Below are positions 1 to 46,060 of a stretch of DNA of 46,060 bases, one piece after another. Both the position numbers and the translations under genes were made by a program. The notes beneath the pieces were generated by a model. The model searched no databases. It had not been told where the DNA came from and saw only the letters and a list, made by a program, of their open reading frames with translations. The stretch comes from Escherichia phage EC147. How positions within the stretch are numbered: position 1 is the stretch's first letter; every line of letters begins with the position of its first letter. The DNA lies in the sequence record ON185589.1. One strand, given 5' to 3'.

Positions 1-522
1 ATGGCTAAAAACGTTGAGCCAGCAGTAAAGGCTTGCAATTTTAAAAAACTATATAATAAGCAATATGGCGATATTGCAAAAATGACAAAGGCGCACAAGT
101 ACACGCCGGAACAGGTATTTGATCTTGCTGTTCGTTACTTTACGTGGGCCGAGGAAAATCATATACAGGCTGCGGAAACGGCATCCTTTCAGGGTGATGT
201 ATACGAAAGCAAGATTCACAAGCCGCGCGTGTTCACCTTAAATGGATTCCGCTTATTCGCTGGCCTTTCTGCTTCCGTGCTTGAAAAATGGCGACGCGAG
301 CCAGGATTCAGCGATGTTATGGACTTTATCGACGGCGTTGTTTACGAGCAAAAATTCCAGCTTGCTGCAAACAATATTGTTAACGCCGGATTCATTGGTA
401 AAGAGATCGGCATTGAAAAGTCAGCCACCGTTACCATTGAGAATAACACAAGCGCCAGCGTTGACGCTGTAACGGCGGAGGAAGTCAAAGAGGCGGTAAT
501 TGACATTCTGGAGAAGATATAA
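1..522 (+). CDS. putative terminase small subunit
   Basis: 173-aa ORF starting at window base 1, directly upstream of HNH and TerL; size and position fit a T1-like TerS; no diagnostic motif, call rests on synteny. Confidence 0.5.
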   Translation: MAKNVEPAVKACNFKKLYNKQYGDIAKMTKAHKYTPEQVFDLAVRYFTWAEENHIQAAETASFQGDVYESKIHKPRVFTLNGFRLFAGLSASVLEKWRREPGFSDVMDFIDGVVYEQKFQLAANNIVNAGFIGKEIGIEKSATVTIENNTSASVDAVTAEEVKEAVIDILEKI

Positions 523-1013
523 TGAACTACTCAGATTACTTTGTCTTATCTGACGAGTCGCCAAGCGGCTTGAAATGGAAGGTTAACAAAGGTAGATCTA
601 AGGTTGGAGATAACGCGATAACTGCTATCGGTGGCGGCTACTATAAAGGCCGCCTTAATCAAAAAACTGTATATGCGCACAGAATTGTGTTTGCACTTTA
701 CTATGGCTTTGAGCCTGATGTTGTTGATCATATTGATGGTGATAGTTTGAACAATAATCCGTTAAATTTAAGGGATGGCACAAAGGCAACGAATAATCAA
801 AACCGCGTGGTGTTTGGGGCTTACTATCATAAAAGGGATGGTGTTTTTTATTCCTCGATATGTGTTAACGGTGAAAGGCATCATTTAGGAACATTTAAAA
901 GTGAGGTTGAGGCAAGGGCGGCGTACATTTCAGCAAAGCCAAAGTTTCACGAGTTCGCAAATATGGAGAGGTATAAACATGCTAATTTGGGAAGACTTGA
1001 CGCCAGCGCATAA
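522..1013 (+). CDS. HNH homing endonuclease with AP2-like DNA-binding domain
   Basis: HNH motif VDHIDGDSLNNNPLNLR..NNQN followed by AP2-like GVFYSSICVNGERHHLGTFKSEVEARAAY; ATG overlaps TerS stop (TAATG). Confidence 0.85.
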   Translation: MNYSDYFVLSDESPSGLKWKVNKGRSKVGDNAITAIGGGYYKGRLNQKTVYAHRIVFALYYGFEPDVVDHIDGDSLNNNPLNLRDGTKATNNQNRVVFGAYYHKRDGVFYSSICVNGERHHLGTFKSEVEARAAYISAKPKFHEFANMERYKHANLGRLDASA

Positions 1014-2547
1014 AAGAGCAATCAAGGAAATGAGTGAGCATTCATTCGAAAAGATGATCAGAATATGGTTTTCTCTTTTGCAAGGTCAGAAATTCTTAGG
1101 AAACTGGCATTTCAGCTACCTATGTAGCGAAGTTGAAAAAATCATCAAAGGCGAGTCACAGAACGTAATTTTCAACATAACGCCAGGCAGCGGTAAAACA
1201 GAGATATTCTCGATCCATATGTCACCTTATGCGTCATTGAAAAGTAAGAAGGTGCGAAATCTTAATCTTTCGTTTAGTGATGGCCTTGTCCAGCAGAATA
1301 GCAACCGCATCAAAGAGATTATTGGTTCTCCAGAATGGCAGGAGCTATGGCCTGGAAAGCTGGCAAAGGCGAGCGCAAAGGATTTGATTGTAACCGATGG
1401 CGGCAAGGTTAAATTGCAAGTTAACTCGCGTTCTATCGGTGGTCAGGTTACTGGTCTGCGTGGCGGCTACATGGATGATGGATTTACTGGTATGCTGGTT
1501 CTTGACGATCCAGACAAGCCGGATGATATGCTTTCTAAGGTGAAGCGCGAAGCCGGACACATGCGCCTAAAGAACACGGTGCGATCACGTCGAATGAAGG
1601 ACACCACGCCAATCGTAATGGTCCAGCAACGGCTACACGTCAATGATTCAACATGGTTCATGACAAACGGCGGCATGGGCGGCATCCAGTTTAAGGTGGT
1701 CAGTATTCCGGCGCTCGTTACTAAGGAATATCGCGAAACGCTTCCTGATTGGTTAAAGCCTGAGTTTGATCGCGATGTTTTGTCCAGTAAGCCAGTAATG
1801 ATTGATGGTGTTGCTCATTATTCATTCTGGCCTGCTAAGGAAAGCGCGGAGGAATTACTTGCACTTCGAAATGCTGATCCGTACACGTTTGCTAGTCAGT
1901 ATCAGCAACAGCCTGTTGCGCTTGGCGGCAACGTGTTTAAAACAGAGTGGTTTCAGTATTACGGAAGCAGCGAGAAATGCACGCTACCAAAACCGGATCG
2001 CTTTGAATATACATTTATCACGGTTGATACCGCGCAGAAAACAGGGGAGCTTAACGACTACTCCGTGATCTGTTATTGGGGGATGTATAAAGATCGCGTT
2101 TACTTCATTGATGGTGTTCGCGGAAAATGGGAAGCGCCAGACCTTGAGACTAATTTTGTTGCGTTCGTTAATCAGTGCTGGAAGCGCAATAAAGAATGCG
2201 GAACGTTGAGAAGGATTCATGTTGAAGATAAATCGTCTGGCACTGGCTTGATTCAGAGCGCAGCGAAAAAAATCATGATCAAGATCAATCCCGTTCAGCG
2301 CGATAAAGACAAGGTTACTCGTGCAATGGACGCAGCGCCAGTAATGCGCGCCGGACGCGTAGCACTTCCAGAATCGCATCCTATGCTGGCTGAGATACTA
2401 GCTGAAGTTGCGGCGTTCACATTCGATGATTCGCATCCTCATGATGATATTGTTGATAACATCATTGATGCGGTTAACATTGAAATGAACATGGCAGATG
2501 ATCCGGTTGGAAGAATGAAAAAATTGGCAGGTTTGCGGAACAAATAG
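979..2547 (+). CDS. terminase large subunit
   Basis: ORF track frame 901..2547; first ATG with RBS GGAGAGG is at 979 (MLIWEDL..); P-loop-like ITPGSGKTE and acidic VLDDPDKPDD; 522 aa; overlaps HNH 3' end by 35 nt. Confidence 0.85.
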   Translation: MLIWEDLTPAHKRAIKEMSEHSFEKMIRIWFSLLQGQKFLGNWHFSYLCSEVEKIIKGESQNVIFNITPGSGKTEIFSIHMSPYASLKSKKVRNLNLSFSDGLVQQNSNRIKEIIGSPEWQELWPGKLAKASAKDLIVTDGGKVKLQVNSRSIGGQVTGLRGGYMDDGFTGMLVLDDPDKPDDMLSKVKREAGHMRLKNTVRSRRMKDTTPIVMVQQRLHVNDSTWFMTNGGMGGIQFKVVSIPALVTKEYRETLPDWLKPEFDRDVLSSKPVMIDGVAHYSFWPAKESAEELLALRNADPYTFASQYQQQPVALGGNVFKTEWFQYYGSSEKCTLPKPDRFEYTFITVDTAQKTGELNDYSVICYWGMYKDRVYFIDGVRGKWEAPDLETNFVAFVNQCWKRNKECGTLRRIHVEDKSSGTGLIQSAAKKIMIKINPVQRDKDKVTRAMDAAPVMRAGRVALPESHPMLAEILAEVAAFTFDDSHPHDDIVDNIIDAVNIEMNMADDPVGRMKKLAGLRNK

Positions 2548-2576
2548 CACGAATCGACAAACCAATATATAATCAA

Positions 2577-2602
2577 AGGCTGGTTAATCCAGCCTTTTTT
2601 AT
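2577..2602 (+). terminator. rho-independent terminator-like hairpin after TerL
   Basis: AGGCTGG-TTAAT-CCAGCCT stem-loop followed by TTTTTT. Confidence 0.5.
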
Positions 2603-2615
2603 TGGAGGAAAGATA

Positions 2616-3896
2616 ATGAGTAAATCACGAATCGTTAAGGCCGATGGCTATAACGAGATCTTTAAAGGCGAGAATTGCAAATCTCGAGTAGAGCAACCAT
2701 TCTACATGCAATCAATGCCATACAAGACGCTTGCTGACTTTTACGAAAAAGATGGCCTGGCAAAAAGGGTTATTGACGTAGTACCAGAGGAAATGGTTTC
2801 CCCTGGCTTTACTGTTGACGGCGTGGCAGACGAGGCAGCATTCCGTTCTTTGTGGGATGAGAAGCGATTGAATGCAAAAATTATTGATGCGCTTTGCTGG
2901 TCGCGTTTGTTTGGCGGATCTGCAATCATTGCTCTTGTTCAGGATGGGCGGGCGCTCAAATCACCTGTAAAGCCTGGTGCCATGCTGGAAGATGTGCGCG
3001 TTTATGATCGTTATCAGATTCGCGTTGAAGCGCGAGAAACTAATCCCCGCAAGGTTCGCTATGGTGAGCCAGTGCTTTACACTGTAACGCCAGGTGGAGA
3101 CTTGCCAGAATACCAGGTACACTACACGCGCGTTTGCATTATCGACGGTGAGCGGATACCTAACGCAAAGCGACGCAGCAATGATGGCTGGGGTGAGTCA
3201 GTTCTTAACAAGCGACTTGTCGAGGCTATTGTTGATTATAACTATTGTGAAACATTAGCGACGCAATTATTGCGAAGAAAACAACAGGCAGTATGGAAAG
3301 CTAAAGGTCTTGCGGACTTGTGTGATGATGAGGAAGGTGTTAGCGCGGCACGCCTGAGACTTGCGCAGGTTGACGACGAGGGCGGCGTAGGCAAGGCCAT
3401 TGGTATTGATGCTGAGGATGAGGAATATGATGTTCTTAACTCTGACATTAGCGGCGTTGATTCTTTTCTGGAAAAGAAAATGGATCGCATCGTTTCCCTT
3501 TCAGGTATTCATGAAATCATCCTGAAAAATAAAAACGTTGGCGGCGTTAGCGCAAGCCAAAACACGGCGCTTGAAACATTCTATAAGCTGATTGAACGAA
3601 AACGCGTTGAGGATTACAAGCCTATCCTTGAATTTCTATTACCGTTCATTATTAGTGAGCAGGAGTGGAGCATTGAGTTTTCACCTTTGAGCGTGCCTAG
3701 CGATAAAGATCAGGCTGAAATTCTGAATAAGAATATCGACTCAATCAGCAAGGCTATTGATGGTCAGTTCCTTGATGTTGAAGAAGCGCGAGACACGTTG
3801 CGAGCAATCGCCACAAGAGTTAAACTAAAGGACACTAATAAAATCAAGCTGCCGGAGCCAACTGAGCAGGAGCCAGGCACACAGGGGAATGAGTAA
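2616..3896 (+). CDS. portal protein
   Basis: 426-aa ORF immediately after TerL, RBS GGAGG; size and position typical of siphovirus portal. Confidence 0.7.
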   Translation: MSKSRIVKADGYNEIFKGENCKSRVEQPFYMQSMPYKTLADFYEKDGLAKRVIDVVPEEMVSPGFTVDGVADEAAFRSLWDEKRLNAKIIDALCWSRLFGGSAIIALVQDGRALKSPVKPGAMLEDVRVYDRYQIRVEARETNPRKVRYGEPVLYTVTPGGDLPEYQVHYTRVCIIDGERIPNAKRRSNDGWGESVLNKRLVEAIVDYNYCETLATQLLRRKQQAVWKAKGLADLCDDEEGVSAARLRLAQVDDEGGVGKAIGIDAEDEEYDVLNSDISGVDSFLEKKMDRIVSLSGIHEIILKNKNVGGVSASQNTALETFYKLIERKRVEDYKPILEFLLPFIISEQEWSIEFSPLSVPSDKDQAEILNKNIDSISKAIDGQFLDVEEARDTLRAIATRVKLKDTNKIKLPEPTEQEPGTQGNE

Positions 3897-4660
3897 TGAA
3901 AGTGAAGGGCGTCGTTAAACAATGGCGCTTTCCTGAAGCAAGCGAGCGGCAATTTAGCCGCTCAATTCAGGAGGCAATTAGAGATCTTGTAGTTCTCATG
4001 CGCAAGCGAACAAAAGCGATGAAGTTTGACGCAACAGATAATGAGATCAACAGCGCAGAAGATGAAATTAACAGCCTGGCAACTGACCTTATAGCTGGCA
4101 TTGTTTCCACTCTTCCTGCAATCGCGTTGACCATTTATAAATTCAATGCGAAGCAGTTTATCAATGTTGCCAAGTCAACTGGCGGAAAGGATAACACGGC
4201 GGTAATTGTTTTGATCGCGGTTGGAGCTAACGCTAACGAGGAATGGTATCAGACGCTTTACGGGCAATGGCACGGACTCACAGAATCATCGCTAAGAAAA
4301 TTGTTCACAAATATTGTGTCTGACTGGTCAACAAACATTCGCAATGCAAACTTTCGCGGAAGCGATGATAAACAGGTTAATGATCTTGCAGAAAAGAGAT
4401 TTGCTGTTTATAGCTCTTGGGGTAAGACGAGATCAGAAAACATTATCGGAGCGTGGAATAGTCGCCTGATGCGCCAGCGTCTTTATGATGCTAAGGTAAC
4501 TCATTATTTCTGGCATGGAATGTTAGATGACAGAGAGCGTTTGCAACATGTGTTATGGGAAGGTAAAAGAATAGCGCTTGATGCAATTCATGATTTCCCT
4601 GGTGAGCCGTGGGGTTGCCGTTGCTGGGCGATTCCAGATTGGAATAGTAAAGGAGAGTAA
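3896..4660 (+). CDS. putative head morphogenesis (minor head) protein
   Basis: 254-aa ORF translationally coupled to portal (TAATG); position typical of SPP1 gp7 / Mu F-like head morphogenesis protein. Confidence 0.5.
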   Translation: MKVKGVVKQWRFPEASERQFSRSIQEAIRDLVVLMRKRTKAMKFDATDNEINSAEDEINSLATDLIAGIVSTLPAIALTIYKFNAKQFINVAKSTGGKDNTAVIVLIAVGANANEEWYQTLYGQWHGLTESSLRKLFTNIVSDWSTNIRNANFRGSDDKQVNDLAEKRFAVYSSWGKTRSENIIGAWNSRLMRQRLYDAKVTHYFWHGMLDDRERLQHVLWEGKRIALDAIHDFPGEPWGCRCWAIPDWNSKGE

Positions 4661-4663
4661 TTA

Positions 4664-5776
4664 ATGAAGGCAAAACAAAGATTTGATAGCGTCCAGGTTA
4701 AGGCGCATTTTGATGATAATGGCTTTTTAGTTGATCGCCCAATTGTGGCGCGAATTGGCTTGCAGGAGTATCACACGCCGTATGGAATCAGACGAGAGTT
4801 CAGACCAGCGTCCGAGGTGTTCAAGGCTGATTCCCTTGCTACTTTCGCAGGTAAGCCGATCACTATCGGTCACGTCACGGTAACACCGGACAATGCGGAT
4901 CAGGTTGTTGTTGGTTCATGCGCTGGTGCTGGTGTTCCAAATGGTGTTGGCGTTGAAGTTCCGTTAAGCATTTACTCAAAGCGAGCAATTGAGAGCGCAA
5001 AAAAGAAAGACACGGCTGAAATTTCAGTTGGTTACACATCGGTTGATATTGATAAGCCAGGCTGGGGTAATAATAAAACTGGTGACTACTTGTTTGAGGA
5101 AGACATTAAGGAAGACTGGAGGCCTGATTCTCCTGATTGGGTTAAATTTGACGTCATTCAGACGAATATTCGCGTTAATCACATTGCGCTTGTCTTTCGT
5201 GGTCGTGCTGGCATTGCCAAATTAAATCTTGATAGTGAACAAGAATTTCCGTATAGTGACGAGATTCTAAATGACAAAGGAGATGAGGAAATGACAGTAA
5301 AAATTAAACTTGATGGCGCGGTAGAATTTGATGTTCCAAAGGCCGTTGCTGATCATATTGAGGCGTTAAAGGCAGATGCAAAAGCTGCAACCGAAAAAGC
5401 TGATGGCCTTGAGGCCGAGCGCGACGCCCTGAAAACTAAAGTCGATGGCATTCCGGCGCAGATTGCAGAAGCTGTTAAGAAGGCAAAGACTGACGCAGAA
5501 GAACACGCCAAGCTGGTTGCAGATGCAACTGAAATTGGCATCAAGTGTGACGGCTTGGACGCTAAAGCGATCAAGGTTGCTTACGTCAAAGAAGTCACTG
5601 GCGCTGATATTTCAGAAAAAGCCGATGCATATATTGAAACAGCTTTTGACCTTGCGAAGCAGTCTGATAAAATGGCGGCGCAGCGTAAATCTGTTAAGGG
5701 CGATTCTTTCGGGTCTGGCAAGAGTGAAAAAACCGACTCCCTTGATCCGACTGCGCGTTTGAAAAAACTTAAATAA
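4664..5776 (+). CDS. putative scaffolding / prohead-associated protein
   Basis: 370 aa; C-terminal half is Ala/Lys/Glu-rich and predicted coiled-coil (KADAKAATEKADGLEAERDALKTKVDG..); lies between head morphogenesis and capsid genes. Confidence 0.5.
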   Translation: MKAKQRFDSVQVKAHFDDNGFLVDRPIVARIGLQEYHTPYGIRREFRPASEVFKADSLATFAGKPITIGHVTVTPDNADQVVVGSCAGAGVPNGVGVEVPLSIYSKRAIESAKKKDTAEISVGYTSVDIDKPGWGNNKTGDYLFEEDIKEDWRPDSPDWVKFDVIQTNIRVNHIALVFRGRAGIAKLNLDSEQEFPYSDEILNDKGDEEMTVKIKLDGAVEFDVPKAVADHIEALKADAKAATEKADGLEAERDALKTKVDGIPAQIAEAVKKAKTDAEEHAKLVADATEIGIKCDGLDAKAIKVAYVKEVTGADISEKADAYIETAFDLAKQSDKMAAQRKSVKGDSFGSGKSEKTDSLDPTARLKKLK

Positions 5777-5788
5777 GGAGAAATAAAC

Positions 5789-6301
5789 ATGGCTACAATT
5801 GGAGAAAGTTATTTTGATGTAATGTCTCGTGCGTTACCTGGTCAGGTTTCTGACACTTCAGCTTATAATATTGATGGCGCTTGTGTTCTTGAGAATGCAG
5901 AAGGCAATCAGAATAAGTCTGTTTTTGTTGGTGTGGCGGTACAGCATGGCGGCGTTGATGCTATGGGTAATAAGCTAATTAAGCCGATGGCGGCAAGCGG
6001 CAAGGCTTACGGCGTTGCAATTCGATCTCACTTTCAGACAACTTCGTCTGACGGTCGAATGATTTATGAATCTGGCAGCGTAATCAACGTAATGACTGAG
6101 GGGCGTGTTTGGATGTTGGCTAAAGACGCCTCCGCGCCAGCTTTCGGCACTGCAATCAAACTGTCTGATGATGGTCAGGTCGATACCACGTCTGGCACTA
6201 TCGAAACAAACTGGATCGCGACTGGTGATTTCACCAAGTTTCAAGACTTGAAGCTGGTAGAGGTTCAGGTGCAAAAAATTCCGGCAGTTTCAGCAGGTTA
6301 A
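5789..6301 (+). CDS. capsid-associated structural protein, paralog A
   Basis: 170 aa, RBS AAGGAG; shares motif EGRVWMLAKDASAPAFG with the next ORF (RGNVWCLTSESEAPEYG). Confidence 0.5.
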   Translation: MATIGESYFDVMSRALPGQVSDTSAYNIDGACVLENAEGNQNKSVFVGVAVQHGGVDAMGNKLIKPMAASGKAYGVAIRSHFQTTSSDGRMIYESGSVINVMTEGRVWMLAKDASAPAFGTAIKLSDDGQVDTTSGTIETNWIATGDFTKFQDLKLVEVQVQKIPAVSAG

Positions 6302-6308
6302 TAAATAT

Positions 6309-6333
6309 GGCGCTCAGTGAGCGCCTTTTTTAT
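6309..6333 (+). terminator. terminator-like hairpin
   Basis: GGCGC-TCAGTGA-GCGCC followed by TTTTTT. Confidence 0.5.
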
Positions 6334-6346
6334 ATTTGGAGTTCTC

Positions 6347-6781
6347 ATGAGTGATTATTCAGTCATTGTTGGCGCTGAGTCGCCAGGGTGCATGGTCGAT
6401 TCTTCAATAATGGTGATTAACGGATCTTTCGTGTGCGGAGATGAATTTATTGCGCCAGGTAAGATTGTGCGACTATCACATATAACAAATGGATACAAAA
6501 TAGCAAGTGTTAATGGGGATCTCGTTATTGGCGTGGCAGTAAGGCCGCCGGACTCGTGCATATATGAAGAGGGCGATCCAGTTAATGTGGTTAGTCGAGG
6601 TAATGTTTGGTGCTTAACTTCTGAGAGCGAAGCGCCAGAATATGGAGATAAAGTATTTGTAACGCAAGATGGAGATGTGGCATACAGTGAAGGCGACTTG
6701 CTGATTGGTTGGATCTTTACTGGCGAACATGTAAAGGTTGATAATGATTCATATATTGTCGGGGTAAGCATTGACCCATAA
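6347..6781 (+). CDS. capsid-associated structural protein, paralog B
   Basis: ORF track start 6317 is a GTG inside the terminator stem; ATG at 6347 has RBS GGAG; 144 aa; paralogous to 5789..6301. Confidence 0.5.
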   Translation: MSDYSVIVGAESPGCMVDSSIMVINGSFVCGDEFIAPGKIVRLSHITNGYKIASVNGDLVIGVAVRPPDSCIYEEGDPVNVVSRGNVWCLTSESEAPEYGDKVFVTQDGDVAYSEGDLLIGWIFTGEHVKVDNDSYIVGVSIDP

Positions 6782-6799
6782 CACAAAATTATGTTGCAC

Positions 6800-6820
6800 G
6801 TTTAACAAAAAATGCTATCA
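6800..6820 (-). promoter_or_regulatory. copy of conserved 21-bp element, reverse orientation, without a good -10
   Basis: GTTTAACAAAAAATGCTATCA on plus strand (revcomp TGATAGCATTTTTTGTTAAAC); on minus strand followed by CATAAT after only 6 nt instead of 18. Confidence 0.35.
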
Positions 6821-6864
6821 TTGGTCAGTTACATACTAACGACCTTTATATATGGAGGAAGAAA

Positions 6865-7839
6865 ATGGAAAAAGAAAAATTTGATCAGCTAGATGCGGAC
6901 ATTGTTTCTAGCTATCTGGCTACTCGCGGCGTTAAAGGTGATGCGTCCGATATGGGTATTTGGGCCGCTCAAGAACTGCATAAGATTCGCTCTAATGCTT
7001 ACGAGAAAGAATATCCGGCAGGTTCGGCGCTTCGCGTATTCCCTGTAACTAATGAGCTTTCTGATACTGATAAGACTTTTGAATATCAGGTGTTTGACAA
7101 AGTTGGTTACGCAAAAATTATCGCTGAGTACACCGACGACCTGCCGACCGTTGACGCGCTGATGTCTAGCGAATTCGGTAAAGTATTCCGCCTGGGTAAC
7201 GCGTTCTTGATCTCCATTGACGAAATCAAGGCTGGTCAGCGCACTGGTAAGAGCCTTTCCGCTCGCAAGGCAAACGCAGCGCAAAACGCTCATGATCAGG
7301 AAGTTAACCGCCTGGTGTTTAAGGGTTCAAAGCCGCATAAGATTCTTTCGGTGTTCGAACATCCTAACCTGCCAAAGATCGCGTCTTCTGGCTGGTTAAG
7401 TAAAGATGAAAACACTAAGTTCCCACAGGCGGCATCTGATGAACTGGAAAAGGCTATTGAAATCATTCATACCATCACCAATGGTCAGCACCGAGCAACC
7501 AACATCCTGATTCCGCCGTCTATGCGCAAGGTTCTTTCCGTTCGAATGGAAAACACCACTGAAAGTTATCTGGAATACTTCCAGAAACAAAACAGCGGAA
7601 TCACCATCGACTCAATCGCAGAGCTTGAGGATATTAATGGCACTGGAACGAAAGGTTGCCTGGTATATGAGAAAGACCCGATGAACATGTCGATCGAAAT
7701 TCCAGAAGCATTTAACATGCTTCCGGCGCAACCAAAAGATCTGCATTTCAAAGTTCCGTGCACTTCAAAATGTACTGGCCTGACGATTTACCGTCCGTTT
7801 ACGCTAGTGCTTATTACTGGCTTGAAAAAATCAGGTTAA
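6865..7839 (+). CDS. major capsid protein
   Basis: 324 aa, strong RBS GGAGGAAG, flanked by terminators on both sides (monocistronic high-expression unit); position after scaffold. Confidence 0.65.
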   Translation: MEKEKFDQLDADIVSSYLATRGVKGDASDMGIWAAQELHKIRSNAYEKEYPAGSALRVFPVTNELSDTDKTFEYQVFDKVGYAKIIAEYTDDLPTVDALMSSEFGKVFRLGNAFLISIDEIKAGQRTGKSLSARKANAAQNAHDQEVNRLVFKGSKPHKILSVFEHPNLPKIASSGWLSKDENTKFPQAASDELEKAIEIIHTITNGQHRATNILIPPSMRKVLSVRMENTTESYLEYFQKQNSGITIDSIAELEDINGTGTKGCLVYEKDPMNMSIEIPEAFNMLPAQPKDLHFKVPCTSKCTGLTIYRPFTLVLITGLKKSG

Positions 7840-7851
7840 TCGTATAACATT

Positions 7852-7882
7852 GGGGAATCCTTAACTGGATTCCCTTTTTTAT
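7852..7882 (+). terminator. rho-independent terminator
   Basis: GGGGAATCC-TTAACT-GGATTCCC stem followed by TTTTTT. Confidence 0.65.
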
Positions 7883-7895
7883 TGGAGGTTATGAA

Positions 7896-8168
7896 ATGGC
7901 TAAAGAAAAAACTGTAACGCTAAAGGTTTCCGGCGTGTGCCTTATCATTGTTGATGGTGAGCATTATCATCCAGGCAAAGAGTTTGACGTAGAAGAATCA
8001 AAATTGAAAACAAGCGCGTTTGAATATCTAATTGCAAAAGGCGATCTGGAGGTTAAAGACAACTCCGCATTGAACGAAGAAATCAAACAGAGCGCAGCAA
8101 GCAAACGTAAAAAAGACCCACGAGAGGGCAAGAGCAAAGCCGAACTTGAAGACGGCGGCATCTATTAA
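7896..8168 (+). CDS. hypothetical head-associated protein
   Basis: 90 aa, RBS GGAGG; Lys/Glu-rich C-terminus. Confidence 0.45.
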   Translation: MAKEKTVTLKVSGVCLIIVDGEHYHPGKEFDVEESKLKTSAFEYLIAKGDLEVKDNSALNEEIKQSAASKRKKDPREGKSKAELEDGGIY

Positions 8169-8174
8169 TAAAGA

Positions 8175-8196
8175 GGGCGCTATAAGCGCCCTTTGT
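8175..8196 (+). terminator. weak terminator-like hairpin
   Basis: GGGCGC-TATAA-GCGCCC followed by TTTGT. Confidence 0.35.
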
Positions 8197-8215
8197 CATA
8201 TCTGGAGGAAACACA

Positions 8216-8632
8216 ATGGTTGATGAATTTTTCACTGACGCAGAAATCACGCAGCAAATCGTGAAATTAGCGCCACCGATGAAGCAGATTGATCCAGATT
8301 TAATGGTGGCATGGATTGAGCTTGCAAAGGAATTTGTTTGCAAGAAGCGGTTTAAAGAATCATATCCTAAAGCGGTTGCCCTTTATACTTTGCACCTTAT
8401 GACGCTTGATGGAGCCATGAAGCAAGAAGGGGAAAGCGTAGAGAGTTACTCACGGCGCGTGGCGTCATTTTCCCTGACTGGTGAATTTAGCCAGACATTT
8501 GATCGCGTGTCCGGCGATTCAAGCGGAAAAGAGATTAGACAAACTCCGTGGGGTAAAATGTATGAGACGTTAAATAGAAAAAAAGGCGGTGGATTTGGCC
8601 TTGTGACTGGATTTCGGAGGCGCTGCAAATGA
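8216..8632 (+). CDS. hypothetical head-tail joining region protein
   Basis: 138 aa, RBS GGAGG; position between capsid and tail genes. Confidence 0.45.
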
Positions 8633-9000
8633 ACTATAACGAGATCGCAAGAATGGCAACCGAAGGAATTAACTTCTTTAGTGATAGCAACGGTGAGTTT
8701 AAGTGCATAACGCAGCGTGGAAGCGTTGAAATCATCGGAGGCGAAGAAGTAGAAAAGCCAGAGATTAGTGTAATGATTAAGGGTTTAATTAGATCACCCA
8801 AAGTCCGAGAGGTTGACGGCGAGACAATACGAGTAACCGACAAGTTGGGAGTTTTTAACAATAAAGTTGAAATTAAGAACGGGTATCATATTGATGTTGA
8901 TGGTGAGTTATATGTTGTAGTTGAAGCAAGACCAATCAGGCAAACCAATGTCACTGTTGCTTATCGGCCTATTTTGAGAAGGATTTCTGTACATGGCTAA
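8629..9000 (+). CDS. hypothetical head-tail joining region protein
   Basis: 123 aa; ATGA start/stop overlap with upstream ORF. Confidence 0.45.
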
Positions 9001-9436
9001 AAACTACACGATAAGGGAATTTCACGGCAACATTGATGCGTGGATAAACGCCGTTGATAGTGGATTAAAAGATTGCGTGGAGTTGTTCGCCGAAAAAGTA
9101 CACACAGATTTGGTTAAGCGTTCTCCGGTAGATACTGGTCGTTACCGTGGAAACTGGCAGGTAACAGCAAATAAGCCGCCATTGTATGCGCTTAATCAGT
9201 ACGATAAGCACGGAGACAAAACGATCGCGGAAGGAAAACGTGCCATATACGCAATATTACGAGGTGGCGGCGCAGTAAGAGCTATTTATTTTTCTAACAT
9301 GCTTATTTATGCTAACGCGCTTGAGTACGGTCATTCAAAACAAGCGCCAGCGGGTGTGCTTGGTATTGTTGCCGTGAAATTGCGTTCATATATGGCTGAG
9401 GCAATAAAAGAGTCGAGGGCAAAAAATGCACTATGA
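8993..9436 (+). CDS. putative neck / tail completion protein (HK97 gp10-like)
   Basis: 147 aa; motif PVDTGRYRGNW resembles HK97 gp10-family tail-completion proteins; overlaps upstream ORF. Confidence 0.6.
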   Translation: MAKNYTIREFHGNIDAWINAVDSGLKDCVELFAEKVHTDLVKRSPVDTGRYRGNWQVTANKPPLYALNQYDKHGDKTIAEGKRAIYAILRGGGAVRAIYFSNMLIYANALEYGHSKQAPAGVLGIVAVKLRSYMAEAIKESRAKNAL

Positions 9437-9824
9437 ATTAATGCTATCGGCGCGTAAGGCGCTGGCGACTGAATACGAAAGCAGATTCAAGATCGCTTAT
9501 GAAAACGTAGAGTTTACGCCACCTGGTGACGGTTCGCCGTGGTTGAAGTTTGACTATGCCGAAGTTGATACAGAATACTTGTCATTGGATCGAAAATGCG
9601 TTTCCTGTATCGGAATGATTCAGGTTGGCATTGTGTTTCCACCAGGTTACGGAACTGACAGGCCGCGCGTTCTCGCTAAAGAGATTGCGCAATTCTTTTA
9701 CGATGGTAAAATGTTGGAGCATGGTTATATATATGAGGGTGCAAGAGTTCACAAGCCGCTCAAGAGTGAAAGCGGTTGGCTTCTCCCTGTAAGATTTTAT
9801 GTTCGAATTGAAACAAAGGAGTAA
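9426..9824 (+). CDS. putative tail terminator protein
   Basis: 132 aa ORF directly upstream of major tail protein gene; call by synteny. Confidence 0.4.
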   Translation: MHYELMLSARKALATEYESRFKIAYENVEFTPPGDGSPWLKFDYAEVDTEYLSLDRKCVSCIGMIQVGIVFPPGYGTDRPRVLAKEIAQFFYDGKMLEHGYIYEGARVHKPLKSESGWLLPVRFYVRIETKE

Positions 9825-9829
9825 AAATT

Positions 9830-10492
9830 ATGCATTTACCAAATGGATCGCAAATTTTCGTTGAGAGAAATCGCGGCAGCGAAATCCAAGCAAAGGCAGT
9901 GTCAAACGATAAAGATCCTGTATTCACAGTTGCATCTGGTGGAACTGCGTACAAGAAAGGTGATTATGTGATCATCACTGCGTCTTCTTGGGGTAAGCTG
10001 ATTGATCGCGTTATGCGTGTAAAGGCTGACGGTAAAGAAACAAGCGTGACTCTTGAAGGCGTAGATACTAATGATCCGAACGTTTTCCCGACTGGAGGTA
10101 CTGCATCTTTTGCCAAAATTGATGCATGGACTGAGATCCCTTGCGTTCAAGATTTGTCGCAGGACGGCGGCGAACAGCAATACTACACTTATCAGTGTTT
10201 GGCAGACGATCAGGAGCAACAGTTGCCTACCTATAAGAGCGCCGTTTCTCTTACCTACACTTTTGCGCACGAATACGATAACGCGATCTATCCGCTATTA
10301 CGTTCAGCAGATGAATCAGGCGAAGTAACGGCGCTTCGCATGTATGTACCAAAAGCAAAAGAGATGCGTTGCTGGGCTGGTGTACTTTCGTTTAACGAGA
10401 TCCCACAAACGACCGTTAACGAAATTGAAACTGTTTCCCTTTCTGTATCCCTGAAAAGTCGATTCACCTTCCTACCTTCTCAAGTAGCATAA
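9830..10492 (+). CDS. major tail protein
   Basis: 220 aa, RBS AAGGAG, followed by strong terminator and then chaperone/tape-measure genes. Confidence 0.6.
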   Translation: MHLPNGSQIFVERNRGSEIQAKAVSNDKDPVFTVASGGTAYKKGDYVIITASSWGKLIDRVMRVKADGKETSVTLEGVDTNDPNVFPTGGTASFAKIDAWTEIPCVQDLSQDGGEQQYYTYQCLADDQEQQLPTYKSAVSLTYTFAHEYDNAIYPLLRSADESGEVTALRMYVPKAKEMRCWAGVLSFNEIPQTTVNEIETVSLSVSLKSRFTFLPSQVA

Positions 10493-10498
10493 TCACAA

Positions 10499-10522
10499 GG
10501 GGCGTTGCGCCCCTTTTTTTGT
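10499..10522 (+). terminator. rho-independent terminator
   Basis: GGGGCG-TTG-CGCCCC followed by TTTTTTT. Confidence 0.7.
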
Positions 10523-10534
10523 TACTGTACAATC

Positions 10535-10579
10535 ATGATACACGATTCATAATCAATTCTTTTAACAAAAAGTGCTGTT
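10535..10579 (-). promoter_or_regulatory. copy of conserved 21-bp element with -10-like TATCAT, antisense to tail genes
   Basis: minus-strand reading AACAGCACTTTTTGTTAAAAG + 18 nt + TATCAT; sits between terminator and tail chaperone RBS. Confidence 0.35.
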
Positions 10580-10591
10580 AAGGAGAAAGAA

Positions 10592-10909
10592 ATGTCAAAA
10601 ATGAAATTGACGCTTGGGCCGCTTCCTGACTTTAAATTACCAGTGAAATTTGCAATGCCCAACGGAGAAGATCAAACAATTGTATTTACGGTTCGTCATC
10701 GCAAAACAAGTGAGATTCACGAGCGATACACTTCGGACAATCCAATGAGCGATGTTGAAATGATCACCTTCCTTGCTTCCGGTTGGAATCTTGATGATGA
10801 ATTTAACGAAGAAAATATTAAACAGCTTCTTGATTACTACCCAGCAACAGCAATCGGATTAACTAGCGCATACATGAAAGCGCTTGCGGGGCAGCGAGTA
10901 AAAAACTAA
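10592..10909 (+). CDS. tail assembly chaperone (lambda G-like)
   Basis: 105 aa, RBS AAGGAG; ends at slippery heptamer A_AAA_AAC; directly upstream of tape measure gene. Confidence 0.75.
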   Translation: MSKMKLTLGPLPDFKLPVKFAMPNGEDQTIVFTVRHRKTSEIHERYTSDNPMSDVEMITFLASGWNLDDEFNEENIKQLLDYYPATAIGLTSAYMKALAGQRVKN

Positions 10910-11220
10910 AAAGGGCGGTTTACCTGTTTTATCAGAAACCGCCGACAGATGCAGAGCTTGAGGCCGTTGGCCTTACAAGGGCAGACTATGAAGGAGAATA
11001 TCCGCCAGAGGTTATATTTGATGAAAGCATGATGCAATCATGGGATATATTTTGCGCAATGCAAACGCAATGGAGATGTTCTGGCGGTGGCGCTTACGGA
11101 TTTGATTATAATGTCTTGCCTATGCTTTTTGAGATTTACAAGGTTGAGGATCGCGAGATGGCGCTAAACGACTTGCGAATCATGGAACAAAAAGCACTTG
11201 AAATGATGCATTCAAAATAA
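10592..11220 (+). CDS. tail assembly chaperone G-T fusion via programmed -1 frameshift
   Basis: -1 frame is open from the slippery site (10900-10906) through 11220, covering ORF 11029..11220; stem-loop 7 nt downstream; conserved G/GT arrangement before the tape measure gene. Confidence 0.65.
10900..10943 (+). promoter_or_regulatory. -1 frameshift site: slippery A_AAA_AAC plus downstream stem-loop
   Basis: heptamer 10900-10906 in X_XXY_YYZ register of the upstream ORF; 7-nt spacer; 8-bp stem GGCGGTTT / AAACCGCC (10914-10943). Confidence 0.65.
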
Positions 11221-11242
11221 GCGCCTACGGGCGCTTTTTTAT
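11221..11242 (+). terminator. terminator-like hairpin before tape measure gene
   Basis: GCGCC-TACG-GGCGC followed by TTTTTT. Confidence 0.5.
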
Positions 11243-11259
11243 TACCTGGAGGATTAATA

Positions 11260-13932
11260 ATGTCAGAACAATACGCAGGCTTGACGCTTGGGGTTGATGT
11301 ATCTCAACTCAACAATGCTGTAAAGTCTTTGCAGCAATTCAAGAAGGCAAACGACGACGCAAAGGGAAGCGTTGAGGGTTTTGTTGATTCAGAGGTTGTT
11401 GCAAGACAAAGATCCAAACAACTGGCTGAGGAATTGGCAAAGCAGAAGCAAGAATTTAAAGCAATTCAGTCGGCAATAGATCCGACAGCAAGCAAAATGG
11501 ATAAGTTGCGCCAGGCTGCGACACAGCTTGATGCGCTTTGGAAAAAAGGAATTGTGCCGGATGATACATTCTTTGAGTTAGGATCAATTCTTGAGACGCA
11601 GCAAAACAAACTGATCGCAACTAAAAAGGCTCTAACTGAAGAAGGCCGCGCGGCGCTTGAGGAAGCAAAAAACAAGGCAAGGGCAGAGGCTGAGGCAAGA
11701 AAGTTTATTGCGGCATTGCAGGCGCAAGCTGACGCAGCGGAAAAAACAAAATCAGAGCTTGTCGAAATGAGAGCCGCACAACTTGGAGTTAGTGCAGAGG
11801 CCGCGCCATTTATTGCAAAAATGAAGGAGCAGGAAAAACAAGCCTCAAAACTTGGCGTTTCTATGGGGCAGTACAAGCAAGCAATGGCGCAATTGCCAAT
11901 GCAAATCACTGACGTTGTTACTTCTCTTGCTTCAGGTATGCCAGTATGGATGATCGCAATCCAGCAGGGGGGACAAATCAAGGACTCATTCGGCGGTGTT
12001 GCTAATACGTTTAAAGCGCTAATGACATTTGTCACGCCTTTAAGTGTAGGAATGACGGCACTGACTGGTGCTCTTGGTTATGCTGCATATAATGCATACA
12101 AAGCAAATGCACAATTGAAGGAGATCACAAAAACCGTTCAGGAGGCAACTGGTCTTTCTGGTGATTTTGCGGAGAGGATTGCAACTGGAATCCAGGCGCT
12201 ATCTGACAAGACAGGTGAGAGCGCCGATAATCTGGCAAAGGCATACATAAGCACTAAGGATGGAGCAACCGAGGCCATACAAAAACTCGTCGATGTTGGA
12301 TTTACCTATGACGAAGCAAAGGCAAAAGTAAACGAATACAAAAACGCATCAAGTTTTGTAAGTCTTAACAATGAAATCGCTGATCATAAAAACAAAGTTC
12401 TTGAGCTTGGCGATTCATGGTATGCGGTCTTAAAAGCAAAGCGTGATTATGCTTCACCTTCCGGCGGGCTGTTGGGGAAAGAGCTTGGTTATGTGAATCC
12501 AATGCTGCAATTTGCAAAGAACACCTATGAGGATATAGGAAAGATCGTAAAAGATGCGAATAAGGATATGGCGGAACGAGCAGCACGCATCGACAGAGAA
12601 AACCTTTCCTTAAACAGAGTTCGAGCGGCGCAAGAGGCTTTAAACAAAGCCATAGAGGATCAGAAGAACGTAGCAAGGACAGCAGACGAAGAGTTGAAAA
12701 AACGAGCGGCTGAGAACGTTGAGTTCAGGCGAAAAGAGCTTGAAGAGGCGAAGAAGGCACAGCAGCAAAAGGAAAAAGTTGGTGGAGTTGTAAAAGCACC
12801 AACAGAGCAGCTTGATAAGGAGTTATATGTTCTCAAAGCGCAACTTGAAACACTAAAAGAGCACCGAACTGTAAATGATGTTATTTCACGCCAGAGGCAA
12901 TCTTTGTGGAGCATTGAAAAGCAGATCCAGATCCTGGAGGAAGCGCAAAGCAAACGTAAGCTGACAAAAGCGGAACAGGCGTTACTAAACGAGCAAAAAG
13001 CAGTTATTGCTATGGCAAAAGAAAAGGCCGAGATAGGCGATCAGATTGTTTTGCAACAGAGAAAGAATAAGCAATACCAGGAAGGTCTTAAATTCATTCA
13101 GCAAACATCAGATGCTATTGACGCTATGAACTTGCGACAGTCTGGAGCTACAGATCTGCAAATCCAGCGAGAGCTTGAGTTGAAGAAGTTGCGAACTGAT
13201 TATGTTGCTGGCGGAGGTAGTATCGACGATGAAATTTATCAGCAGATGGAAGCAAAGCTGAAAGAGTATTACGCCACTGAGGATCAGCTAAGAAATAACT
13301 GGATTGCAGGAGCAAAAAACGCATGGGAGGTTTACGGACAAGATGCAATGGATATGTACGGAAACGTGCAAGATATTGCAAGCCAGGCGCTCAACGGTCT
13401 AACCAACCAAATGGCTACATTCCTTGCAACAGGCAAGGCAAACTTTAAGAGCTTCGCAACGTCAATCATCCAAATGATTATCCAGATGATCACGAAGATG
13501 GTTATCTTTAATGCCATATCTGGTGCGATTGGCGGTGACACTTGGACGATTGGAAGCCTTCTTAAGAATGTTGGATTTGCAACTGGTGGATACACTGGCG
13601 ACGGCGGGAAGTATGAGCCAGCAGGTGTTGTCCATAAAGGCGAGTTTGTCATGACGAAGGAGGCCACGAAGCGGATCGGAGTTGGAAACCTTTACAAAAT
13701 GATGCGCGGTTATGCAAATGGCGGCGTTGTTGGCGGAACTTCATACACTGGCGGCGGCGTTTCATCAGGAGCAACAAACCTTAATATTGGTGGGATTAGC
13801 GTTGATATTAACAACGGAAACGATCCGAAGGGGTTAGAGACTGGCGTAAAAATGATTTTCACTGATATGATTAAGCGTTCCTGTACGCAGGGTGGGGAAG
13901 TTTACGAATTTGTTATGTCTAAGCGGGGGTGA
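11260..13932 (+). CDS. tail tape measure protein
   Basis: 890 aa; long Ala/Lys/Glu/Gln-rich coiled-coil region; Gly-rich C-terminus; RBS GGAGG; follows G/GT chaperone. Confidence 0.9.
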
Positions 13933-13988
13933 TAGTGAAACTTGAGCAATTCAAATGGTGCACGCAAACGCAAGGAGGCGGCGGCACT

Positions 13989-14285
13989 ATGACCACATCA
14001 AATAACGACAGGGAAATCTCATTTGGTAATGGTTACACGCAGGTTGCTTCAGGAGGGTTTAACACGGTACGCAGGGAGTTTTCCATTGTCTATGTTGGCA
14101 AGGATTACAGAGACGTTGTTGACTTTCTGAATGGACACAGGCTGAAGCCGTTTTTATGGTTTATGCCTGACGGTCAACCTGGTCTATTCAGGATAAAATC
14201 TGGTAGCGTTGGATTAACTCCAATATCAGCAACCGTTCAGGAAGTGAAAGCAACATTTACTGAGCAATTTACATCAATGCAATAA
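13989..14285 (+). CDS. minor tail protein (lambda M-like)
   Basis: ORF track start 13929 is GTG overlapping tape measure; ATG at 13989 preceded by AAGGAGG; 98 aa; first gene after tape measure. Confidence 0.7.
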   Translation: MTTSNNDREISFGNGYTQVASGGFNTVRREFSIVYVGKDYRDVVDFLNGHRLKPFLWFMPDGQPGLFRIKSGSVGLTPISATVQEVKATFTEQFTSMQ

Positions 14286-14290
14286 TTCAA

Positions 14291-14314
14291 GCCGCCTTTG
14301 TGCGGCTTTTTTAT
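14291..14314 (+). terminator. terminator-like hairpin
   Basis: GCCGC-CTTTGT-GCGGC followed by TTTTTT. Confidence 0.5.
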
Positions 14315-14346
14315 TGATGATACAATGCACGAAAGGAGGTGCAATT

Positions 14347-15108
14347 ATGGCTAATGAAACAACAGGTCGCGCGGATCTTGAAAATTGTCTGCAAAGCCTT
14401 TACCCTGGCGAGATTATCACGCTAATTGAAATTGACGGCACAAAGTTTGGCGCAAACATTTACCGCATACACAATGAGAACATCTCATACACTGCGGAAG
14501 AATTATTGCAGGCGCGAGAAACTGGAGTTCTTCCGCCGAAAGAGATTACATTCCGTGGTGAGGTTTACGGCGCGCGCCCGTTCGGAATATCTGGAATCAA
14601 CTTCACAAGCAACGGAAAGGCTGATAAGCCACAATTGATACTATCAAACCTTGATAGCCAGGTGAGCGCGATGATTCGCAACTTTAACGGCATGATGCAA
14701 GCTAAGGTTACAATCTGGATTACGCCAGCGGAATTAATGGGGAAAGATGGCAGCATTAAAGATGGAGCTTCAAGAAAGCTGGTTTACTACATTGAGCGCC
14801 CAAGCCACTACAATAGGATGATGGCAAAATTTGATCTGACATCGCCTTATGATATGGATGGAATAATGATTCCTCCTCGAATAACTCAAAGCGTTTGTTA
14901 TTGGGCGCAGCGTGGATGGTATCGAAGCGGAAAAGGTTGCGGATACAATGGATCGCGAATGTTTGACAAAGACAACAATCCTGTAACCGATCCATCTCAA
15001 GACTTTTGCGCCGGAACTGTAACCGCGTGTAAACTTCGGTTTGGTGCAGATCAGCAGCTTGATTTTGGCGGTGCACCAGTAGCAAGCCTGTTAAGGAGAA
15101 ATCAGTGA
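14347..15108 (+). CDS. minor tail protein (lambda L-like)
   Basis: ATG at 14347 after AGGAGG (ORF track 14314 is TTG); 253 aa; C-terminal Cys cluster (CYWAQ, GKGCG, FCAG, TAC) consistent with the gpL Fe-S site. Confidence 0.75.
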   Translation: MANETTGRADLENCLQSLYPGEIITLIEIDGTKFGANIYRIHNENISYTAEELLQARETGVLPPKEITFRGEVYGARPFGISGINFTSNGKADKPQLILSNLDSQVSAMIRNFNGMMQAKVTIWITPAELMGKDGSIKDGASRKLVYYIERPSHYNRMMAKFDLTSPYDMDGIMIPPRITQSVCYWAQRGWYRSGKGCGYNGSRMFDKDNNPVTDPSQDFCAGTVTACKLRFGADQQLDFGGAPVASLLRRNQ

Positions 15109-15839
15109 TGATTAGTGCAAAAATAAAACTTGAAATAATGCAGCACGTAAAAGATGAATACCCGCGAGAGGCGTGCGGTGTTATCACTCAAAAATCACGC
15201 GCGCAAAAATACCACCGCATAAACAACGTGCATAATGATCCTGAAAATCATTTTGAGATGGACGCAATTGAATACGTTGAGGCTTGTGAAAGTGGTGAGC
15301 TTATTGCTGTTGTGCATAGCCACACAGGAGACGGGGCAAGTACAATTCCAAGCGCCCATGATACATGCATGTGTGATGAAATGGGTGTTTCATGGGTTAT
15401 TTTGTCATGGCCAGAAGGTGACATGAGAATCATAGAGCCTGAATCTCGTCCCCTGATTGGTCGCCCGTGGTCGCTTGGTTCTTATGATTGCTGGGGTCTT
15501 ATTATGGCATGGCACAAGCAACATGGGGTTATCCTGAATGATTTCAGGAAACCATATGAATGGTGGAAGCCTGAGCACGGTGAAAATCTTTATCAAGAAA
15601 ATTATCTGAAAGAGGGTTTTGTTGAAACAGGAGAGCCGCCAAAACCTGGTGATATGGTTATCTTTCAGCTTTCCGCGCCAGTTTGGAATCATGCAGGCAT
15701 TTATCTTGGCAACAATCAGTTGCTTCATCATGCCTTTGGTAAGTTGTCGAGGGTTGATTTGTATTCTGGATGGTATCAGGAACATGTAAAAATGGTTTGT
15801 AGACATAAGGATCTGAAATATGACTTTGAAGGTGATTAA
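15105..15839 (+). CDS. tail tip assembly protein (lambda K-like; MPN/JAMM + NlpC/P60)
   Basis: JAMM motif HSHTGDGASTIPSAHD and NlpC/P60-like DCWG..H..H; start is GTG 15105 or ATG 15108. Confidence 0.85.
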   Translation: MMISAKIKLEIMQHVKDEYPREACGVITQKSRAQKYHRINNVHNDPENHFEMDAIEYVEACESGELIAVVHSHTGDGASTIPSAHDTCMCDEMGVSWVILSWPEGDMRIIEPESRPLIGRPWSLGSYDCWGLIMAWHKQHGVILNDFRKPYEWWKPEHGENLYQENYLKEGFVETGEPPKPGDMVIFQLSAPVWNHAGIYLGNNQLLHHAFGKLSRVDLYSGWYQEHVKMVCRHKDLKYDFEGD

Positions 15840-16416
15840 ATTATCTGGATCTTTAGGGCGAAGATTTGGTGTATTTCATAAGATGGCTGTTGACTCATAC
15901 CCTGAAGCAATCCGTGCGCTATCTTCGCAGGTGGAAGGATTCAAGGAATACATGCAAAGCGAAGTAGGATCGCGAATGCGTTATGCTGTATTTGTTGACG
16001 GCAATAATGTAGGACAGCACGATGAAAAAGCGTGGCAATGCGCAAAGGAAGTGAGGATTATTCCAATCCCAACAGGTTCAAAGTCTGGCGGGTTGTTTCA
16101 GGTTGTTCTTGGCGCGGTTATTATGACGACTGCATTTTTCACTGGCGGCGCTTCACTTGCGTTGATGGGTGCTTTTGCATCGTCTGCTTTTATGATGGGT
16201 GGCGCTATGGTGCTGGGTGGCGTAATGCAGATGATTTCACCACAGCAAGGAGGGTCGCGGTTATCATCCCAATCAGCAGAGAATAAGCCGTCTTACGCTT
16301 TCGGTGGCGCTGTTAACACAACGGCGGCAGGATACCCAATACCATTGCCATATGGTCAGAGGACCGTTGGCGGTGCTATCTGGTCGGCTGGAAGCTATGC
16401 AGAGGATAAGGCTTAA
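15820..16416 (+). CDS. tail assembly protein (lambda I-like)
   Basis: 198 aa; Gly/Ala-rich hydrophobic C-terminal half; overlaps K-like gene; directly precedes J-like gene. Confidence 0.75.
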   Translation: MTLKVIKLSGSLGRRFGVFHKMAVDSYPEAIRALSSQVEGFKEYMQSEVGSRMRYAVFVDGNNVGQHDEKAWQCAKEVRIIPIPTGSKSGGLFQVVLGAVIMTTAFFTGGASLALMGAFASSAFMMGGAMVLGGVMQMISPQQGGSRLSSQSAENKPSYAFGGAVNTTAAGYPIPLPYGQRTVGGAIWSAGSYAEDKA

Positions 16417-16425
16417 TATAAAAGA

Positions 16426-16452
16426 GTCGCGCGTTGCGCGGCTTTTTTTTTG
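16426..16452 (+). terminator. rho-independent terminator
   Basis: GTCGCGC-GTT-GCGCGGC followed by a 9-T run. Confidence 0.6.
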
Positions 16453-16496
16453 CCCGTATAATTCAACAAATCAAATAGCACAAAAGGTGAAAAAGT

Positions 16497-19400
16497 ATGA
16501 CTGAAAATATGATAACGGGCAGTAAGGGCGGATCATCAAAACCTTATGTTCCGAAAGAGATGGAAGATAACCTGATCTCAATCAACAAAATCAAAATCCT
16601 TCTTGCCGTTTCCGATGGCGAGTGCGATCCAGATTTTACACTTCGCGATCTGTATCTTGATGATGTTCCGGTAATTGCAGACGACGGAACTGTTAACTAC
16701 CAGGGTGTGAAAGCTGAATTTCGACCTGGAACGCAGACGCAAGATTACATCCAGGGGTTTACTGACACATCAAGCGAAGTGACGCTGGCGCGTGACATTA
16801 CTACATCAAATCCTTATGTAATTTCTGTAACCAACAAAACATTATCGGCTATCAGAATCAAAATGCTAATGCCAACAGGCATTAGACAAGAGGATAACGG
16901 CGATCTTGTCGGCGTTAAGGTTACTTATGCTGTTGATATGGCTGTTGACGGAGACTCTTACAAAGAGGTATTGCTAGACACTATCGAAGGTAAAACGCGT
17001 TCCGGTTACGACAGAAGCCGGAGGATTGACCTTCCGGCATTTAATGATCGCGTACTACTTAGGGTTAGAAGGGTTACGGCAGACAGCACATCTTTTCGTG
17101 TTACTGATCTGATTAAGCTACAAAGTTACGCTGAGGTTATTGATGCAAAATTCCGTTATCCTCTGACTGGTCTTGTATACGTTGAATTTGACAGTGAGTT
17201 GTTCCCTAACCAGATCCCTAACATTTCAATCAAGAAGAAATGGAAGTTGATTAATGTTCCGAGCAATTACGATACGGTAATGCGAGAGTATCACGGTTCA
17301 TGGGATGGTACATTCAAGAAAGCGTGGTCGAACAATCCGTCGTGGGTACTTTATGACATTATCACAAACCAGCGATACGGATTAGATCAGAGAGAACTTG
17401 GTGTGCATGTTGACAAATGGAGTCTTTACGAAGCGGCGCAATACTGCGATCAGAAAGTGCCTGACGGAAAAGGAGGCACAGAGCCACGCTATCTATGTGA
17501 TGTTGTTATCCAGAGTAAGATTGAGGCTTATCAGCTTATTCGTGATATTTGCTCAATCTTCCGAGGCATGAGCTTTTGGAATGGCGAGAGCTTGTCAATC
17601 GTCATTGATAAGCCGCGCGATCCGTCGTACATCTTCACCAATGACAACGTTGTTGATGGTGATTTTCAGTACACAACAGCAAGCGAAAAGAGCATGTACA
17701 CGCAGTGCAACGTGACGTTCGACGACGAACAAAACATGTATCAACAGGACGTTGAGGGCGTATTCGACACCGAGGCAGCATTGCGATTTGGATACAATCC
17801 AACAAGCATAACAGCTATCGGATGTACACGCAGGAGTGAGGCTAATCGGCGCGGTCGATGGATACTAAAAACCAACTTGCGCAGCACTACGGTAAACTTT
17901 GCTACTGGACTGGAAGGCATGATCCCATCAATAGGTGATGTGATTGCTATTTCTGACAATTTTCACAGCAGCAACCTTAAATTAAACCTATCAGGTCGCG
18001 TGATGGAAGTTTCCGGCTTGCAGGTGTTCGCTCCGTTTAAGATTGACGCGCGACCAGGTGATTTCATTATCATCAACAAGCCTGACGGAAAGCCAGTTAA
18101 GCGCACAATCTCAAAGGTAAGCGGTGACGGAAAAACCATTGAGTTAAACATTGGGTTTGGATTTGAAGTTAAACCGGACACGGTTTTTGCAATCGACCGC
18201 ACTGATATTGCATTGCAGCAATACGTTGTAACGAGTATCGGCAAAGGTGATGATGATGATGAATTTACATACTCCATCACAGCTGTTGAATATGACCCGA
18301 ACAAATACGACGAGATTGATTATGGAGTAAACATTGACGACAGGCCAACTTCAATTGTCCAGCCTGACACAATGGCAGCGCCTGAAAATGTGCAAATATC
18401 CTCCTACTCGCGAATTGTCCAGGGTGCAAGCGTTGAAACAATGGTTGTGTCGTGGGATAAAGTACCTTACGCATCGCTGTATGAAATGCAGTGGCGAAAA
18501 GGTGATGGCAACTGGCTGAATACACCACAGACTGCAAACAAAGAAATTGAGGTTGAAGGTATTTATTCAGGAAACTACCAGGTAAGGGTAAGATCTGTTT
18601 CTGCTTCCGGTTCTACGTCGCCGTGGTCCAGAATTGTGACAGCTTCACTGACTGGTAAGGTAGGAGAGCCAGGCGCGCCAGTTAACTTAACTGCATCCGA
18701 CAATGAGGTGTTTGGCATTCGTGTTAAGTGGGGGATGCCAGAAGGGAGCGGAGACACGGCATACATTGAGCTTCATCAGTCGCCTGATGGAACGGCTGAA
18801 AACTCAAGCCTGTTAACGCTGATCCCATATCCACAATATGAATACTGGCACGGTACGCTTCCGGCTGGTCATGTTGTATGGTATAGAATCCGCAGCGTTG
18901 ACAGAATCGGCAACGTTTCCGGCTGGACTGATTTTGTTAGAGGTATGGCTTCAGATGATGTGGAGGCTGTTTTAGGAGATATTCTTGATAAGATTTTTGA
19001 TACTGAAGCAGATCAGGATCTGAAAGAGAACGCCATTGACAGTGCAAACAAGATAAAGGACCAGGCGCAAAGCATCATTCAAAACGCATTAGCGAATGAT
19101 ACTGACGTTAGGATTATGAGGAAGGAAAACGGCAAGCGCAAAGCCGAGTTTAAACAATCAATCCAATTGATCGCAAATGAAACGGAAGCGCGCGTTACCG
19201 CAATGACGCAACTAAAGGCTGAATTTGACGAGGAGATAACTAGCGAAGTAACGAGACTTGATCAGGCAATTGCAACAGAATCGGAAACGCGAGCCACAGC
19301 CATTGAGGAATTGAAATCACAGATTGGTGATGATATTCAGGGGCAATTAACGAGAGTTGAGGAGGCGATTGCAAGCGAAACAGAGGCGCGCGTTTCGGCT

Positions 19401-19922
19401 GATACAGCATTAACAGCGAAGTTTGGAGATGTTGAATCAGCGCTGACTGAGAAACTTGATTCATGGGCTGGCGTTAATGGAGTTGGCGCACAGTACGCAA
19501 TGAAACTTGGATTGACATACAACGGGCAGAAGTACAGCGCCGGAATGGTCATGCAGTTATCAAACAGCAATCAAGGGTTGATCTCACAAATCCTGTTTGA
19601 TGCTGGCAGATTTGCGATCATGACGAGTTCTACTGGAGGATCGTATACATTGCCTTTCGTGGTCGAAAATAACCAAGTTTTCATTAACAGCCTGTTAGTG
19701 AAAAACGGATCAATCACAAACGCCATGATCGGTAACTTCATCCAATCAAACAATTATGTTTGGAATCAAACAGGATGGAGGCTGGATAAAAACGGCACGT
19801 TTGAAAATTATGGTTCTACTCCTGGAGAAGGGGCCATGAAGTTGACAAACGAAACGATAAGTGTACGAGACGCAAACGGGCGCTTGCGTGTTCAGATTGG
19901 TAGGCTTACTGGTACGTGGTAA
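16497..19922 (+). CDS. tail tip / central fiber protein (lambda J-like host specificity protein)
   Basis: 1141 aa; follows the M/L/K/I-like genes in lambda order; RBS AAGGTGA. Confidence 0.85.
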   Translation: MTENMITGSKGGSSKPYVPKEMEDNLISINKIKILLAVSDGECDPDFTLRDLYLDDVPVIADDGTVNYQGVKAEFRPGTQTQDYIQGFTDTSSEVTLARDITTSNPYVISVTNKTLSAIRIKMLMPTGIRQEDNGDLVGVKVTYAVDMAVDGDSYKEVLLDTIEGKTRSGYDRSRRIDLPAFNDRVLLRVRRVTADSTSFRVTDLIKLQSYAEVIDAKFRYPLTGLVYVEFDSELFPNQIPNISIKKKWKLINVPSNYDTVMREYHGSWDGTFKKAWSNNPSWVLYDIITNQRYGLDQRELGVHVDKWSLYEAAQYCDQKVPDGKGGTEPRYLCDVVIQSKIEAYQLIRDICSIFRGMSFWNGESLSIVIDKPRDPSYIFTNDNVVDGDFQYTTASEKSMYTQCNVTFDDEQNMYQQDVEGVFDTEAALRFGYNPTSITAIGCTRRSEANRRGRWILKTNLRSTTVNFATGLEGMIPSIGDVIAISDNFHSSNLKLNLSGRVMEVSGLQVFAPFKIDARPGDFIIINKPDGKPVKRTISKVSGDGKTIELNIGFGFEVKPDTVFAIDRTDIALQQYVVTSIGKGDDDDEFTYSITAVEYDPNKYDEIDYGVNIDDRPTSIVQPDTMAAPENVQISSYSRIVQGASVETMVVSWDKVPYASLYEMQWRKGDGNWLNTPQTANKEIEVEGIYSGNYQVRVRSVSASGSTSPWSRIVTASLTGKVGEPGAPVNLTASDNEVFGIRVKWGMPEGSGDTAYIELHQSPDGTAENSSLLTLIPYPQYEYWHGTLPAGHVVWYRIRSVDRIGNVSGWTDFVRGMASDDVEAVLGDILDKIFDTEADQDLKENAIDSANKIKDQAQSIIQNALANDTDVRIMRKENGKRKAEFKQSIQLIANETEARVTAMTQLKAEFDEEITSEVTRLDQAIATESETRATAIEELKSQIGDDIQGQLTRVEEAIASETEARVSADTALTAKFGDVESALTEKLDSWAGVNGVGAQYAMKLGLTYNGQKYSAGMVMQLSNSNQGLISQILFDAGRFAIMTSSTGGSYTLPFVVENNQVFINSLLVKNGSITNAMIGNFIQSNNYVWNQTGWRLDKNGTFENYGSTPGEGAMKLTNETISVRDANGRLRVQIGRLTGTW

Positions 19923-19929
19923 AATCAAA

Positions 19930-19952
19930 GCGGGGCGTTTGCCCCGCATTTA
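19930..19952 (+). terminator. terminator-like hairpin
   Basis: GCGGGGC-GTTT-GCCCCGC followed by ATTTAT. Confidence 0.45.
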
Positions 19953-19965
19953 TGGAGGTTTAATA

Positions 19966-20271
19966 ATGGCTGAGTATGGAATTTCAACGTGGGATGCAAA
20001 CGGTAATTATAATAACTATGGGATCAAACCTGTTTCAGTTGTTGGTATCATTTCTTTAAGTCAAGGCCAAACAAGTGGATCTTGGTCCTTTACAATACCA
20101 AGCGGGATGAAAGTCGGATTCGCAATTGCCCTTGATCAAGGTGATGTTGGAGTTGGGAGGAATATAGTAGCATCAGGAAATACAATAAAAGTTTCACCTG
20201 CAAGTAACGTTGGGCCTGGAAATTATGCTGCGTCTGCTTGTGAATTGATAGTTTTTGTGGAGAAATCTTAA
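19966..20271 (+). CDS. hypothetical protein (tail fiber-associated by position)
   Basis: ATG at 19966 after GGAGG; 101 aa; directly downstream of J-like gene. Confidence 0.45.
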   Translation: MAEYGISTWDANGNYNNYGIKPVSVVGIISLSQGQTSGSWSFTIPSGMKVGFAIALDQGDVGVGRNIVASGNTIKVSPASNVGPGNYAASACELIVFVEKS

Positions 20272-20272
20272 T

Positions 20273-20944
20273 ATGAGTTACGGTGCTTTATTAAATCTTA
20301 ATAACGGAAATCCATTTGTTACGCCAAATTCAACGCCTTTTGTATTATATAAAAAAGTAAATGTATCATCTTCCGCTAACGGAGTTTTTCAATCAGCATC
20401 AACTAATATTCCAATCAGTTCAAGTTATCCGGCAATAGCATTTTTGAAAACAACTTACACAGCACAACCAACAATGGTTGGTTCAAGAAGAAATGGAGAC
20501 AGTATAGTTGTTAGCTCAAGCAATCCATTTGGTAAATCACACACTTTAACAGCTTATGTTTTTGCAAGATTCCCTCAGCCATTGCCAAAATATGGAATGG
20601 CAATTTGGGATGAAGGAGGTACGTGTATATTAACAAATGAATCAAAGGTTTTAACAGATCTAGTGACCATTGGGGCACCTGGAGTTAATGGTGGTATAAA
20701 TATAGATGAAACGTTATCAGGAAGTTATGCAGTATCACCTGGAATATTGGGTTCTACGCTAATTAGATTTTTTGTTCAAGGTCAACCACAGGTTATTTCT
20801 ATTACTGCATTCACAGGCGCCAGGTTTAACGGGTCAACAACAAGAATATCAGCAGCAAGCGGTAATAATGCAACCGGATCTGTTGTTGGATATACAAATA
20901 ATGGCAATGCAATAACAGCCATCAAGACTGATATTTACGACTAA
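20273..20944 (+). CDS. hypothetical protein (tail fiber-associated by position)
   Basis: ATG at 20273 after GGAGAAA; 223 aa; Ser/Thr/Asn/Gly-rich; last gene of the structural operon. Confidence 0.45.
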   Translation: MSYGALLNLNNGNPFVTPNSTPFVLYKKVNVSSSANGVFQSASTNIPISSSYPAIAFLKTTYTAQPTMVGSRRNGDSIVVSSSNPFGKSHTLTAYVFARFPQPLPKYGMAIWDEGGTCILTNESKVLTDLVTIGAPGVNGGINIDETLSGSYAVSPGILGSTLIRFFVQGQPQVISITAFTGARFNGSTTRISAASGNNATGSVVGYTNNGNAITAIKTDIYD

Positions 20945-20980
20945 TGAAAAAAGGGGCTTTCGCCCCTTTATTTTTATTTA
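20945..20980. terminator. bidirectional terminator between tail operon and cor
   Basis: AGGGGC-TTTC-GCCCCT flanked by an A-run upstream and a T-run downstream. Confidence 0.65.
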
Positions 20981-21205
20981 CAGACTGCAATCAGCGTTTT
21001 TAAAGTTATCAATACTTACCCACTGAAAATTAAACGGATAGCCAGCCTTAACAAGAGTGCGGTCGCCAACTCGTTTTACTCCAAAAATAGCAACTGAATA
21101 CTGCATACCGCTATTTTCATAAATAGCCGTGCATTCACGTTTAGGCATATTTGCGCAACCAGTCAGGGTTACGGCTGCAATCAAAACGGCGATTAATTTT
21201 TTCAT
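20978..21205 (-). CDS. cor: Cor-like superinfection-exclusion lipoprotein
   Basis: 75 aa; signal peptide with lipobox LTGC; small minus-strand lipoprotein gene right after the tail genes, as in T1/phi80. Confidence 0.7.
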   Translation of the reverse strand: MKKLIAVLIAAVTLTGCANMPKRECTAIYENSGMQYSVAIFGVKRVGDRTLVKAGYPFNFQWVSIDNFKNADCSL

Positions 21206-21236
21206 CTTGGTATCTCCTTCGTTGTTGTTGGTTGCA

Positions 21237-21281
21237 ACTATACACGATCTTACAGCAGGCGTTTAGCAAAAAGTGCTATTC
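21237..21281 (-). promoter_or_regulatory. conserved 21-bp element + N18 + TATAGT (cor promoter)
   Basis: minus-strand reading ATAGCACTTTTTGCTAAAC + 18 nt + TATAGT, about 30 nt upstream of the cor ATG. Confidence 0.55.
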
Positions 21282-21339
21282 TGTTCTTTTTGCTCTCATG
21301 TGTTCTCAAATCTGCGGAGGCGTAAATTTAGAGCAAAAA

Positions 21340-21520
21340 GTAAACAACAATAGAGAGCAATATATACAGATAAATATATATAAATACATATAAATCAATA
21401 AGTTAGTGGTATATGTATTTATATCTGTTCTTTATTGTTATCTATGTTTTGTGTGATTTTGCGTGTCTGGTGATTTTTCTGTGATTATGCATGTGTCAGT
21501 GGTTATGTGTGTATATATCT
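21340..21520. repeat. AT-rich region with ATAAAT/ATATATA tracts and GTGATT-type direct repeats
   Basis: about 500 bp non-coding between cor and exonuclease; GTGATTTT-like repeats near 21453, 21470, 21481, 21499; TGTTATC at 21436. Confidence 0.5.
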
Positions 21521-21647
21521 ATATCCTGCGCAAATGGAGGAACAAGAGAACAAAAAGACAACTCGGATATTTATCAATAACTTACATGTAAGTTTTGTTA
21601 TCCAGGTTGGTGAGAACGTTGTTAGAACATAAAAAACAAAATAGCTA

Positions 21648-21675
21648 TTGACTAAACGCATCAAATAGCTACAAT
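21648..21675 (+). promoter_or_regulatory. sigma70-like promoter for the recombination operon
   Basis: TTGACT (21648-53), 16-nt spacer, TACAAT (21670-75), about 30 nt upstream of ATG 21705. Confidence 0.5.
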
Positions 21676-21704
21676 GCAGGCATACCAACAAACGAGGGCA
21701 AATC

Positions 21705-22766
21705 ATGAATAAGTTTATGGCGTACACCAGCGAAGAAATGAGCAACGAGCTTTATCACGATCCAGAAGCGTGGACGGCTGATTATGTTAGCGGTTCAAGC
21801 CTGGCGGAGATTTACAGCACATGCCCGGCAGCGTGGAAGTTCAAGCCGCGTGACGACAAGAGCAAGGCGCTAGTTTTTGGTACGCAGTCGCATACCAACT
21901 TTGAAAGCAAGGAGCTTTTCGAAAAAACCTATCGCCGTGCGCCAGCGCCAGAAGACTTTAAGGATCTGATAACCAGCCAAACGGCGCTTGCTGCAAAGCT
22001 GAAATCATTTGGCCTGAAAGGTACAACCGGAAAGACTTACCCCGAACTTATAAAAATGATGGTCGACTGCGGAGAAGACCTTAACGTCATGTGGTTAATC
22101 GACATGATCGCAGAAAGTCAGGCCAGGGCCGATGGGGTTCAGTTAATCGAAGCTAAAGATTACGATTCGTGCGTTGCAATGCGCCAGGTTCTGGAATCAA
22201 TACCGGAACATAACGCATGTATGAATAGCAAGACAGCACAACGTGAATTATCGTTGTTCGGTGAAATCAACGGCGTAAAAGTCAAAGTGCGATGCGATCA
22301 CGTTGACGTAACAAAGAACGTCACCGCAACGCTGATTGATGGTTACGATGAAAAAGGTCAACCGATTTGCCGCGATATTATTTATCCAGAGGCGATTGTG
22401 ATTACTGACTACAAAACAACAATGAGCGCTAATCCGGTTGAGTTTATGCGCCTGGCTTACAATCACGGCTATTATCTGAAAATGGCGTTGCAATGTGATT
22501 TATTCAGGAAAGCGTATCCAGAAGAAAAGCGACCTATAGTTGTGCGCCTGTTAGCGCAAGAGAAGAAAGAGCCTTACTTGCCGTTAGCTTTCCGCATGAA
22601 CAGCGAGCAATTGAAGATCGGGCGCATTCAGTACATGAGCGTAATTAACCAGTTTGCCATGTGCCAGCAACATGACGTTTGGCCTTCGTATTCAAACGGC
22701 GAGCCGGAGGTTTGCCTTGATACTCCTGATTGGGTGCGACGCCAGTTTAAGCAATATCTTATTTAA
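21705..22766 (+). CDS. PD-(D/E)xK family exonuclease (RecE-like)
   Basis: 353 aa; motif VRCDHVDV..ITDYKT fits a D..(D/E)xK nuclease core; first gene of the exonuclease-Erf-SSB cluster. Confidence 0.55.
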   Translation: MNKFMAYTSEEMSNELYHDPEAWTADYVSGSSLAEIYSTCPAAWKFKPRDDKSKALVFGTQSHTNFESKELFEKTYRRAPAPEDFKDLITSQTALAAKLKSFGLKGTTGKTYPELIKMMVDCGEDLNVMWLIDMIAESQARADGVQLIEAKDYDSCVAMRQVLESIPEHNACMNSKTAQRELSLFGEINGVKVKVRCDHVDVTKNVTATLIDGYDEKGQPICRDIIYPEAIVITDYKTTMSANPVEFMRLAYNHGYYLKMALQCDLFRKAYPEEKRPIVVRLLAQEKKEPYLPLAFRMNSEQLKIGRIQYMSVINQFAMCQQHDVWPSYSNGEPEVCLDTPDWVRRQFKQYLI

Positions 22767-22794
22767 ACAGCACAAATAGCTAAACAAATGAAAA

Positions 22795-22818
22795 ATGCGG
22801 TGTTATAATTCACCGCAT
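22795..22818 (+). other. stem-loop with TTATAATT loop
   Basis: ATGCGGTG-TTATAATT-CACCGCAT, 8-bp stem, no T-run; possible RNA processing/stability element or -10-containing site. Confidence 0.35.
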
Positions 22819-22847
22819 AAGTTAACAATAAGCGTAAGGAAATAAAC

Positions 22848-23135
22848 ATGGAAAACAAACAAGTGTCAAAGGTAGCAGTTCATATCAACAATTTTGCAAC
22901 TGGCATGGCTATGTTGCTTCGTGACTTTGTAGAGCCACTTGATCCAACAGCAGGCGAAGAAGAAATGGAGTACATCAGAAAAGTAATAGATGCAGTCGAT
23001 AACGTCGTGCTCATTGCGACAATGAGTGAAGACAACGAGGAAGCAATCAAGGCGGTAAAAGAAAGTTCTGATCGCATGATGGAAAATCTTATTAAATTAC
23101 ACACTAAAGAAGAAACAAAACACCAACAGCAATAA
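22848..23135 (+). CDS. hypothetical acidic protein
   Basis: 95 aa, RBS AAGGA; about 19 acidic vs 11 basic residues; between exonuclease and Erf. Confidence 0.5.
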   Translation: MENKQVSKVAVHINNFATGMAMLLRDFVEPLDPTAGEEEMEYIRKVIDAVDNVVLIATMSEDNEEAIKAVKESSDRMMENLIKLHTKEETKHQQQ

Positions 23136-23171
23136 GGCGGCGAAAGCCGCCATGAGTTACGGGAATTAATC

Positions 23172-23828
23172 ATGAAACTATCAGAGCAATTCGACAAGGT
23201 TTTACCAGCACTGCACAAGGCGCGCAGTTTGTTTGTAAAGGTTAAGAAGGATAAACAAAATACACACTTAAAAAACCGTTACGCTACACTTGATGCCGTT
23301 CTTGATGCAATCACTCCAGCATTGAATGATAACGAGCTAATGTTGATGCAGGATATGATTGAAAGCGAGCAACCCAACCGCATCAAAGTTGAAACAACAG
23401 TTCTGCATGTTTCCGGTCAGTGGGTGAAATTCTACGCTGAATTACCAATAGTTAAAAACGATCCTCAAGGTGTAGGATCTGCATTCACATACGCGCGTCG
23501 TTATGCAGCCGCCGCAGCATTTGGCTTAAGCCAGGCAGACGATGACGCACAGATTGCCGTTAAATCTGCAAACGACTGGAAACGTGACATTGAGAAATGC
23601 GAAAGCGTAAACGAATTACAAGAAGTGCTTAAATCAGCATGGAAGGCAAGCGATCCGGCAAGCAAACAGGTAATTAAAGAGCATTACGAAAAACGCAAGG
23701 CAGAGCTTGAGATAGGCAAAGCACGAGGATTTAATCCAGCGCAACCAAAGCAAAATCTTGCCTCGCCAGAAGTTGACACAAAAAACGACGAGCAAGTAAA
23801 ATCACAAAGTATCACTGATTTTGAATAA
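23172..23828 (+). CDS. erf: Erf-family single-strand annealing protein
   Basis: 218 aa; motif [25 protein letters not shown] matches the Erf core as remembered from P22 Erf (GATSSYARKY..FGIDDAKDAD). Confidence 0.8.
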
Positions 23829-23835
23829 TTGACAT

Positions 23836-23858
23836 GGGGCGCTTGCGCCCCTTTCTTA
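23836..23858 (+). terminator. terminator-like hairpin
   Basis: GGGGCGC-TT-GCGCCCC followed by TTTCTT. Confidence 0.5.
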
Positions 23859-23872
23859 CAGGAGAATAAATA

Positions 23873-24325
23873 ATGCATATTATTACTGGTGAGATCCGAA
23901 AAGAGCCGCGAGTAAAGCAAATGCCTAACGGCAGCACACTTTATGTGGTTGAACTTTCAGAGCGATACAAAGATAAAGATGGAAACTGGCAATATACAAA
24001 CTACAGTTTCTTTTTTAATGCTAAAACAGAAGGTCTTAAGGGTTGGTATGATGAGGCATTCCAGGTTGGCAAGGTTATTTCTGTATCTTGCGACACGCTG
24101 CGCATTGAAACGCGCGAATATAACGGAAAGATGTATTCAAGTTTAATTCCTGGTGGATTTGCAAACCTGCTATTTAGCCAGCGCGGTGAAAGCCAGCAAC
24201 AATATCAGCAGCGCACGCAAGGAGGATGGGGGCAGCCACAACAACAGAATCAACCGCAACAACCGCAACAGCCAAGACAAAGCAATCAACCTCCTATGGA
24301 CTTTGACGACGACATTCCTTTCTGA
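23873..24325 (+). CDS. ssb: single-stranded DNA-binding protein
   Basis: 150 aa; OB-fold N-terminus, Gln/Pro-rich linker, canonical acidic tail DFDDDIPF. Confidence 0.95.
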   Translation: MHIITGEIRKEPRVKQMPNGSTLYVVELSERYKDKDGNWQYTNYSFFFNAKTEGLKGWYDEAFQVGKVISVSCDTLRIETREYNGKMYSSLIPGGFANLLFSQRGESQQQYQQRTQGGWGQPQQQNQPQQPQQPRQSNQPPMDFDDDIPF

Positions 24326-24332
24326 TCAACAA

Positions 24333-24355
24333 AGGGGCATTACGCCCCTTTTTCA
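24333..24355. terminator. bidirectional terminator between ssb and minus-strand module
   Basis: AGGGGC-ATTAC-GCCCCT with flanking T/A runs. Confidence 0.6.
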
Positions 24356-24597
24356 CTTTCAGCCATCCCAAGCACGGCAATAACCTTAACAGCAATTCGC
24401 TTTGCAAGTTCAGTTTGATGAGCATTAAGTTTTCCAGTGGTCATTATTGACAACATTCCGCTCATACTACCTAGACCGTTAAAATCTGACATTGCAGATT
24501 TCATTATTGATATTGGTGAATGACCATCATCAGATATTGTGTGCGCTCTCTCTGACAGGTCTTTAACTACCTGATCAATTCCTTCACTTTTCGTCAT
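24340..24597 (-). CDS. hypothetical protein
   Basis: 85 aa, RBS AAGGA; Ser/Met/Gly-rich; last gene of the minus-strand module. Confidence 0.45.
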   Translation of the reverse strand: MTKSEGIDQVVKDLSERAHTISDDGHSPISIMKSAMSDFNGLGSMSGMLSIMTTGKLNAHQTELAKRIAVKVIAVLGMAESEKGA

Positions 24598-25075
24598 TTG
24601 CTTTTCCTTCAGGCGTTGATTTCTGTTCTGGCATTACAGGCCACGGGCTAATTGATTCCCTTTCTGCTACTGGCTTTTCAGGTTCAATTCCTAAAAACTT
24701 TCCTACAAACTCACCAACAAAATTTGAACTATCGCTTACATAAACGTGCATCCTGTCGAGATCTGCAACCGTAACGCTATTTGGTGCGATCATAATTCGC
24801 TGTTGGTGAAAACCGATATACATCACATTAGCAGGACGCTCAAGAGTTCCCATATTTGGCGCAATTACGCCCATTATCCAACAATAATGAATGTTGCCAT
24901 CAAGCGGCTCACATCCAGCGTTAAGCCAGTTTACTTTCTGGTGAGGAAACGCCATTGATGAATCAGTAGCATCACGCCGTAACGACCATTTAACGCCGCC
25001 AATCTCAATGATTTGTTTCGGCCTCATCCCGTTGAATTGAGTCACGCCAGCGCCATTTTGATTAATGTTTTGCAT
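24584..25075 (-). CDS. hypothetical protein
   Basis: 163 aa; RBS AAAGG; overlaps downstream ORF by 14 nt. Confidence 0.5.
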   Translation of the reverse strand: MQNINQNGAGVTQFNGMRPKQIIEIGGVKWSLRRDATDSSMAFPHQKVNWLNAGCEPLDGNIHYCWIMGVIAPNMGTLERPANVMYIGFHQQRIMIAPNSVTVADLDRMHVYVSDSSNFVGEFVGKFLGIEPEKPVAERESISPWPVMPEQKSTPEGKANDEK

Positions 25076-25089
25076 ATCGGTTAACCTTT

Positions 25090-25413
25090 TTACATTGATT
25101 TCATTTTACGCAATGCGCAGATACAAGCGGCAGCAAGATCGGTTAATTCTTTCTCAATGCCATGATGCGAGCCGTCTGCCTTTTCGGTCATTAGCTCTTT
25201 GTATTCCATTTCTACAATCGACATTAAGCCGCCTGGCTTGTCAATGTGCGCGTCCCAGGTTTTAGGATAGTGCTTAGTTCTTTCAATAACACTTCCCATA
25301 ACTGAATCATGTTCATGATCTCGATCATAATCTCCATCATGATCCTTTCCTCCAATTACTACTCGCGGCAAATGCACGCGCGGTAAATGATAGCCAGCGA
25401 CACGAATTTTCAT
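25090..25413 (-). CDS. hypothetical His/Asp-rich protein
   Basis: 107 aa; RBS AAGGGG; stretch HDGDYDRDHEHD suggests metal binding. Confidence 0.5.
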   Translation of the reverse strand: MKIRVAGYHLPRVHLPRVVIGGKDHDGDYDRDHEHDSVMGSVIERTKHYPKTWDAHIDKPGGLMSIVEMEYKELMTEKADGSHHGIEKELTDLAAACICALRKMKSM

Positions 25414-25429
25414 GAGTATATCCCCTTAT

Positions 25430-25451
25430 AAAAAAGCGCCCCGAAAGGCGC
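25430..25451 (-). terminator. minus-strand terminator after the Gly-rich protein gene
   Basis: minus-strand hairpin AGCGCC-TTTCGG-GGCGCT followed by a U-run. Confidence 0.55.
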
Positions 25452-25459
25452 TTGATTTA

Positions 25460-26155
25460 TTAGCAACCGCAGCAGCCAGTCGGCGGAGTCGCCGGAGTAG
25501 GCAACTTGAAGTTTACCAGTTGCTCGACTTGGTTGATTTTGCAATTCAGTGCGGCGGTCTGGTTTGCCTGAGAAAGAGCAAAACGAGCCTCCTGCAACTG
25601 AGCTTTCATATCGCAAATCAGAACAGCCTGAGAATCAGCGAACTGTTGACGAATCAGATCTCGCGTTGCATTGCCTTGTCGCTCAATATTCAGGTTTGTA
25701 TCACAGCAACATCTCTCCGCTGCAATCTGTGCCTGATAGGAACGCTCAAGAGCATTAACATCGGCAGCATTAATCGCAGCAACTGTATGGTTAGTACCGC
25801 TAACAATCGCGGTATTCAGTCCGGCGAAACCTTGCACCGATGCAAGCAGGTTTTGCGTATTCTGGCTGGTAATGCCGTTAAAGGTTGACGCGGCGGAGCG
25901 CTCAACGGCAAGGTTTGTGGAGTTTTGACCTTGCAGAGTTTGCAGCCCCAGGTTGTTTACTCCTGTCTGGATGTTATTAATACCATCAAGAACAGCGTTA
26001 GCACCGACAGCACCATCACCACCATAACCACCACGACCATTAAAGCCGTTACCAAACCATGACCCAATCAGGCCACCAACAGCACCGCCAAGACCAGCCG
26101 CGCCAGCTTCGCCACCAAAACCACCACCAGTAGGGAGTAAAGTCATATCTGACAT
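25460..26155 (-). CDS. glycine-rich protein with C-terminal Cys cluster (possible fiber/structural protein)
   Basis: ATG at 26155 after GAGGA (ORF track extends to 26203); 231 aa; N-terminal GGGFGGEAGAAGLGG..GRGGYGGDG; internal CCC; ends PTGCCGC; terminators on both sides. Confidence 0.6.
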   Translation of the reverse strand: MSDMTLLPTGGGFGGEAGAAGLGGAVGGLIGSWFGNGFNGRGGYGGDGAVGANAVLDGINNIQTGVNNLGLQTLQGQNSTNLAVERSAASTFNGITSQNTQNLLASVQGFAGLNTAIVSGTNHTVAAINAADVNALERSYQAQIAAERCCCDTNLNIERQGNATRDLIRQQFADSQAVLICDMKAQLQEARFALSQANQTAALNCKINQVEQLVNFKLPTPATPPTGCCGC

Positions 26156-26291
26156 AGTAAATTCCTCTTTGACGTTAAAAAAATTAAAAAAAGTTTGCAA
26201 CATTTATGTTACGACAAAGAGTATGCGCCCAATTACCAGGAATAGATATAAAATGTTTGTAAGCGATATGTCAGCAAATGGCATAAAGACG

Positions 26292-26317
26292 AAAAAAGGC
26301 GCAGCCGTAGCCGCGCC
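26292..26317 (-). terminator. minus-strand terminator
   Basis: minus-strand hairpin AGGCGC..GCGCCT followed by TTTTTT. Confidence 0.55.
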
Positions 26318-26333
26318 TTGTGATTATTTTTTG

Positions 26334-26855
26334 TTAACTTTCCAGCGTTGTTGGCTTGTCGAGTAACGCCGCCACCGCCTCTTTGAGATCTGCAATTTCA
26401 GATTTAAGTGTTTCGATCTCCTCTTGTTGCTTGTCAACTTTTGCCTTTTGCTCCTTGATTGCGTTAGTGTCTGCTTTAACCTGATTAGCCAGATCTTGCA
26501 ACTGTTTTAGGTCAAAGTTTTTGAAAAATTCAATAGCTTCCTCGATCTGAGTTTCTTTGCTTTGATAGTAACGCAGAGTTTCCGCAACATCTTGCGCAAG
26601 GCCGTCAACCGTGATTGAGTCATGCAGCAAAATAATGTAATTGCTTCGCCCAATTTCAGCGCCTCCAGTTGTGATGGCGCGGATTTGTGTATCGCTGATA
26701 ACTTCACTGATCACAGCCGCTTGAAATGGCGCATCAATGAAAAAGATTGTTGCACCAGGGCGAATGAGCGTTAGTTGCTCTCGCCATTTCGTGTCGTATC
26801 CAGTAATATAACCTTGAGCGTCCATTGACGCTTGTCCGGTTCTGTAAATTGCCAT
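26334..26855 (-). CDS. hypothetical coiled-coil protein (possible fiber/structural protein)
   Basis: ATG at 26855 after GGGAG; upstream part of ORF track frame lies inside a terminator; 173 aa; C-terminal third predicted coiled-coil. Confidence 0.55.
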
Positions 26856-26910
26856 GCGTTTTCTCCCATGTTGCATGTTAATGTCAATGCAGATAATAGC
26901 ATTTGCTAAG

Positions 26911-26938
26911 GCAAAAAAAAACCCCGCAATGCGGGGTA
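26911..26938 (-). terminator. minus-strand terminator after primase gene
   Basis: minus-strand CCCCGC-ATT-GCGGGG followed by a 9-U run. Confidence 0.7.
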
Positions 26939-26954
26939 AAAGTAGCAGTGACAT

Positions 26955-27887
26955 TTAGAGAATAGATTCAGGTTTGAAAACCTTCCTCTCTATCCCTTGT
27001 CTGTAATTATCATTAATCGGCATCATAATTTCAAGTCCTCTTTCCTCGGCAGCAATGATCGCGTCACGATCTGTGCTCTTACAGACAACTCGCATTCTTC
27101 TGTTGCCTTTATACCTGTAAGCCACAATCTCAATGTTAGTTGCATCAAAACAGGCCCAAACCTCCTGACCAGTTGCAAGATGAATATGTTGCGCATCAAT
27201 CCAGTCAACGCAAAGATAGATAGTCTTATCTGTACTTCCGGTTCTAACAATCGACCCTCGCGTGTAGTCCTTTGCTAGAAAAGACTGTTTACCTTCTTCA
27301 TCAATGAAAAGCACATTGCACATTTCATCATCAATATCATCTGAATGCACAAGGTAACATGATAACGCGTGAATGTATCGACCATCTTTTACGCCGCAAT
27401 CATAATGACCATCTTCAGGCGGGCATATTCCTTCATATGTGCTTAACGGCGTGCGATCAAATTTTAGTGTTTTTGACATAACGCGCTCGCAGCATTCATG
27501 GCTTGCCTGTTTCCCAAACGAATAACCAGAATCACGAGATACTCGCTTATTTGCCTTGATTCTATAGCCCTGCGGAACTTTTCCAAGAAAGCGGCCCAAA
27601 ATATTGATCACTTCGCTGTAAGGTTCTCCGGTTAGCTTCATGATCCAACCTATTCCAGTATCGTTTCCGCACACGTTGCAGATCGCACCGCCATCGCCTT
27701 TTTTATCTCCAAGTTTATCCGTCCATCTAAAGCGATCCTTTCCGCCGCAGTGGGGGCAAGATTGATGCTTGCCGTTAAAAACTTCATTTGGAAGACCGCA
27801 AATACTTTGTAGCGCCTCACGCCATAATCCCTGCATATATGGGAGAACATCTTCCTTTTGATAAACCATAAAGTTTTCGTTGTTCAT
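26955..27887 (-). CDS. DNA primase (zinc-ribbon + Toprim-like)
   Basis: ATG at 27887 after GAGGTG; zinc ribbon CPHCGGKDRFRW..CNVCG typical of phage primase Zn-binding domains; 310 aa. Confidence 0.65.
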   Translation of the reverse strand: MNNENFMVYQKEDVLPYMQGLWREALQSICGLPNEVFNGKHQSCPHCGGKDRFRWTDKLGDKKGDGGAICNVCGNDTGIGWIMKLTGEPYSEVINILGRFLGKVPQGYRIKANKRVSRDSGYSFGKQASHECCERVMSKTLKFDRTPLSTYEGICPPEDGHYDCGVKDGRYIHALSCYLVHSDDIDDEMCNVLFIDEEGKQSFLAKDYTRGSIVRTGSTDKTIYLCVDWIDAQHIHLATGQEVWACFDATNIEIVAYRYKGNRRMRVVCKSTDRDAIIAAEERGLEIMMPINDNYRQGIERKVFKPESIL

Positions 27888-27942
27888 ATGCACCTCAAAC
27901 AAAAAAGCCTGACAGATGATAACATCATGCCAGGCATTGTTT

Positions 27943-28416
27943 TTAGCAATTAGTGCTTTCAGGTTTATACAGGAATCCGCCAGGTTCATAATCTGACATT
28001 CTTACCACTCGCAACATTTCACGCTTATCACATCTCTTTGTGAGCGGTTTTCCATTGGAATCAAATCGCAGATCTGGACGGCAGAATGAAGCGCGATAGC
28101 CTTGACAGTCATACTTTTTGTAATCGTTATGCACCTTTTGAGCACCAGCGGCTGAAATCATACCACGAACGCGCCACTGATTTACAGTTTGCTGGCTAAC
28201 GTTAAGACGTTTTGCCATTGCTGACACACTTCCGTAATACTCAATAAGGATTTCAAGTCGCGCTTTTAGTCCGGCTCGCACTTCATCTTTTAAAACATAG
28301 TATCCTGTAGGGCGCTTGCGCTTCTTCTTATCCTTGCCTCGTCTTGTTCCGTTATTGCCATTAATTGTGCGCTTGTCAATCTTGCCTGTTGATGCTGCAA
28401 TTCGTTGCTCTTTCAT
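27943..28416 (-). CDS. putative HTH DNA-binding regulator
   Basis: 157 aa; basic N-terminus (KDKKKRKRP) and helix-turn-helix-like VSAMAKRLNVSQQTVNQWRVRG; diverges from the helicase promoter. Confidence 0.55.
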   Translation of the reverse strand: MKEQRIAASTGKIDKRTINGNNGTRRGKDKKKRKRPTGYYVLKDEVRAGLKARLEILIEYYGSVSAMAKRLNVSQQTVNQWRVRGMISAAGAQKVHNDYKKYDCQGYRASFCRPDLRFDSNGKPLTKRCDKREMLRVVRMSDYEPGGFLYKPESTNC

Positions 28417-28428
28417 TATTCATTCTCC

Positions 28429-28472
28429 AATAGCATTTTTTGTTAAACGATGATTTAATGATTGTGTATTAT
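28429..28472 (+). promoter_or_regulatory. conserved element + N18 + TATTAT (helicase promoter)
   Basis: AATAGCATTTTTTGTTAAAC (28429-48), 18 nt, TATTAT (28467-72). Confidence 0.55.
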
Positions 28473-28476
28473 ACAC
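28464..28476. promoter_or_regulatory. perfect 13-bp palindrome overlapping both divergent -10 elements (candidate operator)
   Basis: GTGTAT-T-ATACAC; overlaps TATTAT of the plus promoter and TATAAT of the minus promoter. Confidence 0.5.
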
Positions 28477-28495
28477 GCCAAATGGCATTACTCAA
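28468..28495 (-). promoter_or_regulatory. sigma70-like promoter for the HTH regulator gene
   Basis: minus-strand TTGAGT, 16-nt spacer, TATAAT. Confidence 0.45.
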
Positions 28496-28505
28496 AGGTT
28501 TTAGA

Positions 28506-30551
28506 ATGATTCCAAACATTGAAAAGCAAATATCAGCACTTGGTGAAGCGGTAATTAAATCCATTCAGGAGAGATTCACTGTTGGCGATATTGTGCCTTA
28601 CCCTTACCAGTGCGTTGCATACGCTGAGATCGCAAAGCGTATGAAAAATTATGATCATCCATTCTTTGTTAAAGCGTCCGTATCGGCTGGCAAAACATTG
28701 ATGTTTGCAATGGTTGCTCACCAGTGCCGGAAAATGGGCTTGAAAATGATGGTCCTTGCTCGCCAGGCTGAGATTGTGGATCAGGATTCTGAAGAGATAA
28801 CAAATCTTGGTGTGCCGAACTCCATCTATTGTGCAGGACTGAAGACAAAAAGAGCATACTTTCCGATCGTTGTTGGTTCTGAGGGAACTGTAGTTAATGG
28901 ACTGTTTAAAGCGCTTGGCGACTATGTTCCGCACGTTATCGGGATTGACGAGTGTCACCAGGTGGATTGGGAAGACCTTGCCGACGCAATAGAGAAAGAC
29001 GAATCATTTTTACAAATGACGACGAAGAAAGGCGAAAAAGTACCAAATCCAGATTATGACATAACAAAGGGAAGCAGGAACAGAAATACAGAGTTCCTGA
29101 TTGGTGATGATGGCTTGCCAATGGAGGGAACAGGACGCACACAATACACTGTCATTATTATGGAAATGATGCGCCGTTGCCGGAAAACATATGGTCATGA
29201 ACTACGCATATTTGGCATGACTGGATCAGAGTTTCGCGGTGTAGTGCCAATACTGGTAGAAGATAAAAAGCAAAAAGGATTCTGGCGTGAGCAGGTTACT
29301 AATATTGACACCAACTACCTGATCAAGTTCGGATCTGTTGTTCCGACTAATTTTGGCGACGTTGGCGATCTCGGGTATGACCTTTCAGAGTTTGAGGCAT
29401 CAAGTGAGGATGGAGTTGCAGACTTTGACGCTAAAACGCTTCGCAGGATGGAACAAAAAATTCATGAAGAAGCGACCATGACAAAGCGCATCATGGCGAA
29501 AGTTCACGAGATCTGTAAAAACCGCAATGGCGTACTTGTGACATGTGCAGGAGAAAGGCATTGCAAAGAGGCAGCGGCAGCGTTGCCACCTGGAACTACT
29601 TACAGGATCATTACTGGTAAGACTGGCGATAACCAGCGCAAGGAGTGGTTGAAAGAAGCATACGAGGGAAAGGTTAAATACATCTTCCAGGTGCAGGCGC
29701 TAACTACTGGCGTTAACGTGCCGTTTTGGGATACGTCTGTTATTCTGCGTAAGATTGGATCTCTTACGTTGCTGATTCAGCTTTTAGGTCGCGGAATGCG
29801 ACTACTTAAGAAGTGGCATAAGGAGCAAGGATTCCAGAAGGATGATCATCTAGTCATGGATTTTTCAGGAACGATGGACGAGCTAGGGGAGCTTTATTTT
29901 GATCCGATACTGGAACAGGCGCAGCATCAGAAGCGATTCAGAAATGGTAAAGATCCGAAGCCTTGCCCTATTTGCGGAACTCTTAATAGCTATTATGCTC
30001 GTCGTTGTATGCACGTAGACGAAAACGGCAACAGATGCGAATGGTTCTTTAAATTCAGGACATGTGATGATCAGATTGACCCGCGCACTAAAAAGATTAT
30101 TCAGCGCGGTTGTGGAACGAAAAATGATATTGCGGCCAGGGTATGCAGACATTGTGACATGTCATTGATTGACCCCAACGAGAAGTTAAGCGGAAAGCAC
30201 TACACAAAAAACGACTGGTTCCAGGTGCAATCTTTCGCGGTTGATATGACGAAAAACCAGAAAGGGATAATATTTAATTATGAGCTTTCCGATGGCATAG
30301 ACACTTTCAGGGCGAGAGAGATATTTTTCCCTGAATCTGAGAGCCAAATTTGCCGCGCAAAATGGCGAAGCGTTGCTCTTAAGCACATACCGGATCGCCG
30401 TGTCGCTGGTATGGTGGCGAGCTATCGCAATGCGCGTAAAATCATGCAATATGTGAATCACATCATGCCGCCATCGCGTGTGACTCACCGCAAGACTAGC
30501 AAGGGCGAAGATAATTTGTACAAGAAGGAATTTAATTATGGCAATGACTGA
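28506..30551 (+). CDS. superfamily 2 DNA helicase
   Basis: Walker A SVSAGKT and DExH box GIDECHQ; ORF track start 28440 is TTG inside the promoter element; ATG 28506 has AAAGG 7 nt upstream; 681 aa. Confidence 0.8.
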   Translation: MIPNIEKQISALGEAVIKSIQERFTVGDIVPYPYQCVAYAEIAKRMKNYDHPFFVKASVSAGKTLMFAMVAHQCRKMGLKMMVLARQAEIVDQDSEEITNLGVPNSIYCAGLKTKRAYFPIVVGSEGTVVNGLFKALGDYVPHVIGIDECHQVDWEDLADAIEKDESFLQMTTKKGEKVPNPDYDITKGSRNRNTEFLIGDDGLPMEGTGRTQYTVIIMEMMRRCRKTYGHELRIFGMTGSEFRGVVPILVEDKKQKGFWREQVTNIDTNYLIKFGSVVPTNFGDVGDLGYDLSEFEASSEDGVADFDAKTLRRMEQKIHEEATMTKRIMAKVHEICKNRNGVLVTCAGERHCKEAAAALPPGTTYRIITGKTGDNQRKEWLKEAYEGKVKYIFQVQALTTGVNVPFWDTSVILRKIGSLTLLIQLLGRGMRLLKKWHKEQGFQKDDHLVMDFSGTMDELGELYFDPILEQAQHQKRFRNGKDPKPCPICGTLNSYYARRCMHVDENGNRCEWFFKFRTCDDQIDPRTKKIIQRGCGTKNDIAARVCRHCDMSLIDPNEKLSGKHYTKNDWFQVQSFAVDMTKNQKGIIFNYELSDGIDTFRAREIFFPESESQICRAKWRSVALKHIPDRRVAGMVASYRNARKIMQYVNHIMPPSRVTHRKTSKGEDNLYKKEFNYGND

Positions 30552-30957
30552 TAAAGGCGATTATCTGGAGTTTTACGAAAGAGATCCGACAGATACGCTA
30601 AAAGAGGAATCGCACCAGATCGGGGCGTTTCAATGGTTGACTTATGCATACCCTGAATTGCTGGCATGGCATACGAAAAACGAGGGCGACAAGGGGATCG
30701 CTACAGCAATGATGGATCAGCAAGCTGGGCTTGTTAAGGGCGTAAGTGATTTTATCATCCTGATTGGATTAAAAGGCCGTTACCCGTTCGCGGCAATTGA
30801 GATGAAGCGCGTCAATAAGTCCGGCAATGGTAAGGCTTCACCAGTCAGCAAAGAGCAAAAAGCCTTCTTGCGACGTGTGCGTGAGCTTGGCGGATTCGCC
30901 GCCGTAACATACGGATATAAGCAATTCATGATCGCTGTAGAATACATGATGAAATAG
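30538..30957 (+). CDS. VRR-NUC domain nuclease
   Basis: 139 aa; PD-(D/E)xK-type core (VSDFIIL..AIEMKR) typical of VRR-NUC; overlaps helicase 3' end. Confidence 0.65.
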   Translation: MAMTDKGDYLEFYERDPTDTLKEESHQIGAFQWLTYAYPELLAWHTKNEGDKGIATAMMDQQAGLVKGVSDFIILIGLKGRYPFAAIEMKRVNKSGNGKASPVSKEQKAFLRRVRELGGFAAVTYGYKQFMIAVEYMMK

Positions 30958-30997
30958 CACTTTTTGTTAAAACAGGCGCGAAGGATTGCGCCATAAT
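30953..30997 (+). promoter_or_regulatory. conserved element + N18 + CATAAT (dam promoter)
   Basis: AATAGCACTTTTTGTTAAAAC (30953-73) overlapping the VRR-NUC stop TAG; CATAAT at 30992-97. Confidence 0.55.
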
Positions 30998-31031
30998 AAC
31001 ACCAGTTCAACAAGCAACAGGTAATTAAGAA

Positions 31032-31733
31032 ATGAGCAAAGAAACCGAAGTGACATTTGAACAAATAGAACGCGAAACATTCATTGGCAATGCTCTTGCT
31101 ACTGGTGGTCATTACCAGGCTGTTAAACCAAATCAATATTTCAAAGTGACTGGCAACCGCTATAACGGCAGCAATACGCCGGACGTTGTGCGCGATTTGT
31201 GGTCTACGCCGTCTGAGGTTGTCACATGGATGGAAAGCGAATACGGTGATTATGACATCGACGCGGCTGCAAGCAAAGAAAATTCTGTATGTGAAAAATT
31301 CTACAGCAAGGAAACAAATTGCTTAAAGCGTTGGTGGGGTAGTAACAAGCATATATGGCTGAATCCGCCGTACAGCAATATAACGCCTTTCGTTAAGAAA
31401 GCGATTGAGCAAATGGAGCACAATAACCAGATCGACATTCTGTTACCTTGCGACACATCTACAGGATGGTTTTATGAGGCACAACAGAAAGCAGCGGAAA
31501 TTATCTGGATCACTGGCGAAGTTTATCAGGAGGAAGGAACAGAATATTCCCGCACAGGACGCCTTGCGTTTACCTCGGCTCTTACAGGTAAACCAGTGCA
31601 GGGCAACAACAAAGGAAGCGTTATTTTCATCATGCGCGAACTTAAAGAAGGTGAGCAGCAGAAAACGCGATACGTTAAAATCAGCGACATTTGCCCTTCG
31701 GTGGCAGACCGTCGCGCACGGAAACGGAGCTAA
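31032..31733 (+). CDS. dam: DNA N6-adenine methyltransferase (phage Dam-type)
   Basis: 233 aa; catalytic NPPY motif (WLNPPYSN); overall pattern of phage Dam-type methyltransferases. Confidence 0.8.
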   Translation: MSKETEVTFEQIERETFIGNALATGGHYQAVKPNQYFKVTGNRYNGSNTPDVVRDLWSTPSEVVTWMESEYGDYDIDAAASKENSVCEKFYSKETNCLKRWWGSNKHIWLNPPYSNITPFVKKAIEQMEHNNQIDILLPCDTSTGWFYEAQQKAAEIIWITGEVYQEEGTEYSRTGRLAFTSALTGKPVQGNNKGSVIFIMRELKEGEQQKTRYVKISDICPSVADRRARKRS

Positions 31734-31737
31734 AGCC

Positions 31738-31995
31738 ATGCAAAAAGAAAGAAGCATTTATTTAAATGAAACTGGAAAGTGGTTGTTATTTCGCGCTATG
31801 GTATGCGATGCACTTGATAAAAACCCTAACGTGAAAAAGATGATTGATTGCGATCCGTGGGAATTTTCAAGCGCATTAGATATGAGCTTTGAGGAGACAA
31901 AAAAACTACCGCTTGAAAAATGGAGCGAGCAAATCAGAAATGACATGCAAGAATTTGTCGATTCGTGGAATTTTCAGCACGGAATAATCCACTAA
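31738..31995 (+). CDS. hypothetical protein
   Basis: ATG at 31738 with GGAG 8 nt upstream; 85 aa; ORF track 31405..31995 is an upstream extension overlapping dam. Confidence 0.5.
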   Translation: MQKERSIYLNETGKWLLFRAMVCDALDKNPNVKKMIDCDPWEFSSALDMSFEETKKLPLEKWSEQIRNDMQEFVDSWNFQHGIIH

Positions 31996-32038
31996 TAGCA
32001 CTTTTTGTTAAAACGCCAGACCTTGTGTCGGGCATAAT
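31994..32038 (+). promoter_or_regulatory. conserved element + N18 + CATAAT
   Basis: AATAGCACTTTTTGTTAAAAC (31994-32014) starting inside the stop codon of the upstream gene; CATAAT 32033-38. Confidence 0.55.
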
Positions 32039-32070
32039 TATTTCATCAAAACGAACAAGAGGAAAATAAA

Positions 32071-32250
32071 ATGGTTGTTTACGATCCACGCGCTTTTAAA
32101 ATTGCTCAAGAAGTTTCACGCGAATCTGTTGCTGGCGGTTCGGTTAACGGCTATCAGTTTGATTGGTCGGCAGCAATGACCCTGCTTAAGGTTGCATATG
32201 GTCACGCGCCAATTGAAACAGCGGAGGAATATTATAAGCATGAAGGTTGA
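32071..32250 (+). CDS. hypothetical small protein (59 aa, below ORF-track cutoff)
   Basis: ATG 32071 after AGAGGA; MVVYDPRAFKIAQEV..; stop overlaps next start (ATGAAGGTTGA). Confidence 0.45.
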   Translation: MVVYDPRAFKIAQEVSRESVAGGSVNGYQFDWSAAMTLLKVAYGHAPIETAEEYYKHEG

Positions 32251-32482
32251 ACAAGGTAGGCAGGCCGTATGGGATCACGCAAAGGAATGCGGGATAGCAG
32301 AAGACATAGCCAGGATAGCGAAATATTTTGATATTGCTGACATAAGCATTATCAGCGGCGACAAAATGACATTTCTCAATGAACGACCGCGCAAGATGCA
32401 TCGCGTACCAGCAATACCAACAAAGATTGATTTCAAAGAGGCTATGGCGAAAATTCGCGAGCCGCGCAAATACTACAAATGA
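32240..32482 (+). CDS. hypothetical protein
   Basis: ATG 32240 (in-frame internal Met of ORF 32192..32482) with GGAGG 11 nt upstream; 80 aa. Confidence 0.45.
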   Translation: MKVEQGRQAVWDHAKECGIAEDIARIAKYFDIADISIISGDKMTFLNERPRKMHRVPAIPTKIDFKEAMAKIREPRKYYK

Positions 32483-32493
32483 GGATTATTATC

Positions 32494-32568
32494 ATGTGGC
32501 GTTTGTTACTTTTGCCATTACCTGTTATGATGGCGATCTCTATTGTATATGTTGTCATAATGAGATAA
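32494..32568 (+). CDS. possible 24-aa hydrophobic peptide
   Basis: ATG 32494 after GAGGA; MWRLLLLPLPVMMAISIVYVVIMR; stop overlaps RBS of next gene; not in ORF track. Confidence 0.3.
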   Translation: MWRLLLLPLPVMMAISIVYVVIMR

Positions 32569-32580
32569 GGAGAATTTTTG

Positions 32581-33696
32581 ATGAAGCAAATCAAAATCAC
32601 AGATGAACAATTTATCAATGAGCGCAAGCAGGGAAAGACATATAAGCAGATCGCTAGTGAGTATGGCATGAACGTTCGCAGCATTGAGCGACGCGCGGCA
32701 CGATTAGCAAAGCAAGGTAAAGTTACAACCATCGGATCACCTGGTTTTGGTGTTACTGGAGAATCAAAGCTAATTGATAAAGATGGCAATGTGGTTATGA
32801 TATGGATTAAGACAAGCAAAGACCGCGAACAGTTAGAAGCATTAATGCAGGCCGCTATGGATGCATTTAGCGAAGAGGTTCCTCGACTTGATCCACAGAC
32901 AGAATCACAAAAGGATTATAGCGAGACGCTATCACTGTATCCGATCTTTGACATGCACTTGGGCGCAATGGCGCATAAGCATGAATGCGGCGAGAATTGG
33001 GATACAGCAACAGCAGAGCGCGTAATGAATAATTTCATTGATTATTCCATCCAGTGTGCGCCGGATAGTGAAAAAGCTGTTTTGCTGATTGGTGGTGATA
33101 TGCTTCACAGCGACGGACTGGAAGCGGTGACACCTGCAAGCGGTCACGTATTGGATCAAGATAGTAGATATGCAAAACTTGTTTATGTTGCCATCCGGTC
33201 AGTGCGTCGAGCAATTACAAAGCTGTTATCAAAACACAAAAACGTCGAGATTCAGATCATTGAAGGCAACCACGACCAAAGCGGCATGATCTGGTTGCGC
33301 GCAGCAATGGCGGCAGCATATGAGAATGAGCCACGAGTGCATGTTGATGTGTCTCCGCGAGTGGTTCATCACACACAATATGGCAAAACGTTCCTGGCAT
33401 ACCATCACGGGCATACTATCCGCAAACCTGAAACATTGCTAATGATGTGCGCGGCAGACTGGCGCGAAGACTTCGGCAATTCAAAAATGATGTATGCTCA
33501 CGTAGGGCACTGGCATCATCAAACAGTAACTGAAACAAGCCTGGGAATTGTTGAAGTGCATAGCACTATGGCGGCAAAAGATGCATATGCTGCGCGCGGT
33601 GGATGGCGTTCTCGTCGCCGTGCGGCTGTTATTGTTTATGATAAAGAATACGGAGAAGTAGGGCGATTTATGCATTATCCAGAAATGGCTGGTTGA
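32581..33696 (+). CDS. calcineurin-like metallophosphoesterase with N-terminal HTH-like region
   Basis: motifs DMH, GGDMLHSDG, EGNHD, HHGH, GHWHH; N-terminal KTYKQIASEYGMNVRSIERRAARL; ATG 32581 after AGGAG. Confidence 0.65.
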   Translation: MKQIKITDEQFINERKQGKTYKQIASEYGMNVRSIERRAARLAKQGKVTTIGSPGFGVTGESKLIDKDGNVVMIWIKTSKDREQLEALMQAAMDAFSEEVPRLDPQTESQKDYSETLSLYPIFDMHLGAMAHKHECGENWDTATAERVMNNFIDYSIQCAPDSEKAVLLIGGDMLHSDGLEAVTPASGHVLDQDSRYAKLVYVAIRSVRRAITKLLSKHKNVEIQIIEGNHDQSGMIWLRAAMAAAYENEPRVHVDVSPRVVHHTQYGKTFLAYHHGHTIRKPETLLMMCAADWREDFGNSKMMYAHVGHWHHQTVTETSLGIVEVHSTMAAKDAYAARGGWRSRRRAAVIVYDKEYGEVGRFMHYPEMAG

Positions 33697-33739
33697 ACTT
33701 TTAATCATTAAAATATAAATATAAATCATCAATTTAATT

Positions 33740-33771
33740 GGGCGTGGCATTTTGCTTCGCCCTTTTTTTAT
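33740..33771 (+). terminator. terminator-like hairpin before lysis cassette
   Basis: GGGCG..CGCCC followed by a 7-T run. Confidence 0.5.
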
Positions 33772-33842
33772 TCCTTTTTGTGCGTTCAATGGTTAGGATA
33801 CAATCAATTAATTGTTGACTTTTATCTACAGGAGATCTAATC

Positions 33843-34058
33843 ATGAAAGATTTTTTAAACACTGCAACTTCCGGCACTGGCGGCGCGTCAATCACTGGCG
33901 CTGTAACTGGTCAAACAACTATTGCAATAGCCAGCTTCGTTTTGATGGCTGCATTTGGTATGTGGGGCGCTTATCTTCGCTGGCGTGATAGTAAGGCGCT
34001 ACGTGACGCGCTTGAATGCGGTGATATTAAGAAAGCTATTGAGATCAGAGGTAAATAA
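33843..34058 (+). CDS. holin
   Basis: 71 aa, hydrophobic core [19 protein letters not shown], charged C-terminus; directly upstream of and overlapping endolysin (TAATG). Confidence 0.65.
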
Positions 34059-34546
34059 TGAGTATAAAACAAAGAGTGACAGCTGCGGCTTTTGGCGTTG
34101 CTCTTGCCCTTACTTCTCCGCTACTGGAGGAAATAGAAGGAGTAAAACATAAGCCGTACAAAGATATTGCTGGGATATGGACGGTTTGCGCCGGAATAAC
34201 TGGACCTGACGTAATACCAGGCAAAACGTACACACAGAGAGAGTGCGATGCGCTACTGGCAAAGCATATCAAGATCGCAAAGGATGAAGTTGATAAACGT
34301 GTGAAGGTTGAGATTCCTGATACAATGCGCGCAGCGATGTATTCATTCACATACAATGCTGGCACTGGTGCTTTTAGAAATTCAACCATGCTTAAGCTGA
34401 TTAATAACGGTCGTTATATGGAAGCGTGCAATCAGTTATGGCGATGGACAAAATACACCAATCCAAAAACAGGAAAGAAAGAAACGTCTAAAGGACTGCG
34501 CAACCGCCGCGCGGTGGAATTTAAATATTGCATTAAGGATCTGTAA
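34058..34546 (+). CDS. endolysin (lysozyme-family, likely SAR-type)
   Basis: T4-lysozyme-like pattern ([33 protein letters not shown]); weakly hydrophobic Gly/Ala-rich N-terminus suggests a signal-anchor-release domain. Confidence 0.85.
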
Positions 34547-34548
34547 TC

Positions 34549-34947
34549 ATGAGAAAGTTATCAGCAATCGCGATCGCTGTTATTTTGTCTGGATGTTCAA
34601 GCGTTACGCCACTGACCGGATTAATCGGTAGTAAGCCGGAAATCACAGCACAGGCAGGAGCGGAGAACGTAAAGCAGACCGTTGGCGTTACCGCAAAGCA
34701 GGACACCAGCACGAAACAGGAAACTACAATAAAGGAATCTGCGGTTGATAAGGTGGACACTTCCAGCAAGAAGGATTTCACTACGTCAACCATTCAGGCA
34801 AACACCATCAAGGCTGATAAAATCCAGGTTGTGCATGGTGAGCAAAGGAAGTGGTACGATCCTATAATCTATTGCGCTGCAATTTTCAGTGGTCTTTTGA
34901 CTATGCTTTACTTTTCCTACCGCAAAGATAACAAAAAGGAGGCTTAA
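34549..34947 (+). CDS. unimolecular spanin (lipoprotein with C-terminal transmembrane domain)
   Basis: lipobox LSGC at N-terminus, Thr/Lys-rich periplasmic region, C-terminal TMD IIYCAAIFSGLLTMLYF; third gene of the lysis cassette. Confidence 0.7.
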   Translation: MRKLSAIAIAVILSGCSSVTPLTGLIGSKPEITAQAGAENVKQTVGVTAKQDTSTKQETTIKESAVDKVDTSSKKDFTTSTIQANTIKADKIQVVHGEQRKWYDPIIYCAAIFSGLLTMLYFSYRKDNKKEA

Positions 34948-34964
34948 TGCCTCCTTTATTTTTA
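34937..34964. terminator. bidirectional terminator between lysis cassette and minus-strand operon
   Basis: AGGAGGC-TTAAT-GCCTCCT followed by TTTATTTTTAT. Confidence 0.65.
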
Positions 34965-35180
34965 TGCATCGGGCCATTCGTGGGAATGGTTTGTTAATTG
35001 TTGGTTTTCTTGAAACTCAATATCGTAATTACCAGCCATCACGCGCATTGCCATGTTTTCAACATATTCTACAGCTTGCTCACGAGTCCATGAGTCGGCT
35101 GGGAACTTTGTAGGAATTTCAGTAGTAGTTCCGTTTTCATGCTTGACAACCAGCGCCACGGTGAAAAATTTGTTGCTCAT
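34962..35180 (-). CDS. hypothetical protein
   Basis: 72 aa, RBS AAGGAAG; has its own copy of the conserved promoter element. Confidence 0.5.
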   Translation of the reverse strand: MSNKFFTVALVVKHENGTTTEIPTKFPADSWTREQAVEYVENMAMRVMAGNYDIEFQENQQLTNHSHEWPDA

Positions 35181-35216
35181 GGTAACTTCCTTTTGTTGTT
35201 TCGTTTCGATGAAACA

Positions 35217-35261
35217 AATATACCCGATACGAGATCGGGAGTTTTAACAAAAAGTGCTATT
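35217..35261 (-). promoter_or_regulatory. conserved element + N18 + TATATT
   Basis: minus-strand AATAGCACTTTTTGTTAAAAC + 18 nt (contains GATC) + TATATT. Confidence 0.55.
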
Positions 35262-35377
35262 CAATACGCTTTACAGTAACCAACAAAACGCCGTCCTCAT
35301 CACACAAATTATGCTCTGATATATCAAACGCTCGCATGTCAGAATGAATGAGCGTTAACATTGCGTGCATGAAGTCG

Positions 35378-35770
35378 TCATGTGAGATTGAACTTACGGC
35401 GCAGAACTTCAATATTTTGTCTATTAGCATTTGACGTAAACAATTCTTCATCGCTCATTTCTCCGATCCTTAAAACATCCCTTACCCATTCGTTTTGCAT
35501 ACCTTCCAGACTGTAAAGTTCAAACGAGAAAGGTCGATTTGCAGACCCTTTCTTACACCAGAACTTTCCACCAACTCCATCAAGATAACCAGCGGTCATC
35601 ATTCTTGCGCAAAACTCTTTTGAAACGGCGGTTGCAAACATTCTCGGCGTAAATCCTGCGGCCCTTGCGAGCCGCTCACATTCTCTATGCTGAAATATAA
35701 ATTTTGCGATATGTTGACGTGTAAACCATTCGAATGACTCACACCAGCGATACAGATCCAGAAGAAACAT
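35378..35770 (-). CDS. hypothetical protein
   Basis: 130 aa; start 2 nt after the stop of the upstream gene (translational coupling); preferred over overlapping ORF 35257..35451. Confidence 0.45.
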   Translation of the reverse strand: MFLLDLYRWCESFEWFTRQHIAKFIFQHRECERLARAAGFTPRMFATAVSKEFCARMMTAGYLDGVGGKFWCKKGSANRPFSFELYSLEGMQNEWVRDVLRIGEMSDEELFTSNANRQNIEVLRRKFNLT

Positions 35771-35772
35771 AA

Positions 35773-37356
35773 TTACCCCAGCAATGTTGGATTTACGAAA
35801 ACAACGCCATTAATCACACAAATATAATTTCTTTCTTCAAGCATCGGCAGCAGTTGCGTTTCCATACGCTTCATTACGCCAGCCTGACCAACAAACGGCT
35901 TAACTTTTCGTGCAGCCTCATATATGGCGCGAACATTCAAGATTCCCTTGTTAGCCTTACCGTGTCGAGTGATAATCTCGATTAGTTTACCCATTTCAGC
36001 ATCATCACCAGCATAGCCAGAAGCGTTGGCGGCGCTAATGTATGTTTTGCTCAACTCGCTAAACATCAGCAACGCCTCTTGAACGGTTTCAACCTCAATC
36101 TCTTTCGACTTCTGAGGGTATCCACCAGGATTAAACCAGTTGCGGATAGTGTGCAAAACTGAAGCAATCCTGATCACCTGCTTATCCATTTTGCCAAGCG
36201 CGCCGCGCAGCATTGTATGCGAATACTTTCCGCCATCGGCAAGGTGCGGTTCCATCTCCTGACGAGCCATGTTAAGAACTCGCATTGCTGATTTGCTGAT
36301 CTTAAGCTGGATGTTTGATTCACTCATGATGTTATGGATCAGCTTAAAATATTGACTTTTCAGTTCTCCATCAACAGGCTCATAAGTCGAATCACCGTTA
36401 TCATCAACAAACTTTCGACGACCTAAAAATGATTCCTCACGCACAAGCAAATAACGCTCACTTACACCGATACCGCGCGATCCTGCATCCATGATGGCAT
36501 TGATTGTTTCATCCTGAGCAATTACCGCCATACAGCCAAGAGCTTTAAAACTCATATTGTTGTCAGCGTTTGCACGAGCTATAGAAACATGACCATGATC
36601 CCATGCTTTTAGCACAAGTTCGCTGTTGGTTTTACGTTCGCTATTGGCATATGTCAGACCTAAAAGGCTGTTAATACTGGTTGCCTCGTCTGAAATCACA
36701 GCAAAGTTACCCTGGCGATTGTTGATTCTTGCAAGTCCTTCCGGCGTTGTGTCGGAGACAGGGAAAACAATGTCACACATCTTTTCCAGCTTTTCTTCAA
36801 GATCTTCTTTCTCCTGGTATAGCGATTCCATATCAGCGCCAGATCGCTCGCTTTTCATCTCTTTTGCAAGACCTGCCAACTTTGCCTGAATCTTTTTTCG
36901 TTCCTTCTTTCGCTGATCATTAATTCTTTCCACTTCAGCAACCATAGGAGCAATAGCCAGGCTGTTAACGGCAGATTTACCAGTTGAAGGAGGCTGACTT
37001 GTGACAACATAAAGAGCGGTTGGCTGATCCGTTCCGTGATACTCAACCGTGAAGCGTCCAAGCATTGCAGCAGACACGCAGCCGATGAAATGCATATAGG
37101 CCGATGATTCAGGGAATTGAACAGAGCGAGCAATGTTTCGCGCCAACTTACCAACAACATCAACATCATTGCCAAGAGAAATTACAGGGTAGCGATCGTT
37201 TCCGTTATTAACATCATTAACCTCACCCCAAAAGCTGGACGATTGACGGTATCCGTTAGCCTGAATGGACACGCGCACCGGAGACAGTCCTTGTGCATCA
37301 GCTAATTCGATAATTTGTTTTGGTGTTAGTTTATTTGTTTCAAACGAAAAATTCAT
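35773..37356 (-). CDS. putative P-loop ATPase (replication-associated)
   Basis: ATG 37356 after AAAGGAG (ORF track extends into the promoter); Walker A-like QPPSTGKS and Walker B-like VISDEA; 527 aa. Confidence 0.45.
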   Translation of the reverse strand: MNFSFETNKLTPKQIIELADAQGLSPVRVSIQANGYRQSSSFWGEVNDVNNGNDRYPVISLGNDVDVVGKLARNIARSVQFPESSAYMHFIGCVSAAMLGRFTVEYHGTDQPTALYVVTSQPPSTGKSAVNSLAIAPMVAEVERINDQRKKERKKIQAKLAGLAKEMKSERSGADMESLYQEKEDLEEKLEKMCDIVFPVSDTTPEGLARINNRQGNFAVISDEATSINSLLGLTYANSERKTNSELVLKAWDHGHVSIARANADNNMSFKALGCMAVIAQDETINAIMDAGSRGIGVSERYLLVREESFLGRRKFVDDNGDSTYEPVDGELKSQYFKLIHNIMSESNIQLKISKSAMRVLNMARQEMEPHLADGGKYSHTMLRGALGKMDKQVIRIASVLHTIRNWFNPGGYPQKSKEIEVETVQEALLMFSELSKTYISAANASGYAGDDAEMGKLIEIITRHGKANKGILNVRAIYEAARKVKPFVGQAGVMKRMETQLLPMLEERNYICVINGVVFVNPTLLG

Positions 37357-37383
37357 TGGTGATAACTCCTTTTTGATGCGGCA

Positions 37384-37428
37384 ATAATACCGCACCAATG
37401 CTACCCGCATTTAACAAAAAATGCTATT
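37384..37428 (-). promoter_or_regulatory. conserved element + N19 + TATTAT
   Basis: minus-strand ATAGCATTTTTTGTTAAAT + 19 nt + TATTAT; element overlaps stop TAG of the upstream gene. Confidence 0.55.
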
Positions 37429-37645
37429 TGATCCGCTCTATGCTAACTAAGATTTTTTCTGGTTCCTTTGCACTATGGCAATGCGCGGTTACAGAATCAA
37501 CAAAATCAAAGTAAAGTGATTTGTGATATGAGAATCCAATCAGCCACCCAACCATCGTTTTCTTTATTGGCCTGACTATATCGCCAGGCTTAAAGGTTTT
37601 TGTTGCCGAATGAGTCACCTTATAGCGATATTCAGCCTTGATCAC
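37424..37645 (-). CDS. hypothetical protein (GTG start)
   Basis: 73 aa; GTG start overlaps stop of upstream gene (GTGA). Confidence 0.4.
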   Translation of the reverse strand: MIKAEYRYKVTHSATKTFKPGDIVRPIKKTMVGWLIGFSYHKSLYFDFVDSVTAHCHSAKEPEKILVSIERIK

Positions 37646-38028
37646 TTATACATAGCCTCAAACAAATGACAGCCACCAGCGGAAAATCCAACTTCTTCGC
37701 GGTATAGCGTCCAGCGGTCGCCAGCTTCATCAAACACATAACCAGCAACAGCACCAAGCGCGCGCCCTTGCTCAATCTGGTAACGCTTTCCTTCTTTGAA
37801 ATGCTTTTTGCACGGGATCTTGTGATCTACAAATGTGCATTTAATTGTTTTTGTCTTGATATGACGATAGTCAGACTCAACAGCGTTTTGCCACTTGCTA
37901 CCCTTTGTAATGCTCTTTACCTGGAATTGTTCCAACTCGATCACATCATCGCTACCAGCAATTTTTTCGTATACAGCTTTATAACGACCGTTCATCAAAA
38001 CGTTGGTTTTATTGCAGATAACTTTCAT
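37642..38028 (-). CDS. hypothetical protein
   Basis: 128 aa, RBS AAGGAG. Confidence 0.5.
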   Translation of the reverse strand: MKVICNKTNVLMNGRYKAVYEKIAGSDDVIELEQFQVKSITKGSKWQNAVESDYRHIKTKTIKCTFVDHKIPCKKHFKEGKRYQIEQGRALGAVAGYVFDEAGDRWTLYREEVGFSAGGCHLFEAMYK

Positions 38029-38059
38029 CGTTTATTTCTCCTTTCGTTTCGGTGAAGTG

Positions 38060-38104
38060 ATTATGCCAGGCTTTTACACCTGGCTTTTAACAAAAAGTGC
38101 TATT
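38060..38104 (-). promoter_or_regulatory. conserved element + N18 + CATAAT
   Basis: minus-strand ATAGCACTTTTTGTTAAAAG + CCAGGTGTAAAAGCCTGG + CATAAT; element TAG is the stop codon of the methyltransferase-like gene. Confidence 0.55.
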
Positions 38105-38810
38105 TTGCGTTTGCTTCAAAGACGGCGCGAGCAAAGCCGCGCGGAGTGAGGGAGCGGATCATCTTTGTGCGCGATGATTTTCCGCCAGTTTTGGCCCAGC
38201 CAGGATTATCCTTGTCGTCCTCTTTCGGAAGGATTGTTGCGCGCGGAGGAATAACAAAGCCGTTGCCAGTCCAAAGGCATGTTTTCTTAAAGTAGCGATC
38301 CCGCGCCGGAATAATATCAGGGAAGTCGGGATGTTTATCATCTTCCGGCAGATAGCCAGCGTAATCGCACGGATGGAACGTATAATCAGGCTTACGCCAT
38401 AACGTTGACAGCTTGCCTACAGGATTTTCGATCATGTAAGGAACGCCGAAATAATCAGCGATATGCGCCGCGATTCTGCAAGTGTCGGCGGCCTCATCCT
38501 GGAAAGAGGGGTTCTCAAGGCGTTTTTTGGACCAATGGCGAGATCCGCTATTTGCAAGGTCAGTGCACGGCGGAAATGCCATAATGAAATCAGGCTTACC
38601 CCAATTTTCAAGTTTTGCGGTATATTTGAATAGCTCATCAATCCACACATTAACGTAAAAAATATTATCATGGATTATGCGCACTGATTGGTAATCTCCG
38701 TGATCGGCATCATCGTAATTAAAGCAAATGCATTTATATCCAGCATCAGCCCAATCTTTAACGGCTTTACCAGATCCATCAAACAAAGAGAATATTAAAC
38801 CTTTATACAT
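38100..38810 (-). CDS. compact DNA (cytosine-5) methyltransferase-like protein
   Basis: 236 aa; motif I-like FSLFDGSG, motif IV-like FPPCTD (Pro-Cys), motif VI-like IENPVG; too short for a canonical target-recognition domain. Confidence 0.5.
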   Translation of the reverse strand: MYKGLIFSLFDGSGKAVKDWADAGYKCICFNYDDADHGDYQSVRIIHDNIFYVNVWIDELFKYTAKLENWGKPDFIMAFPPCTDLANSGSRHWSKKRLENPSFQDEAADTCRIAAHIADYFGVPYMIENPVGKLSTLWRKPDYTFHPCDYAGYLPEDDKHPDFPDIIPARDRYFKKTCLWTGNGFVIPPRATILPKEDDKDNPGWAKTGGKSSRTKMIRSLTPRGFARAVFEANAK

Positions 38811-38819
38811 TTCATCACC

Positions 38820-39011
38820 TCAAAACGGAAAGCATCGCGGGCAGTTAGGATCAAAATTGCAGCCGCAATCATTGACAATCATAGTTGGATCTGCAAATGC
38901 AGCGCCGCATTCATGATCCATATCCATTTCACCCAACGCATCATCAAGCGTCCTGATCTTATATGCAACTTCAAGCGCTGCCTCTTTATTTAATCCGGCA
39001 TCTTCAGCCAT
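38820..39011 (-). CDS. small Cys-rich protein (possible zinc-binding)
   Basis: 63 aa; HECG..DCGCNFDPNCPRC; stop lies 7 nt before the start of the methyltransferase-like gene. Confidence 0.45.
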   Translation of the reverse strand: MAEDAGLNKEAALEVAYKIRTLDDALGEMDMDHECGAAFADPTMIVNDCGCNFDPNCPRCFPF

Positions 39012-39040
39012 TTGCAGGCGCTCAAAAAATCCGTCCTAAC

Positions 39041-39154
39041 TCATTTCATAAACTCCTTGATAACAACAATAATAATAGCAAGACCAGCAGTGACAACCAA
39101 AAGACCAGCAAGGCCAATCATCACTCCAAATAAAATATCAAGAAATTTCATCAT
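39041..39154 (-). CDS. possible 37-aa hydrophobic membrane peptide
   Basis: MMKFLDILFGVMIGLAGLLVVTAGLAIIIVVIKEFMK; RBS AAGGTGA 6 nt upstream; below ORF-track cutoff. Confidence 0.4.
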   Translation of the reverse strand: MMKFLDILFGVMIGLAGLLVVTAGLAIIIVVIKEFMK

Positions 39155-39201
39155 TATTATCACCTTTATTTAAAGGGAGGCGAAAACCTCCCGTTCATTA
39201 A

Positions 39202-39429
39202 TTAGACAGCCTTCCAGCTTTCAATGAACATGCTGTTCTCTTCAAGAAGTTTAATCAATTCTTCGCGTGTATATTTGCGGATTTTACTACCAGGATGCGA
39301 GCCAACAACAAACACGCCTTTACCGCTTGTTATTGTCAACTGGTTGATTCCGCAAGATTTATCCATTTTCACAGCGACGCGGTGATGTGCATCAACAGTG
39401 TGCATGATGTTAGTGACTTTAGCTTTCAT
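39202..39429 (-). CDS. hypothetical protein
   Basis: ATG 39429 after GAGGA (ORF track extends into the promoter); 75 aa. Confidence 0.5.
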   Translation of the reverse strand: MKAKVTNIMHTVDAHHRVAVKMDKSCGINQLTITSGKGVFVVGSHPGSKIRKYTREELIKLLEENSMFIESWKAV

Positions 39430-39459
39430 TATGCAATCCTCATTATATTCGGTGTGGTA

Positions 39460-39502
39460 ACTATACCAAGTTTGCGAAATATTGTTTAACAATTCGTGCT
39501 AT
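39460..39502 (-). promoter_or_regulatory. conserved element variant + N18 + TATAGT
   Basis: minus-strand ATAGCACGAATTGTTAAAC + 18 nt + TATAGT. Confidence 0.5.
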
Positions 39503-39603
39503 CAGTTGAAATAGCTATGGCGCTTTGCTCGCTTGTCGTCTCCGCCATAATGATCATTAGAAACGGCAATCATCCAGGCATTATGGAATATTATTAACTT
39601 CAT

Positions 39604-39885
39604 CTAATTAATACCCACCACGTTAAAACTTACAGCTTTTGTTGCGCCAAATACATACGCCTCAACAGCGCCGCCAAATACGCGAATTTTTCCCTGGCCG
39701 TACTGCGCATTCATATTGCGCCAAACCGTTCTATTACAACAGAACGCGTGACCAGTCTTAATAAGCGTATCCATATCTTTTCTTAGATCGCGATAGTCAA
39801 GCCAGAATGTAAAAGCGCGTTGTTTAATTCGCGCCGCCTTGATTGTTTCGATTGCGCTATTGAAATCATTCTTTTCGTATGCCAT
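39604..39885 (-). CDS. hypothetical protein
   Basis: 93 aa; start overlaps stop of upstream gene (TAATG). Confidence 0.45.
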   Translation of the reverse strand: MAYEKNDFNSAIETIKAARIKQRAFTFWLDYRDLRKDMDTLIKTGHAFCCNRTVWRNMNAQYGQGKIRVFGGAVEAYVFGATKAVSFNVVGIN

Positions 39886-40124
39886 TAGATTTTCTCCAAA
39901 TTCTCGATCTTGTTATTGCCAATTGAAGAATGAACGCAACGCTCTTGCGTCTCCTTGTTGCCATGAACATCAATATAATACCCTGGTATAACAGTAAAAA
40001 ACCAATTGCCACGCCAGAAGAAATAAAGGCCGTGCTTGCTTCCTTTCGCGCATTTATTCGCATTTTTAGGTATTGGAAGTCCGTGGACTCGCCGCAATTC
40101 TACATTCTTGTTAAAATTTGGCAT
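39885..40124 (-). CDS. hypothetical protein
   Basis: 79 aa, RBS GGAGG; Trp/Phe-rich. Confidence 0.45.
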   Translation of the reverse strand: MPNFNKNVELRRVHGLPIPKNANKCAKGSKHGLYFFWRGNWFFTVIPGYYIDVHGNKETQERCVHSSIGNNKIENLEKI

Positions 40125-40318
40125 TATACAACCTCCATAAATGTATTAAACCCGCGAAGTTTGAAAGCATCGCCATGTTTAACAACGTTCCATGTCAGGC
40201 CGGAGTGATACGCAACCATATCCTCAAGATCAATTGTGATGATAGCGCCTTTCTTAAAGATTCCTTTCTCGTGAGTGGTGTCACGCTGTACAACTTTAAC
40301 ATCAACCTGTGTTTCCAT
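40124..40318 (-). CDS. hypothetical protein (first gene of minus-strand early operon)
   Basis: 64 aa, RBS GAGGA; promoter element directly upstream. Confidence 0.5.
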   Translation of the reverse strand: METQVDVKVVQRDTTHEKGIFKKGAIITIDLEDMVAYHSGLTWNVVKHGDAFKLRGFNTFMEVV

Positions 40319-40349
40319 TTTTAAATCCTCGTTCGTTGTCGATGCGCTT

Positions 40350-40394
40350 AATATACCAATCAGAGGCGCATCGGTTTTAACAAAAAGTGCTATT
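40350..40394 (-). promoter_or_regulatory. conserved element + N18 + TATATT
   Basis: minus-strand AATAGCACTTTTTGTTAAAAC + 18 nt + TATATT. Confidence 0.55.
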
Positions 40395-40430
40395 TCTCAA
40401 CTGGCGATTATTCCATCTATTCAATTAATC

Positions 40431-40928
40431 AGGAATAACAGGAATAACTTATTCGAGATCACCTTGATTGTGAGATCTTGAGTTTGATCAATTTTAATCA
40501 GTTGATTAACTTTTTGTGTGGAGGGGATAGAGAAACACGGTCCTCTTGCATCCTTTCCGGTAATCCTAGCGCGCGCATCTGTTATCTTCTGTTATCGCTG
40601 TTATGCGTGTTATTCCGGCGTGGAATCGCATAACAAAAAATAACAAGAAAAATCCATATAACATACTAAAAAATAAGGATTATTTATTTATATGTATCTA
40701 TAAATTATTATCTGTTATGTGTGTTATGTGGGTGTATTGATAACTGATGTATTTTTGGTGGTTGTGTGTGGTTGTGTGTTGGTTGGTATGTATATATAGG
40801 GGTGGGGCGTATCCGCGCATTTTTAGATAACACGCAAAAACAACATTGATTTATAAGAAAAAAAACGCGAATCTTGTTATCTTCTGAAAAGATAACATCG
40901 GAAAACCGCCAGTAACAATAAAAAACAG
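40431..40928. repeat. iteron-rich, AT-rich intergenic region (candidate origin / control region)
   Basis: tandem AGGAATAAC x2 (40431-48); GATC x3 (40457-89); palindrome TAATCAGTTGATTA (40495-508); TGTTAT x4 at 9-10 bp period (40580-614); more TGTTATC/GATAACA copies; GTTGTGTGTG x2 (40761-80). Confidence 0.6.
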
Positions 40929-40958
40929 TTGACACGCCAGGTGGCGGTAAATGATAAT
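40929..40958 (+). promoter_or_regulatory. sigma70-like promoter for plus-strand early operon
   Basis: TTGACA (40929-34), 18-nt spacer, GATAAT (40953-58). Confidence 0.5.
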
Positions 40959-40989
40959 GCAGTCACTGAGTCACGAGGGGGTATAAAGC

Positions 40990-41460
40990 ATGAGTGAATC
41001 TGTATTTACAAATGAGCTTCGCAAGGTTGCGATTGCGCTCGCATCTGGATTGCACGAATCGATCCAGATACCTGAAAGATGGGTAAGGCAGCACCTGGAG
41101 GGCAAGAAGTCAGCCAGCAATGCTGGATCATATATCCGTCAGATTATGGGGCGCGTTCCAGAAGTGGCGGAGAAGGGGAGAGTTTCAGTTTCAAAGAAAC
41201 CTTACGGCCCTGATAGCGAATATTTCGGAGAAAATTACTTTGATGTGGCGATTGTTAGTGCGCCGAATCGCAGGGTGTACAATAAGGCCGCGCTTGAGAA
41301 GGCTGTAGCGAAAGCAAAACGCCAGGTTGCTGAGTCGATGCTTAAAGTCTCACCAAACCTAGCGAACTACTCGCCAGATGAATATGAAACACTTGCTAAG
41401 GCGATCGCAGACTTTCACGCGATCATTAAAGAAACATATCTTAACGATGAGGGGCAATAA
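40990..41460 (+). CDS. hypothetical protein
   Basis: 156 aa, RBS GAGGGGG. Confidence 0.5.
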   Translation: MSESVFTNELRKVAIALASGLHESIQIPERWVRQHLEGKKSASNAGSYIRQIMGRVPEVAEKGRVSVSKKPYGPDSEYFGENYFDVAIVSAPNRRVYNKAALEKAVAKAKRQVAESMLKVSPNLANYSPDEYETLAKAIADFHAIIKETYLNDEGQ

Positions 41461-41461
41461 A

Positions 41462-41710
41462 ATGAGCAAACTTACTCTTGATGAACTGATGGAAAAAATT
41501 GATGAAGTGGGCTTTAACAAACTGGTTGATTTCCACTTGACCGCATGTGAAATCACCGCACAGGAGTTTAGCGACATGCTATCTGATGCGAGCGAGATTT
41601 ATACAAGCCTATGCGGAAGAGAAATCAAAGTCATTGAAATTGAAATGCCTGGAGATCCGGTATTTGCAAGGCTTGTGGCTGCATTCGATGAGGAGAATGT
41701 TGGACTCTGA
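41462..41710 (+). CDS. hypothetical protein
   Basis: ATG 41462 after GAGGGG, 1 nt after upstream stop; 82 aa (internal Met of ORF 41378..41710). Confidence 0.5.
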   Translation: MSKLTLDELMEKIDEVGFNKLVDFHLTACEITAQEFSDMLSDASEIYTSLCGREIKVIEIEMPGDPVFARLVAAFDEENVGL

Positions 41711-41715
41711 GCGGA

Positions 41716-41760
41716 AATAGCACTTTTTGTTAAAACGCCAGGCGCAAAACCTGGCATAAT
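41716..41760 (+). promoter_or_regulatory. conserved element + N18 + CATAAT
   Basis: AATAGCACTTTTTGTTAAAAC + GCCAGGCGCAAAACCTGG + CATAAT. Confidence 0.55.
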
Positions 41761-41792
41761 AGCCTCATCGAAACGAGATTGAGGAAACAAAA

Positions 41793-41978
41793 ATGGCACG
41801 TCGCATCACCAAAGACCTTAAAGTCCTGAACAAAGAAAACGTAGTTAAAATCCTGGTTATCTGGGGCTACAACGAAGAAGCAGCAAAGCAGAAGGTAGAG
41901 GCAGGTTATGAACTGGCTGTAAAAGCAATGCCAAACGACGACGCCAAAGGCATTGCAAACTATGTGGCTTTCTTTTAA
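41793..41978 (+). CDS. hypothetical protein
   Basis: 61 aa, RBS GAGGAAA. Confidence 0.45.
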   Translation: MARRITKDLKVLNKENVVKILVIWGYNEEAAKQKVEAGYELAVKAMPNDDAKGIANYVAFF

Positions 41979-41993
41979 TTAGCAGGTGAATAA

Positions 41994-42179
41994 ATGAAAA
42001 CGAAATTAGTCCATAAATCAGAAATCAAGATCGGCGATACTGTGATTCACAACGGCGAGCTTAGAACGGTTGGCAAAGAGTCAATAAGCAAAGATGAATT
42101 TATGGGGATCTTGTTGTTCGGTGACTCTTATCGTCTTGGTTATAAAATGGTTGAGCTTGTGGAAGAGGTAAAATTCTAA
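41994..42179 (+). CDS. hypothetical protein
   Basis: 61 aa, RBS AGGTGA. Confidence 0.45.
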   Translation: MKTKLVHKSEIKIGDTVIHNGELRTVGKESISKDEFMGILLFGDSYRLGYKMVELVEEVKF

Positions 42180-42223
42180 ATAGCACTTTTTGTTAAAACT
42201 CAAAAACGATAACCAGGCATAAT
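42179..42223 (+). promoter_or_regulatory. conserved element + N18 + CATAAT
   Basis: AATAGCACTTTTTGTTAAAAC starting at the last base of the upstream stop; CATAAT 42218-23. Confidence 0.55.
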
Positions 42224-42278
42224 AAATCACATAGGGCGGCACGGCATCGCCCAGTTAAACCAATCAGGAGAAAGCACC

Positions 42279-42596
42279 ATGTTAAAACTTGCTGACATTA
42301 AATACCCGATCACATTCGAATCTCGCGGCGTTGGTCATTTCATGTTTACCGACGAGAAGACATGCACTAAGTTTAACGAATACGGAAGCCCAAACGCTTC
42401 AACAATGGAGATTGAACACTTCATTGAAGCGCACAATAAACACTACAACTCACTCAGAGACTACGCTTACGCAATGCCAGGATACACATGTTTTCACTAC
42501 AAGCCATATAAAGGCCAGGTGTTACCAGTGCGCTCACCGGAACGCGCAGAGATTCCGATGGTCAATATGAAAACCTGCGACTACAAAAAGCTGTGA
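42279..42596 (+). CDS. hypothetical protein (N-terminal domain paralogous to next ORF)
   Basis: 105 aa, RBS AGGAG; ADIKYPITF..AHNK resembles DNIKYPIVF..AHNK of ORF 42622; stop TGA is created inside a 16-bp tandem duplication. Confidence 0.5.
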   Translation: MLKLADIKYPITFESRGVGHFMFTDEKTCTKFNEYGSPNASTMEIEHFIEAHNKHYNSLRDYAYAMPGYTCFHYKPYKGQVLPVRSPERAEIPMVNMKTCDYKKL

Positions 42597-42610
42597 CTAC
42601 AAAAAGCTGT
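42579..42610 (+). repeat. perfect 16-bp tandem duplication (GACTACAAAAAGCTGT x2)
   Basis: copy 1 at 42579-94, copy 2 at 42595-610; spans the stop codon at 42594-96; 16 is not a multiple of 3. Confidence 0.9.
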
Positions 42611-42621
42611 GGTGCTTAAGC

Positions 42622-43176
42622 GTGGATAACATCAAGTATCCGATTGTTTTTCATTGTGGCGGTGGTTCAACAATCAGGTTCACATCGCGCGACAATGGCG
42701 TTTATAGCAATGGTCAGAAATCAGAGTTGAAAGTTGATTTCTTTGTCAACGCTCATAACAAATTCAATCCACACAATAAAGAAGATAAGGTGTACTACGT
42801 GGAAGACATTACAAAACACTTGTTTGGAGAAACACCATTCGGCGGCGGTAAGTCATATTTTGCGCAGGCGATAGATAACGCTGCGCGACGCATTGGTGAG
42901 CAGATTCACAGTCAAACAATTAAGGCGTCTGGTCTTGTTGCGAAAGACGTCGTAAGTCAGGGCGCTATTGAATACATGCCAGTTGCCGCCACGCTAAAAG
43001 GCGTCCAAATTGCGGATGGCACATGGTTTGAATTAACGGCAAAACCAAAGACTATCGAGATTCATGATGACGTTGTTATCCTCCTACTTCACTATGGCGG
43101 CGCTAAAAACCGGACTGTTGCAGGTGAGATCAGCATCAAGCGCGGGACGATGGTTAAGTGGAAGGTCAAAGTGTAA
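42622..43176 (+). CDS. hypothetical protein (GTG start; paralogous N-terminus)
   Basis: 184 aa; no in-frame ATG near the start; GTG at 42622 with GGTG 7 nt upstream; reading frame is continuous with the upstream ORF if one repeat copy is removed. Confidence 0.5.
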   Translation: MDNIKYPIVFHCGGGSTIRFTSRDNGVYSNGQKSELKVDFFVNAHNKFNPHNKEDKVYYVEDITKHLFGETPFGGGKSYFAQAIDNAARRIGEQIHSQTIKASGLVAKDVVSQGAIEYMPVAATLKGVQIADGTWFELTAKPKTIEIHDDVVILLLHYGGAKNRTVAGEISIKRGTMVKWKVKV

Positions 43177-43219
43177 ATAGCACGAATTGTTAAAACTCAA
43201 ATGTGGGGCCAGGTATAAT
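43176..43219 (+). promoter_or_regulatory. conserved element variant + N17 + TATAAT
   Basis: AATAGCACGAATTGTTAAAAC + 17 nt + TATAAT (43214-19). Confidence 0.55.
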
Positions 43220-43249
43220 GGCCCTACTTTCAACGAAGGAGATAAAACG

Positions 43250-43480
43250 ATGTACATTAACAAGAAGATGAAATGCATTTCCGTTAACTATGGTTGCTCT
43301 GGCATGTTCAAGCCTGGCGAAATCTATATGGCGCAAAAGTTGAAATCATCAACCGGATCTTTTTACGTCAGCAACAGTAAAGGACATCGCATGTTCCTGA
43401 ACGGTGGTGAAGGCAATAAGGTTATGGCACACGCTATGGTAATTGCTGAATTTGAAGAGGTGAAAGATGGAAACAAATAA
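43250..43480 (+). CDS. hypothetical protein
   Basis: ATG 43250 after AGGAG (ORF track start 43187 lies in the promoter); 76 aa. Confidence 0.5.
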   Translation: MYINKKMKCISVNYGCSGMFKPGEIYMAQKLKSSTGSFYVSNSKGHRMFLNGGEGNKVMAHAMVIAEFEEVKDGNK

Positions 43481-43688
43481 GCGCGTTAAGCACAAGTTTA
43501 TTGATAATCATCGCGATGCACTTGAGGTATATAAGGTTGGTGATCTCGTGTTTATTGATGGCACGTTTGAAGGTGGACGCAGGCCTGATTTTAGGTCGAT
43601 ACTTACCGTTGACCAAGTGCGCAAGCTGGCGGATAAGTTAAATGATCTGGCAGATGAAATCGAATACAAGCAAATCCATTTTAATTGA
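43467..43688 (+). CDS. hypothetical protein
   Basis: 73 aa, RBS GAGGTGA; overlaps upstream ORF. Confidence 0.45.
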   Translation: METNKRVKHKFIDNHRDALEVYKVGDLVFIDGTFEGGRRPDFRSILTVDQVRKLADKLNDLADEIEYKQIHFN

Positions 43689-43699
43689 TAGGTTTGATA

Positions 43700-44173
43700 A
43701 TGAAAAAATACACTTTCGAACTGTGGGGCAAGAAGTACGAATTAATGACCAGTAAGCCGATTGTTATCGTTGACCTGGACGGCACACTATCGGACGGATC
43801 GCATCGTTTGCATTTGCTGCCAACTGAAAACTTGCACCTTACGGAATCGTGGCGCGAGTTTAACAGGGCCGCCGCCGGAGATTCACCGATTAAAAGCTAT
43901 CGTAAAATGTTGATTAACGCATTCGAAAAGGCAGCGCTTGAGCGTGGTTGGAATGACTCATTTCACACAGCAAACTGTATCCGCCGTTACGGATTCAAGA
44001 ATTGCCGCTCATGGGCGCGTGAAATGGCTTCATGGTATGATCTTGATGCGCATTACCTTGATATGGATTGCGCCCTGGTTGAAATGATTGAACAGGCAGC
44101 ATTAGAGGATCGACCATTAACGCAATCTGATTTTGACGATTTTGTGCGCGATGAAATTTATTATATGAGCTAA
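43700..44173 (+). CDS. HAD-superfamily phosphatase (polynucleotide 3'-phosphatase-like)
   Basis: HAD motif I VIVDLDGTLSDG (DxDGT); ATG 43700 (ORF track 43685 is TTG); 157 aa. Confidence 0.55.
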   Translation: MKKYTFELWGKKYELMTSKPIVIVDLDGTLSDGSHRLHLLPTENLHLTESWREFNRAAAGDSPIKSYRKMLINAFEKAALERGWNDSFHTANCIRRYGFKNCRSWAREMASWYDLDAHYLDMDCALVEMIEQAALEDRPLTQSDFDDFVRDEIYYMS

Positions 44174-44216
44174 TAGCACTTTTTGTTAAAACTTCCGCGA
44201 GGGCATTTGTTAAAGT
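44172..44216 (+). promoter_or_regulatory. conserved element + N18 + TAAAGT (weaker -10)
   Basis: AATAGCACTTTTTGTTAAAAC overlapping the upstream stop TAA; TAAAGT at 44211-16. Confidence 0.45.
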
Positions 44217-44248
44217 GTCCTCATTGAAGCGAAACAGAGGAAATCAAA

Positions 44249-44461
44249 ATGAAAATTCGAATCACCAGGGTTGACATTGACCGCAACGACGGAAGCATTA
44301 CCCTTGAGCAATGCGGGTTCAAAGTTGGTGACATTGTAGAGGTTGACGGATTCTTTTGCGATGGTTCTTACTGCGTGTTAGCAATCCGCAACACAGAAGA
44401 AATTCGAATCGGTGATAACATCGGCGTAAATCATGACGAATGCGAGGTAGTAGAAGAATGA
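44249..44461 (+). CDS. hypothetical protein
   Basis: 70 aa, RBS AGAGGAAA. Confidence 0.45.
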   Translation: MKIRITRVDIDRNDGSITLEQCGFKVGDIVEVDGFFCDGSYCVLAIRNTEEIRIGDNIGVNHDECEVVEE

Positions 44462-44691
44462 TCACGATTAACCTTTCAGAGAAGCAAGCATATCAAGTGA
44501 TGCGCTACATTTCTGGCTTTGGTATGGAAGGCGCTATGGGTGAAGTTGCGGATCAGATTTGCCGTCAACTTACACCAGCACCAACGCGAGCGGCAGAAAC
44601 TGCCGCATGGCGCAACGAGGCTGGATACATCCAGAAAGCTATTGAAGACTGGAAGCGCAAAAACGAGACTGCGGAGGATGCAGGATTATGA
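44458..44691 (+). CDS. hypothetical protein
   Basis: ATG 44458 after GAGGTAG, ATGA overlap with upstream stop; 77 aa. Confidence 0.45.
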   Translation: MITINLSEKQAYQVMRYISGFGMEGAMGEVADQICRQLTPAPTRAAETAAWRNEAGYIQKAIEDWKRKNETAEDAGL

Positions 44692-45002
44692 TTTACATTC
44701 ACTACTACCAGATCGGGACAAACGAAAACAAGCAGGAGCGCAGAGCAATTTGTGACACGCTCGACGATGCGAAAGCACAGCAACGCGTTTTGGGTGGCGT
44801 AATTCAGGCTTTTGAGTCAGTGGAAGACATAGAGCACCGAGAGCATTTGAAAGAGATTGTTGTTGATGAAATTTCATCACTAATCGACGACATGACAAAT
44901 CACGGGCCTGGTTCTCCGTGGGAAGAAGCCGGATCGACGGAGTGGGATTGCGCTAAAGTTGCAACGCTTAACAACTTTCGTGAGTTGCTCGACGATTTTT
45001 AA
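44688..45002 (+). CDS. hypothetical acidic protein
   Basis: 104 aa; ATGA overlap with upstream gene. Confidence 0.45.
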   Translation: MIYIHYYQIGTNENKQERRAICDTLDDAKAQQRVLGGVIQAFESVEDIEHREHLKEIVVDEISSLIDDMTNHGPGSPWEEAGSTEWDCAKVATLNNFRELLDDF

Positions 45003-45011
45003 TTAAAATTG

Positions 45012-45058
45012 AATGCCTCATACAGCGAACAGGACGCATTTTGACGAGGCATTTTTTA
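45012..45058 (+). terminator. terminator-like hairpin
   Basis: AATGCCTC..GAGGCATT (8-bp stem, long loop) followed by TTTTTT. Confidence 0.45.
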
Positions 45059-45064
45059 GGTAAG

Positions 45065-45190
45065 GTGATTCACATAAAACCGTCGCAGTGGTGCGCACAG
45101 AAGCAAGAGGAAGCATTAGAACGCGGCGACACTGAAACGGCAATGCACTATTTCGAAATGTACAACTTGTGGAAGGGTAGAGGTCTGTAA
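45065..45190 (+). CDS. possible small protein (41 aa, GTG start)
   Basis: GTG after AGGTAA; stop overlaps ATG of next gene (TAATG); below ORF-track cutoff. Confidence 0.25.
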   Translation: MIHIKPSQWCAQKQEEALERGDTETAMHYFEMYNLWKGRGL

Positions 45191-45420
45191 TGTTTGGAAT
45201 GAACGAGACACAATTCAACGCTGCAAAACGCCAGGCCAAGAAGTGCGGCGAGGCAATGAAGGCGGATGTTGAAAAGCGCGGGAAGTATGTTGATGAAGTT
45301 ATGAAGGGCATTATTGCCGAACATTATCAGCCAGTTGCGCCAATGCTGACAATTACCCAATTCATCTGGTTGTGTGGTTATCTTCGTGGGCGATGGGGAA
45401 ACGCATTTGACCGCGAATGA
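45190..45420 (+). CDS. hypothetical protein
   Basis: 76 aa, RBS GGTAGAGG; preferred over overlapping minus-strand ORFs. Confidence 0.5.
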   Translation: MFGMNETQFNAAKRQAKKCGEAMKADVEKRGKYVDEVMKGIIAEHYQPVAPMLTITQFIWLCGYLRGRWGNAFDRE

Positions 45421-45449
45421 TTGACAACGATTTCCTGATTGGATAGCAT
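45421..45449 (+). promoter_or_regulatory. sigma70-like promoter (TTGACA-17-TAGCAT) at the start of a structured leader
   Basis: TTGACA at 45421-26 immediately after the upstream stop; 17-nt spacer; TAGCAT at 45444-49; near-palindrome GATTGGATAGCATATCAATC in the spacer/-10. Confidence 0.4.
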
Positions 45450-45510
45450 ATCAATCGTTTACATAAGAGCGGCTAAGGCCGAACGGGTGGCGCGGTTGCC
45501 ACGCAACAAC

Positions 45511-45552
45511 GGCGATATGCAGGTTTTTACCGTAAGACGTATCGCCTTTTTA
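45511..45552 (+). terminator. terminator / attenuator-like hairpin in the leader
   Basis: GGCGATA..TATCGCC followed by TTTTT, ending 13 nt before ATG 45565; contains a 12-codon mini-ORF (45517..45555). Confidence 0.45.
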
Positions 45553-45564
45553 TGAGGATAAAGA

Positions 45565-45747
45565 ATGAAGTGGAAAGTTATCCTTACCATACGGAAAATG
45601 GGCAGGAACTGCGCGACATGTAAACAAGAATTTGAAACAACTGTTACGGCATGTAGCGCCGAGATGGCAGTAAGACTGGCAAAAGATTACTCCGGAGCCA
45701 ATCAAGAAACGCACCAGTTTTCAGTTAATTTAGTGAGGAAAATATAA
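45565..45747 (+). CDS. hypothetical protein
   Basis: 60 aa, RBS GAGGA; basic; Cys pair CATC. Confidence 0.5.
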   Translation: MKWKVILTIRKMGRNCATCKQEFETTVTACSAEMAVRLAKDYSGANQETHQFSVNLVRKI

Positions 45748-45980
45748 TGTTAAACTTAATTTCTGCCTTTGTTGTTGGTTTTGTTTTTGCTGTAATTATT
45801 TTGCTTATAGCGTCGGAAAAGATTTGCAAATTTTTTGCTAAGAACGGGAAGTTTGCAAGCGCGACATGGAATAACAAGATGCAGCGATGGGATGTGCGCG
45901 GTCACTATCTGACGATTGGTAGCAAAATCCATCAGCATCTGAAGAATCAAGAAGATGAAAAAGTAAAATACAAGTGTTGA
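45747..45980 (+). CDS. hypothetical membrane protein
   Basis: 77 aa; N-terminal TMD LISAFVVGFVFAVIILLIA; RBS GAGGAAA; TAATG overlap with upstream gene. Confidence 0.5.
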   Translation: MLNLISAFVVGFVFAVIILLIASEKICKFFAKNGKFASATWNNKMQRWDVRGHYLTIGSKIHQHLKNQEDEKVKYKC

Positions 45981-45986
45981 ACAACT

Positions 45987-46011
45987 ACCCGCCAAATGGC
46001 GGGTTTTTTAT
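45987..46011 (+). terminator. rho-independent terminator
   Basis: ACCCGCC-AAAT-GGCGGGT followed by TTTTTT; then TATAAT and AAGGAGG at the window edge point to a gene starting just past 46060. Confidence 0.65.
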
Positions 46012-46060
46012 TGCCTGCAATTTGTCTATAATGATGCTTTGTTATAAAGGAGGGCGCATT

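Follow-up and report, generated by a model that had tools for sequence, protein, structure and literature searches.

A probable truncated lateral tail fibre gene beside a putative mobile operon in the ssb–primase interval of Escherichia phage EC147

In this work we analysed the 46,060 bp genome of the Escherichia phage EC147 (Hanrivervirus, Drexlerviridae), which is the whole window considered here, and specifically the block of five minus-strand genes located between ssb (23873-24325, plus strand) and primase (26955-27989, minus strand). We favour the view that this block has two histories and combines an ordinary lateral tail fibre (LTF) locus, now decayed, with an uncharacterised mobile operon. 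The fibre part is an ordinary locus of an already known kind, and the four-gene cassette is the more useful lead. The first-pass annotation of this DNA had proposed that the five genes could be side fibres encoded away from the tail module or, failing this, serve an unrelated secreted or host-directed function. The fibre interpretation is partly supported: it holds for 26334-26855, which carries an LTF anchor domain, but not for the glycine-rich and His/Asp-rich proteins or the two others, which match no tail-fibre family and belong to a cassette also found at sites unrelated to tail genes. The second suggestion may apply to these four.

The five ORFs described in the ssb–primase interval are all present, at 24340-24597 (85 aa), 24584-25075 (163 aa), 25090-25413 (107 aa), 25460-26155 (231 aa) and 26334-26855 (173 aa). 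A mechanical ORF list gives longer forms of the last two, reaching 26203 and 26954, respectively. The internal ATGs chosen in the first-pass annotation are nevertheless the starts used by the homologues; PHROG alignments begin at residue 17 of the 25460-26203 form and at residue 34 of the 26334-26954 form, and good ribosome-binding sites lie upstream of both ATGs (AAAGAGGAA and GGGAGAA). All five ORFs are real genes, since purifying selection acts on each of them (dN/dS of 0.05-0.2 versus relatives). The terminators that had been placed in the block also correspond to minus-strand terminator-like hairpins, with 5-7 G-C pairs each followed by T-runs: one after primase and upstream of the fibre gene (26937-26921; 7-bp stem, 6 G-C pairs, then T9), a strong one in the gap between the fibre gene and the cassette (26319-26296; 10-bp stem, 7 G-C pairs, then T6), and a GC-rich one between the first two genes of the cassette (25453-25434), which is probably a leaky terminator. 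A scan of the region for terminators gave 10 sites, compared with 6.0 ± 2.3 in shuffled sequences.

The gene at 26334-26855 is very probably the LTF gene of EC147, cut to a 173-aa stub. In T1-like phages the location of the LTF gene between ssb and primase was already known, and the ssb–LTF–primase order, on the strand opposite to the tail module, is also that of haarsle, JakobBernoulli, aalborv and T1. Residues 1-127 of the stub (26475-26855, minus strand) correspond to the N-terminal virion-anchor domain and are identical in amino acid sequence to the haarsle LTF (dN 0, dS 0.25). The stub matches tail-fibre PHROGs with E values of 1e-58 to 1e-31 (phrog_5481, 1e-58; phrog_24159, 1e-55), as well as residues 1-149 of the Klebsiella phage depolymerases 7vyv and 7lzj (phmmer, E 3e-51), with which it shares an N-terminal anchor domain. 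Residues 128-173 and the stop codon (26334-26474, minus strand) contain the deletion junctions (ADTNAIKEQ) and what is left of the C-terminal coiled coil of the ancestor, its last ~39 aa. The coiled coil previously noticed at the end of this protein is indeed there, as a heptad-like stretch of ~50 aa whose Pfam matches are weak and of coiled-coil type only. The EC147 gene thus resembles the Drexlerviridae LTFs (T1 fibB/gp26, SH6 ORF54, BASEL Bas01-13) by its ssb–primase site, its strand and its anchor domain, but differs from them by its size (173 aa versus ~560-740 aa) and by what it lacks. The distal shaft and the receptor-binding or enzymatic domain are absent, amounting to ~510-570 residues fewer than in haarsle and JakobBernoulli, and the Peptidase_S74 domain (PF13884), which occupies residues 552-612 of the haarsle LTF (E 1e-10), was found in full-length relatives only, neither in the EC147 stub nor in the aalborv LTF. 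Only the last ~39 aa located C-terminal to the S74 domain remain in EC147.

At the DNA level, the flanks are 95% identical to haarsle, ~1.5 kb is absent from EC147, and the alignment within the gene is interrupted at 26466/26474. Comparison with JakobBernoulli and aalborv places both junctions in short direct repeats (NQVK|GD versus NQIK|AD; TAACGCAaTCAAgGAGCAAA). From these alignments, the history of the gene is very probably one of two in-frame deletions between short direct repeats, which reduced an LTF of ~680-740 aa to 173 aa and removed its shaft, receptor-binding part and self-cleaving Peptidase_S74 chaperone, keeping the anchor and the terminal coiled coil. It is very improbable that the short gene is an assembly artefact hiding a full-length LTF: the genome was assembled de novo from short reads and the junctions sit in repeated coiled-coil-coding sequence, but the junction repeats are only ~20-33 nt long compared with 250-nt reads at a coverage of ~3000x, the same main junction is present in aalborv, a phage sequenced independently, and the stub ORF is uninterrupted as far as the ancestral stop codon.

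The SH6 homologue of the LTF, ORF54, was detected as a virion protein by LC-MS/MS. Because the EC147 stub has no shaft, receptor-binding region or S74 domain, this phage most likely has no working side fibres, and most likely adsorbs via its central tail-tip receptor-binding protein alone. The BASEL study proposed that Drexlerviridae LTFs bind O-antigen and are unnecessary on rough hosts, and ECOR4, the host used to enrich EC147, is reported to lack O-antigen, so that side fibres are probably dispensable on ECOR4 and the loss of the LTF tolerable. EC147 and aalborv were both isolated on hosts devoid of O-antigen. Laboratory phages without side fibres include lambda PaPa, which carries an stf frameshift, and fibre-less T5 mutants; as in EC147, an accessory fibre that binds O-antigen or surface glycans was lost and viability on rough hosts was kept. 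Unlike in these laboratory phages, the fibre was lost here through in-frame deletion between direct repeats, with an anchor-plus-coiled-coil stub left behind, and in fresh wastewater isolates rather than old laboratory stocks. EC147 is therefore, like aalborv, predicted to be a natural side-fibre-less Hanrivervirus, whose host range should narrow to strains without protective O-antigen, a point relevant to biocontrol, and the anchor domain of its stub would be a clean scaffold for fibre grafting.

The four other genes, at 25460-26155, 25090-25413, 24584-25075 and 24340-24597 (cassette genes 1, 2, 3 and 4), probably form an autonomous accessory operon that is not a fibre module. They belong to PHROGs 9288, 9157, 8329 and 7239, respectively, none of which has an assigned function. 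Colinearity of the four is kept in 32 of the 34 IMG/VR loci, as well as in eiAU and vB_YenM_12, where identities are 25-47%, and it extends to gene 4 in every full locus. Their neighbours vary with the phage and include the LTF gene, TerL, capsid or decoration genes, a homing endonuclease, an N4-type virion RNA polymerase and lysis genes. Gene 1 adjoins the LTF gene in Drexlerviridae, Queuovirinae and eiAU; outside these groups it is found after TerL, capsid genes or the N4-type virion RNA polymerase, near lysis genes, or alone, and no constant linkage of gene 1 to tail-fibre genes was found across the loci compared. The carriers, which are virulent phages only, range from siphoviruses of several lineages to an N4-like podovirus and a phage whose name marks it as a myovirus. 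The operon moves between phages of Enterobacterales that belong to at least eight lineages. In two pattern-based scans, the cassette had no relative among the genomes of 185,579 species of bacteria and archaea.

In spite of purifying selection, loss or breakage of the cassette is frequent. T1 and SH6 do not have it, aalborv has lost it by deletion, and gene 1 is disrupted in at least four BASEL isolates, which were all raised on a single K-12 strain. In JakobBernoulli, gene 1 contains an internal stop codon. This phage makes robust plaques on a strain with O16 antigen, and its authors suggest that its LTFs use the O-antigen. Taken together, these two properties of JakobBernoulli are indirect evidence that gene 1 may not be needed as a fibre helper. 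The cassette shares several traits with morons, which are autonomous promoter–gene–terminator insertions in phage late operons, for example in lambda and HK97. Like morons, it is dispensable, occupies varied positions in unrelated phages, is indifferent to the orientation of its neighbours, and is bounded by terminator-like hairpins (26319-26296 upstream and 24351-24331 downstream, with an internal one at 25453-25434). The downstream hairpin is common to the convergent ends of ssb and of the cassette; its terminator score is on the plus strand, and its minus-strand T-run is poor. Unlike morons, the cassette has four genes, an internal attenuation site and a conserved structured leader, and it is confined to virulent phages. 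Four families of unknown function are thereby brought into one co-inherited, regulated operon that is often inactivated in laboratory isolates.

Gene 1 (25460-26155, minus strand; phrog_9288, E 2e-122) encodes a glycine-rich protein of 231 aa in which the motifs pointed out in the first-pass annotation, GGGFGGEAGAAGLGG..GRGGYGGDG, an internal CCC and a C-terminal PTGCCGC, are all present. The family groups into 186 clusters at 90% identity and into 109 at 50%, and its members are similar in length throughout. The CCC motif is invariant in 32 homologues and nearly so in remote ones, and the other invariant features are the N-terminus MSDMTLLP, a Gly-rich hydrophobic stretch, QGFAGLNTAI, TRxL and LCDxK. 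The protein is rich in N, Q, T, S, A and G, with few charged residues and clustered cysteines. AF2 models residues 55-215 as a single long helix with low confidence (pLDDT 55). The protein has no clear heptad register. The N-terminal hydrophobic stretch is weak as a transmembrane helix (best 19-residue Kyte-Doolittle mean 1.13), and neither a signal peptide nor a lipobox was found. Searches of Pfam, NCBIfam and the PDB gave no match, and no relationship to tail fibres, fibre-assembly proteins or adhesins; beside phrog_9288, the only PHROG hit is a weak match to a tape-measure family (E 0.005), and remote members of the family matched only PHROGs 9288 and 16490, both of unknown function.

Gene 2 (25090-25413, minus strand; phrog_9157) encodes the 107-aa protein that carries the His/Asp-rich tract HDGDYDRDHEHD, confirmed here, and a MazG-like helical core. 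The metal-binding motif of the MazG superfamily is ExxE-(12-28)-ExxD, and gene 2 carries it with a spacing of 15, as E70-x2-E73-x15-E89-x2-D92 (E70-Y-K-E73 ... E89-L-T-D92) on two predicted helices. E70 is invariant, E89 is conserved in at least 90% of the members and E73 is replaced by Q in some. The best PDB match of the gene-2 profile is the MazG superfamily protein 2p06 (AF_0060), with E values of 0.036 and 3e-4, the latter inflated by a His-tag; a Pfam search that included MazG gave no match. The E-x2-E ... E-x2-D arrangement is shared with the MazG superfamily and the His/Asp-rich tract is an addition of gene 2; across the family the composition of the His-rich tracts recurs and their sequence does not. 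From this motif and the marginal profile match, the gene-2 product looks like a MazG-type NTP pyrophosphatase. Gene 3 (24584-25075, minus strand; phrog_8329) encodes a beta-rich protein of 163 aa with invariant H45, C65, H110, D38 and D105 and no recognisable fold. We compared it with the T6SS Eag/DUF1795 chaperones (SciW, 6xrb; PA0094, 1tu1), which shield the glycine-zipper transmembrane segments of effectors, and no significant structural similarity was found. Gene 4 (24340-24597, minus strand; phrog_7239, E 8e-44) overlaps gene 3 by 14 nt and encodes a helical protein of 85 aa with no relative in the PDB or Pfam.

The 5' UTR of gene 1 contains a conserved hairpin (26212-26197, minus strand; GTAACA-TAAA-TGTTGC, with one G.U pair). 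Of 29 distinct UTRs, 27 contain a stem of 5 bp or more in the interval from -57 to -36 relative to the gene-1 ATG, compared with 3.6 ± 1.8 in dinucleotide shuffles, and the stem shows compensatory changes (GTAAC/GTTAC, GTAGC/GCTAC, GTGGC/GCCAC, GCGAAC/GTTCGC, CCACC/GGTGG). An outer helix spanning 26221-26165 covers the Shine-Dalgarno sequence by pairing CTCTTTG (26221-26215) with CAAAGAG (26171-26165); MFE and centroid folds agree on it (z = -1.9 for EC147, -3.5 for Sasha, -2.7 for eiAU and -1.9 for L024), and its pairs differ among lineages (CTCCTGT/ACAGGAG, CTCTTTGTG/CACAAAGAG, CTATTTA/TAAATAG). Sequestration of the Shine-Dalgarno is predicted in four lineages but not in all, single-sequence z-scores ranging from +0.1 to -3.8. 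The conserved leader hairpin could alternatively be a protein-bound DNA palindrome. An AGCGCC..GGCGCT hairpin with a T-run of variable length lies directly 5' of the gene-2 ribosome-binding site in nearly all loci, and is annotated as a terminator in the Sasha record. A consensus scan of 26156-26295 on the minus strand found no sigma-70-like site, and manual candidates are weak; the strong terminator at 26319-26296 implies that the cassette has a promoter or is reached by antitermination. The operon would thus be laid out as a structured 5' UTR, gene 1, a leaky GC-rich hairpin or terminator, three tightly packed helper genes and a terminator, an arrangement that should yield much more gene-1 product than helper products and place gene-1 translation under the control of RNA structure. 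The leader hairpin and the predicted Shine-Dalgarno sequestration would make it a compact case of translational control in virulent phages.

We tentatively propose that the cassette may be an undescribed, phage-only mobile accessory system, built of an abundant, translationally gated, membrane-active gene-1 protein, a MazG-type enzyme and two proteins of new fold, and conferring a conditional advantage. It could, for instance, keep out competing phages, remodel the envelope before lysis or act in counter-defence, and a conditionally useful system would explain both the spread of the cassette over siphoviruses, N4-like podoviruses and a myovirus and its frequent loss in culture. As for the mechanism, an action directed at the envelope is our best guess, although a still more speculative one. 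The operon would act at the envelope inside the infected cell, outside the virion; the gene-1 product would be an oligomeric helical protein, whose invariant glycine-zipper-like N-terminus might insert into or perturb the membrane, and whose CCC and terminal Cys clusters might lock the oligomer or bind metal. Gene 2 would contribute a putative NTP pyrophosphatase of the MazG type whose His-rich tail binds metal, gene 3 a novel beta protein bearing Cys and His, and gene 4 a small helical protein; these helpers could handle, modify or restrain the gene-1 product. Late, conditionally useful roles would fit such a mechanism, for example keeping out other phages, remodelling the envelope or tuning lysis. 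Knowing what the cassette does would allow hundreds of phage genomes to be annotated, and a new late envelope or exclusion function might come to light.

The first alternative, which we consider unlikely, is that gene 1 encodes a virion part, either a disulfide-locked trimeric fibril (forming a whisker, a decoration or the distal subunit of a fibre) or a tape-measure-like pilot protein that is ejected with its Gly-rich end going into the host membrane, the small proteins being assembly chaperones. The composition of gene 1, its clustered cysteines and the tape-measure match mentioned above could also be expected of a fibrous protein that is extracellular or ejected. However, the carriers have unrelated virions, which makes a specific docking site for gene 1 on all of them unlikely; the cassette is dispensable, as judged from aalborv, T1, SH6 and the broken BASEL isolates; JakobBernoulli plates on the O16 strain, an ability credited to its LTF, in spite of its gene-1 stop; and gene 1 has neither a clear heptad register nor a match to a structural family. 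Somewhat less likely again is a counter-defence or host-takeover module, in which a nucleotide signal or alarmone would be degraded by the MazG-like enzyme, with the remaining proteins serving as cofactors or decoys, or the related idea that gene 1 is a liability sensed by host defences. The MazG-type metal-binding motif of gene 2, the transfer of the cassette across phage families with no trace in the cellular genomes scanned, and strong purifying selection combined with frequent loss, which is typical of conditionally useful accessory genes, are in line with this explanation, as is the disruption of gene 1 in at least four isolates raised on the same K-12 strain, although these disruptions could be neutral decay or sequencing errors. 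On the other hand, PADLOC and other searches gave no family match, the cassette is in a late/structural rather than an early position, and counter-defence gives no role to gene 1, the conserved and highly expressed centre of the operon. Finally, a microcin- or colicin-like toxin freed at lysis to act on competitors, with helpers for maturation or immunity, is hardly credible, since gene 1 matches no bacteriocin domain in Pfam, NCBIfam or the PDB, contrary to the analogy first drawn, its conserved 160-residue helical part and CCC have no bacteriocin counterpart, and its neighbours belong to families of unknown function, with no export or double-glycine processing machinery, even if tight translational control would suit a toxic product. 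The Gly/Ala-rich hydrophobic N-terminus of gene 1 is, in composition, like class II microcins and colicin translocation domains, a resemblance that we take as a lead only.

This work separates the minus-strand block between ssb and primase of phage EC147 into two parts: a remnant of the lateral tail fibre (LTF) gene (26334-26855) and, next to it, a cassette of four genes (24340-26155). The fibre part is ordinary, while the cassette and its leader provide a concrete, testable lead. The five ORFs, their motifs and the three terminators named in the first-pass annotation were all found where it had placed them, and its starts at 26855 and 26155 are preferred over the longest-ORF starts on the basis of homologue starts and good ribosome-binding sites. 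EC147, a member of Hanrivervirus (Drexlerviridae), came from Copenhagen wastewater enriched overnight on E. coli ECOR4. Its region 24000-27100 shares 92-95% identity with haarsle, vojen, egaa, grams and other Hanriverviruses, each match being broken in two and covering about 4.6 kb in the relative against 3.1 kb in EC147. The genes of the block are under purifying selection (dN/dS 0.05-0.2 against relatives); plus-strand ORFs within it (e.g. 25412-25888) were discarded, being antisense to conserved genes and devoid of homologues of their own. Pfam, NCBIfam, PADLOC and PDB sequence searches with all five proteins and remote cassette members returned only coiled-coil noise.

For T1-like phages it is textbook knowledge that the LTF is encoded apart from the tail module, and the proposal that side fibres are encoded here holds for 26334-26855 (-), which carries an LTF anchor. 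Its 173-aa product matches tail-fibre PHROGs (E 1e-58), and over residues 1-149 it also matches the N-terminal part of two Klebsiella phage depolymerases of known structure, 7vyv/7lzj (E 1e-50); by sequence, this N-terminus is the conserved attachment domain of Drexlerviridae LTFs. The authors of the BASEL phage collection describe the LTF N-terminal end as the sole part common across the family, and the locus as flanked by recombination and primase/helicase genes. T1 has the same LTF gene arrangement as EC147, and the LTF homologue of SH6 was detected in virions by LC-MS/MS (17 peptides, 42% coverage). Full-length LTFs have 683 aa in haarsle, with a Peptidase_S74 chaperone domain at residues 552-612, and 741 aa in JakobBernoulli. 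EC147 retains only residues 1-127, whose codons show a dN of 0 for a dS of 0.16-0.25, and the final 39 or so residues. Comparison with JakobBernoulli and aalborv resolved two deletion junctions. The first joins ADTNAIKEQ of the N-terminal repeats to VNAFKEQKAKV near the C-terminus, via the near-repeat TAACGCAaTCAAgGAGCAAA, and is common to aalborv (208-aa fibre); the second is a further loss of 105 nt between NQVK|GD and NQIK|AD. Since the repeats encode the same peptide, neither deletion shifts the reading frame. An artefact of assembly is unlikely: the junction repeats are much shorter than the reads (250 nt), and the same junction is seen independently in aalborv. The BASEL authors propose that the LTFs of these phages bind O-antigen and are not needed on hosts that lack it; ECOR4 is reported to have no O-antigen, and aalborv was isolated on a rough K-12 strain. 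The fibre gene of EC147 is a deletion stub, and we infer that the phage has lost its side fibres: the simplest reading is a fibre-less phage that would keep an anchor-plus-coiled-coil plug.

The cassette has a different status. Its genes, namely gene 1 (25460-26155, Gly-rich), gene 2 (25090-25413, His/Asp-rich), gene 3 (24584-25075, 163 aa) and gene 4 (24340-24597, 85 aa), match four PHROG families of unassigned function. A scan of IMG/VR with the gene-1 alignment yielded 38 loci, and 32 of the 34 with a full relative keep all four genes with their order and spacing, the exceptions being one locus without gene 3 and one that is rearranged; searching IMG/VR with the single remote members P0188 and P0240 gave no matches. 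Edwardsiella phage eiAU and Yersinia phage vB_YenM_12 have the same layout, with 25-47% identity. The neighbour of the cassette is the LTF gene in Drexlerviridae, Seuratvirus, Nonagvirus and eiAU, the large terminase gene in Sasha-like phages (with a homing-endonuclease-like gene alongside in Sasha), head decoration and capsid genes (in one case with an HNH homing endonuclease intervening), an N4-type virion RNA polymerase or lysis genes in other contexts, and early genes on the opposite strand in vB_YenM_12. T1 and SH6 have no cassette, and aalborv has lost it except for gene 4 residues 15-85. Two pattern-based scans of 185,579 bacterial and archaeal species (one genome each) found no relative, and the contigs that carry matches in bacterial assemblies have the size of phage genomes. 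The four genes are inherited together, as a unit confined to phage genomes. Where it is present the unit is under constraint, but it can be dispensed with and moves horizontally; such traits mark an accessory operon rather than a fibre component, and we class the cassette as a moron-like accessory operon. Homing-endonuclease-like genes lie directly next to it in Sasha (gp06, L006 3103-4671, DUF723/treble-clef) and in the related locus L024 (4956-6380, HNH family phrog_559); in these two unrelated contexts they may be a vehicle for its mobility.

Broken copies of the cassette are frequent. Gene 1 has one stop codon in JakobBernoulli (L002 7461-8165); it is split in SeppeHuegi, frameshifted in VogelGryff, and in KurtStettler a deletion fuses the LTF chaperone domain to about residue 16 (P0409, P0422, P0425 and P0426 for these three phages). 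The copy in the T5-like phage polluks (L005 5791-6426) contains multiple stops, SuperGirl carries cassette fragments 3' of the LTF gene (L049 3959-4238), gene 3 is truncated in 9NA, and a gene 1::gene 3 fusion, P0180, recurs on 11 contigs. JakobBernoulli plates robustly on an O16-antigen strain, its authors suggesting that it does so via its LTF, and this robust plating despite the stop codon argues against a role of gene 1 in fibre assembly. The accessory-operon marks also speak against a fibre component, and the idea of side fibres encoded outside the tail module fails for the Gly-rich protein. The BASEL isolates with broken gene-1 alleles were all raised on one K-12 strain, and the alleles may reflect neutral decay or selection against gene 1. 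The decayed remnants of the T5-like Epseptimaviruses (polluks, SuperGirl) directly follow the LTF gene, and that of 9NA (L046 5959-6765) follows TerL, a pattern suggesting joint transfer of fibre modules and cassette with later erosion of the cassette.

At 90% identity the gene-1 family falls into 186 clusters and at 50% into 109, almost all of them 200-290 aa long. Its members have in common a nearly invariant N-terminus (MSDMTLLP), a Gly-rich stretch of mild hydrophobicity (AGAAGLGGAVGGLIGSWFGNG; best 19-residue hydropathy 1.13), a long N/Q/T/S/A-rich region predicted to be helical, the motifs QGFAGLNTAI, CCC, TRxL and LCDxK, and frequently a Pro/Thr-rich C-terminal end capped by GCC or GCCGC. 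No clear heptad register was seen, and Pfam, NCBIfam and PDB searches gave no family or structure match; a similarity to the HA2 fusion peptide (8uad, E 0.3) was rejected as compositional. The labels 'putative sugar-binding protein' and 'lateral tail fiber chaperone' in records of the BASEL collection derive from fragments or from the deletion fusion. Gene 2 combines a variable His/Asp/Glu-rich tract, with runs such as HHHHVHHHHH in other members, and a conserved two-helix core with E70-x2-E73-x15-E89-x2-D92. An E-x2-E...E-x2-D motif of this type defines MazG-type enzymes. The best PDB profile match is AF_0060 (2p06, E 0.036), which we take to be a member of the all-alpha NTP pyrophosphatase superfamily; a deeper profile brings it to E 3e-4, partly due to the His-tag of the PDB construct. 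Motif and match lead us to regard gene 2, with moderate confidence, as MazG-like. Gene 4 is predicted to encode a small helical protein, and family and PDB searches found no relatives of it.

Strong hairpins followed by T-runs lie on both sides of the stub and of gene 1. Nearly all loci keep the hairpin 3' of gene 1 (25434-25453) in the form AGCGCC..GGCGCT, with a T-run that varies from 3 to 6 and is frequently short; the gene-2 ribosome-binding site lies within about 20 nt. The hairpin looks like an attenuating terminator or an mRNA-stabilizing element. Genes 2-4 are close-packed or overlapping, and this arrangement together with the internal hairpin predicts an excess of gene-1 product over helper product. 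Of the 29 distinct leaders that precede gene 1, 27 contain a stem of 5 bp or more at -57 to -36, compared with 3.6 ± 1.8 in dinucleotide shuffles; leaders were scored by hairpin occurrence against shuffles, the MAFFT leader alignment being out of structural register. The stems vary between phage lineages in a compensatory way, and a G.U pair in the EC147 stem favours an RNA structure over a DNA palindrome. In EC147, Sasha-like phages, eiAU and L024, the Shine-Dalgarno sequence is bound in an outer helix by an anti-SD that lies upstream (z-scores -1.9 to -3.5), the paired sequences differing in each lineage; the remaining lineages have the inner hairpin alone or another local hairpin that covers the ribosome-binding site. 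Leader structure and internal hairpin belong to the cassette unit. The leader structure occupies 26165-26221 (-) in EC147 and is also found upstream of gene 1 in loci L004, L006, L013, L015, L017-L021, L024, L027, L030, L032, L037, L047 and L048. An Rfam search of the leader returned no family, only sub-threshold, terminator-like matches, and a scan for consensus sigma-70 promoters 5' of gene 1 found none.

Gene 1 would give the abundant product, with its translation gated, and the cassette would act within the infected cell. An envelope-directed mechanism is a guess, and rather an improbable one, prompted by the glycine-zipper-like N-terminus, a tight control of the kind usual for harmful membrane proteins, and the indifference to virion type. 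This indifference also bears on the main rival explanation, in which the gene-1 product would form a fibril of the virion or be ejected as a tape-measure-like protein: its composition, cysteine clusters and late placement fit such a role, but the spread of the cassette over unrelated virion architectures and its dispensability weaken it. Virion proteomes of cassette-bearing phages were sought, and the Seuratvirus, 9g and P400 papers contain none; that of SH6 is published, but SH6 has no cassette. Counter-defence and a bacteriocin function for gene 1 are both possible, with little specific support for either. No description of the cassette was found in the searchable literature, and databases give its proteins as hypothetical; that it represents a truly new functional system is conceivable, although we are inclined to doubt it.

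Several annotations in and around this region deserve comment. About 20 GenBank records named 'Campylobacter phage' (MG065636, MG065637, MG065643 and others), unannotated and with C. jejuni listed as host, are 95-98% identical to this Hanrivervirus region; this host looks doubtful, and the records may stem from contaminating T1-like coliphages. In its longest form (344 aa) the primase ORF shares 47 nt (27943-27989) with the Cro/YdaS-like regulator gene upstream of it, the primase family match runs from residue 33 on and the JakobBernoulli primase is annotated with 310 aa; the true start is probably an internal ATG. Finally, 22848-23135 (+) is a 95-aa acidic ORF between recE and erf, whose homologue in haarsle and aalborv is named 'tail length tape measure protein' in RefSeq, a label that looks like a propagated mis-annotation.

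Follow-up and report, generated by a model that had tools for sequence, protein, structure and literature searches.

Escherichia phage EC147 (sequence record ON185589.1) carries a regulator gene and a helicase gene that diverge from a gap of 89 bp, which raises the question of how transcription is started in both directions from this DNA and whether the regulator itself decides between them. A preliminary description proposed that the gap holds face-to-face divergent promoters sharing a perfect 13-bp palindrome and that one dimeric regulator bound there could control both genes. We examined the gap in the window, by which we mean the whole stretch of 46,060 nucleotides analyzed here, and in related phages.

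EC147 is a T1-like siphophage of the Drexlerviridae and is ~97% identical to Shigella phage pSf-1 (genus Hanrivervirus). In addition, 19 GenBank ‘Campylobacter phage’ records (host C. jejuni) match the EC147 locus, with ~97% identity among the matches listed; these records probably either name the wrong host or stem from contaminating phages. The gap (28417–28505) is bounded by the minus-strand regulator gene on its left and by the plus-strand helicase gene, the first gene of a rightward replication operon, on its right (Table 1). The central domain of the regulator has an all-alpha Cro fold, and no other DNA-binding protein present family-wide is annotated as a transcription factor. Its family is restricted to T1-like phages. 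Residues 1–38 contain a near-invariant basic motif, DKRTxNGNNGTRRGKDKKxRKRP, that is predicted by the model to be disordered, and residues 100–145 form a C-terminal domain that was modeled confidently, without a match in the PDB. A second possible DNA-binding regulator from the same operon region is a 372-residue protein (32578–33696, plus strand), which combines an N-terminal HTH_28 domain (a weak match) with an apparent metallophosphoesterase-like domain and is annotated in relatives as a DNA repair exonuclease or phosphoesterase. In T1, a terminator is annotated at the position equivalent to 27901–27935 in EC147, after the regulator gene, and the presence of a terminator 3′ of this gene suggests that the regulator is largely its own transcription unit.

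Table 1 Features of the regulator–helicase gap and its flanks in EC147 (window positions).
Feature	Position	Strand	Remarks
Intrinsic terminator, hairpin + U6	27901–27935	–	just 3′ of the regulator gene; RNA fold –20 kcal/mol, z = –3.1
Regulator gene	27943–28416	–	157 aa; ortholog of T1 gene 23
Regulator domains			disordered basic N-terminus; Cro-like helix-turn-helix, ~residues 44–101; conserved C-terminal domain of unknown fold
Regulator Shine–Dalgarno, GGAG	28425–28428	–	adjoins the 21-bp element in all lineages examined
21-bp conserved element	28429–28449	+	20-mer at 28430–28449, ATAGCATTTTTTGTTAAACG; marbox-like, forward relative to the helicase promoter
Regulator transcription start (predicted)	28459–28462	–	inferred from the –10 position; ~18–19 bp from the predicted helicase start
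13-bp perfect palindrome, GTGTAT-T-ATACAC (GTGTATTATACAC)	28464–28476		centered on the shared –10 region
Helicase promoter –10, TATTAT	28467–28472	+	17 nt downstream of the marbox-like 20-mer
Regulator promoter –10, TATAAT	28468–28473	–	5 bp in common with the helicase –10; together TATTATA (TAnnnTA)
Helicase transcription start (predicted), CA	28479–28480	+	inferred; 7–8 nt past the –10 hexamer
Regulator promoter –35, TTGAGT	28490–28495	–	16-nt spacer; adjoins the helicase Shine–Dalgarno
Helicase Shine–Dalgarno, AAAGG	28494–28498	+	ATG at 28506
Helicase gene (superfamily 2)	28506–30551	+	Pfam ResIII + Helicase_C; helicase annotation in relatives

The two promoters of the preliminary description were located as stated: TATTAT on the plus strand and TATAAT on the minus strand overlap within the palindrome, and TTGAGT lies upstream of the minus-strand hexamer at the distance claimed. 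With 10 of 12 matches, TTGAGT-16-TATAAT is the best sigma-70-like site between 27700 and 28900, and a scan of 20 kb on both strands returned only seven sites with at least ten matches. As a class, sigma-70-like matches in the same 20 kb were no commoner than in shuffles (35 versus 40.2), as might be expected if the minus-strand match were fortuitous and either the regulator were transcribed from elsewhere or the helicase promoter alone were real. Two lines of evidence make this reading highly improbable. First, all genes for more than 6 kb rightward of the gap lie on the plus strand, with neither a minus-strand gene nor a minus-strand promoter site there, and the regulator therefore requires a promoter within the gap. 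Second, the minus-strand promoter is kept by the family. We retrieved the corresponding gap of 15 Drexlerviridae in GenBank and of 80 contigs in IMG/VR, which comprise 22 distinct lineages, and used as controls 44 promoters of the same type as the helicase promoter, from four genomes, that have no divergent gene. The opposite-strand promoter scored 8–11 of 12 in the 22 lineages (mean 9.5), far stronger than in the controls (mean 6.45; Mann–Whitney p = 8e-11). The minus-strand –35 varies by lineage (TTGAGT, TTGACT, TTGAAT, TTGTCA, TTAACA, TTGTCT and others), whereas its spacing of 16–17 nt is retained, and turnover of sequence at a fixed position is a signature of functional selection. Within the window, the helicase promoter is also the only one of 14 promoters of its type to have a strong opposite-strand partner (10/12), with the rest reaching 9 at most.

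The –10 hexamers of the two promoters are paired as TAnnnTA (offset 0) in 20 of the 22 lineages. In the bidirectional promoters characterized by Warman et al., opposite-strand –10 hexamers overlap in just this way, with positions 2 and 6 base-paired, and the divergent starts lie 7–25 bp apart, most often 18 bp. TATTATA in the EC147 gap has the same architecture. The predicted helicase start agrees with the control promoters, in which C is found at –1 in 32 of 44 and A at +1 in 37 of 44, 7 nt past the –10 hexamer. Upstream of the shared hexamers, the minus arm has its family-conserved –35 at 16 nt and the plus arm has the 21-bp element, and divergent genes flank the gap. It is very likely that the gap is one bidirectional promoter. 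In a convergent pair, the transcripts would overlap by tens of bases, whereas here one –10 region is shared and the predicted 5′ overlap is ~18 nt. Thus, the earlier claim of two overlapping, opposed promoters stands, with conservation across the family now added, but the term ‘face-to-face’ does not, because a single shared –10 region is described more accurately as a bidirectional promoter.

The palindrome is indeed perfect over 13 bp, and a reading in which it serves as an operator, with a dimer of the Cro-like regulator covering both –10 hexamers and repressing its own gene together with the helicase operon, has obvious attractions. Relatives with a Cro fold bind dyad-symmetric operators as dimers, the gene for such a protein adjoins the palindrome, and the perfectly symmetric site lies exactly over both –10 hexamers. 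The distribution of the palindrome argues otherwise. The window has 14 palindromes of odd length whose arms reach 6 or more, versus 11.8 ± 3.4 in shuffles, so the 13-bp palindrome is no statistical anomaly; of the window's 31 palindromic TAnnnTA heptamers, 3 extend to such arms. Across the family, arms of length 6, and hence the full 13 bp, are confined to Hanrivervirus. Webervirus has arms of length 5, as do three further lineages, including one whose flanks differ; most lineages have arms of 3–4 and several have arms of 0–2. In genera other than Hanrivervirus, therefore, only the 7-bp TAnnnTA core or 9–11 bp of symmetry is found, with flanks that sometimes differ, although the regulator itself is 48–100% identical across the Drexlerviridae. 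Nor do the flanks covary with the recognition helix of the regulator. For example, VSQQTVNQW is paired with ttgtgTATTATAcacgc and VSQQVVNQW with gagtcTATTATAtactc, and one 11-bp core, TGTATTATACA, is accompanied by four different recognition helices. No second copy of the palindrome was found in the EC147 genome at up to two mismatches.

The overlap of two –10 hexamers is by itself sufficient to produce the 7-bp symmetric core, as in the promoters of Warman et al. Given a palindrome that is limited to one genus, shows no covariation with the recognition helix and is in no excess over shuffles, the operator reading is unsupported, and we do not favor the proposal that one regulator dimer at the palindrome controls both genes; we judge such control to be unlikely. 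The palindrome is quite probably a by-product of the overlapping –10 boxes, not a repressor site. Some symmetry is left over, however. Arms of at least 5, and thus palindromes of at least 11 bp, recur in ~5 lineages (Hanrivervirus, Webervirus and three others), which is somewhat above chance expectation. The base preferences of this promoter type explain the flanks only in part, because G at –13 is found in 28 of the 44 control promoters but few of them (5 of 44) have T at –14, leaving a small excess of dyad symmetry. There may accordingly be some selection for symmetry and hence an operator, and the Cro-like helix-turn-helix of the regulator makes its binding to the palindrome possible. A LexA box was considered and rejected, as CTGT-N8-ACAG needs 16 bp whereas TGT-N5-ACA is present here, with the wrong spacing.

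The helicase arm differs from the regulator arm in having no usable –35: hexamers at 16–19 nt from its –10 match TTGACA at only 2–3 of 6 positions. It has instead the 21-bp element, which the preliminary description had placed in the 5′ untranslated region of the regulator transcript. That placement holds if the regulator start is near 28460, but the element is not merely untranslated leader and is most likely the upstream activator site of the helicase promoter, corresponding to a class II marbox. The window contains 13 copies of the element at up to three mismatches, versus 0.01 expected, and a 14th, more divergent copy at 6799. Each of these 14 copies is followed by a –10 hexamer at 17–18 nt and then by a leader, a Shine–Dalgarno sequence and an ATG, from which it follows that the helicase promoter belongs to a repeated promoter family, being one of ~14–17 copies in the window. 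The spacing of 17–18 nt from element to –10 is also found in the promoters of T1, Klebsiella phage TSK1 and Pantoea phage AAS23.

The marbox is the E. coli site bound by MarA, SoxS and Rob, with the consensus gcannwwntgnnaaa, and in class II promoters it lies in forward orientation over the –35 region. The helicase element matches gcannwwntgnnaaa exactly and agrees with AYNGCACNNWNNRYYAAAYN at 14 of 15 specified positions (one mismatch); this copy has GCAT instead of GCAC. Exact matches to gcannwwntgnnaaa number 17 in EC147, 20 in T1, 14 in TSK1 and 12 in AAS23, as compared with 0.3–0.6 in shuffles and none in the T7 genome, and sites with at most one mismatch to AYNGCACNNWNNRYYAAAYN number 9–21 per genome versus fewer than one in shuffles. 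Fifty-two copies of the element were also gathered by a profile that does not impose the marbox consensus. Among these, G4, C5 and A6 are present in 52 of 52 and G13 and A17 in 51 of 52, and the element varies most at the positions that the marbox leaves free or degenerate (8–10, 14, 19 and 20). The register also corresponds. A site 17–18 nt before the –10 hexamer, combined with C(–1)A(+1) 7 nt past it, puts the G of GCAC at –47; on the predicted starts, GCAC spans –47 to –44 in forward orientation and the site is centered at ~–41. Class II sites for SoxS and RamA are centered at ~–41 as well, and in the structure of Rob with RNA polymerase and micF DNA, Rob contacts the G at –47 and the A at –45. 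On balance, we favor recognition of the element by a host marbox-binding protein.

Several other identities for the element were tried and rejected. As a sigma-70 –35, it offers TTGTTA at 21–22 nt from the –10 and a weak TTAAAA at 19 nt. As a sigma-54 promoter, TAGCAC-N-TTG lacks the invariant GG and has the wrong spacing to TTGC. Matches to an UP element or to IHF or Fis sites were poor by eye, and an extended –10 was dismissed for having TG at –14/–13 instead of –15/–14.

A different possibility is that a phage factor reads the element, with the regulator as the obvious candidate and the likeness to the marbox being coincidental or a case of mimicry. Such a factor might be a class II activator centered near –42, in the manner of lambda cI at PRM, or a repressor of the ‘stoperator’ type. 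The element includes a partial dyad, TAGCA-N5-TG(C/T)TA, centered at ~–42, and it is conserved beyond what a marbox needs, with A at position 3 and TT at positions 11–12 near-fixed. The regulator, as the sole annotated transcription factor of the family that binds DNA, has a promoter of host type and could appear first and activate the element promoters in turn; moreover, stoperator and enhancer-binding readings were suggested in work on phage TLS (PMC11447400). Nevertheless, we consider it unlikely that a phage factor takes the place of a host activator. The left half of the dyad, TAGCA, is fixed, whereas the mirror positions 14–15 are free (TT, CT, CC, CA, GT, AC and AT all occur), an asymmetry that a symmetric dimer would not tolerate, that led us to reject a symmetric operator TAGCA-N5-TGCTA and that fits a monomer with two different helix-turn-helix motifs. 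In addition, the conserved positions are the two recognition elements of the marbox, in marbox spacing and register, and the element promoters precede the presumed earliest small genes and would have to fire before any phage protein is made.

We also looked for a MarA-like protein of phage origin. phmmer searches of all six-frame ORFs of EC147 and T1 with MarA, SoxS and Rob queries gave nothing significant (best hit, E ~0.01, 12.5 bits), and Pfam scans of 20 early ORFs revealed no AraC-family domain. In the literature that we searched, no link between Drexlerviridae or T1-like phages and the marbox, MarA or SoxS was found, and searches for T1-family transcriptomes, start-site maps or the element sequence led only to the TLS repeat description. 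Reading the 21-nt repeat of the Drexlerviridae as a class II marbox thus appears to be new.

Other copies of the element have features of their own. Two more matches to the marbox consensus lie on the plus strand of the late region (2544–2563 and 22767–22786), one ahead of the portal gene and the other ahead of an ORF at 22848, and some late operons may therefore share this promoter type. Two copies on the minus strand oppose late structural genes, one before the major capsid gene (6799–6819) and one after the major tail gene (10559–10579). Both are kept in T1 (15069 and 18833, minus strand), and their possible roles are as sources of antisense RNA or as roadblocks. Many element promoters contain a G+C-rich inverted repeat, either in the 18-nt spacer between element and –10 or flanking the –10 (in EC147, 30974–30992, 32015–32033, 35223–35239 and 41737–41755; in T1, 38973–39001, 39998–40024 and 41980–42007). 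The T1 GenBank record annotates these hairpins as rho-independent terminators, so that terminator and promoter seem to be fused in one module. A related arrangement is seen beyond the regulator gene (27888–27963, minus strand), where the terminator hairpin separates the end of the regulator reading frame from the ATG at 27887, probably the true start of primase, a marbox-like site, GAAAGCACTAATTGCTAAAAA, adjoins the terminator and a TATCAT hexamer lies within the hairpin loop; in T1, the corresponding position likewise has an element together with an annotated terminator. Finally, most element promoters are followed by C(–1)A(+1) and a leader resembling AUCGAAACGA before the Shine–Dalgarno sequence (for example, 41762–41785 and 35195–35215).

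What we observed are the sequence features, how they are conserved and a marbox match that extends to both sequence and register; from these we infer transcription starts, activator binding, polymerase competition and the action of the regulator as follows. RNA polymerase would occupy the shared TATTATA in one orientation or the other and never in both together. Leftward, TTGAGT-16-TATAAT could act as a self-sufficient sigma-70 promoter, giving an mRNA for the Cro-like regulator whose leader contains the complement of the element and which would end at the terminator after the gene. Rightward, where a usable –35 is lacking, the class II marbox would present GCA(C) at ~–47 to –44 and TAAA at ~–36 to –33, and a host activator of the MarA/SoxS/Rob type (RamA in Klebsiella) would recruit polymerase to the helicase arm. 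The most likely activator would be Rob, which is favored for its constitutive, high-level expression. As both arms use the same TATTATA, stronger activation of the helicase arm should increasingly keep polymerase off the regulator arm, as happens at PacrA/acrR. The palindrome, finally, would for the most part reflect two –10 hexamers whose flanks match and would not be an operator in its own right. Taken as a whole, this combination of a bidirectional promoter with a marbox-activated helicase arm is an explanation that we hold to be somewhat better than even.

The supply of activator bears on this model. MarA and SoxS are scarce in unstressed cells, and T1-like phages grow well in ordinary broth. 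Rob, for all its abundance, is reported to stay mostly sequestered and inactive unless inducers are present. Either basal activity of these proteins suffices, then, or another factor is involved. Because the element is conserved beyond the need of a marbox, a further factor might act on it as well, perhaps one that the phage encodes, with the regulator as a conceivable candidate.

More broadly, there is about an even chance that the Drexlerviridae run most of their non-structural transcription from class II marbox promoters, borrowing host MarA, SoxS, Rob or RamA in place of a –35, and that host input sets the direction of the regulator–helicase promoter. There are several implications if this proves true. 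First, bile salts, salicylate, oxidants or the availability of Rob would tune expression of the replication operon against that of the Cro-like regulator. Second, phage expression would be tied to regulators of multidrug resistance, which would be relevant to phage–antibiotic combinations and to behavior in the gut. The T1-like phages are common among coliphages and Klebsiella phages, are notorious for contaminating laboratories and are often put forward for phage therapy. Finally, the gap would be a conserved viral bidirectional promoter in which an activator-dependent arm is set against a constitutive one that serves a regulator gene. The marbox reading of the 21-nt repeat, which is directly testable, holds the greatest interest.

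Among known systems, the PR/PRM region of lambdoid phages resembles the EC147 gap in having a Cro-fold gene beside divergent promoters and dyad-symmetric sequence that overlaps promoter hexamers. In contrast, lambda has three related operators and back-to-back promoters with no shared –10, whereas EC147 has a single palindrome with non-conserved flanks and one –10 region. The pR and pL promoters of phage 186 form a face-to-face convergent pair that acts by transcriptional interference.

The 21-bp element of EC147 is the same element as a 21-nt direct repeat, aaATAGCACnnnTTGnTAAAA, reported in 2024 for phage TLS, in which 21 copies are oriented with transcription, and present also in T1, Rtp and Rogue1 (PMC11447400). 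The TLS authors suggested a stoperator, an enhancer site or a UP-like role and did not tie the repeat to the marbox, to a –10 at fixed distance or to a divergent regulator promoter; their re-annotation recognizes only three sigma-70-like promoters (PMC11447400). In its layout, the EC147 helicase promoter is much like the class II promoter of micF, which responds to Rob, SoxS and RamA and whose forward 20-bp site, comprising GCAC (A site) and (C/T)AAA (B site), overlaps a poor –35 (PMC9178005, PMC9638938, PMC8811837). The two agree in the center of the site (~–41), in the A-site G and A (–47 and –45) and in a good –10 hexamer. By contrast, micF is a single host gene, whereas each phage has 12–20 such predicted promoters, which are much more alike than host marboxes are.

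The closest known analog is the E. coli PacrA/acrR promoter, at which SoxS uses a marbox to turn on acrA; the divergent regulator gene is thereby silenced through competition for polymerase alone and not by a roadblock (PMC12825309; 10.1101/2020.01.31.928960). Like the EC147 gap, PacrA/acrR has a shared, pseudo-symmetric –10 region, from which it yields divergent mRNAs, as the gap is predicted to do. One of its arms is activated by SoxS or MarA through a marbox, where the EC147 helicase arm has its marbox-like site, and the other arm serves a DNA-binding regulator gene that is shut off by polymerase competition, an outcome predicted for EC147. There are also differences. The acrA site has been described as class I for RamA (~–71.5), whereas that of EC147 is class II and overlaps the –35 region. 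AcrR is a TetR-family repressor of both arms, whereas the EC147 regulator is Cro-like. Moreover, PacrA/acrR belongs to E. coli, whereas the predicted EC147 promoter comes from a lytic phage and is shared by a whole virus family. With these qualifications, the EC147 gap appears to be a viral case of a known kind, a bidirectional promoter with one activator-dependent arm.

Follow-up and report, generated by a model that had tools for sequence, protein, structure and literature searches.

A probable Dcm-like C5-cytosine DNA methyltransferase and its small acidic neighbour in Escherichia phage EC147

A gene of 236 codons in Escherichia phage EC147 very probably encodes an orphan 'Dcm-like' C5-cytosine DNA methyltransferase of the kind that is standard in T1-like phages and in many enterobacterial phages. 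It lies directly downstream of a small acidic, Cys-rich open reading frame (ORF), within a stretch of 46,060 nucleotides (ON185589.1; hereafter 'the window') that also contains a gene for a Dam-type methyltransferase. A first-pass annotation, made from the sequence alone, had drawn attention to this arrangement. Its observation is accurate save for small corrections, and what it describes is ordinary and has been described previously. The enzyme, its pairing with Dam and its short variable region are all already known. Our analysis adds little, since the orthologous gene is annotated as "Dcm-like C5 cytosine methyltransferase" in records of the BASEL collection, and since the enzyme of a phage of the same genus has been characterised as the trigger of retron Ec86/Eco1. 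The presence of Dam together with a C5-methyltransferase in Drexlerviridae is likewise already in the literature.

Gene layout and methyltransferase family

Nucleotide comparison showed ~94% identity between the window and the Hanrivervirus phages PGN590, JakobBernoulli, herni and pSf-1. This similarity marks the window as a T1-like phage of the Hanrivervirus type, within the Drexlerviridae. The following features of the window are relevant to the analysis:

31032..31733, plus strand: Dam-type N6-adenine DNA methyltransferase (Pfam PF05869, E 1e-60)
38100..38810, minus strand: gene for the probable compact Dcm-like C5-cytosine DNA methyltransferase, 236 aa plus stop, assigned from its ORF and motifs
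38816..38821, minus strand: Shine-Dalgarno sequence GAGGTG of the methyltransferase gene, read from the sequence; it overlaps the TGA (38820-38822) of the small ORF upstream
38820..39011, minus strand: acidic Cys-rich ORF of 63 aa (phrog_9323), what is left open of a Drexlerviridae-specific gene usually 74 aa long
39012..39044, minus strand: original 5' end of the small gene, with its ATG at 39044-39042 and a TAG nonsense codon at 39038-39036
39041..39163, minus strand: hydrophobic ORF of 40 aa, located further upstream in the same leftward run of closely spaced genes

The ORFs of 236 and 63 aa that had been reported earlier were thus both recovered on the minus strand, and the assignment of a Dam gene starting at 31032 was borne out by its Pfam match. 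The distance between the two neighbouring ORFs required a correction. The junction reads TGAGGTGATGAAATG, with 9 nt between the TGA of the small ORF and the ATG of the methyltransferase gene, and not 7 nt as given before. At the other end of the small gene, its normal ATG overlaps the TGA of the 40-aa ORF (ATGA). A PHROG search with this hydrophobic 40-aa ORF gave no match, and a scan for promoters and terminators around the small gene and the methyltransferase gene gave results no better than those for shuffled sequence.

The sequence motifs on which the first-pass annotation had relied are all present in the methyltransferase. Motif I (FSLFDGSG) spans residues 7-14, the catalytic PPC spans residues 80-82 with Cys82 as the predicted nucleophile, and the ENP motif spans residues 128-130. 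In an alignment of 63 homologues, each of these motifs falls in invariant columns (F10, G12, S13 and G14; P81 and C82; E128, N129 and P130). The protein matches phrog_757 ("DNA methyltransferase") with an E value of 4.2e-86, where residues 2-235 align with profile positions 13-219 of 247, and its homologues form 3,359 clusters in a 90% database. The strength of the profile match and the number of homologues place the motif assignment far beyond chance.

At 50% identity the homologues form 1,232 clusters, mostly of 210-260 aa. Hence, the compact size of the protein is the norm of its family and does not point to truncation. Searches with tblastn located the family in ~1,502 phage records, including Drexlerviridae, Dhillonvirus, Jersey-like and rV5-like phages, as well as coliphages of 150-165 kb, the N15-like phage phiKO2, phage 9NA, and phages of Vibrio and Arthrobacter. 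One database homologue of 563 aa (P0356) is a natural fusion of an N-terminal compact C5-methyltransferase-like domain with a D12-class N6-adenine methyltransferase (PF02086, residues 303-546).

The window methyltransferase had no match over threshold in Pfam or NCBIfam, and PF00145 gave no match even at E<=1. Among the 63 homologues, 15 were matched by PF00145 at E<=0.01, over motifs I-IV only. Three homologues scored 24.7-28.5 bits on this profile, against a cut-off of 22 bits, again over motifs I-IV only.

Structure prediction was consistent with the motifs. An AlphaFold model of the methyltransferase, calculated from the alignment of 63 sequences, had a pLDDT of 88.9 and a pTM of 0.88. Its best PDB matches in Foldseek were the catalytic domains of DNMT3A and DNMT3B (E ~6e-7), and DNMT3B, M.HhaI and M.HaeIII were among its best structural matches. 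According to this model, the protein has the C5-methyltransferase fold. Searches of PDB sequences, either with the single protein or with the 63-sequence profile, yielded only sub-threshold matches to DNMT3B over motifs I-IV. Compared with the catalytic domain of DNMT3A/DNMT3B, to which it is 13-16% identical, the phage protein is shorter by ~50 residues, and no motif X can be recognised in it. The motifs, the phrog_757 family and the predicted fold all agree with the earlier designation as a C5-cytosine methyltransferase, and the enzyme of a close relative has been tested by experiment, as detailed below.

The first-pass annotation had further judged the length of the protein insufficient for a canonical target-recognition domain, and the region concerned is indeed small. 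Only ~36 residues of variable region separate the motif VIII-like strand (residues 177-182) from motif IX (RSLTPRGFARAV, residues 219-230). Motif X (GNxV) was not found by sequence in the methyltransferase, and the C-terminus lies 6 residues past motif IX. In enzymes of the Dcm/M.EcoRII type the variable region comprises roughly 130 aa (an estimate), compared with the ~36 aa of the phage enzyme.

Further comparison with the E. coli Dcm/M.EcoRII type (PF00145) suggests the same chemistry and probably the same CCWGG target. Of the conserved motifs, I, IV, VI and IX can be made out in the phage enzyme, where RSLTPRGFARAV pairs in alignment with RRLTPRECARLM, the motif IX of E. coli Dcm. The phage enzyme is, however, much shorter than E. 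coli Dcm (236 versus 472 aa) and lacks the GNSV of motif X. We also considered whether it is an orthologue of E. coli Dcm. This was rejected, as hhalign gave a probability of 1.4% with motif IV only, and the best BLASTP match had an E value of 1.5.

Methylation product, target site and retron Ec86

Experimental evidence on this type of enzyme comes from phage K42. This strain of KarlJaspers is 95.4% identical to Bas06 at the genome level and has a dcm gene of 711 bp with C82, E128, K175 and K176 as named residues (bioRxiv 10.1101/2023.08.16.553469). The window methyltransferase is identical to the KarlJaspers (Bas06) protein at 233 of 236 positions, and the three substitutions (S94A, R112K and A115S) are all conservative. 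Here identity was measured to Bas06, while the link to K42 is made through the stated genome identity, the gene length and the residue numbers. The window shares with KarlJaspers/K42 the length of 711 bp, the four residues (Cys82, Glu128, Lys175 and Lys176), the gene neighbourhood and the Shine-Dalgarno sequence. It differs in the nonsense codon of the small gene upstream, and in the three substitutions relative to Bas06.

The lesions of all four K42 escapers of retron Ec86 mapped to dcm or to the sequence just 5' of it, and two escapers carried an A in place of C 9 bp ahead of the dcm ATG (bioRxiv 10.1101/2023.08.16.553469). Mapped to the window, the changed position would correspond to a coding-strand G of the Shine-Dalgarno sequence, and we therefore read these two escapers as probable ribosome-binding-site mutants. 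When K42 Dcm was expressed alone from an arabinose promoter, it was toxic solely to cells that carried the retron. LC-MS revealed an increase of 5mC in the msDNA with wild-type K42 Dcm, and no such rise with the C82A/E128A/K175A/K176A K42 Dcm. Defence was lost once the CCTGG in the stem of the msDNA had been altered (all bioRxiv 10.1101/2023.08.16.553469; cited as published in Cell Rep 2024;43:114857).

The conserved motifs and the predicted fold suggest how the window enzyme would work. It would use S-adenosylmethionine as a cofactor and transfer the methyl group to the C5 of cytosine, with Cys82 attacking C6 of a flipped-out cytosine and Glu128 of the ENP motif helping to activate the ring. 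It would act as a single polypeptide, as shown for the K42 enzyme.

A different product had also been put forward in the first-pass annotation, namely a non-methyl pyrimidine modification. By analogy with cyanophage CmoX, this could for instance be 5-carboxymethylcytosine made from host Cx-SAM. E. coli makes Cx-SAM itself through CmoA, and the double proline of FPPC in the phage enzyme resembles the SPPC of CmoX. The marks of CmoX are, however, SPPC itself, a motif X Arg that binds the carboxylate of Cx-SAM, and usually a neighbouring phage CmoA, with 4,257 CmoA genes for 5,615 candidate CmoX genes (PMC12783734). The phage enzyme has FPPC rather than SPPC, and the defining Arg has no counterpart in a protein without motif X; its Arg224 aligns with the Arg of 'TPRE' in motif IX of E. 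coli Dcm. In addition, a tblastn search of the window with E. coli CmoA gave nothing better than E 0.8. The 5mC measured for the K42 enzyme by LC-MS, combined with this lack of a CmoA homologue in the window, makes a non-methyl product extremely unlikely.

Methylation of cytosine at C5 is the preferred reading, and the most likely target would be the inner C of CCWGG. This target is suggested by the msDNA mutations of the retron and by the resistance to EcoRII that the virion DNA of phage AAS23 shows. The AAS23 homologue of the methyltransferase (locus L120) is 60% identical to the window enzyme, and restriction digests have been reported to show that AAS23 virion DNA is both Dam- and Dcm-methylated. 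The host of the K42 study, MG1655, has a Dcm of its own, and yet the control msDNA contained little 5mC (bioRxiv 10.1101/2023.08.16.553469). Substrate or site preference may hence not be the same in the phage enzyme and host Dcm.

The earlier proposal of two DNA-modification activities holds in the sense that genes for both Dam and a C5-methyltransferase are encoded. Together, the two enzymes would pre-methylate progeny DNA and thereby shield it from restriction enzymes that such marks block. According to the BASEL paper, Drexlerviridae abundantly encode N6-adenine and C5-cytosine methyltransferases. The same paper found no simple link between these genes and restriction resistance in Drexlerviridae, and the anti-restriction benefit is therefore a putative one.

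Site avoidance in the window was assessed by comparing observed numbers of sites with those expected from a maximal-order Markov model. The putative methylation targets were not avoided, with 246 GATC sites observed versus 245 expected and 104 CCWGG sites observed versus 109 expected. Strong avoidance was seen for other palindromes, among them AAGCTT (0 observed versus 17 expected), GGATCC (0 versus 11), GGCGCC (1 versus 18), TCCGGA (1 versus 18) and CCSGG (1 versus 11, with the sole site at 21824). The composition of the window agrees with protective methylation. One might speculate that a phage with methylated CCWGG and few CCSGG sites would evade CCNGG-type (SsoII-like) enzymes entirely. 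The same methylation would be an Achilles heel, as the literature has shown that methylated CCTGG in the msDNA of retron Ec86/Eco1 switches on abortive infection.

The small acidic protein and its relation to the methyltransferase

The small protein belongs to phrog_9323, a family to which no function is assigned. It was found in ~400 phage records of ~50 kb, apparently all of the Drexlerviridae type (T1-like), and formed only 205 clusters in a database of 5.8 billion proteins, profile search included. Searches of Pfam and NCBIfam gave no significant match (best DUF3769, E 0.19). With 13 acidic and 4 basic residues, the protein has a pI of ~4. Its AF2 model (pLDDT 59, pTM 0.21) contains two short helices, the rest being coil, and the protein is predicted to be mostly disordered. 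Members of the family share the core AGLxxE..VA...L.DALG.MDMD.E and a C-terminal [FI]P[FW].

Small proteins of this family usually have a length of 74 aa, and the 63-aa ORF in the window is a remnant. Codon 3 of the gene, which is CAA or CAG in all aligned relatives, is TAG in the window. Only a restart at Met12 is left open, and the conserved Asp, Phe and Arg residues at the N-terminus are lost with it. The small gene in the window is either inactivated or restarted at Met12 to yield the 63-aa ORF. The TAG codon may also be a sequencing error.

The first-pass annotation had called the protein Cys-rich and had pointed to its 'HEC' sequence. Four Cys residues are indeed conserved in the non-Tunavirus forms, in the arrangement C-G-C-x5-C-x2-C (CxC-x5-CxxC), but the Cys of 'HEC' is not among the conserved features and is Ser in most relatives. 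Two main types of tail were distinguished among 62 loci:

Four-Cys tail (CxC-x5-CxxC), 46 of 62 loci: methyltransferase 0-16 nt downstream in 37, 98-225 nt downstream in 8, and its place taken by an HNH endonuclease gene in 1
Cys-free, very acidic tail ending in DDDDYIPW (Tunavirus, including T1-type), 14 of 62 loci: methyltransferase never adjacent

At 10 of the 14 loci with the Cys-free tail, the methyltransferase gene is located 2.3-3.4 kb upstream of the small-protein gene. These Tunavirus-type copies (L051-L059 and L061) are 53-58% identical, and their distance from the small-protein gene implies that the position of the enzyme gene has shifted within the family. At one locus (L062) no methyltransferase copy was present within the fetched flank. 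The association between the four-Cys tail and adjacency to the methyltransferase is real and comes from few independent lineages (two or three clades). In one Webervirus-like phage (L045:3205-3771), an ORF of 188 aa for a Cys-rich HNH-type endonuclease occupies the slot of the methyltransferase, and the four-Cys small protein has been kept.

We consider the small acidic protein most likely a separate, Drexlerviridae-specific early product, and not a subunit that the methyltransferase would need. The first-pass annotation had instead envisaged a Zn-ribbon DNA-binding partner. In the split C5-methyltransferases M.AquI and M.EcoHK31I, a second polypeptide is needed for activity or, as in M.AquI, bears conserved methyltransferase motifs. 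By analogy, the Cys-rich protein could be a zinc-binding subunit for DNA recognition or regulation that replaces the target-recognition domain. The phage genes resemble these systems in consisting of two adjacent small ORFs, of which one encodes a C5-methyltransferase core. They share one operon, in which the stop of the small ORF overlaps the Shine-Dalgarno sequence of the methyltransferase. The distribution of tails points in the same direction, since 37 of 46 four-Cys variants lie 0-16 nt upstream of the enzyme gene, while the Cys-free Tunavirus variant never adjoins it even where a copy is only 2.3-3.4 kb away.

Yet a two-subunit enzyme is highly improbable. The K42 enzyme, produced on its own from a plasmid, is able to methylate DNA. 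Furthermore, the enzyme family occurs in ~1,500 phage genomes and the small protein in ~400 genomes of Drexlerviridae, so that most carriers of the enzyme lack the small protein. Phages outside the Drexlerviridae have unrelated genes, which are not Cys-rich, 5' of the methyltransferase. In contrast to the split enzymes, the family alignment of the small protein contains no methyltransferase motifs. As for a zinc ribbon, the four Cys are kept in the non-Tunavirus forms and missing from the Tunavirus forms, and the AF2 model is mostly coil at low confidence, without a confident fold. The strong acidity of the protein is unlike that of a DNA binder, and the gene carries a nonsense codon in the window genome. 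Moreover, the Webervirus-like phage has retained the Cys form although an HNH gene has replaced its methyltransferase, and the correlation between Cys and adjacency is drawn from two or three clades only.

Database entries of 255-262 aa were considered as fusions of the small protein with the enzyme. This was rejected, as their N-termini are over-extended, out-of-frame read-through of the small ORF; the Henu7 annotation begins in another frame.

A role in host interaction would leave the adjacency to the methyltransferase as mere gene order. The small protein would then be an independent early peptide, the [FI]P[FW] tip of which imitates the C-terminal tail of SSB, either to recruit SSB-binding proteins or to compete for them. 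Its family has a C-terminus of DDDDYIPW in Tunavirus and of C[FI]PF(W) elsewhere, with an invariant Pro and an acidic tail, and its predicted disorder would suit a peptide of this kind. The SSB of the phage itself (23873-24325, plus strand) ends in PPMDFDDDIPF, and has the same tip as the DDDIPF hexapeptide of the E. coli SSB C-terminus (PMC5872125). We nevertheless regard SSB mimicry as unlikely. It is a matter of resemblance only, and our literature search found nothing on SSB-tail mimicry by proteins of T1-like phages. At its tip, the window variant, which ends in PRCFPF, is far less acidic than SSB. The additional Trp that closes the Webervirus forms would alter recognition of the end, and the four conserved Cys are left unexplained. 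The C-terminus of the small protein may be an SSB-tail-like linear motif, and as such it provides a lead.

Improbable too, and more so than SSB mimicry, is a scenario in which the four-Cys protein has co-evolved with the methyltransferase and modulates the enzyme in timing, specificity or effect on retron msDNA, or in which it ties the enzyme or other factors to replication forks via its SSB-like tail. If true, a methyltransferase very widespread among phages would have an accessory factor that had so far gone unrecognised.

The hairpin downstream of the methyltransferase gene

Directly after the methyltransferase stop lies a conserved element of the form 'TTGTTAAAA - hairpin - CATAAT' (38060-38093, minus strand), with a stem of GCCAGG/CCTGGC (38065-38084). 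The sequence of the stem varies across the genera of Drexlerviridae, and its pairing is kept. The stem contains CCWGG sites at the Hanrivervirus-type loci and at one further locus (L023), but not in the other genera. We considered whether the methyltransferase might regulate its own expression through a CCWGG hairpin 3' of its gene. This was rejected, as other genera keep the hairpin without the CCWGG sites. The hexamers that flank the hairpin resemble -35 and -10 boxes, but are separated by a spacer of ~22 nt.

Finally, ~20-39 records labelled 'Campylobacter jejuni phage' (MG0656xx) are near-identical to T1-like or rV5-like phages of E. coli, which makes their host labels doubtful.

Follow-up and report, generated by a model that had tools for sequence, protein, structure and literature searches.

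The window analyzed here is the whole 46,060-nucleotide stretch of DNA from Escherichia phage EC147 (ON185589.1), a 46-kb Hanrivervirus-like, T1-like genome of the Drexlerviridae, for which megablast returned 229 related records with Hanrivervirus genomes as the best matches (90–95% identity). Positions 39202–45980 contain 20 credible genes, four leftward (m1–m4, minus strand) and 16 rightward (p1–p16, plus strand), which encode proteins of 49–184 aa (median 76 aa) and diverge from a 671-bp AT-rich spacer. Coding density is 88% with the central spacer left out, and seven gene junctions overlap by 1–14 nt in the ATGA or TAATG style, bearing out the two divergent clusters of small packed genes described in an initial annotation; the "about 25 ORFs" counted there came down to 20, plus one doubtful ORF of 38 aa (45439–45555). 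Relatives share the divergent layout and its flanks, with a Dcm-like methyltransferase on one side and the small terminase on the other. In EC147, a predicted intrinsic terminator (45987–46010, plus strand; a 7-bp stem with six GC pairs, then TTTTTATT) closes the rightward cluster directly ahead of the small terminase gene (1–522). This is the already known variable early-gene region of T1-like coliphages, unremarkable as a region but informative in some of its details.

Pfam and PHROG searches jointly covered all 20 ORFs and gave a family match for 18 of them (E ≤ 6e-5, most far better), nearly always to phage-only families without assigned function. Compared with six relatives of >90% identity, the 18 ORFs with an ungapped orthologue gave pN/pS values of 0.04–0.45, and all testable ORFs (18–19 of 20) are under purifying selection.

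The leftward cluster

The leftward genes are headed by a promoter module at 40350–40394 (minus strand), which consists of a copy of a repeated 21-bp box (40394–40374) and a −10 hexamer, TATATT, at 40355–40350. The ATG of the first gene, m1 (40124–40318, 64 aa), lies 55 nt past the box. The m1 protein matches over its full length the Gp54 family, Pfam PF25180 "phage antiviral trigger protein Gp54" (E = 5.4e-37, 125.8 bits, with the cut-off at 27), matches Gp54 in PDB entry 9axb (E = 2.5e-11) and has a pN/pS of 0.07. Gp54 of phage Bas11 is a direct activator of the CapRelSJ46 toxin-antitoxin immune sensor, and four other Gp54 homologues fail to trigger it (PMC11578894). Bas11 Gp54 (PDB 9axb, 9erv) is similar to m1 in size (66 versus 64 aa), and its gene has the same genomic position, upstream of a Dcm-like methyltransferase, and the same box promoter. 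However, identity is limited to 62% over residues 1–45, the C terminus diverges, and m1 has Val-7 and Ala-25 in place of Ala-7 and Ile-25; in Gp54, A7V and I25V each abolish activation. Given this divergence, the residues at positions 7 and 25 and the four non-triggering homologues, m1 is probably not a trigger of CapRelSJ46 itself.

The second gene, m2 (39885–40124, 79 aa; DUF7274, Pfam E = 2.8e-24), is a variable cassette gene found in only one of the six close relatives, and the homologue in T1, ST74, belongs to the other of the two clusters. A diverged allele is present at m3 (39604–39885, 93 aa), which is 73–87% identical to its positional homologues, has a pN/pS of 0.33 and found no match in PHROG or Pfam. 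The m4 gene (39202–39429, 75 aa; phrog_4344, E = 1.5e-33) is conserved across the family, with 42% identity to T1 ST5 and a pN/pS of 0.04. We placed its start at the ATG at 39429, which a GAGG ribosome-binding site precedes, and rejected an upstream TTG.

The central spacer and p1–p2

The AT-rich spacer (40395–40928) carries an array of TGTTAT/ATAACA hexamers with 9–10-bp phasing at 40580–40613; 13 hexamers occur in the 671 bp, against 0.84 expected from their density in the genome. The T1 record is linearized in the equivalent spacer, so that the EC147 spacer matches the place where that record has its genome ends and the beginning of its terminal repeat. The hexamers probably form a protein-binding array, predicted to serve as pac, ori or operator. 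A σ70 promoter at 40929–40958 (plus strand; TTGACA-18-GATAAT, 11 of 12 positions matching the consensus) drives p1–p2 in the predicted arrangement and is kept in L010, upstream of a p1 allele of 60% identity. The p1 protein (40990–41460, 156 aa; DUF7174) begins with a winged-helix-like domain, after which come two long helices, and the number of hexamers tracks the p1 allele; we infer that p1 probably binds DNA and acts on the neighboring array. Its neighbor p2 (41462–41710, 82 aa; phrog_31863, E = 9e-46), an acidic protein with a net charge of −12, occurs only together with the EC147-type p1 allele.

The rightward cassettes

A box-hairpin-CATAAT module (41716–41761), which is a homology-block boundary in four of six relatives, heads p3 (41793–41978; DUF7421) and p4 (41994–42179). 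These form a two-gene cassette between two box modules; phage A136 does not have it and retains a single hybrid box copy. The next module, box-CATAAT (42179–42224), heads p5 and p6, and a variant box, AATAGCACGAATTGTTAAAAC, followed by TATAAT (43176–43220) heads p7–p9; the same variant is present in T1. The small proteins p7 (43250–43480) and p8 (43467–43688) have weak PHROG matches and pN/pS values of 0.11–0.13, and p8 is missing from three of the six relatives. A box-hairpin-TAAAGT module (44172–44216) heads p10–p14. Within this group, p10 (44249–44461, net charge −9) and p11 (44458–44691; DUF7180) have undergone allele replacement at 40–49% identity among close relatives, and p12 (44688–45002) is acidic (pI 4.4, net charge −13); its structural model (pLDDT 84) found no fold match in the PDB (best Foldseek E = 0.49). 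The p13 (45041–45190, start uncertain) and p14 (45190–45420) genes complete the group. The last pair, p15 (45565–45747), which contains a CxxC motif, and p16 (45747–45980; DUF7299), which has an N-terminal membrane helix, exist as alleles of 38–62% identity in some relatives.

These assignments bear on several features of the initial annotation. The acidic protein at 44688 is indeed p12, whereas the second one listed, at 22848, is an ORF outside 39202–45980. The most Cys-rich protein, with five Cys in 63 aa, is at 38820–39011, again outside the range. Membrane-type proteins exist as p16 at 45747 and m5 at 39041, of which m5 is also outside.

Two damaged loci

The reported HAD phosphatase, p9 (43700–44173, 157 aa), turned out to be an in-frame deletion fusion in which codons 1–65 of pnk are joined to codon 4 through the end of a downstream 95-aa gene of the damhaus gp66 type. 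Its PHROG match is correspondingly in two parts, residues 6–71 to polynucleotide kinase and residues 62–156 to phrog_8758. The junction lies at the microhomology TAAAAGC (43891–43897), about 2.8 kb has been lost relative to damhaus, and among 50,697 phage records no other was found to read across the junction. Residues 1–65 align with the N terminus of the T4 Pnkp-type kinase/3′-phosphatases of T1 (ST64) and relatives and include motif I (DLDGT), but the segments that contain the remaining HAD motifs in relatives (VILTGRSD, RKEDNRKD and AFDDSPN) are missing, and past residue 65 the protein is unrelated. As judged from its sequence, p9 is a remnant and not an enzyme.

In three relatives, p5 (42279–42596) and p6 (42622–43176) are a single ORF of ~293–300 aa, and phrog_7116 matches both EC147 parts. 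A 16-bp tandem duplication (ACTACAAAAAGCTGTG twice, 42580–42611) creates a TGA at 42594–42596, leaving p6 to start at a GTG without a ribosome-binding site. Because there is a single EC147 sequence, the p9 deletion and the p5/p6 duplication could in principle be assembly errors.

The box promoter module

The 21-mer AATAGCACTTTTTGTTAAAAC occurs in 14 copies in the EC147 genome at up to four mismatches, eight of them exact, against an estimated chance expectation for exact copies of ~2e-8 in 46 kb (2 × 46,060/4^21). Copies within the region begin at 40394 (minus strand), 41716, 42179, 43176 and 44172 and head five of its seven transcription units. The conserved element of the initial annotation is therefore real, but it does not drive every sub-operon: p1–p2 and p15–p16 have no box, the latter having at most a weaker σ70-like site at 45421–45449. 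A −10-like hexamer follows 17–18 nt past the box at 12 of 14 EC147 copies and 11 of 14 copies in T1, which carries the same box, with a ribosome-binding site and start codon in most cases at 47–62 nt; a short conserved leader with the ribosome-binding site, CATCGAAACGA, belongs to the module. At a spacing of 17 bp there is no good −35 hexamer in the module; TTAAAA, with an 18–19-bp spacer, comes closest. The 45 nt past the box fold more stably than background (Mann-Whitney p = 3e-4 in EC147 and 1e-5 in T1), although at three of the 14 EC147 copies (6819, 10579 and 42179) no hairpin exceeds the background median. Three copies in the structural region run antisense to the genes there.

Gene 54 of Bas11 is preceded by the same box. 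Its "native promoter" was cloned starting exactly at the box (TAGCACTTTTTGTTAAAAC, primer TZ-58) and expressed Gp54 in uninfected E. coli MG1655, and escape mutations directly upstream reduced expression (PMC11578894). Because this box promoter is active without infection and p1 has a near-consensus σ70 promoter, it is plausible that the host polymerase expresses the EC147 region early. Host RNA polymerase would then read both the σ70 promoter ahead of p1–p2 and, without phage factors, the box modules, as demonstrated for the Bas11 counterpart. The family-wide module of 21-bp box, usually a variable hairpin, −10 hexamer and short leader would head most cassettes and give short, translationally coupled messages, which the predicted terminator after p16 would separate from the late genes.

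Cassette exchange among relatives

The comparison of gene presence and absence that the initial annotation had proposed was carried out on the six relatives and revealed cassettes gained, lost and swapped; the genomes differ by whole cassettes and by allele replacements at 25–50% identity. Of 75 homology-block boundaries, 17 were no more than 30 nt from a box, where 4.6 would be expected (p = 2e-6); counted as distinct sites, six of 29 were (p = 0.007). The events in this test are not independent, since the six genomes are related. Box copies form the exact limits of two cassettes, and the 22 nt at 40374–40395 align to two damhaus boxes that flank an 855-bp three-gene cassette missing in EC147. 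In keeping with dispensable genes, Bas11 escape clones carried large deletions that took in gene 54 and its neighbors (PMC11578894).

The same divergent small-gene clusters around a genome-end spacer, with the same 21-bp box, make up the early region of T1 (ST77–ST55 and ST1–ST10) and other Drexlerviridae (among them the Hanriverviruses pSf-1, damhaus and JakobBernoulli/Bas07), where the rightward cluster also reaches the small terminase and the leftward one DNA methyltransferase and replication genes. Shared parts are 90–95% identical in nucleotide sequence to Hanriverviruses, whereas T1 has detectable homologues for only eight of the 22 EC147 proteins searched. The EC147 region is shorter than in its best-matching relatives (6.8 kb versus 10.3–11.2 kb) and differs from them in the pnk′-′gp66 fusion, the frameshift in p5/p6, a smaller number of left-hand cassettes and a combination of alleles of its own.

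A second likeness is to the PeSL (promoter-early stem-loop) mobile regulatory cassettes of T4-type phages, where repeated promoter and stem-loop motifs also flank groups of small ORFs in hyperplastic regions, and where the indels and replacements that separate close relatives have their junctions at the motifs, as at the EC147 boxes (PMC2839356, PMC4122927). The likeness is one of analogy, not membership: phage family and motif sequence are unrelated, in EC147 a long invariant box precedes the hairpin, which lies between box and −10 or across the −10, and recombination in EC147 is deduced from sequence comparison.

Taken together, we consider it likely that the region consists of promoter-headed, swappable early cassettes of a T1-like phage with about 20 genuine small genes, their timing being deduced from the promoters. 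It would be a hyperplastic early/accessory region straddling the spacer that holds the genome ends of the T1 record, and its repeated modules would double as recombination joints, like PeSL elements, where related phages acquire, drop or replace whole cassettes. The EC147 copy appears to be reduced by the microhomology-mediated deletion of ~2.8 kb, the 16-bp duplication and the missing left-hand cassettes, which together fit a genome ~5 kb shorter than its relatives. The cassette and allele differences, the genes lost or broken in EC147 and the membership of m1 in the Gp54 family support a pool of accessory genes that can each be dispensed with and that touches on host immunity; most genes of the region are individually dispensable.

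Alternative interpretations

The initial annotation saw here mainly an early-expressed store of proteins that inhibit restriction, CRISPR, abortive infection and other defenses, together with host-shutoff factors. This is compatible with swappable cassettes, from which it differs only in making defense inhibition the main function, and as such we regard it as possible but doubtful. Small, early-type, hypervariable, dispensable genes with allele replacement at 25–50% identity are the pattern of known counter-defense loci, the strongly acidic p2, p10 and p12 (net charges −12, −9 and −13) would suit DNA mimics, and a pnk-type gene is found in relatives. The Pnkp family acts in T4 to repair tRNA after cleavage by the anticodon nuclease PrrC. 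However, searches of Pfam (19 of 20 ORFs, including p15 and p16), NCBIfam, PADLOC and PDB sequences matched no ORF to a known anti-defense protein, the only matches to characterized families being Gp54 (m1) and the pnk fragment (p9). The p12 model matched no solved structure. The one recognizable enzyme of the initial annotation is a deletion remnant, and with pnk and its neighbors deleted and p5/p6 split, EC147 manages without them. The authors of the Bas11 study suggest that Gp54, which is sensed by CapRelSJ46, possibly inhibits another system (PMC11578894), but what has been documented for its family is triggering only, and such a protein is known as a burden on the phage, not as an inhibitor. 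Most Drexlerviridae were very sensitive to restriction-modification systems in the BASEL study (PMC8594841). Some genes of the region may well counter host defenses, and the anti-defense reading is a plausible guess.

The box modules might also be composite terminator-promoter punctuation that makes each cassette an insulated transcription unit, a tentative proposal that we would not favor. The hairpin would end or attenuate the upstream message while its A/T-rich tail also supplies the −10 for the unit that follows, in the manner of PeSLs, which have been described as composite terminator/promoter motifs (PMC4122927). Hairpins are statistically enriched past the boxes, the boxes begin at or a few nt from the upstream stop codon, and the T1 record annotates three post-box hairpins (38973–39001, 41980–42007 and 35930–35971) as rho-independent terminators. 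Yet about half of the copies have no U-tract, the hairpin spanning the −10 or being followed by non-U-rich sequence such as the conserved leader, our terminator scan called no box hairpin within the region, and no hairpin exceeds background-median stability at the three EC147 copies named above.

Less probable still, and in our view improbable, is that the box is the site of a phage-encoded activator, with box promoters delayed-early or middle and only p1–p2 immediate-early. Conservation of the box far exceeds that of an ordinary −35 region, and the predicted box center near −41 is where class II activators bind. The candidates would be p1, the only gene of the region with a near-consensus σ70 promoter and the bearer of a winged-helix-like domain, or the T1 ST23-type regulator at 27943–28416, whose gene adjoins a box copy. 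Finally, a reading of the small ORFs as decaying sequence or sequence without function, whether chance ORFs or pseudogenes, is highly improbable: two loci, the pnk fusion and the p5/p6 split, are visibly damaged and the ORF at 45439–45555 has neither a family match nor a ribosome-binding site, but pN/pS is well below 1 in every ORF with an ungapped orthologue, 18 of 20 match families strongly, and the region shows both ribosome-binding sites and start/stop overlaps of the coupled kind.

Gene Content and Layout of the Divergent Clusters

Start sites across 39202-45980 were refined from ribosome-binding sites and the annotation of related phages, leaving 20 credible genes, four leftward (m1-m4) and 16 rightward (p1-p16). 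The two divergent operons of small, tightly packed ORFs described in the initial annotation are borne out, with a coding share of 88% outside a 671-bp central spacer and overlaps of 1-14 nt at seven gene junctions; its count of about 25 ORFs is too high. The leftward cluster comprises m1 (40318-40124), m2 (40124-39885), m3 (39885-39604), and m4 (39429-39202), and the rightward cluster, p1 to p16, runs from 40990 to 45980 and is closed by a predicted terminator at 45987-46010. The encoded proteins have a median length of 76 aa (range 49-184 aa). A 38-aa ORF at 45439-45555 is a doubtful gene. Two further small genes lie just to the left of this range, before the methyltransferase gene: m5 encodes a membrane peptide and m6 a 63-aa protein with 5 Cys. 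The genes of the region are real: a phage protein family was matched by 18 of the 20 (all 20 searched against PHROGs and 19 against Pfam), and a codon-level comparison with six relatives gave pN/pS values of 0.04-0.45 for the 18 in-region ORFs with an ungapped orthologue. There was no Pfam match for p13 and no match in PHROGs or Pfam for m3. A search of 38000-46060 for RNA genes returned no Rfam match at E ≤ 0.1, and scanning the window yielded neither tRNA nor tmRNA.

The Cys-rich acidic m6 (38820-39011) aligns from position 13 of a 75-position family profile and its counterparts are annotated as 74 aa in relatives, so the window copy apparently lacks ~11 N-terminal residues. An acidic ORF of 95 aa (22848-23135), previously grouped with the proteins of this region, lies between the RecE-like exonuclease and Erf-like annealing protein genes and thus belongs to a recombination module elsewhere in the genome.

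Megablast of 39202-45980 against 50,697 phage records matched 229 related records, Hanrivervirus (Drexlerviridae, Tempevirinae) foremost, and the best matches (damhaus, pSf-1, ESh4, vojen, and JakobBernoulli/Bas07) are 90-95% identical. Because none of these records covers more than 82% of the query, this exact phage is absent from the collection. The matching stretch spans 10.3-11.2 kb in the best-matching relatives versus 6.8 kb in the window, which begins at the small terminase gene and measures 46,060 bp versus ~51 kb in close relatives; it appears to be a whole genome of the Hanrivervirus group, in reduced form. The layout is common to the relatives, with a leftward small-gene cluster running into a Dcm-like methyltransferase gene and replication genes and a rightward cluster running to the terminase. 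Some 20 UNVERIFIED "Campylobacter phage" records (A136, A14a, A13a, and others, including MG065687) are Hanriverviruses 95% identical to the coliphage-type sequence of the window, which probably points to a misassigned host or to contaminated samples.

A Repeated Promoter Module Heads Groups of Small Genes

The 21-mer AATAGCACTTTTTGTTAAAAC, here called the box, occurs 14 times in the window with at most four mismatches, eight times exactly, and five copies fall within the region, at 40394 on the minus strand and at 41716, 42179, 43176, and 44172. A -10-like hexamer (CATAAT, TATAAT, TATATT, or TATTAT) starts 17-18 nt past the box in 12 of the 14 copies, most have a ribosome-binding site and start codon 47-62 nt past it, and a leader close to CATCGAAACGA is common to several. 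Phage T1, which belongs to a different subfamily, also has 14 copies with the same arrangement, and the geometry of the module is conserved across subfamilies. The 45 nt after the box have a lower folding energy than random genome segments (p = 3e-4 for the window, 1e-5 for T1), with no hairpin beyond background-median stability in 3 of the 14 window copies; stem sequences vary between copies, and the stem occupies the interval from box to -10 in some and spans the -10 in others. The T1 record labels three hairpins of this kind as rho-independent terminators (38973-39001, 41980-42007, and 35930-35971). They stand directly 3' of the box and overlap the apparent promoter spacer and -10, and a U-tract is missing from many copies of the box hairpin.

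Promoter activity of the module has been shown for a homologue in phage Bas11, where gene 54 is preceded by GATAGCACTTTTTGTTAAAAC-N18-GTATCAT. With primer TZ-58, Zhang et al. made a clone of "gp54 with its native promoter," detected Gp54-Flag in MG1655 cells that had not been infected, and found expression reduced by escape mutations immediately upstream of gene 54 (PMC11578894). The phage-derived part of TZ-58 begins at TAGCACTTTTTGTTAAAAC. As this fragment is expressed in uninfected cells, the module is a promoter for the host polymerase and needs no phage factor. With its center near -41, the box would suit a class II activator site, and a dependence on a phage activator can nevertheless be largely rejected, given that the Bas11 box fragment is active in uninfected cells. 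We suggest that the cassettes of the window phage would likewise be transcribed by the host polymerase, presumably early.

The proposal that each sub-operon is driven by the conserved element stands in part: the element exists, in five copies within the region, but p1-p2 and p15-p16 have no box. The former pair is preceded by TTGACA-18-GATAAT (40929-40958), which agrees with the consensus at 11 of 12 positions, and the latter by at most a weaker site (45421-45449). Upstream of m4, the sigma-70-like hit at 39469-39442 is not counted as a promoter, since its -10 abuts the ribosome-binding site. A literature search with the box sequence found nothing relevant, and one on transcriptomics in Drexlerviridae was uninformative. 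Elsewhere in the window, the copies at 6799-6819, 10559-10579, and 21260-21280 are less conserved (two to four mismatches) and antisense to the surrounding structural genes, and the copy at 28429 heads the helicase gene and is adjoined by a gene for an ST23-type (T1) transcriptional regulator (27943-28416; phrog_2856, E 3e-78).

Cassette Boundaries Coincide with the Modules

Gene content is strongly mosaic among phages that are >90% identical in their shared parts. The identity of p1 is 97% in some relatives and 25% in others, that of p10 is 99% or 40%, that of p11 99% or 41-49%, and that of p16 falls to 38%; m2 is found in only one of six relatives, and p2 occurs only together with a window-type p1. 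At the greater distance of T1, only 8 of 22 proteins searched have homologues, and the homologue of m2 lies in the opposite cluster.

Differences at the level of whole cassettes coincide with box positions, and box copies exactly delimit two of the cassettes. The window box at 40374-40395 aligns to two damhaus copies 855 bp apart, and the three genes between those copies are absent from the window. The p3-p4 cassette (41761-42178) is flanked by two 47-nt module copies, and in phage A136 the cassette is missing and one hybrid module copy is kept. In comparisons with six relatives, 17 of 75 homology-block boundaries lie within 30 nt of a box versus 4.6 expected (p = 2e-6), or 6 of 29 when counted as distinct sites (p = 0.007), in genomes that are mutually related and whose events are not phylogenetically independent. 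The account best supported by the evidence is a hyperplastic early/accessory region assembled from promoter-headed cassettes, which recombination at the repeated modules would shuffle.

The pattern matches that of the PeSL (promoter-early stem-loop) motifs in the hyperplastic regions of T4-type phages (PMC2839356, PMC4122927). In both, a repeated conserved promoter motif heads groups of small ORFs, here in 14 copies with a fixed box/-10/start geometry; a stem-loop is associated with the motif, here by folding energy, 3 of the 14 window copies being without a hairpin beyond background-median stability; and insertion/deletion and replacement junctions of close relatives fall at the motif, here in events that share phylogeny. 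The phage families differ, and sequence relatedness between the two systems is not expected. The searchable literature yielded no account of box modules acting in a PeSL-like role in Drexlerviridae, and this role, with six related genomes as its basis, is the most interesting lead from the analysis. Modules that serve as both promoters and joints would offer a concrete route for the reshuffling of accessory genes in T1-like phages, and would make it easy to mark out cassettes for knock-out or defense-panel screens.

Two Lesions in the Window Copy

This region belongs, with its gene families and promoter, to the features of a well-sampled phage family, in which the region itself is already known; the window copy is a new mosaic with two instructive lesions, a fusion in p9 and a split between p5 and p6, both present in the sequence. 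The protein encoded by p9 (43700-44173) is chimeric, with residues 6-71 belonging to the polynucleotide kinase family and residues 62-156 to an unrelated one. Codons 1-65 of pnk, the polynucleotide kinase gene, are joined in frame to codon 4 of a damhaus gp66-type gene at a 7-nt microhomology, TAAAAGC (43891-43897). Relative to damhaus, ~2.8 kb is missing, comprising the rest of pnk, six whole genes including one for a P-loop NTPase, and three gp66 codons. Phages with an intact pnk match the left flank at 98-99% identity, the alignment with the damhaus and JakobBernoulli proteins ends at residue 65, and none of the 50,697 phage records spans the junction. The HAD phosphatase noted in the initial annotation is this deletion scar: of the HAD motifs, I (DxDxT) alone remains, as IVIVDLDGTLSD, and a complete HAD catalytic core with motifs II-IV was not found, the match covering profile positions 6-73 of 218. 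A tempting enzyme reading is thereby corrected.

In JakobBernoulli, aaroes, and pSf-1, the sequence affected by the second lesion is one uninterrupted ORF of ~293-300 aa. Here ACTACAAAAAGCTGTG stands twice in tandem at 42580-42611, and this 16-bp duplication introduces a frameshift and a TGA, so that p6 begins at a GTG and lacks a ribosome-binding site. In damhaus the counterpart is interrupted at this position too, by a TGG-to-TGA change, and since a different change underlies each, the split arose twice independently. The window phage would thus carry a reduced, partly damaged copy of the region. At ~5 kb shorter than its relatives it amounts to a natural experiment, in which the phage evidently propagates without about ten accessory genes, including pnk, the P-loop NTPase gene, and that for the p5/p6 protein.

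m1 Is a Gp54 Family Member and the Anti-defense Question

One ORF can now be named. Residues 1-64 of m1 (40124-40318) match positions 1-65 of the 65-position profile PF25180, i.e. its full length, with a score of 125.8 bits (E 5.4e-37), the gathering score in Pfam being 27; Pfam names this family "phage antiviral trigger protein Gp54." By sequence, m1 also matched the solved Bas11 Gp54 (PDB 9axb, E 2.5e-11), with 62% BLASTP identity over 45 aa. The gene contexts agree as well, as Bas11 gene 54 likewise stands behind a GATAGCACTTTTTGTTAAAAC box in a leftward small-gene cluster upstream of a Dcm-like methyltransferase gene.

Bas11 Gp54 directly activates the defense protein CapRelSJ46, its gene is non-essential in the laboratory, and either A7V or I25V abolishes activation (PMC11578894). 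The homologues of SECphi27, Bas5, Bas8, and Bas10 are inactive on CapRelSJ46 (PMC11578894). With Val at position 7 and Ala at position 25, m1 is probably not a trigger of CapRelSJ46, judging from these residues. For its family, a structure has been solved, and one member is known as a trigger of the CapRel immune sensor. That Bas11 can dispense with this homologue, gene 54, and with its neighbors has been shown elsewhere.

From its evolutionary pattern, an anti-defense role for the region is a reasonable idea, but it gained no direct support in the following searches. Similarity was sought to described anti-defense families such as Ocr, ArdA/B, Gam, gp5.9, Acr, Tad, and Gad. Of the in-region proteins, 19 were searched against Pfam, among them p15 and p16, and none matched such a family. 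PADLOC and NCBIfam searches of all 22 proteins returned nothing meaningful; a PADLOC hit to Csx1 (E 0.006) was disregarded for want of an aligned stretch. A search of PDB sequences with the 22 proteins concatenated had Gp54 as its sole match. Structural comparison covered models of p1 and p12, and for the acidic p12 (at 44688; pLDDT 84) there was no solved-structure match in the PDB, the best E value being 0.49. The genes of the Zorya/Druantia/ARMADA paper and of the RAZR paper lie outside this region. The sole immune-related family found, Gp54, is a trigger and not an inhibitor, and the families most easily tied to counter-defense, pnk and the neighboring P-loop NTPase gene, are those deleted here.

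p1 and the Central Spacer

The first rightward gene, p1, encodes a DUF7174 protein whose model has a confident N-terminal domain (pLDDT ~87) of helix-strand-helix-helix-strand-strand topology followed by two long helices. Weak structure matches of the winged-helix type suggest that p1 may bind DNA; in BFVD, matches were limited to uncharacterized T1-like proteins. The adjoining central spacer (40319-40989; 37% G+C) has, within 40395-40928, 13 TGTTAT/ATAACA hexamers where genome density predicts 0.84, and four of these are phased at 9-10 bp (40580-40613). It corresponds to the genome ends of the T1 record, which is linearized within the equivalent spacer and has positions 1-2800 annotated as terminal repeat. 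The spacer may have a role in packaging or replication.

Hexamer number follows the p1 allele. Spacers beside alleles at least 86% identical to that of the window hold 10-13 copies, those beside alleles 60% identical (two loci) hold seven, and those beside the allele of 25% identity hold 3-6 and repeats of another type, ATACCCAT among them; in T1 this place is taken by different repeats, CGATTAAC. This fits joint inheritance of p1 and the array as protein and binding sites, and simple linkage would give the same pattern. We consider it possible, at somewhat short of even chances, that both parts of the following hold: that Drexlerviridae possess a PeSL-like system, in which the module is an early promoter and a homologous cassette joint between co-infecting phages, and that p1 and the phased TGTTAT array at the packaging end form an allele-specific DNA-recognition pair for an operator, origin, or pac site.

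The central spacer also includes an AT-rich stretch (40680-40715) that is 86% complementary over 36 nt to an AT-rich intergenic stretch at 21366-21401, in the large spacer before the RecE-like exonuclease gene.

Follow-up and report, generated by a model that had tools for sequence, protein, structure and literature searches.

The gene-free gap of 671 bp (40319–40989) between the two divergent early operons of Escherichia phage EC147 appears to be a composite of two cis-acting elements set between a leftward promoter, P_L, and a rightward promoter, P_R: a putative packaging (pac) module and an origin-like cassette, which we tentatively assign, somewhat short of calling it probable, to the kind of replication origin represented by ori and crr of phage P4 (Table 1). 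The 46,060-nt window, i.e., the whole stretch of DNA that was analysed, comes from a Hanrivervirus, a T1-like member of the Drexlerviridae. The original prediction had treated about 600 bp of non-coding DNA as a single unit, and all of the elements that it listed were found where they had been placed or close by; the non-coding gap is real but longer than claimed, and it is bipartite, 40397–40578 occurring at one locus only whereas 40579–40928 has a second copy in the genome, a paralogue at 21207–21704, and is not unique. A mosaic boundary at about 40604–40630 separates a left part common to Hanriverviruses from a right part which, together with its allele of the DUF7174 gene, is common to Warwickviruses.

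T1 is a classic T phage, and its family, the Drexlerviridae, ranks with the most common coliphages and laboratory contaminants. A re-analysis of phage TLS and a study of phage SU57 each report that no replication origin was found, the former also claiming that there are no iterons anywhere in the TLS genome, and our literature search found no paper on an origin or on these cassettes in the Drexlerviridae. So far, no stronger candidate for the family's origin is available than the repeat-flanked meltable palindrome described here. Two precise origin candidates and a base-level prediction of the pac cut are now on offer, and the analysis ties the T1-like family to the P4 replication system. If true, these assignments would make it possible to design T1-based phagemids and transducing vectors, help to interpret defence systems that respond to DNA ends or to replication origins, and account for the gap region as a recombination hot spot between genera.

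Table 1. Features of the gap, of the internal cassette and of candidate replication genes (window coordinates)
Feature	Coordinates	Strand	Description
Leftward promoter P_L	40350–40393	-	Element ATAGCACTTTTTGTTAAAAC (40393–40374), then after ~22 nt a -10-like TATATT (40355–40350)
Putative pac module	40397–40578		Terminal region only; repeat quartet, three GATC, inverted repeat, G-rich box, GC-rich spacer
Repeat quartet	40408–40455		TTATTCC/TATTCA, GGAATAAC x2, TTATTCG; in pac module
Inverted repeat	40495–40508		TAATCA-GT-TGATTA; matches the IHF consensus on both strands (40495/40496)
G-rich box	40520–40536		GGAGGGGATAGAGAAAC; in pac module
Probable first packaging cut	40521–40529	+	Left end of first headful, packaging rightward; from record breakpoints
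Origin-like cassette	40579–40928		Iteron array, dyad-symmetric AT core, GT-rich tract, promoter-proximal repeats; sigma70 promoter P_R next
Iteron array A	40579–40616	+	Four direct (C/G)TGTTAT(C/G/T) units, spacing 10/9/9 bp
Iteron array B	40630–40663	-	Three ATAACA (40630, 40640, 40658), inverted relative to arrays A and C; A-rich stretch
AT core (candidate unwinding element)	40657–40716		87% A+T; contains box TATATGTATCTATA; centre of dyad 40627–40730
Iteron array C	40712–40745	+	CTGTTATG and TGTTATG direct; GATAACT (40739) inverted
G/T-rich tract	40750–40800	+	TTTTTGGTGGTTGTGTGTGGTTGTGTGTTGGTTGG; right of core in all cassettes examined
Promoter-proximal iterons	40826–40918		GATAACA (40826–40832), TGTTATC-N9-GATAACA (40875–40897), GTAACA (40913–40918), among A-tracts
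Rightward promoter P_R	40929–40958	+	TTGACA-18-GATAAT, 11/12 sigma70 consensus matches
DUF7174 gene	40990–41460	+	First gene of rightward operon, 156 aa; PF23796, E = 5e-27
Internal cassette	21207–21704		Paralogue of 40579–40928; upstream of exoVIII-Erf-SSB operon
Internal cassette, left part			P_L-type element (21279, - strand), CTGTTCT/TGTTCT, A-rich stretch
Internal AT core	21360–21420		14-bp inverted repeats flanking IHF-consensus site AATCAATAAGTTA
Internal cassette, right part			TGTTCT/TGTTAT, G/T-rich tract, TTTTGTTATC, TTGACT-16-TACAAT (21648), exoVIII-Erf-SSB operon
Candidate trans replication proteins	26955–28416	-	HTH gene overlapping P4-alpha-type primase gene
P4-alpha-type primase	26955–27989	-	Matches P4 alpha residues 25–261, E = 1e-13; Zn_Ribbon_Prim
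Cro/YdaS-like HTH protein	27943–28416	-	HTH domain matches
DUF3987 / phrog_2373 "DNA helicase"	35773–37410	-	545 aa, leftward operon; candidate replicative helicase

The best reading of the sequence of 40579–40928, and the one ranked first, is that it may serve as a replication origin. The motif TGTTAT/ATAACA occurs 13 times in the gap, compared with 0.88 ± 0.92 copies expected from dinucleotide shuffles (maximum 5 in 2000), at 15 times its density in the window, and all of the densest 350-bp windows of the 46 kb fall here. Array A has the short direct repeats with regular helical spacing that are typical of iteron origins, the four TGTTAT copies claimed to lie one helical turn apart being located at 40580, 40590, 40599 and 40608 (spacing 10/9/9). 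Relatives carrying another right-hand module retain three to four YGTTMY units at 9–10 bp spacing in the position of array A, and equivalents of array B, made up of GATAACA/AGAACA units, were found in G29-2, TLS and tiwna. An identical 12-mer, TGTTATCTTCTG, is present at 40580 and 40875 as predicted, as is the inverted pair TGTTATC-N9-GATAACA at 40875–40897. In the G/T-rich tract CACACA is enriched 13.7-fold and the tandem GGTTGTGTGT, listed as two copies, was scored by TRF as 2.7 copies at 40758–40785; the internal copy of TLS matches 40752–40797 at 78% over 46 nt. A terminator-like hairpin at 40802–40825 is not conserved in grams or tiwna, and an Rfam scan of 40200–41100 returned sub-threshold noise only and hence no sign of a known RNA.

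The AT-rich tract reported at 40668–40710 is present (91% A+T), and no 60-bp duplex of the 46-kb window is less stable than 40657–40716, which ties with 21363–21422 and is a candidate for the adjoining, easily unwound element of an iteron origin. Dyad symmetry of 40625–40735 is significant (single-stranded DNA fold z = -3.07, reached by 0 of 200 shuffles); this fold z-score was used in place of an exact-word inverted-repeat test around the AT cores, which was significant in TLS only. The core sequence ATAAG..TTATATATGTAT is conserved between alleles that cannot otherwise be aligned, and the internal cassette has it too. Comparison with related phages, which had been proposed as a check, showed the iterons and the meltable AT tract to be non-random and their layout to be conserved across the family, and to this extent the predicted origin signature stands, without its clustered Dam sites and not as a signature of the oriC-like type.

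When the terminal core of G29-2 was compared with the whole window only two matches were obtained, 21372–21441 (86% over 71 nt, E = 1e-17) and 40636–40737 (E = 6e-8). The internal cassette ranks second in the window, after 40579–40928, for density of TGTT[AC]T, its single-stranded DNA fold z is -4.42, and it lacks the ~180-bp pac segment, the first iteron there coming directly after the P_L-type element. Both copies are also present in T1 and TLS, with the internal one at the same place. The repeat itself differs between lineages while being common to both copies in each (TGTTAT/TGTTCT in Hanrivervirus, TGTAACA/GTGTTAC in T1, TGTTCAC/GTGAACA in TLS), which points to a phage-encoded factor acting in trans.

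A close parallel is provided by satellite phage P4, in which both ori and crr are required in cis and are bound by the alpha primase-helicase. The P4 repeats (GGTGAACA, 8 bp) are spaced at 9–11 bp in both orientations in two cis regions, and the cassettes likewise combine short direct and inverted repeats at similar spacing next to AT-rich DNA; P4 ori also sits between divergent genes, as does the gap cassette. Two separate repeat regions exist here too, 40579–40928 and 21207–21704 being paralogous and forming the two highest TGTT[AC]T peaks, and an alpha-type primase is encoded at 26955–27989 (E = 1e-13). At the level of the motif, the P4 type 1 repeat TGTTCACC and the (C/T)TGTTAT(C/G) and TGTTAT/TGTTCT units of the window agree in spacing and orientations but share CTGTT alone, whereas the TLS repeat CTGTTCAC equals the P4 repeat core. 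There are also differences: the long dyad-symmetric AT core and the G/T-rich tract are not annotated in the P4 record, and the primase corresponds to the N-terminal third only of an alpha-like protein, matching only the N-terminal half of phrog_510. Sequence comparison of the DUF3987 helicase, DUF7174 and the primase found nothing that corresponds to the helicase domain or the C-terminal origin-binding domain of P4 alpha; the DUF3987 helicase has no detectable sequence similarity to P4 alpha, and neither it nor the primase matched any PDB sequence. The 90-bp primase/HTH–helicase gap at 28417–28505, considered as an alternative origin, was rejected, having one dispersed promoter element and no repeats.

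Iteron plasmid and lambdoid origins (Rep/O) resemble the cassette in their direct repeats, in the adjoining AT-rich region, in an inverted copy 5' of the next gene's promoter and in the co-inheritance of the repeats with the adjacent gene. Their repeats, however, are ~19–22 bp long as opposed to 6–8 bp at one helical turn here, the cassette has no DnaA boxes, DUF7174 (156 aa) cannot be recognised as a Rep or O protein, and the second cassette precedes recombination genes rather than a rep gene. Herpes simplex virus oriS and oriL combine an AT-centred palindrome, inverted initiator sites and divergent promoters, and the genome carries more than one such origin, one of them near the packaging signals; this likeness is an analogy of layout only, the virus and its proteins being unrelated.

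As an origin, the cassette could work as follows. A phage-encoded protein would coat the repeats on either side of the AT core, where the direct (C/T)TGTTAT units of array A and the inverted units of arrays B and C lie on either side of the DNA that melts most easily in the genome; the two promoters, firing outward, may aid opening of the core through negative supercoiling, upon which the DUF3987 helicase and the P4-alpha-type primase would be loaded. Extended to the family, the proposal is that replication of Drexlerviridae starts at two palindromic iteron origins that are paralogues, one joined to pac within the terminal redundancy and the other 5' of the recombination operon, and relies on a split P4-alpha-like system with a separate primase, helicase and origin-binding protein (e.g., DUF7174 or the Cro-like HTH protein), that opening is helped by divergent early transcription, and that the GATC trio could make the first pac cleavage Dam-dependent as in P1. 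In this full form we consider the scheme rather unlikely to hold. GC skew over the window is uninformative about the origin because it merely tracks gene strand, with minima at both divergent regions (~28 kb and ~40 kb).

The main rival to the origin reading is control of early promoters, according to which the cassette and its paralogue would be transcriptional control regions. A phage regulator (e.g., DUF7174 or the Cro-like HTH protein) would use the TGTTMT repeats as operators or activator sites to switch the two host-RNAP (sigma70) early promoters on or off, with the AT core, possibly bent by IHF, looping distal to proximal sites. We think this unlikely on balance, though by no means negligibly so, and the "master control region" offered as an alternative in the original prediction stays alive because a constant distance separates the same repeats from the canonical sigma70 promoters downstream of them, of which there are no others, an arrangement that suits a transcriptional role just as well: each cassette runs up to a near-consensus TTGAC(A/T) promoter of a kind that heads no other operon, and TTTTGTTATC lies equally far from the -35 hexamer in each copy, 46–56 nt 5' of it (40873 vs 40929; 21593 vs 21648). 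Fourteen other operons use the ATAGCAC-type element found in P_L; ATAG[CT]A[CT]N3TTGNTAAA has 14 copies in the window, each followed ~22 nt on by a (C/T)ATAAT-like hexamer and after a further 45–60 nt by a start codon (P_L drives an operon whose first ATG is at 40318), and this dispersed element is the same as the 21-nt repeat reported for TLS (PMC11447400). P_R, in which TTGAC and ATAAT are invariant in relatives, was the sole find of the promoter scan, which detected no consensus promoter directed into the AT core. TGTTATC-N9-GATAACA just upstream of P_R looks like an operator, the cores contain or adjoin IHF-consensus sites, and variation in the cassette goes along with variation in the first gene after P_R. 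Against this reading, a promoter-operator usually needs far less than the 13 sites in some 350 bp, the minimally stable core of 60 bp and the G/T-rich tract seen here, the core is 215–270 bp away from the promoter, the layout fits known origins (P4 ori/crr), and the family would otherwise have no origin candidate.

The DUF7174 gene, a possible source of the binding protein under either the origin or the control reading, is always the first after a gene-free region of 630–740 bp and is co-inherited with the cassette, its alleles being 25–34% identical within otherwise ~90% identical Hanriverviruses. In the protein model (AF2 pLDDT 80) the N-terminal part forms an alpha/beta domain, which is predicted well, and the C-terminal part two long helices. 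A Foldseek search with it gave weak winged-helix-like matches, none with E <= 0.001, nothing was found in a sequence profile search against PDB or by hhalign against P4 alpha, and a single-protein scan of viral contigs returned close relatives only.

To the left of the origin-like cassette, 40397–40578 is most likely a pac site, judging from its sequence and from the way records of relatives are opened. The module is ~90% identical in all Hanriverviruses regardless of the right-hand neighbour, TerS is at least 95% identical in the Hanriverviruses with the conserved module, and T1 and TLS have analogous repeats and two to three GATC sites just left of their record starts. The predicted tandem 9-bp repeat was recovered by TRF (AGGAATAAC x2, 40431–40448), while the "perfect palindrome" TAATCAGTTGATTA turned out to be TAATCA-GT-TGATTA, i.e., 6-bp arms with a non-palindromic centre; the arms TAATCA/TGATTA are conserved in relatives and the centre varies (GT/GG/AG). 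The position of pac was taken from where other groups opened the GenBank records of relatives. The G29-2 record, linearised at abrupt read ends, ends with ...GGAGGGGAT and starts with AGAGAAAC..., equivalent to 40528|40529 in the window, and the haarsle record runs from 40521 round to 40520, so that the two starts are 8 bp apart, both within the G-rich box. The records of T1 (repeat_region 1..2800) and TLS (restriction-mapped pac), both mapped roughly, open in the equivalent stretch, and the PhageTerm end of SU57 lies in the same UTR as the T1 and TLS ends. Terminase may recognise short inverted repeats, namely the TATTCC/GGAATAAC quartet and TAATCA-N2-TGATTA, possibly with IHF, and make a first cut near 40521–40529 followed by headful packaging rightward, which would place everything to the right of the cut in the terminal redundancy.

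Headful pac sites (P1, SPP1, P22) are comparable in having short repeats on both sides of the cut and an IHF-consensus site, P1 pac in its association of GATC sites with a phage Dam, and the module sits where the terminally redundant genomes of T1-like phages end. Unlike them, the module lies ~8 kb from the terS gene in relatives, neither inside nor adjoining it, has no P22 consensus (the best match in the region to a P22-type pac is 12/22, none being outstanding, and TerS is a distant relative of P22 gp3), and its GATC sites, which are partly conserved, are not in repeated P1-type TGATCA/G hexamers. It is improbable that the whole of 40397–40928 forms a single large pac site in which the small terminase binds GTTAT-type repeats on both sides of the cut and wraps the DNA, as in SPP1 pacL/pacR or the P1 pac hexamer sets. 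Inverted GTTAT arms (40432–40448 and 40600–40616) are indeed centred on the putative cut, their midpoint at 40524 falling inside it, the 9–10-bp repeat spacing would suit a ring-shaped TerS, and the three GATC with an IHF-consensus site are reminiscent of P1 pac; but the paralogous cassette, with the same repeats, lies 19 kb away with no reported terminus, recombination exchanges the cassette independently of both TerS and the left module, and the GATC contexts are AGATCA, AGATCT and TGATCA, with TGATCA at one of the three only.

An oriC-like origin under DnaA and Dam/SeqA control, suggested by the AT-rich tract, the nearby GATC trio and the phage Dam gene (31032–31733, PF05869, E = 1e-60, as had been predicted), is largely refuted by the sequence and can be set aside as very improbable: no DnaA box (TTWTNCACA) occurs in the region, with two in the window against seven expected, and the GATC trio is not enriched, is only partly conserved and lies ~170 bp off the AT core, within the pac module, whose position corresponds to the packaging terminus in relatives. 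ArcA, OmpR or Fur host sites, also considered for the TGTTA-type repeats, were dropped by reasoning from spacing and lineage-specific motif variation. The three GATC sites within 33 bp exist as described (40457, 40474 and 40486), and relatives retain one to three of them, but the clustering that had been taken as an origin feature does not hold up, three sites comparing with 3.6 expected in the region (246 in the window); another cluster, of three GATC in 34 bp, is located at 25317.

By megablast, EC147 belongs to the genus Hanrivervirus (Drexlerviridae, Tempevirinae) of T1-like coliphages, its nearest relatives being damhaus, vojen, egaa and haarsle at 92-97% identity. About 20 GenBank records (MG0656xx) titled as Campylobacter jejuni phages (A14b, A13a, E6 and others) are 91-94% identical to EC147 across the region and look like mislabelled or contaminant coliphages. 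The region originally predicted to be a replication origin or master control region lies in a 671-bp gap without genes (40319-40989), where its features occupy about 535 bp bracketed by two outward-firing promoters (see table). Ranked first among its possible readings, with a probability a little below even, is a composite one: a pac module followed by an origin-type cassette that is present twice.

Features of the gene-free gap, of the two cassettes and of related elements (window coordinates unless an accession is given)
Feature	Coordinates	Strand	Description
Leftward gene bordering gap	ATG at 40318	-	
Same gene, first of the leftward operon	40124-40318	-	Pfam PF25180 'Phage antiviral trigger protein Gp54', E = 5e-37
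Rightward gene bordering gap (DUF7174)	40990-41460	+	
Left-hand element	40374-40393	- (reverse)	Copy of dispersed 21-nt element ATAGCACNNNTTGNTAAAA
P_R (rightward promoter)	40929-40958	+	Near-consensus sigma70, TTGACA-18-GATAAT
Dispersed-element sites	28430, 30954, 31995, 41717, 42180, 43177, 44173	+	
Dispersed-element sites	40393, 39502, 38103, 37427, 35260, 21279, 6818	-	
Terminal cassette	40579-40928		Array A (four direct CTGTTAT), array B (three inverted, A-rich stretch), AT core, array C (two direct units), G/T-rich tract, further units including TGTTATC-N9-GATAACA, P_R; repeats TGTTAT/TGTTCT
Internal cassette, left neighbour			Leftward cor/sie-like gene with own ATAGCAC element
Internal cassette, right neighbour			Rightward exoVIII-Erf-SSB operon, promoter TTGACT-16-TACAAT
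T1 internal cassette (NC_005833)	29851-30377		Repeats TGTAACA/TGTTACA/GTGTTAC
TLS internal cassette (NC_009540)	28707-29117		Repeats TGTTCAC/GTGAACA/GGAACA
Only other cluster of three GATC in 34 bp	25313-25344 (GATC from 25317)		Within 12-bp tandem repeat TCATGATCTCCA x2.7
Top-scoring tandem repeat of window	42570-42611		AAAAGCTGTGACTACA x2.6, 92% matches; early rightward region

Every element listed in the original prediction was found in the sequence, and the repeat enrichment is real: TGTTAT/ATAACA occurs 13 times in the gap versus 0.88 +/- 0.92 in 2000 dinucleotide shuffles (maximum 5), the densest windows of the entire 46 kb all falling in the gap. The AT tract was likewise borne out, 40657-40716 being the least stable 60-bp duplex of the window in a tie with 21363-21422. 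The supposedly perfect palindrome reads TAATCA-GT-TGATTA, with conserved arms and a 2-nt centre that varies among relatives.

The left-hand element belongs to a dispersed class previously described for TLS (PMC11447400), of which the window holds 14 copies; since each lies about 22 nt ahead of a -10-like hexamer, beyond which a gene begins, this copy is read as the leftward operon's promoter. The 22 nt from TTGTTA to the -10 hexamer exceed normal -35 spacing, which suggests a phage-specific promoter class. The promoter-like element takes the form ATAGCACTTTTTGTTAAAAC, a spacer of about 22 nt that is often an inverted repeat, (C/T)ATAAT, a conserved 'cgaaacga' leader and the start codon.

The left sub-module, 40397-40578, is probably pac, because record starts, repeats, conservation and absence from the internal cassette converge there; this is the better supported half of the composite reading, the balance of probability being modestly in its favour. 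The T1 reference record starts inside the homologous gap (1..2800 being annotated as terminal repeat), the TLS record opens at a restriction-mapped pac in the corresponding gap, and the SU57 paper places a PhageTerm end in this UTR, where the pac of T1-like phages is said to be. The G29-2 record, whose authors linearised contigs at the abrupt ends of most reads, ends ...GGAGGGGAT and starts AGAGAAAC..., equivalent to 40528|40529, and 40521 is where haarsle, an independent record, opens; the putative pac position rests on record conventions of other groups. Inverted GTTAT-type arms (40432-40448 and 40600-40616) have their midpoint at 40524, the record-opening point, and in T1 and TLS analogous short repeats and 2-3 GATC lie immediately left of the record starts. 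Across all Hanriverviruses the segment is conserved at about 90% and the small terminase TerS at 95% or more; the segment is missing from the internal paralogous cassette at 21207-21704. The module is without dyad symmetry when folded against shuffles (z = 0.04) and holds one of the 15 IHF-consensus matches of the window. No P22-type pac sequence is present, though TerS is a distant relative of P22 gp3 (for damhaus 43446-43967, about 110 residues align at 29% identity). In relatives such as damhaus, terS and terL are found some 8 kb rightward of the putative pac, outside the 46-kb window.

For the right sub-module, the terminal cassette, the chances of an origin function are about even. Dyad symmetry is significant at 40625-40735 (z = -3.07, 0/200 shuffles). 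The internal cassette has the same layout, and its AT core ties for the lowest duplex stability in the window (dyad z = -4.42). TGTT[AC]T reaches 11 per 300 bp in the terminal cassette and 5 in the internal one (the second-highest peak), against a background of 0.5 +/- 1.0, and the distance from TTTTGTTATC to the -35 hexamer is equal in both. The G29-2 terminal-cassette core has just two matches in the window, 21372-21441 (86% over 71 nt, E = 1e-17) and 40636-40737 (E = 6e-8). In T1 and TLS alike, both cassettes occur at the corresponding two positions and have paralogous cores (E = 2e-9 for the T1 internal against the T1 terminal core).

The repeat motif is lineage-specific yet common to both cassette copies of one genome, which disfavours a host factor as the binder and would be the pattern expected of a phage-encoded, co-evolving DNA-binding protein. 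Candidates are DUF7174, the Cro-like HTH protein (encoded by a gene overlapping that of the primase), the helicase termini and TerS. DUF7174 always comes first after a stretch of 630-740 bp without genes; its model is good (pLDDT 80 overall, about 90 over residues 1-90) and shows an N-terminal domain of helices and strands followed by two long helices at the C-terminus. The intergenic region is a mosaic whose breakpoint lies near 40604-40630. Its left part is common to the other Hanriverviruses, which differ in the right part and carry a DUF7174 allele just 25-34% identical, in contrast with about 90% identity elsewhere in the same genomes; in Warwickviruses it is the right part that is shared (about 72%), along with a DUF7174 at 60% identity, and the left part that differs. 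Exchange of the DUF7174 allele with Warwickviruses carries the right half of the region along with it.

In the record of satellite phage P4, ori (9086-9809) and crr (4291-4590) are annotated as two cis regions, each composed of 8-bp 'type 1' repeats GGTGAACA, i.e. TGTTCACC, in both orientations at 9-11 bp spacing and separated by AT-rich DNA. In TLS the repeat, CTGTTCAC, is identical to the P4 core, and the window repeat has only CTGTT in common with that core. The window primase (26955-27989), which matches the phrog_510 primase family over the N-terminal half of that family only, is homologous to P4 alpha residues 25-261 (E = 1e-13); neither the DUF3987 'DNA helicase' (35773-37410) nor DUF7174 is similar to alpha. 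The likeness therefore lies in layout and one common enzyme, and does not make the phage a member of the P4 replicon family. Published T1-like phage work, in the accessible literature, reports that neither an origin nor iterons were found, and no description of paired cassettes was found there, the original T1 genome paper aside; the kind of element is already known, and its form and place in the T1-like family appear new.

The main rival, less probable than the composite reading, is that the cassettes are control regions of the two host-RNAP early promoters; it fits the inverted pair, which resembles an operator, and the fixed position of the repeat next to the promoter. A single giant pac site spanning the whole stretch is improbable, since the internal paralogue and the independent recombination of the two halves speak against it. 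An oriC-like DnaA/Dam origin is contradicted by the sequence and very improbable: the region holds no DnaA boxes, and GATC is not enriched, with three observed versus 3.6 expected from the 246 window sites and only 1-3 of the three kept in relatives. Besides Dam (31032-31733, +; PF05869), the phage encodes a second DNA methyltransferase, a phrog_757 enzyme (38100-38810, -) whose gene belongs to the leftward early operon.

Follow-up and report, generated by a model that had tools for sequence, protein, structure and literature searches.

A 16-bp tandem duplication that probably split a conserved early gene of Escherichia phage EC147 in recent time

The sequence of Escherichia phage EC147 (ON185589.1), analysed here as one stretch of 46,060 nucleotides that we call the window, carries the 16-bp unit GACTACAAAAAGCTGT twice, head to tail, at 42579-42610, at the point where one open reading frame ends and shortly before another begins in a different frame. 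Are these two genes, one gene broken by a recent mutation, or one state of a copy-number switch that toggles between fused and split products? The first-pass annotation of this DNA had left the choice between the last two. The reading that we favour, and hold to be probable, is that a recent, isolate-specific slippage duplication has split, or made a pseudogene of, a conserved but dispensable early gene.

The window extends from the start of terS to about the end of the JakobBernoulli record, so it is probably a complete 46-kb genome. It belongs to a T1-like coliphage (Drexlerviridae, Tempevirinae) with the Hanrivervirus phages as its nearest relatives; identity to JakobBernoulli is 94% over the region of interest, and identity to damhaus is 94.6% over the right half of the genome.

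A perfect duplication within one reading frame

The features on which the analysis turns are the following, all on the + strand.

42177..42225: promoter-like element TAAATAGCAC..TTGTTAAAACTCAAA..CCAGGCATAAT, upstream of the gene and missed by the consensus promoter scan
42266..42270: Shine-Dalgarno sequence AGGAG of the ancestral gene (now of ORF1), duplex -7.4 kcal/mol
42279..42596: ORF1, 105 aa, native ATG; the N1 module, cut within the junction motif C100-D-Y-K-K-L-W-C107-L
42570..42579: upstream microhomology AAAACCTGCG, matching AAAAGCTGTG (42586-42595), exactly 16 nt downstream, at 8/10 positions; probable slipped-mispairing site
42579..42594: copy 1 of the 16-bp unit, spanning codons D101-Y-K-K-L105 and the opening base of codon 106
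42595..42610: copy 2 of the 16-bp unit, inserted relative to every relative examined; its leading GA completes the ORF1 stop codon
42622..43176: ORF2, 184 aa, in the +1 frame, with a GTG as the first available start; the N2-C part of the ancestral protein
43174..43222: second promoter-like copy, directly 3' of the gene; TTAAAA, 18-nt spacer, TATAAT, 10/12 matches

That the duplication is perfect, as had been claimed from the letters, was borne out by direct comparison of the two copies (zero mismatches) and by Tandem Repeats Finder, which reports 42570-42611 as a repeat of period 16 with 2.6 copies and a score of 70, the top-scoring tandem repeat in the window. Given the size and composition of the window, a perfect tandem duplication of a 16-nt unit is expected by chance at about 1.5e-5; the longest perfect tandem unit was 12 in 100 first-order Markov simulations, and the runner-up among the real units in the window is 10.

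The consequences for the reading frame are likewise as described in the first pass. The ORF1 stop TGA (42594-42596) is made up of the final T of copy 1 and the GA of copy 2, and the downstream part is moved into the +1 frame, where ORF2 is found. When one copy is deleted in silico, a continuous ORF of 882 nt is obtained, encoding 293 aa and reading ..CDYKKLWCLSVDNIKYP.. across the junction. This repaired product is 96% identical to JakobBernoulli bas07_0071, whose length is also 882 nt.

Relatives carry a single copy

In all six relatives whose loci were compared (JakobBernoulli, EC167, SFP17, PGN590, egaa, and Henu8), the homologous position is occupied by a single CDS of 882-906 nt, and the DNA alignment of the six shows a clean 16-nt gap facing one of the two copies. 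With a 92-nt query that had the duplication at its centre, 96 phage records were matched. The best 60 of these 96 are one-copy, because each match is 16 nt shorter than the part of the query that it covers (76 vs 92 nt or, in three rows, 74 vs 90); a two-copy record would have taken the first rank in this search. Neither the exact 32-mer nor its codon-degenerate version was found in three large collections of viral, metagenome, and genome sequences, and the exact ORF1 product had no match in other public assemblies, such that the allele rests on one sequence. At the protein level, the family retrieves 324 database matches, and 118 of the 120 listed are 289-310 aa long, the other two being 250 and 374 aa.

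With relatives in the one-copy state and no second record of ORF1, the duplication belongs to this genome alone, and the ancestral state is that of the fused gene. The first pass had proposed that related isolates be compared for one-copy and two-copy alleles, and no two-copy relative was present among those examined. The arrangement that it had set against a recent split, two copies with a conserved ORF2 start in all relatives, is the opposite of what was found, namely one copy and, as described below, an unconserved GTG. Copy number of the repeat does not vary among the relatives: zero genomes examined have two or more copies, and the site is no repeat tract in them.

A modular protein cut at a conserved junction

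The intact 293-aa protein has the architecture N1-N2-C. The homology of the N-termini of the two ORFs, already noticed by eye, was recovered by BLASTP (E = 1e-6, 31% identity over 51 aa) and corresponds to a shared N-terminal domain of ~50 aa. Residues 107-292 match positions 1-173 of PHROG 7116 (a 173-position profile of unknown function) with E = 2.7e-75, a match that covers the ORF2 part alone. A search of 1.8 billion representatives returned many proteins that stand alone; these are 165-190 aa long, begin with MLKLxDIKYPITF, and align with residues 108-291.

By tblastn, the N1-N2-C long form is present in 101 phage records (Tempevirinae), and N2-C alone is found in T1 (Orf70, 161 aa), TLS (gp06), and many other Drexlerviridae, with T1 Orf70 aligning to residues 108-292 of the repaired protein at 38.7% identity. 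ORF2 shares with T1 Orf70 (CPTT1_008), TLS gp06, and PHROG 7116, a family of uncharacterised early Drexlerviridae proteins, both the N-domain (MLKLxDIKYPITF...HN) and a small beta-barrel C-domain (IEDMP...IEVHDD...NIKRGT). Unlike T1 Orf70, the Tempevirinae proteins, including that of the ancestor of the window, carry a paralogous N1 in front, with the extension DYxYAMPGYTC.HYKPY..CDYKKLWC. In the window, it is this N1 fusion that the frameshift has broken. Other natural module sets also exist: P0163 is N1-C, P0096 and BabyEgg have an extra module, and forms with three N-modules occur.

The AlphaFold2 model of ORF2 has a pLDDT of 81.7, with domains at residues 1-65 and 105-184 and a disordered stretch at 69-102; the full 293-aa protein, modelled with a shallow alignment, reached a pLDDT of only 39.5. 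In an alignment of 31 sequences, C100, D101, K103, K104, L105, W106, C107, and L108 are invariant, which makes the N1/N2 junction something other than a loose linker. The DNA at the junction still varies synonymously among relatives, and conservation therefore acts on the protein level. Of the junction motif CDYKKLWCL, ORF1 retains CDYKKL and lacks WCL, and ORF2 read from its GTG lacks all of it.

A version of the N-domain of ~60 aa (MLKLxDIxYPITF...F..HN) is joined to unrelated C-termini in P0160 and P0161, where Pfam finds nothing. Given these fusions to unrelated C-terminal regions, the N-domain acts in phage proteins as an N-terminal module that is mobile. Searches with the family against Pfam, NCBIfam, and PDB by sequence profile gave no significant match, and a literature search on this gene or phage found nothing relevant; the phage KanT1 described in PMC13164509 is a Tunavirus whose genome is not that of the window.

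Start signals and predicted expression

The target gene is flanked by two copies of a ~45-bp promoter-like element, TAAATAGCAC..TTGTTAAAACTCAAA..CCAGGyATAAT. Since the element is repeated right after the gene, the gene would form its own transcription unit, and the arrangement suggests that the early genes here are each served by a separate promoter, all of one conserved type. With its native putative promoter and a good Shine-Dalgarno sequence, ORF1 should be made at normal levels.

The start of ORF2 was thought to have a weak ribosome-binding site, and the calculation agrees. The GTG lies 25 nt past the ORF1 stop and has a Shine-Dalgarno duplex of -5.2 kcal/mol, which falls at the 30th percentile of the ATG, GTG, and TTG positions of the window; among the + strand genes, the eight whose Shine-Dalgarno sequence can be recognised range from -6.2 to -12.3, and the starts at 43700 and 44440 are weaker, at -4.5 and -3.1. 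Out-of-frame GTGs are located nearer to the ORF1 stop than GTG 42622 is. The codon is also not conserved, being CTG in EC167 and in the SLDN variants within the 31-sequence alignment. With a duplex at background level and an unconserved codon, GTG 42622 is no evolved start. We infer from this that expression of ORF2 is low and that the N2-C part could be delivered solely by low-level termination-reinitiation or by rare +1 slippage on the A5 run. The net effect is most likely a loss or strong reduction of function.

Probable origin by slippage, and timing

A slipped-strand origin is suggested by the microhomology upstream of the repeat. When the one-copy sequence is reconstructed, exactly 16 nt separate AAAACCTGCG from AAAAGCTGTG, and the two account for the partial third copy seen by Tandem Repeats Finder; a match of at least 8/10 at an offset of 16 is reached at just 0.067% of window positions, counted empirically. 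Streisinger slipped-mispairing is the established model for such events and was classically described in phage T4. Applied here, a nascent strand ending in AAAAGCTGTG would re-pair with AAAACCTGCG and copy 16 nt anew, which would give the observed duplication.

The event also appears to be recent. The two copies are still identical, and there is no further lesion in the rest of the gene. Compared with three intact relatives, dN/dS is ~0.15 in both halves of the repaired gene, which implies that the gene still worked, and was kept by purifying selection, until a short time before the sampling of this genome.

The sequence of events that we propose would then begin with slipped-strand mispairing between near-identical 10-mers 16 nt apart in a Hanrivervirus-like phage, and the resulting 16-bp duplication would frameshift the 293-aa N1-N2-C accessory gene at the N1/N2 junction. 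Translation from the native promoter and ribosome-binding site would end after L105 and yield a truncated N1 protein, with N2-C made only where ribosomes re-initiate, inefficiently, at the chance GTG that follows 25 nt later, and the gene would be wholly or largely inactivated. Against inactivation stands the fact that ORF2 has a natural stand-alone architecture and that damhaus is cut at the same codon, so that the split may be tolerated or even selected.

The same gene is disrupted in other phages

Independent disruptions of this gene were found in at least nine other phages or assemblies, as follows.

damhaus (MN850602.1; L008, 2501-3409): W106 changed from TGG to TAG, a point mutation without duplication; the product also ends in ..CDYKKL
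SRR7352061 (51-kb Logan assembly, L012): 5-bp deletion after codon 65
MUNK18 metagenome contigs (L009-L011): 1-bp deletion at codon 73
P0164: stops after G79
P0165 and P0166: frameshifted after R85 and T70, respectively
haarsle (L016): TGA at codon 52
tonnikala (L022): one A lost from an A5 run at codon 163, giving 204 + 93 aa
2019SD1 (L021): several frameshifts, together with a large internal duplication that repeats the whole N2-C segment in tandem

In the annotation of damhaus, the orthologue appears as two genes, damhaus_55 and the one after it. When 27 long-form records were sampled at even spacing along the tblastn ranking, three proved to be disrupted; each of these was isolated on MG1655 and comes from the same Danish wastewater study (3/9 of such isolates vs 0/18 of the others). 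Jahat_MG145 and BabyEgg, which feature counts had suggested as further split genes, are both intact.

Lesions this varied are not what a mutational hotspot or a dedicated switch would be expected to leave, and they point to plain loss of function; because relatives repeatedly lose the gene by unrelated lesions, it appears to be dispensable, or occasionally disadvantageous, during isolation and propagation. A more specific idea is that on some hosts selection disfavours the fused protein that carries N1 and so accounts for the knock-outs, with cuts at the junction restoring N2-C by re-initiation. We regard this as a long shot; if true, the fused N1 protein could trigger or be sensed by a host defence, or cost fitness on K-12. 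A pattern of lesions confined to N1, as if selection acted on N1 only, was considered and rejected as ascertainment bias, given the tonnikala lesion at codon 163 and the length and E-value filters of the search.

Alternative explanations

Given that the allele is absent from every other data set examined, one has to ask whether it could be an artefact of assembly or finishing, in which a permuted contig was closed and re-oriented to terS with a short end-overlap left behind as an internal repeat. T1-like genomes are circularly permuted, and the window begins exactly at the terS start codon, which means that the record was re-oriented. Nevertheless, an 8/10 microhomology at the exact repeat period would occur at a random contig-end position with a probability of only ~7e-4, and microhomology in register with the repeat fits biological slippage and is left unexplained by a contig-closing error. 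Sixteen is also no usual k-mer overlap in assemblers, and among the 70 JakobBernoulli proteins matched in the window, this one alone is split between frames, so the consensus is not indel-prone. An artefact thus seems improbable to us. The same holds for an adaptive or tolerated fission, in which N1 would be made alone and N2-C by termination-reinitiation at GTG 42622, bringing back the ancestral stand-alone form. ORF2 does align end-to-end with T1 Orf70, TLS gp06, and the representatives of 165-190 aa that start at query residue 108; its model shows two confident domains (pLDDT 81.7); in-frame natural variants have other module counts (P0163; P0096 and BabyEgg); and damhaus is cut at the same codon, 106, through a different mutation. 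The fission would, however, remove W106-C107-L108 from both products despite their invariance and depend on an unconserved GTG whose Shine-Dalgarno sequence is not above background and which has out-of-frame GTGs nearer to the stop. The other disruptions, at codons 52, 66, 70, 73, 80, 85, and 163, lie off the module boundary, and a shared stop position arising by chance among ~10 alleles has by our own estimate a probability of roughly 0.1-0.2, which is not improbable. On balance we consider fission unlikely.

The copy-number switch, the second half of the alternative posed by the first-pass annotation, would be a reversible exchange between one copy (fused) and two copies (split, or off) as regulated bet-hedging. 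The slippage that makes a perfect tandem duplication can also undo it, and one-copy revertants must therefore arise at some rate. However, the unit is long and present twice only, unlike the repeats of contingency loci, no relative examined has two or more copies or a repeat tract at the site, and elsewhere the gene is inactivated by point mutations and small deletions, with nothing that marks this site out. A switch is accordingly very improbable, and it is the recent gene-splitting mutation that is supported. The split could also be bypassed during translation: a +1 shift within copy 1, for instance by tRNA-Lys on AAAAA at 42585-42589, would give a product of 298 aa reading ..CDYKSCDYKKLWCL.., a near-normal and still fused protein with five inserted residues. 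From 42571 onward the +1 frame is open, and the A5 run would permit re-pairing. On the other hand, no stimulatory element is evident, the shift needed is +1 and not the efficient -1 type of A-AAA-AAG sites, and the arrangement is unconserved, with relatives having one uninterrupted ORF; the yield would be expected at the level of translational error, and we give this bypass hardly any weight. A -1 slip at the A-AAA-AAG-like site was ruled out because the frame required is +1.

Comparison with known kinds of event

Recent slippage, our preferred explanation, places the locus beside the Streisinger-type frameshifts. It shares with them a perfect head-to-tail short duplication with a length not divisible by 3, an imperfect copy of the end of the unit at the repeat period, an immediate frameshift and stop, and occurrence in one isolate only. 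Compared with the classic cases (1-5 nt), the unit here is longer (16 nt) and lands on a domain boundary; nothing essential differs. With the simple sequence repeats of contingency loci, the locus has in common a frame that depends on copy number and is in principle reversible by slippage, but here there are two copies of a long unit, no polymorphism among relatives, and no ancestral repeat tract. It also resembles the fission and fusion of modular phage proteins, as the family occurs in N-C, N1-C, N1-N2-C, and three-N-module forms and the lesion parts N1 from N2. In contrast to the natural stand-alone forms, which have their own ATG, an MLKL... start, and a ribosome-binding site, ORF2 has a fortuitous GTG only, and the lesion has destroyed the conserved junction motif. 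Events of this kind are well known; this instance is new.

For annotation, the result means that the ORFs 42279-42596 and 42622-43176 are best entered as a single disrupted gene, be it a pseudogene or a split gene, and not as two genes. The locus provides a clean, datable case of microhomology-mediated tandem duplication in a virulent phage, and it draws attention to an uncharacterised Drexlerviridae early protein of modular build, N-C in T1 and N1-N2-C in Tempevirinae. Purifying selection in nature together with repeated knock-out in isolates makes this protein a candidate host-interaction factor, although the evidence shows no more than dispensability.

Other differences in the genome

The relatives of the window have genomes of ~51 kb, and two further genes, those for the lateral tail fibre and the kinase, are shortened here by large deletions, not by frameshifts. 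The duplication would thus be one of several accessory-gene losses in this isolate.

The lateral tail fibre ORF (26334-26954, - strand) encodes at most 206 aa, or ~173 aa from the probable start MAIYRTG, compared with 741 aa in JakobBernoulli. Its N-terminal 151 aa and a short C-terminal piece are kept, and 1.7 kb of the JakobBernoulli gene is missing between them; the only other short tail fibre of this kind, slightly longer, is that of aalborv (46.66 kb). In the ORF at 43685-44173 (162 aa), the first 66 aa of a polynucleotide kinase/3'-phosphatase are in frame with a bas07_0083 homologue. The DLDGT HAD motif is kept, and the junction, at ~43891-43897, corresponds to a 3.07-kb deletion relative to JakobBernoulli 45866-48937; it is spanned by 0 of 50,697 phage records.

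Near window position 40394, ~1.3 kb of JakobBernoulli (41093-42417; bas07_0061-0065) is absent, and the following 1.1 kb (40604-41715) is replaced by unrelated sequence, with a bas07_0067 homologue that is just 26% identical. Between terS and terL, an extra ORF of 163 aa (522-1013) overlaps the start region of terL and is absent in JakobBernoulli; from its sequence (..HIDGDSLNNNPLNLR..TKATNNQN..), it looks like an HNH homing endonuclease. Lastly, tandem repeats are clustered at 40430-40785, between divergent gene blocks (CAGGAATAA in 2 copies, CTGTTATCG in 3.8, TGTTATGTG in 2, and GTGGTTGTGT in 2.7), and this intergenic cluster may be a regulatory or origin region.
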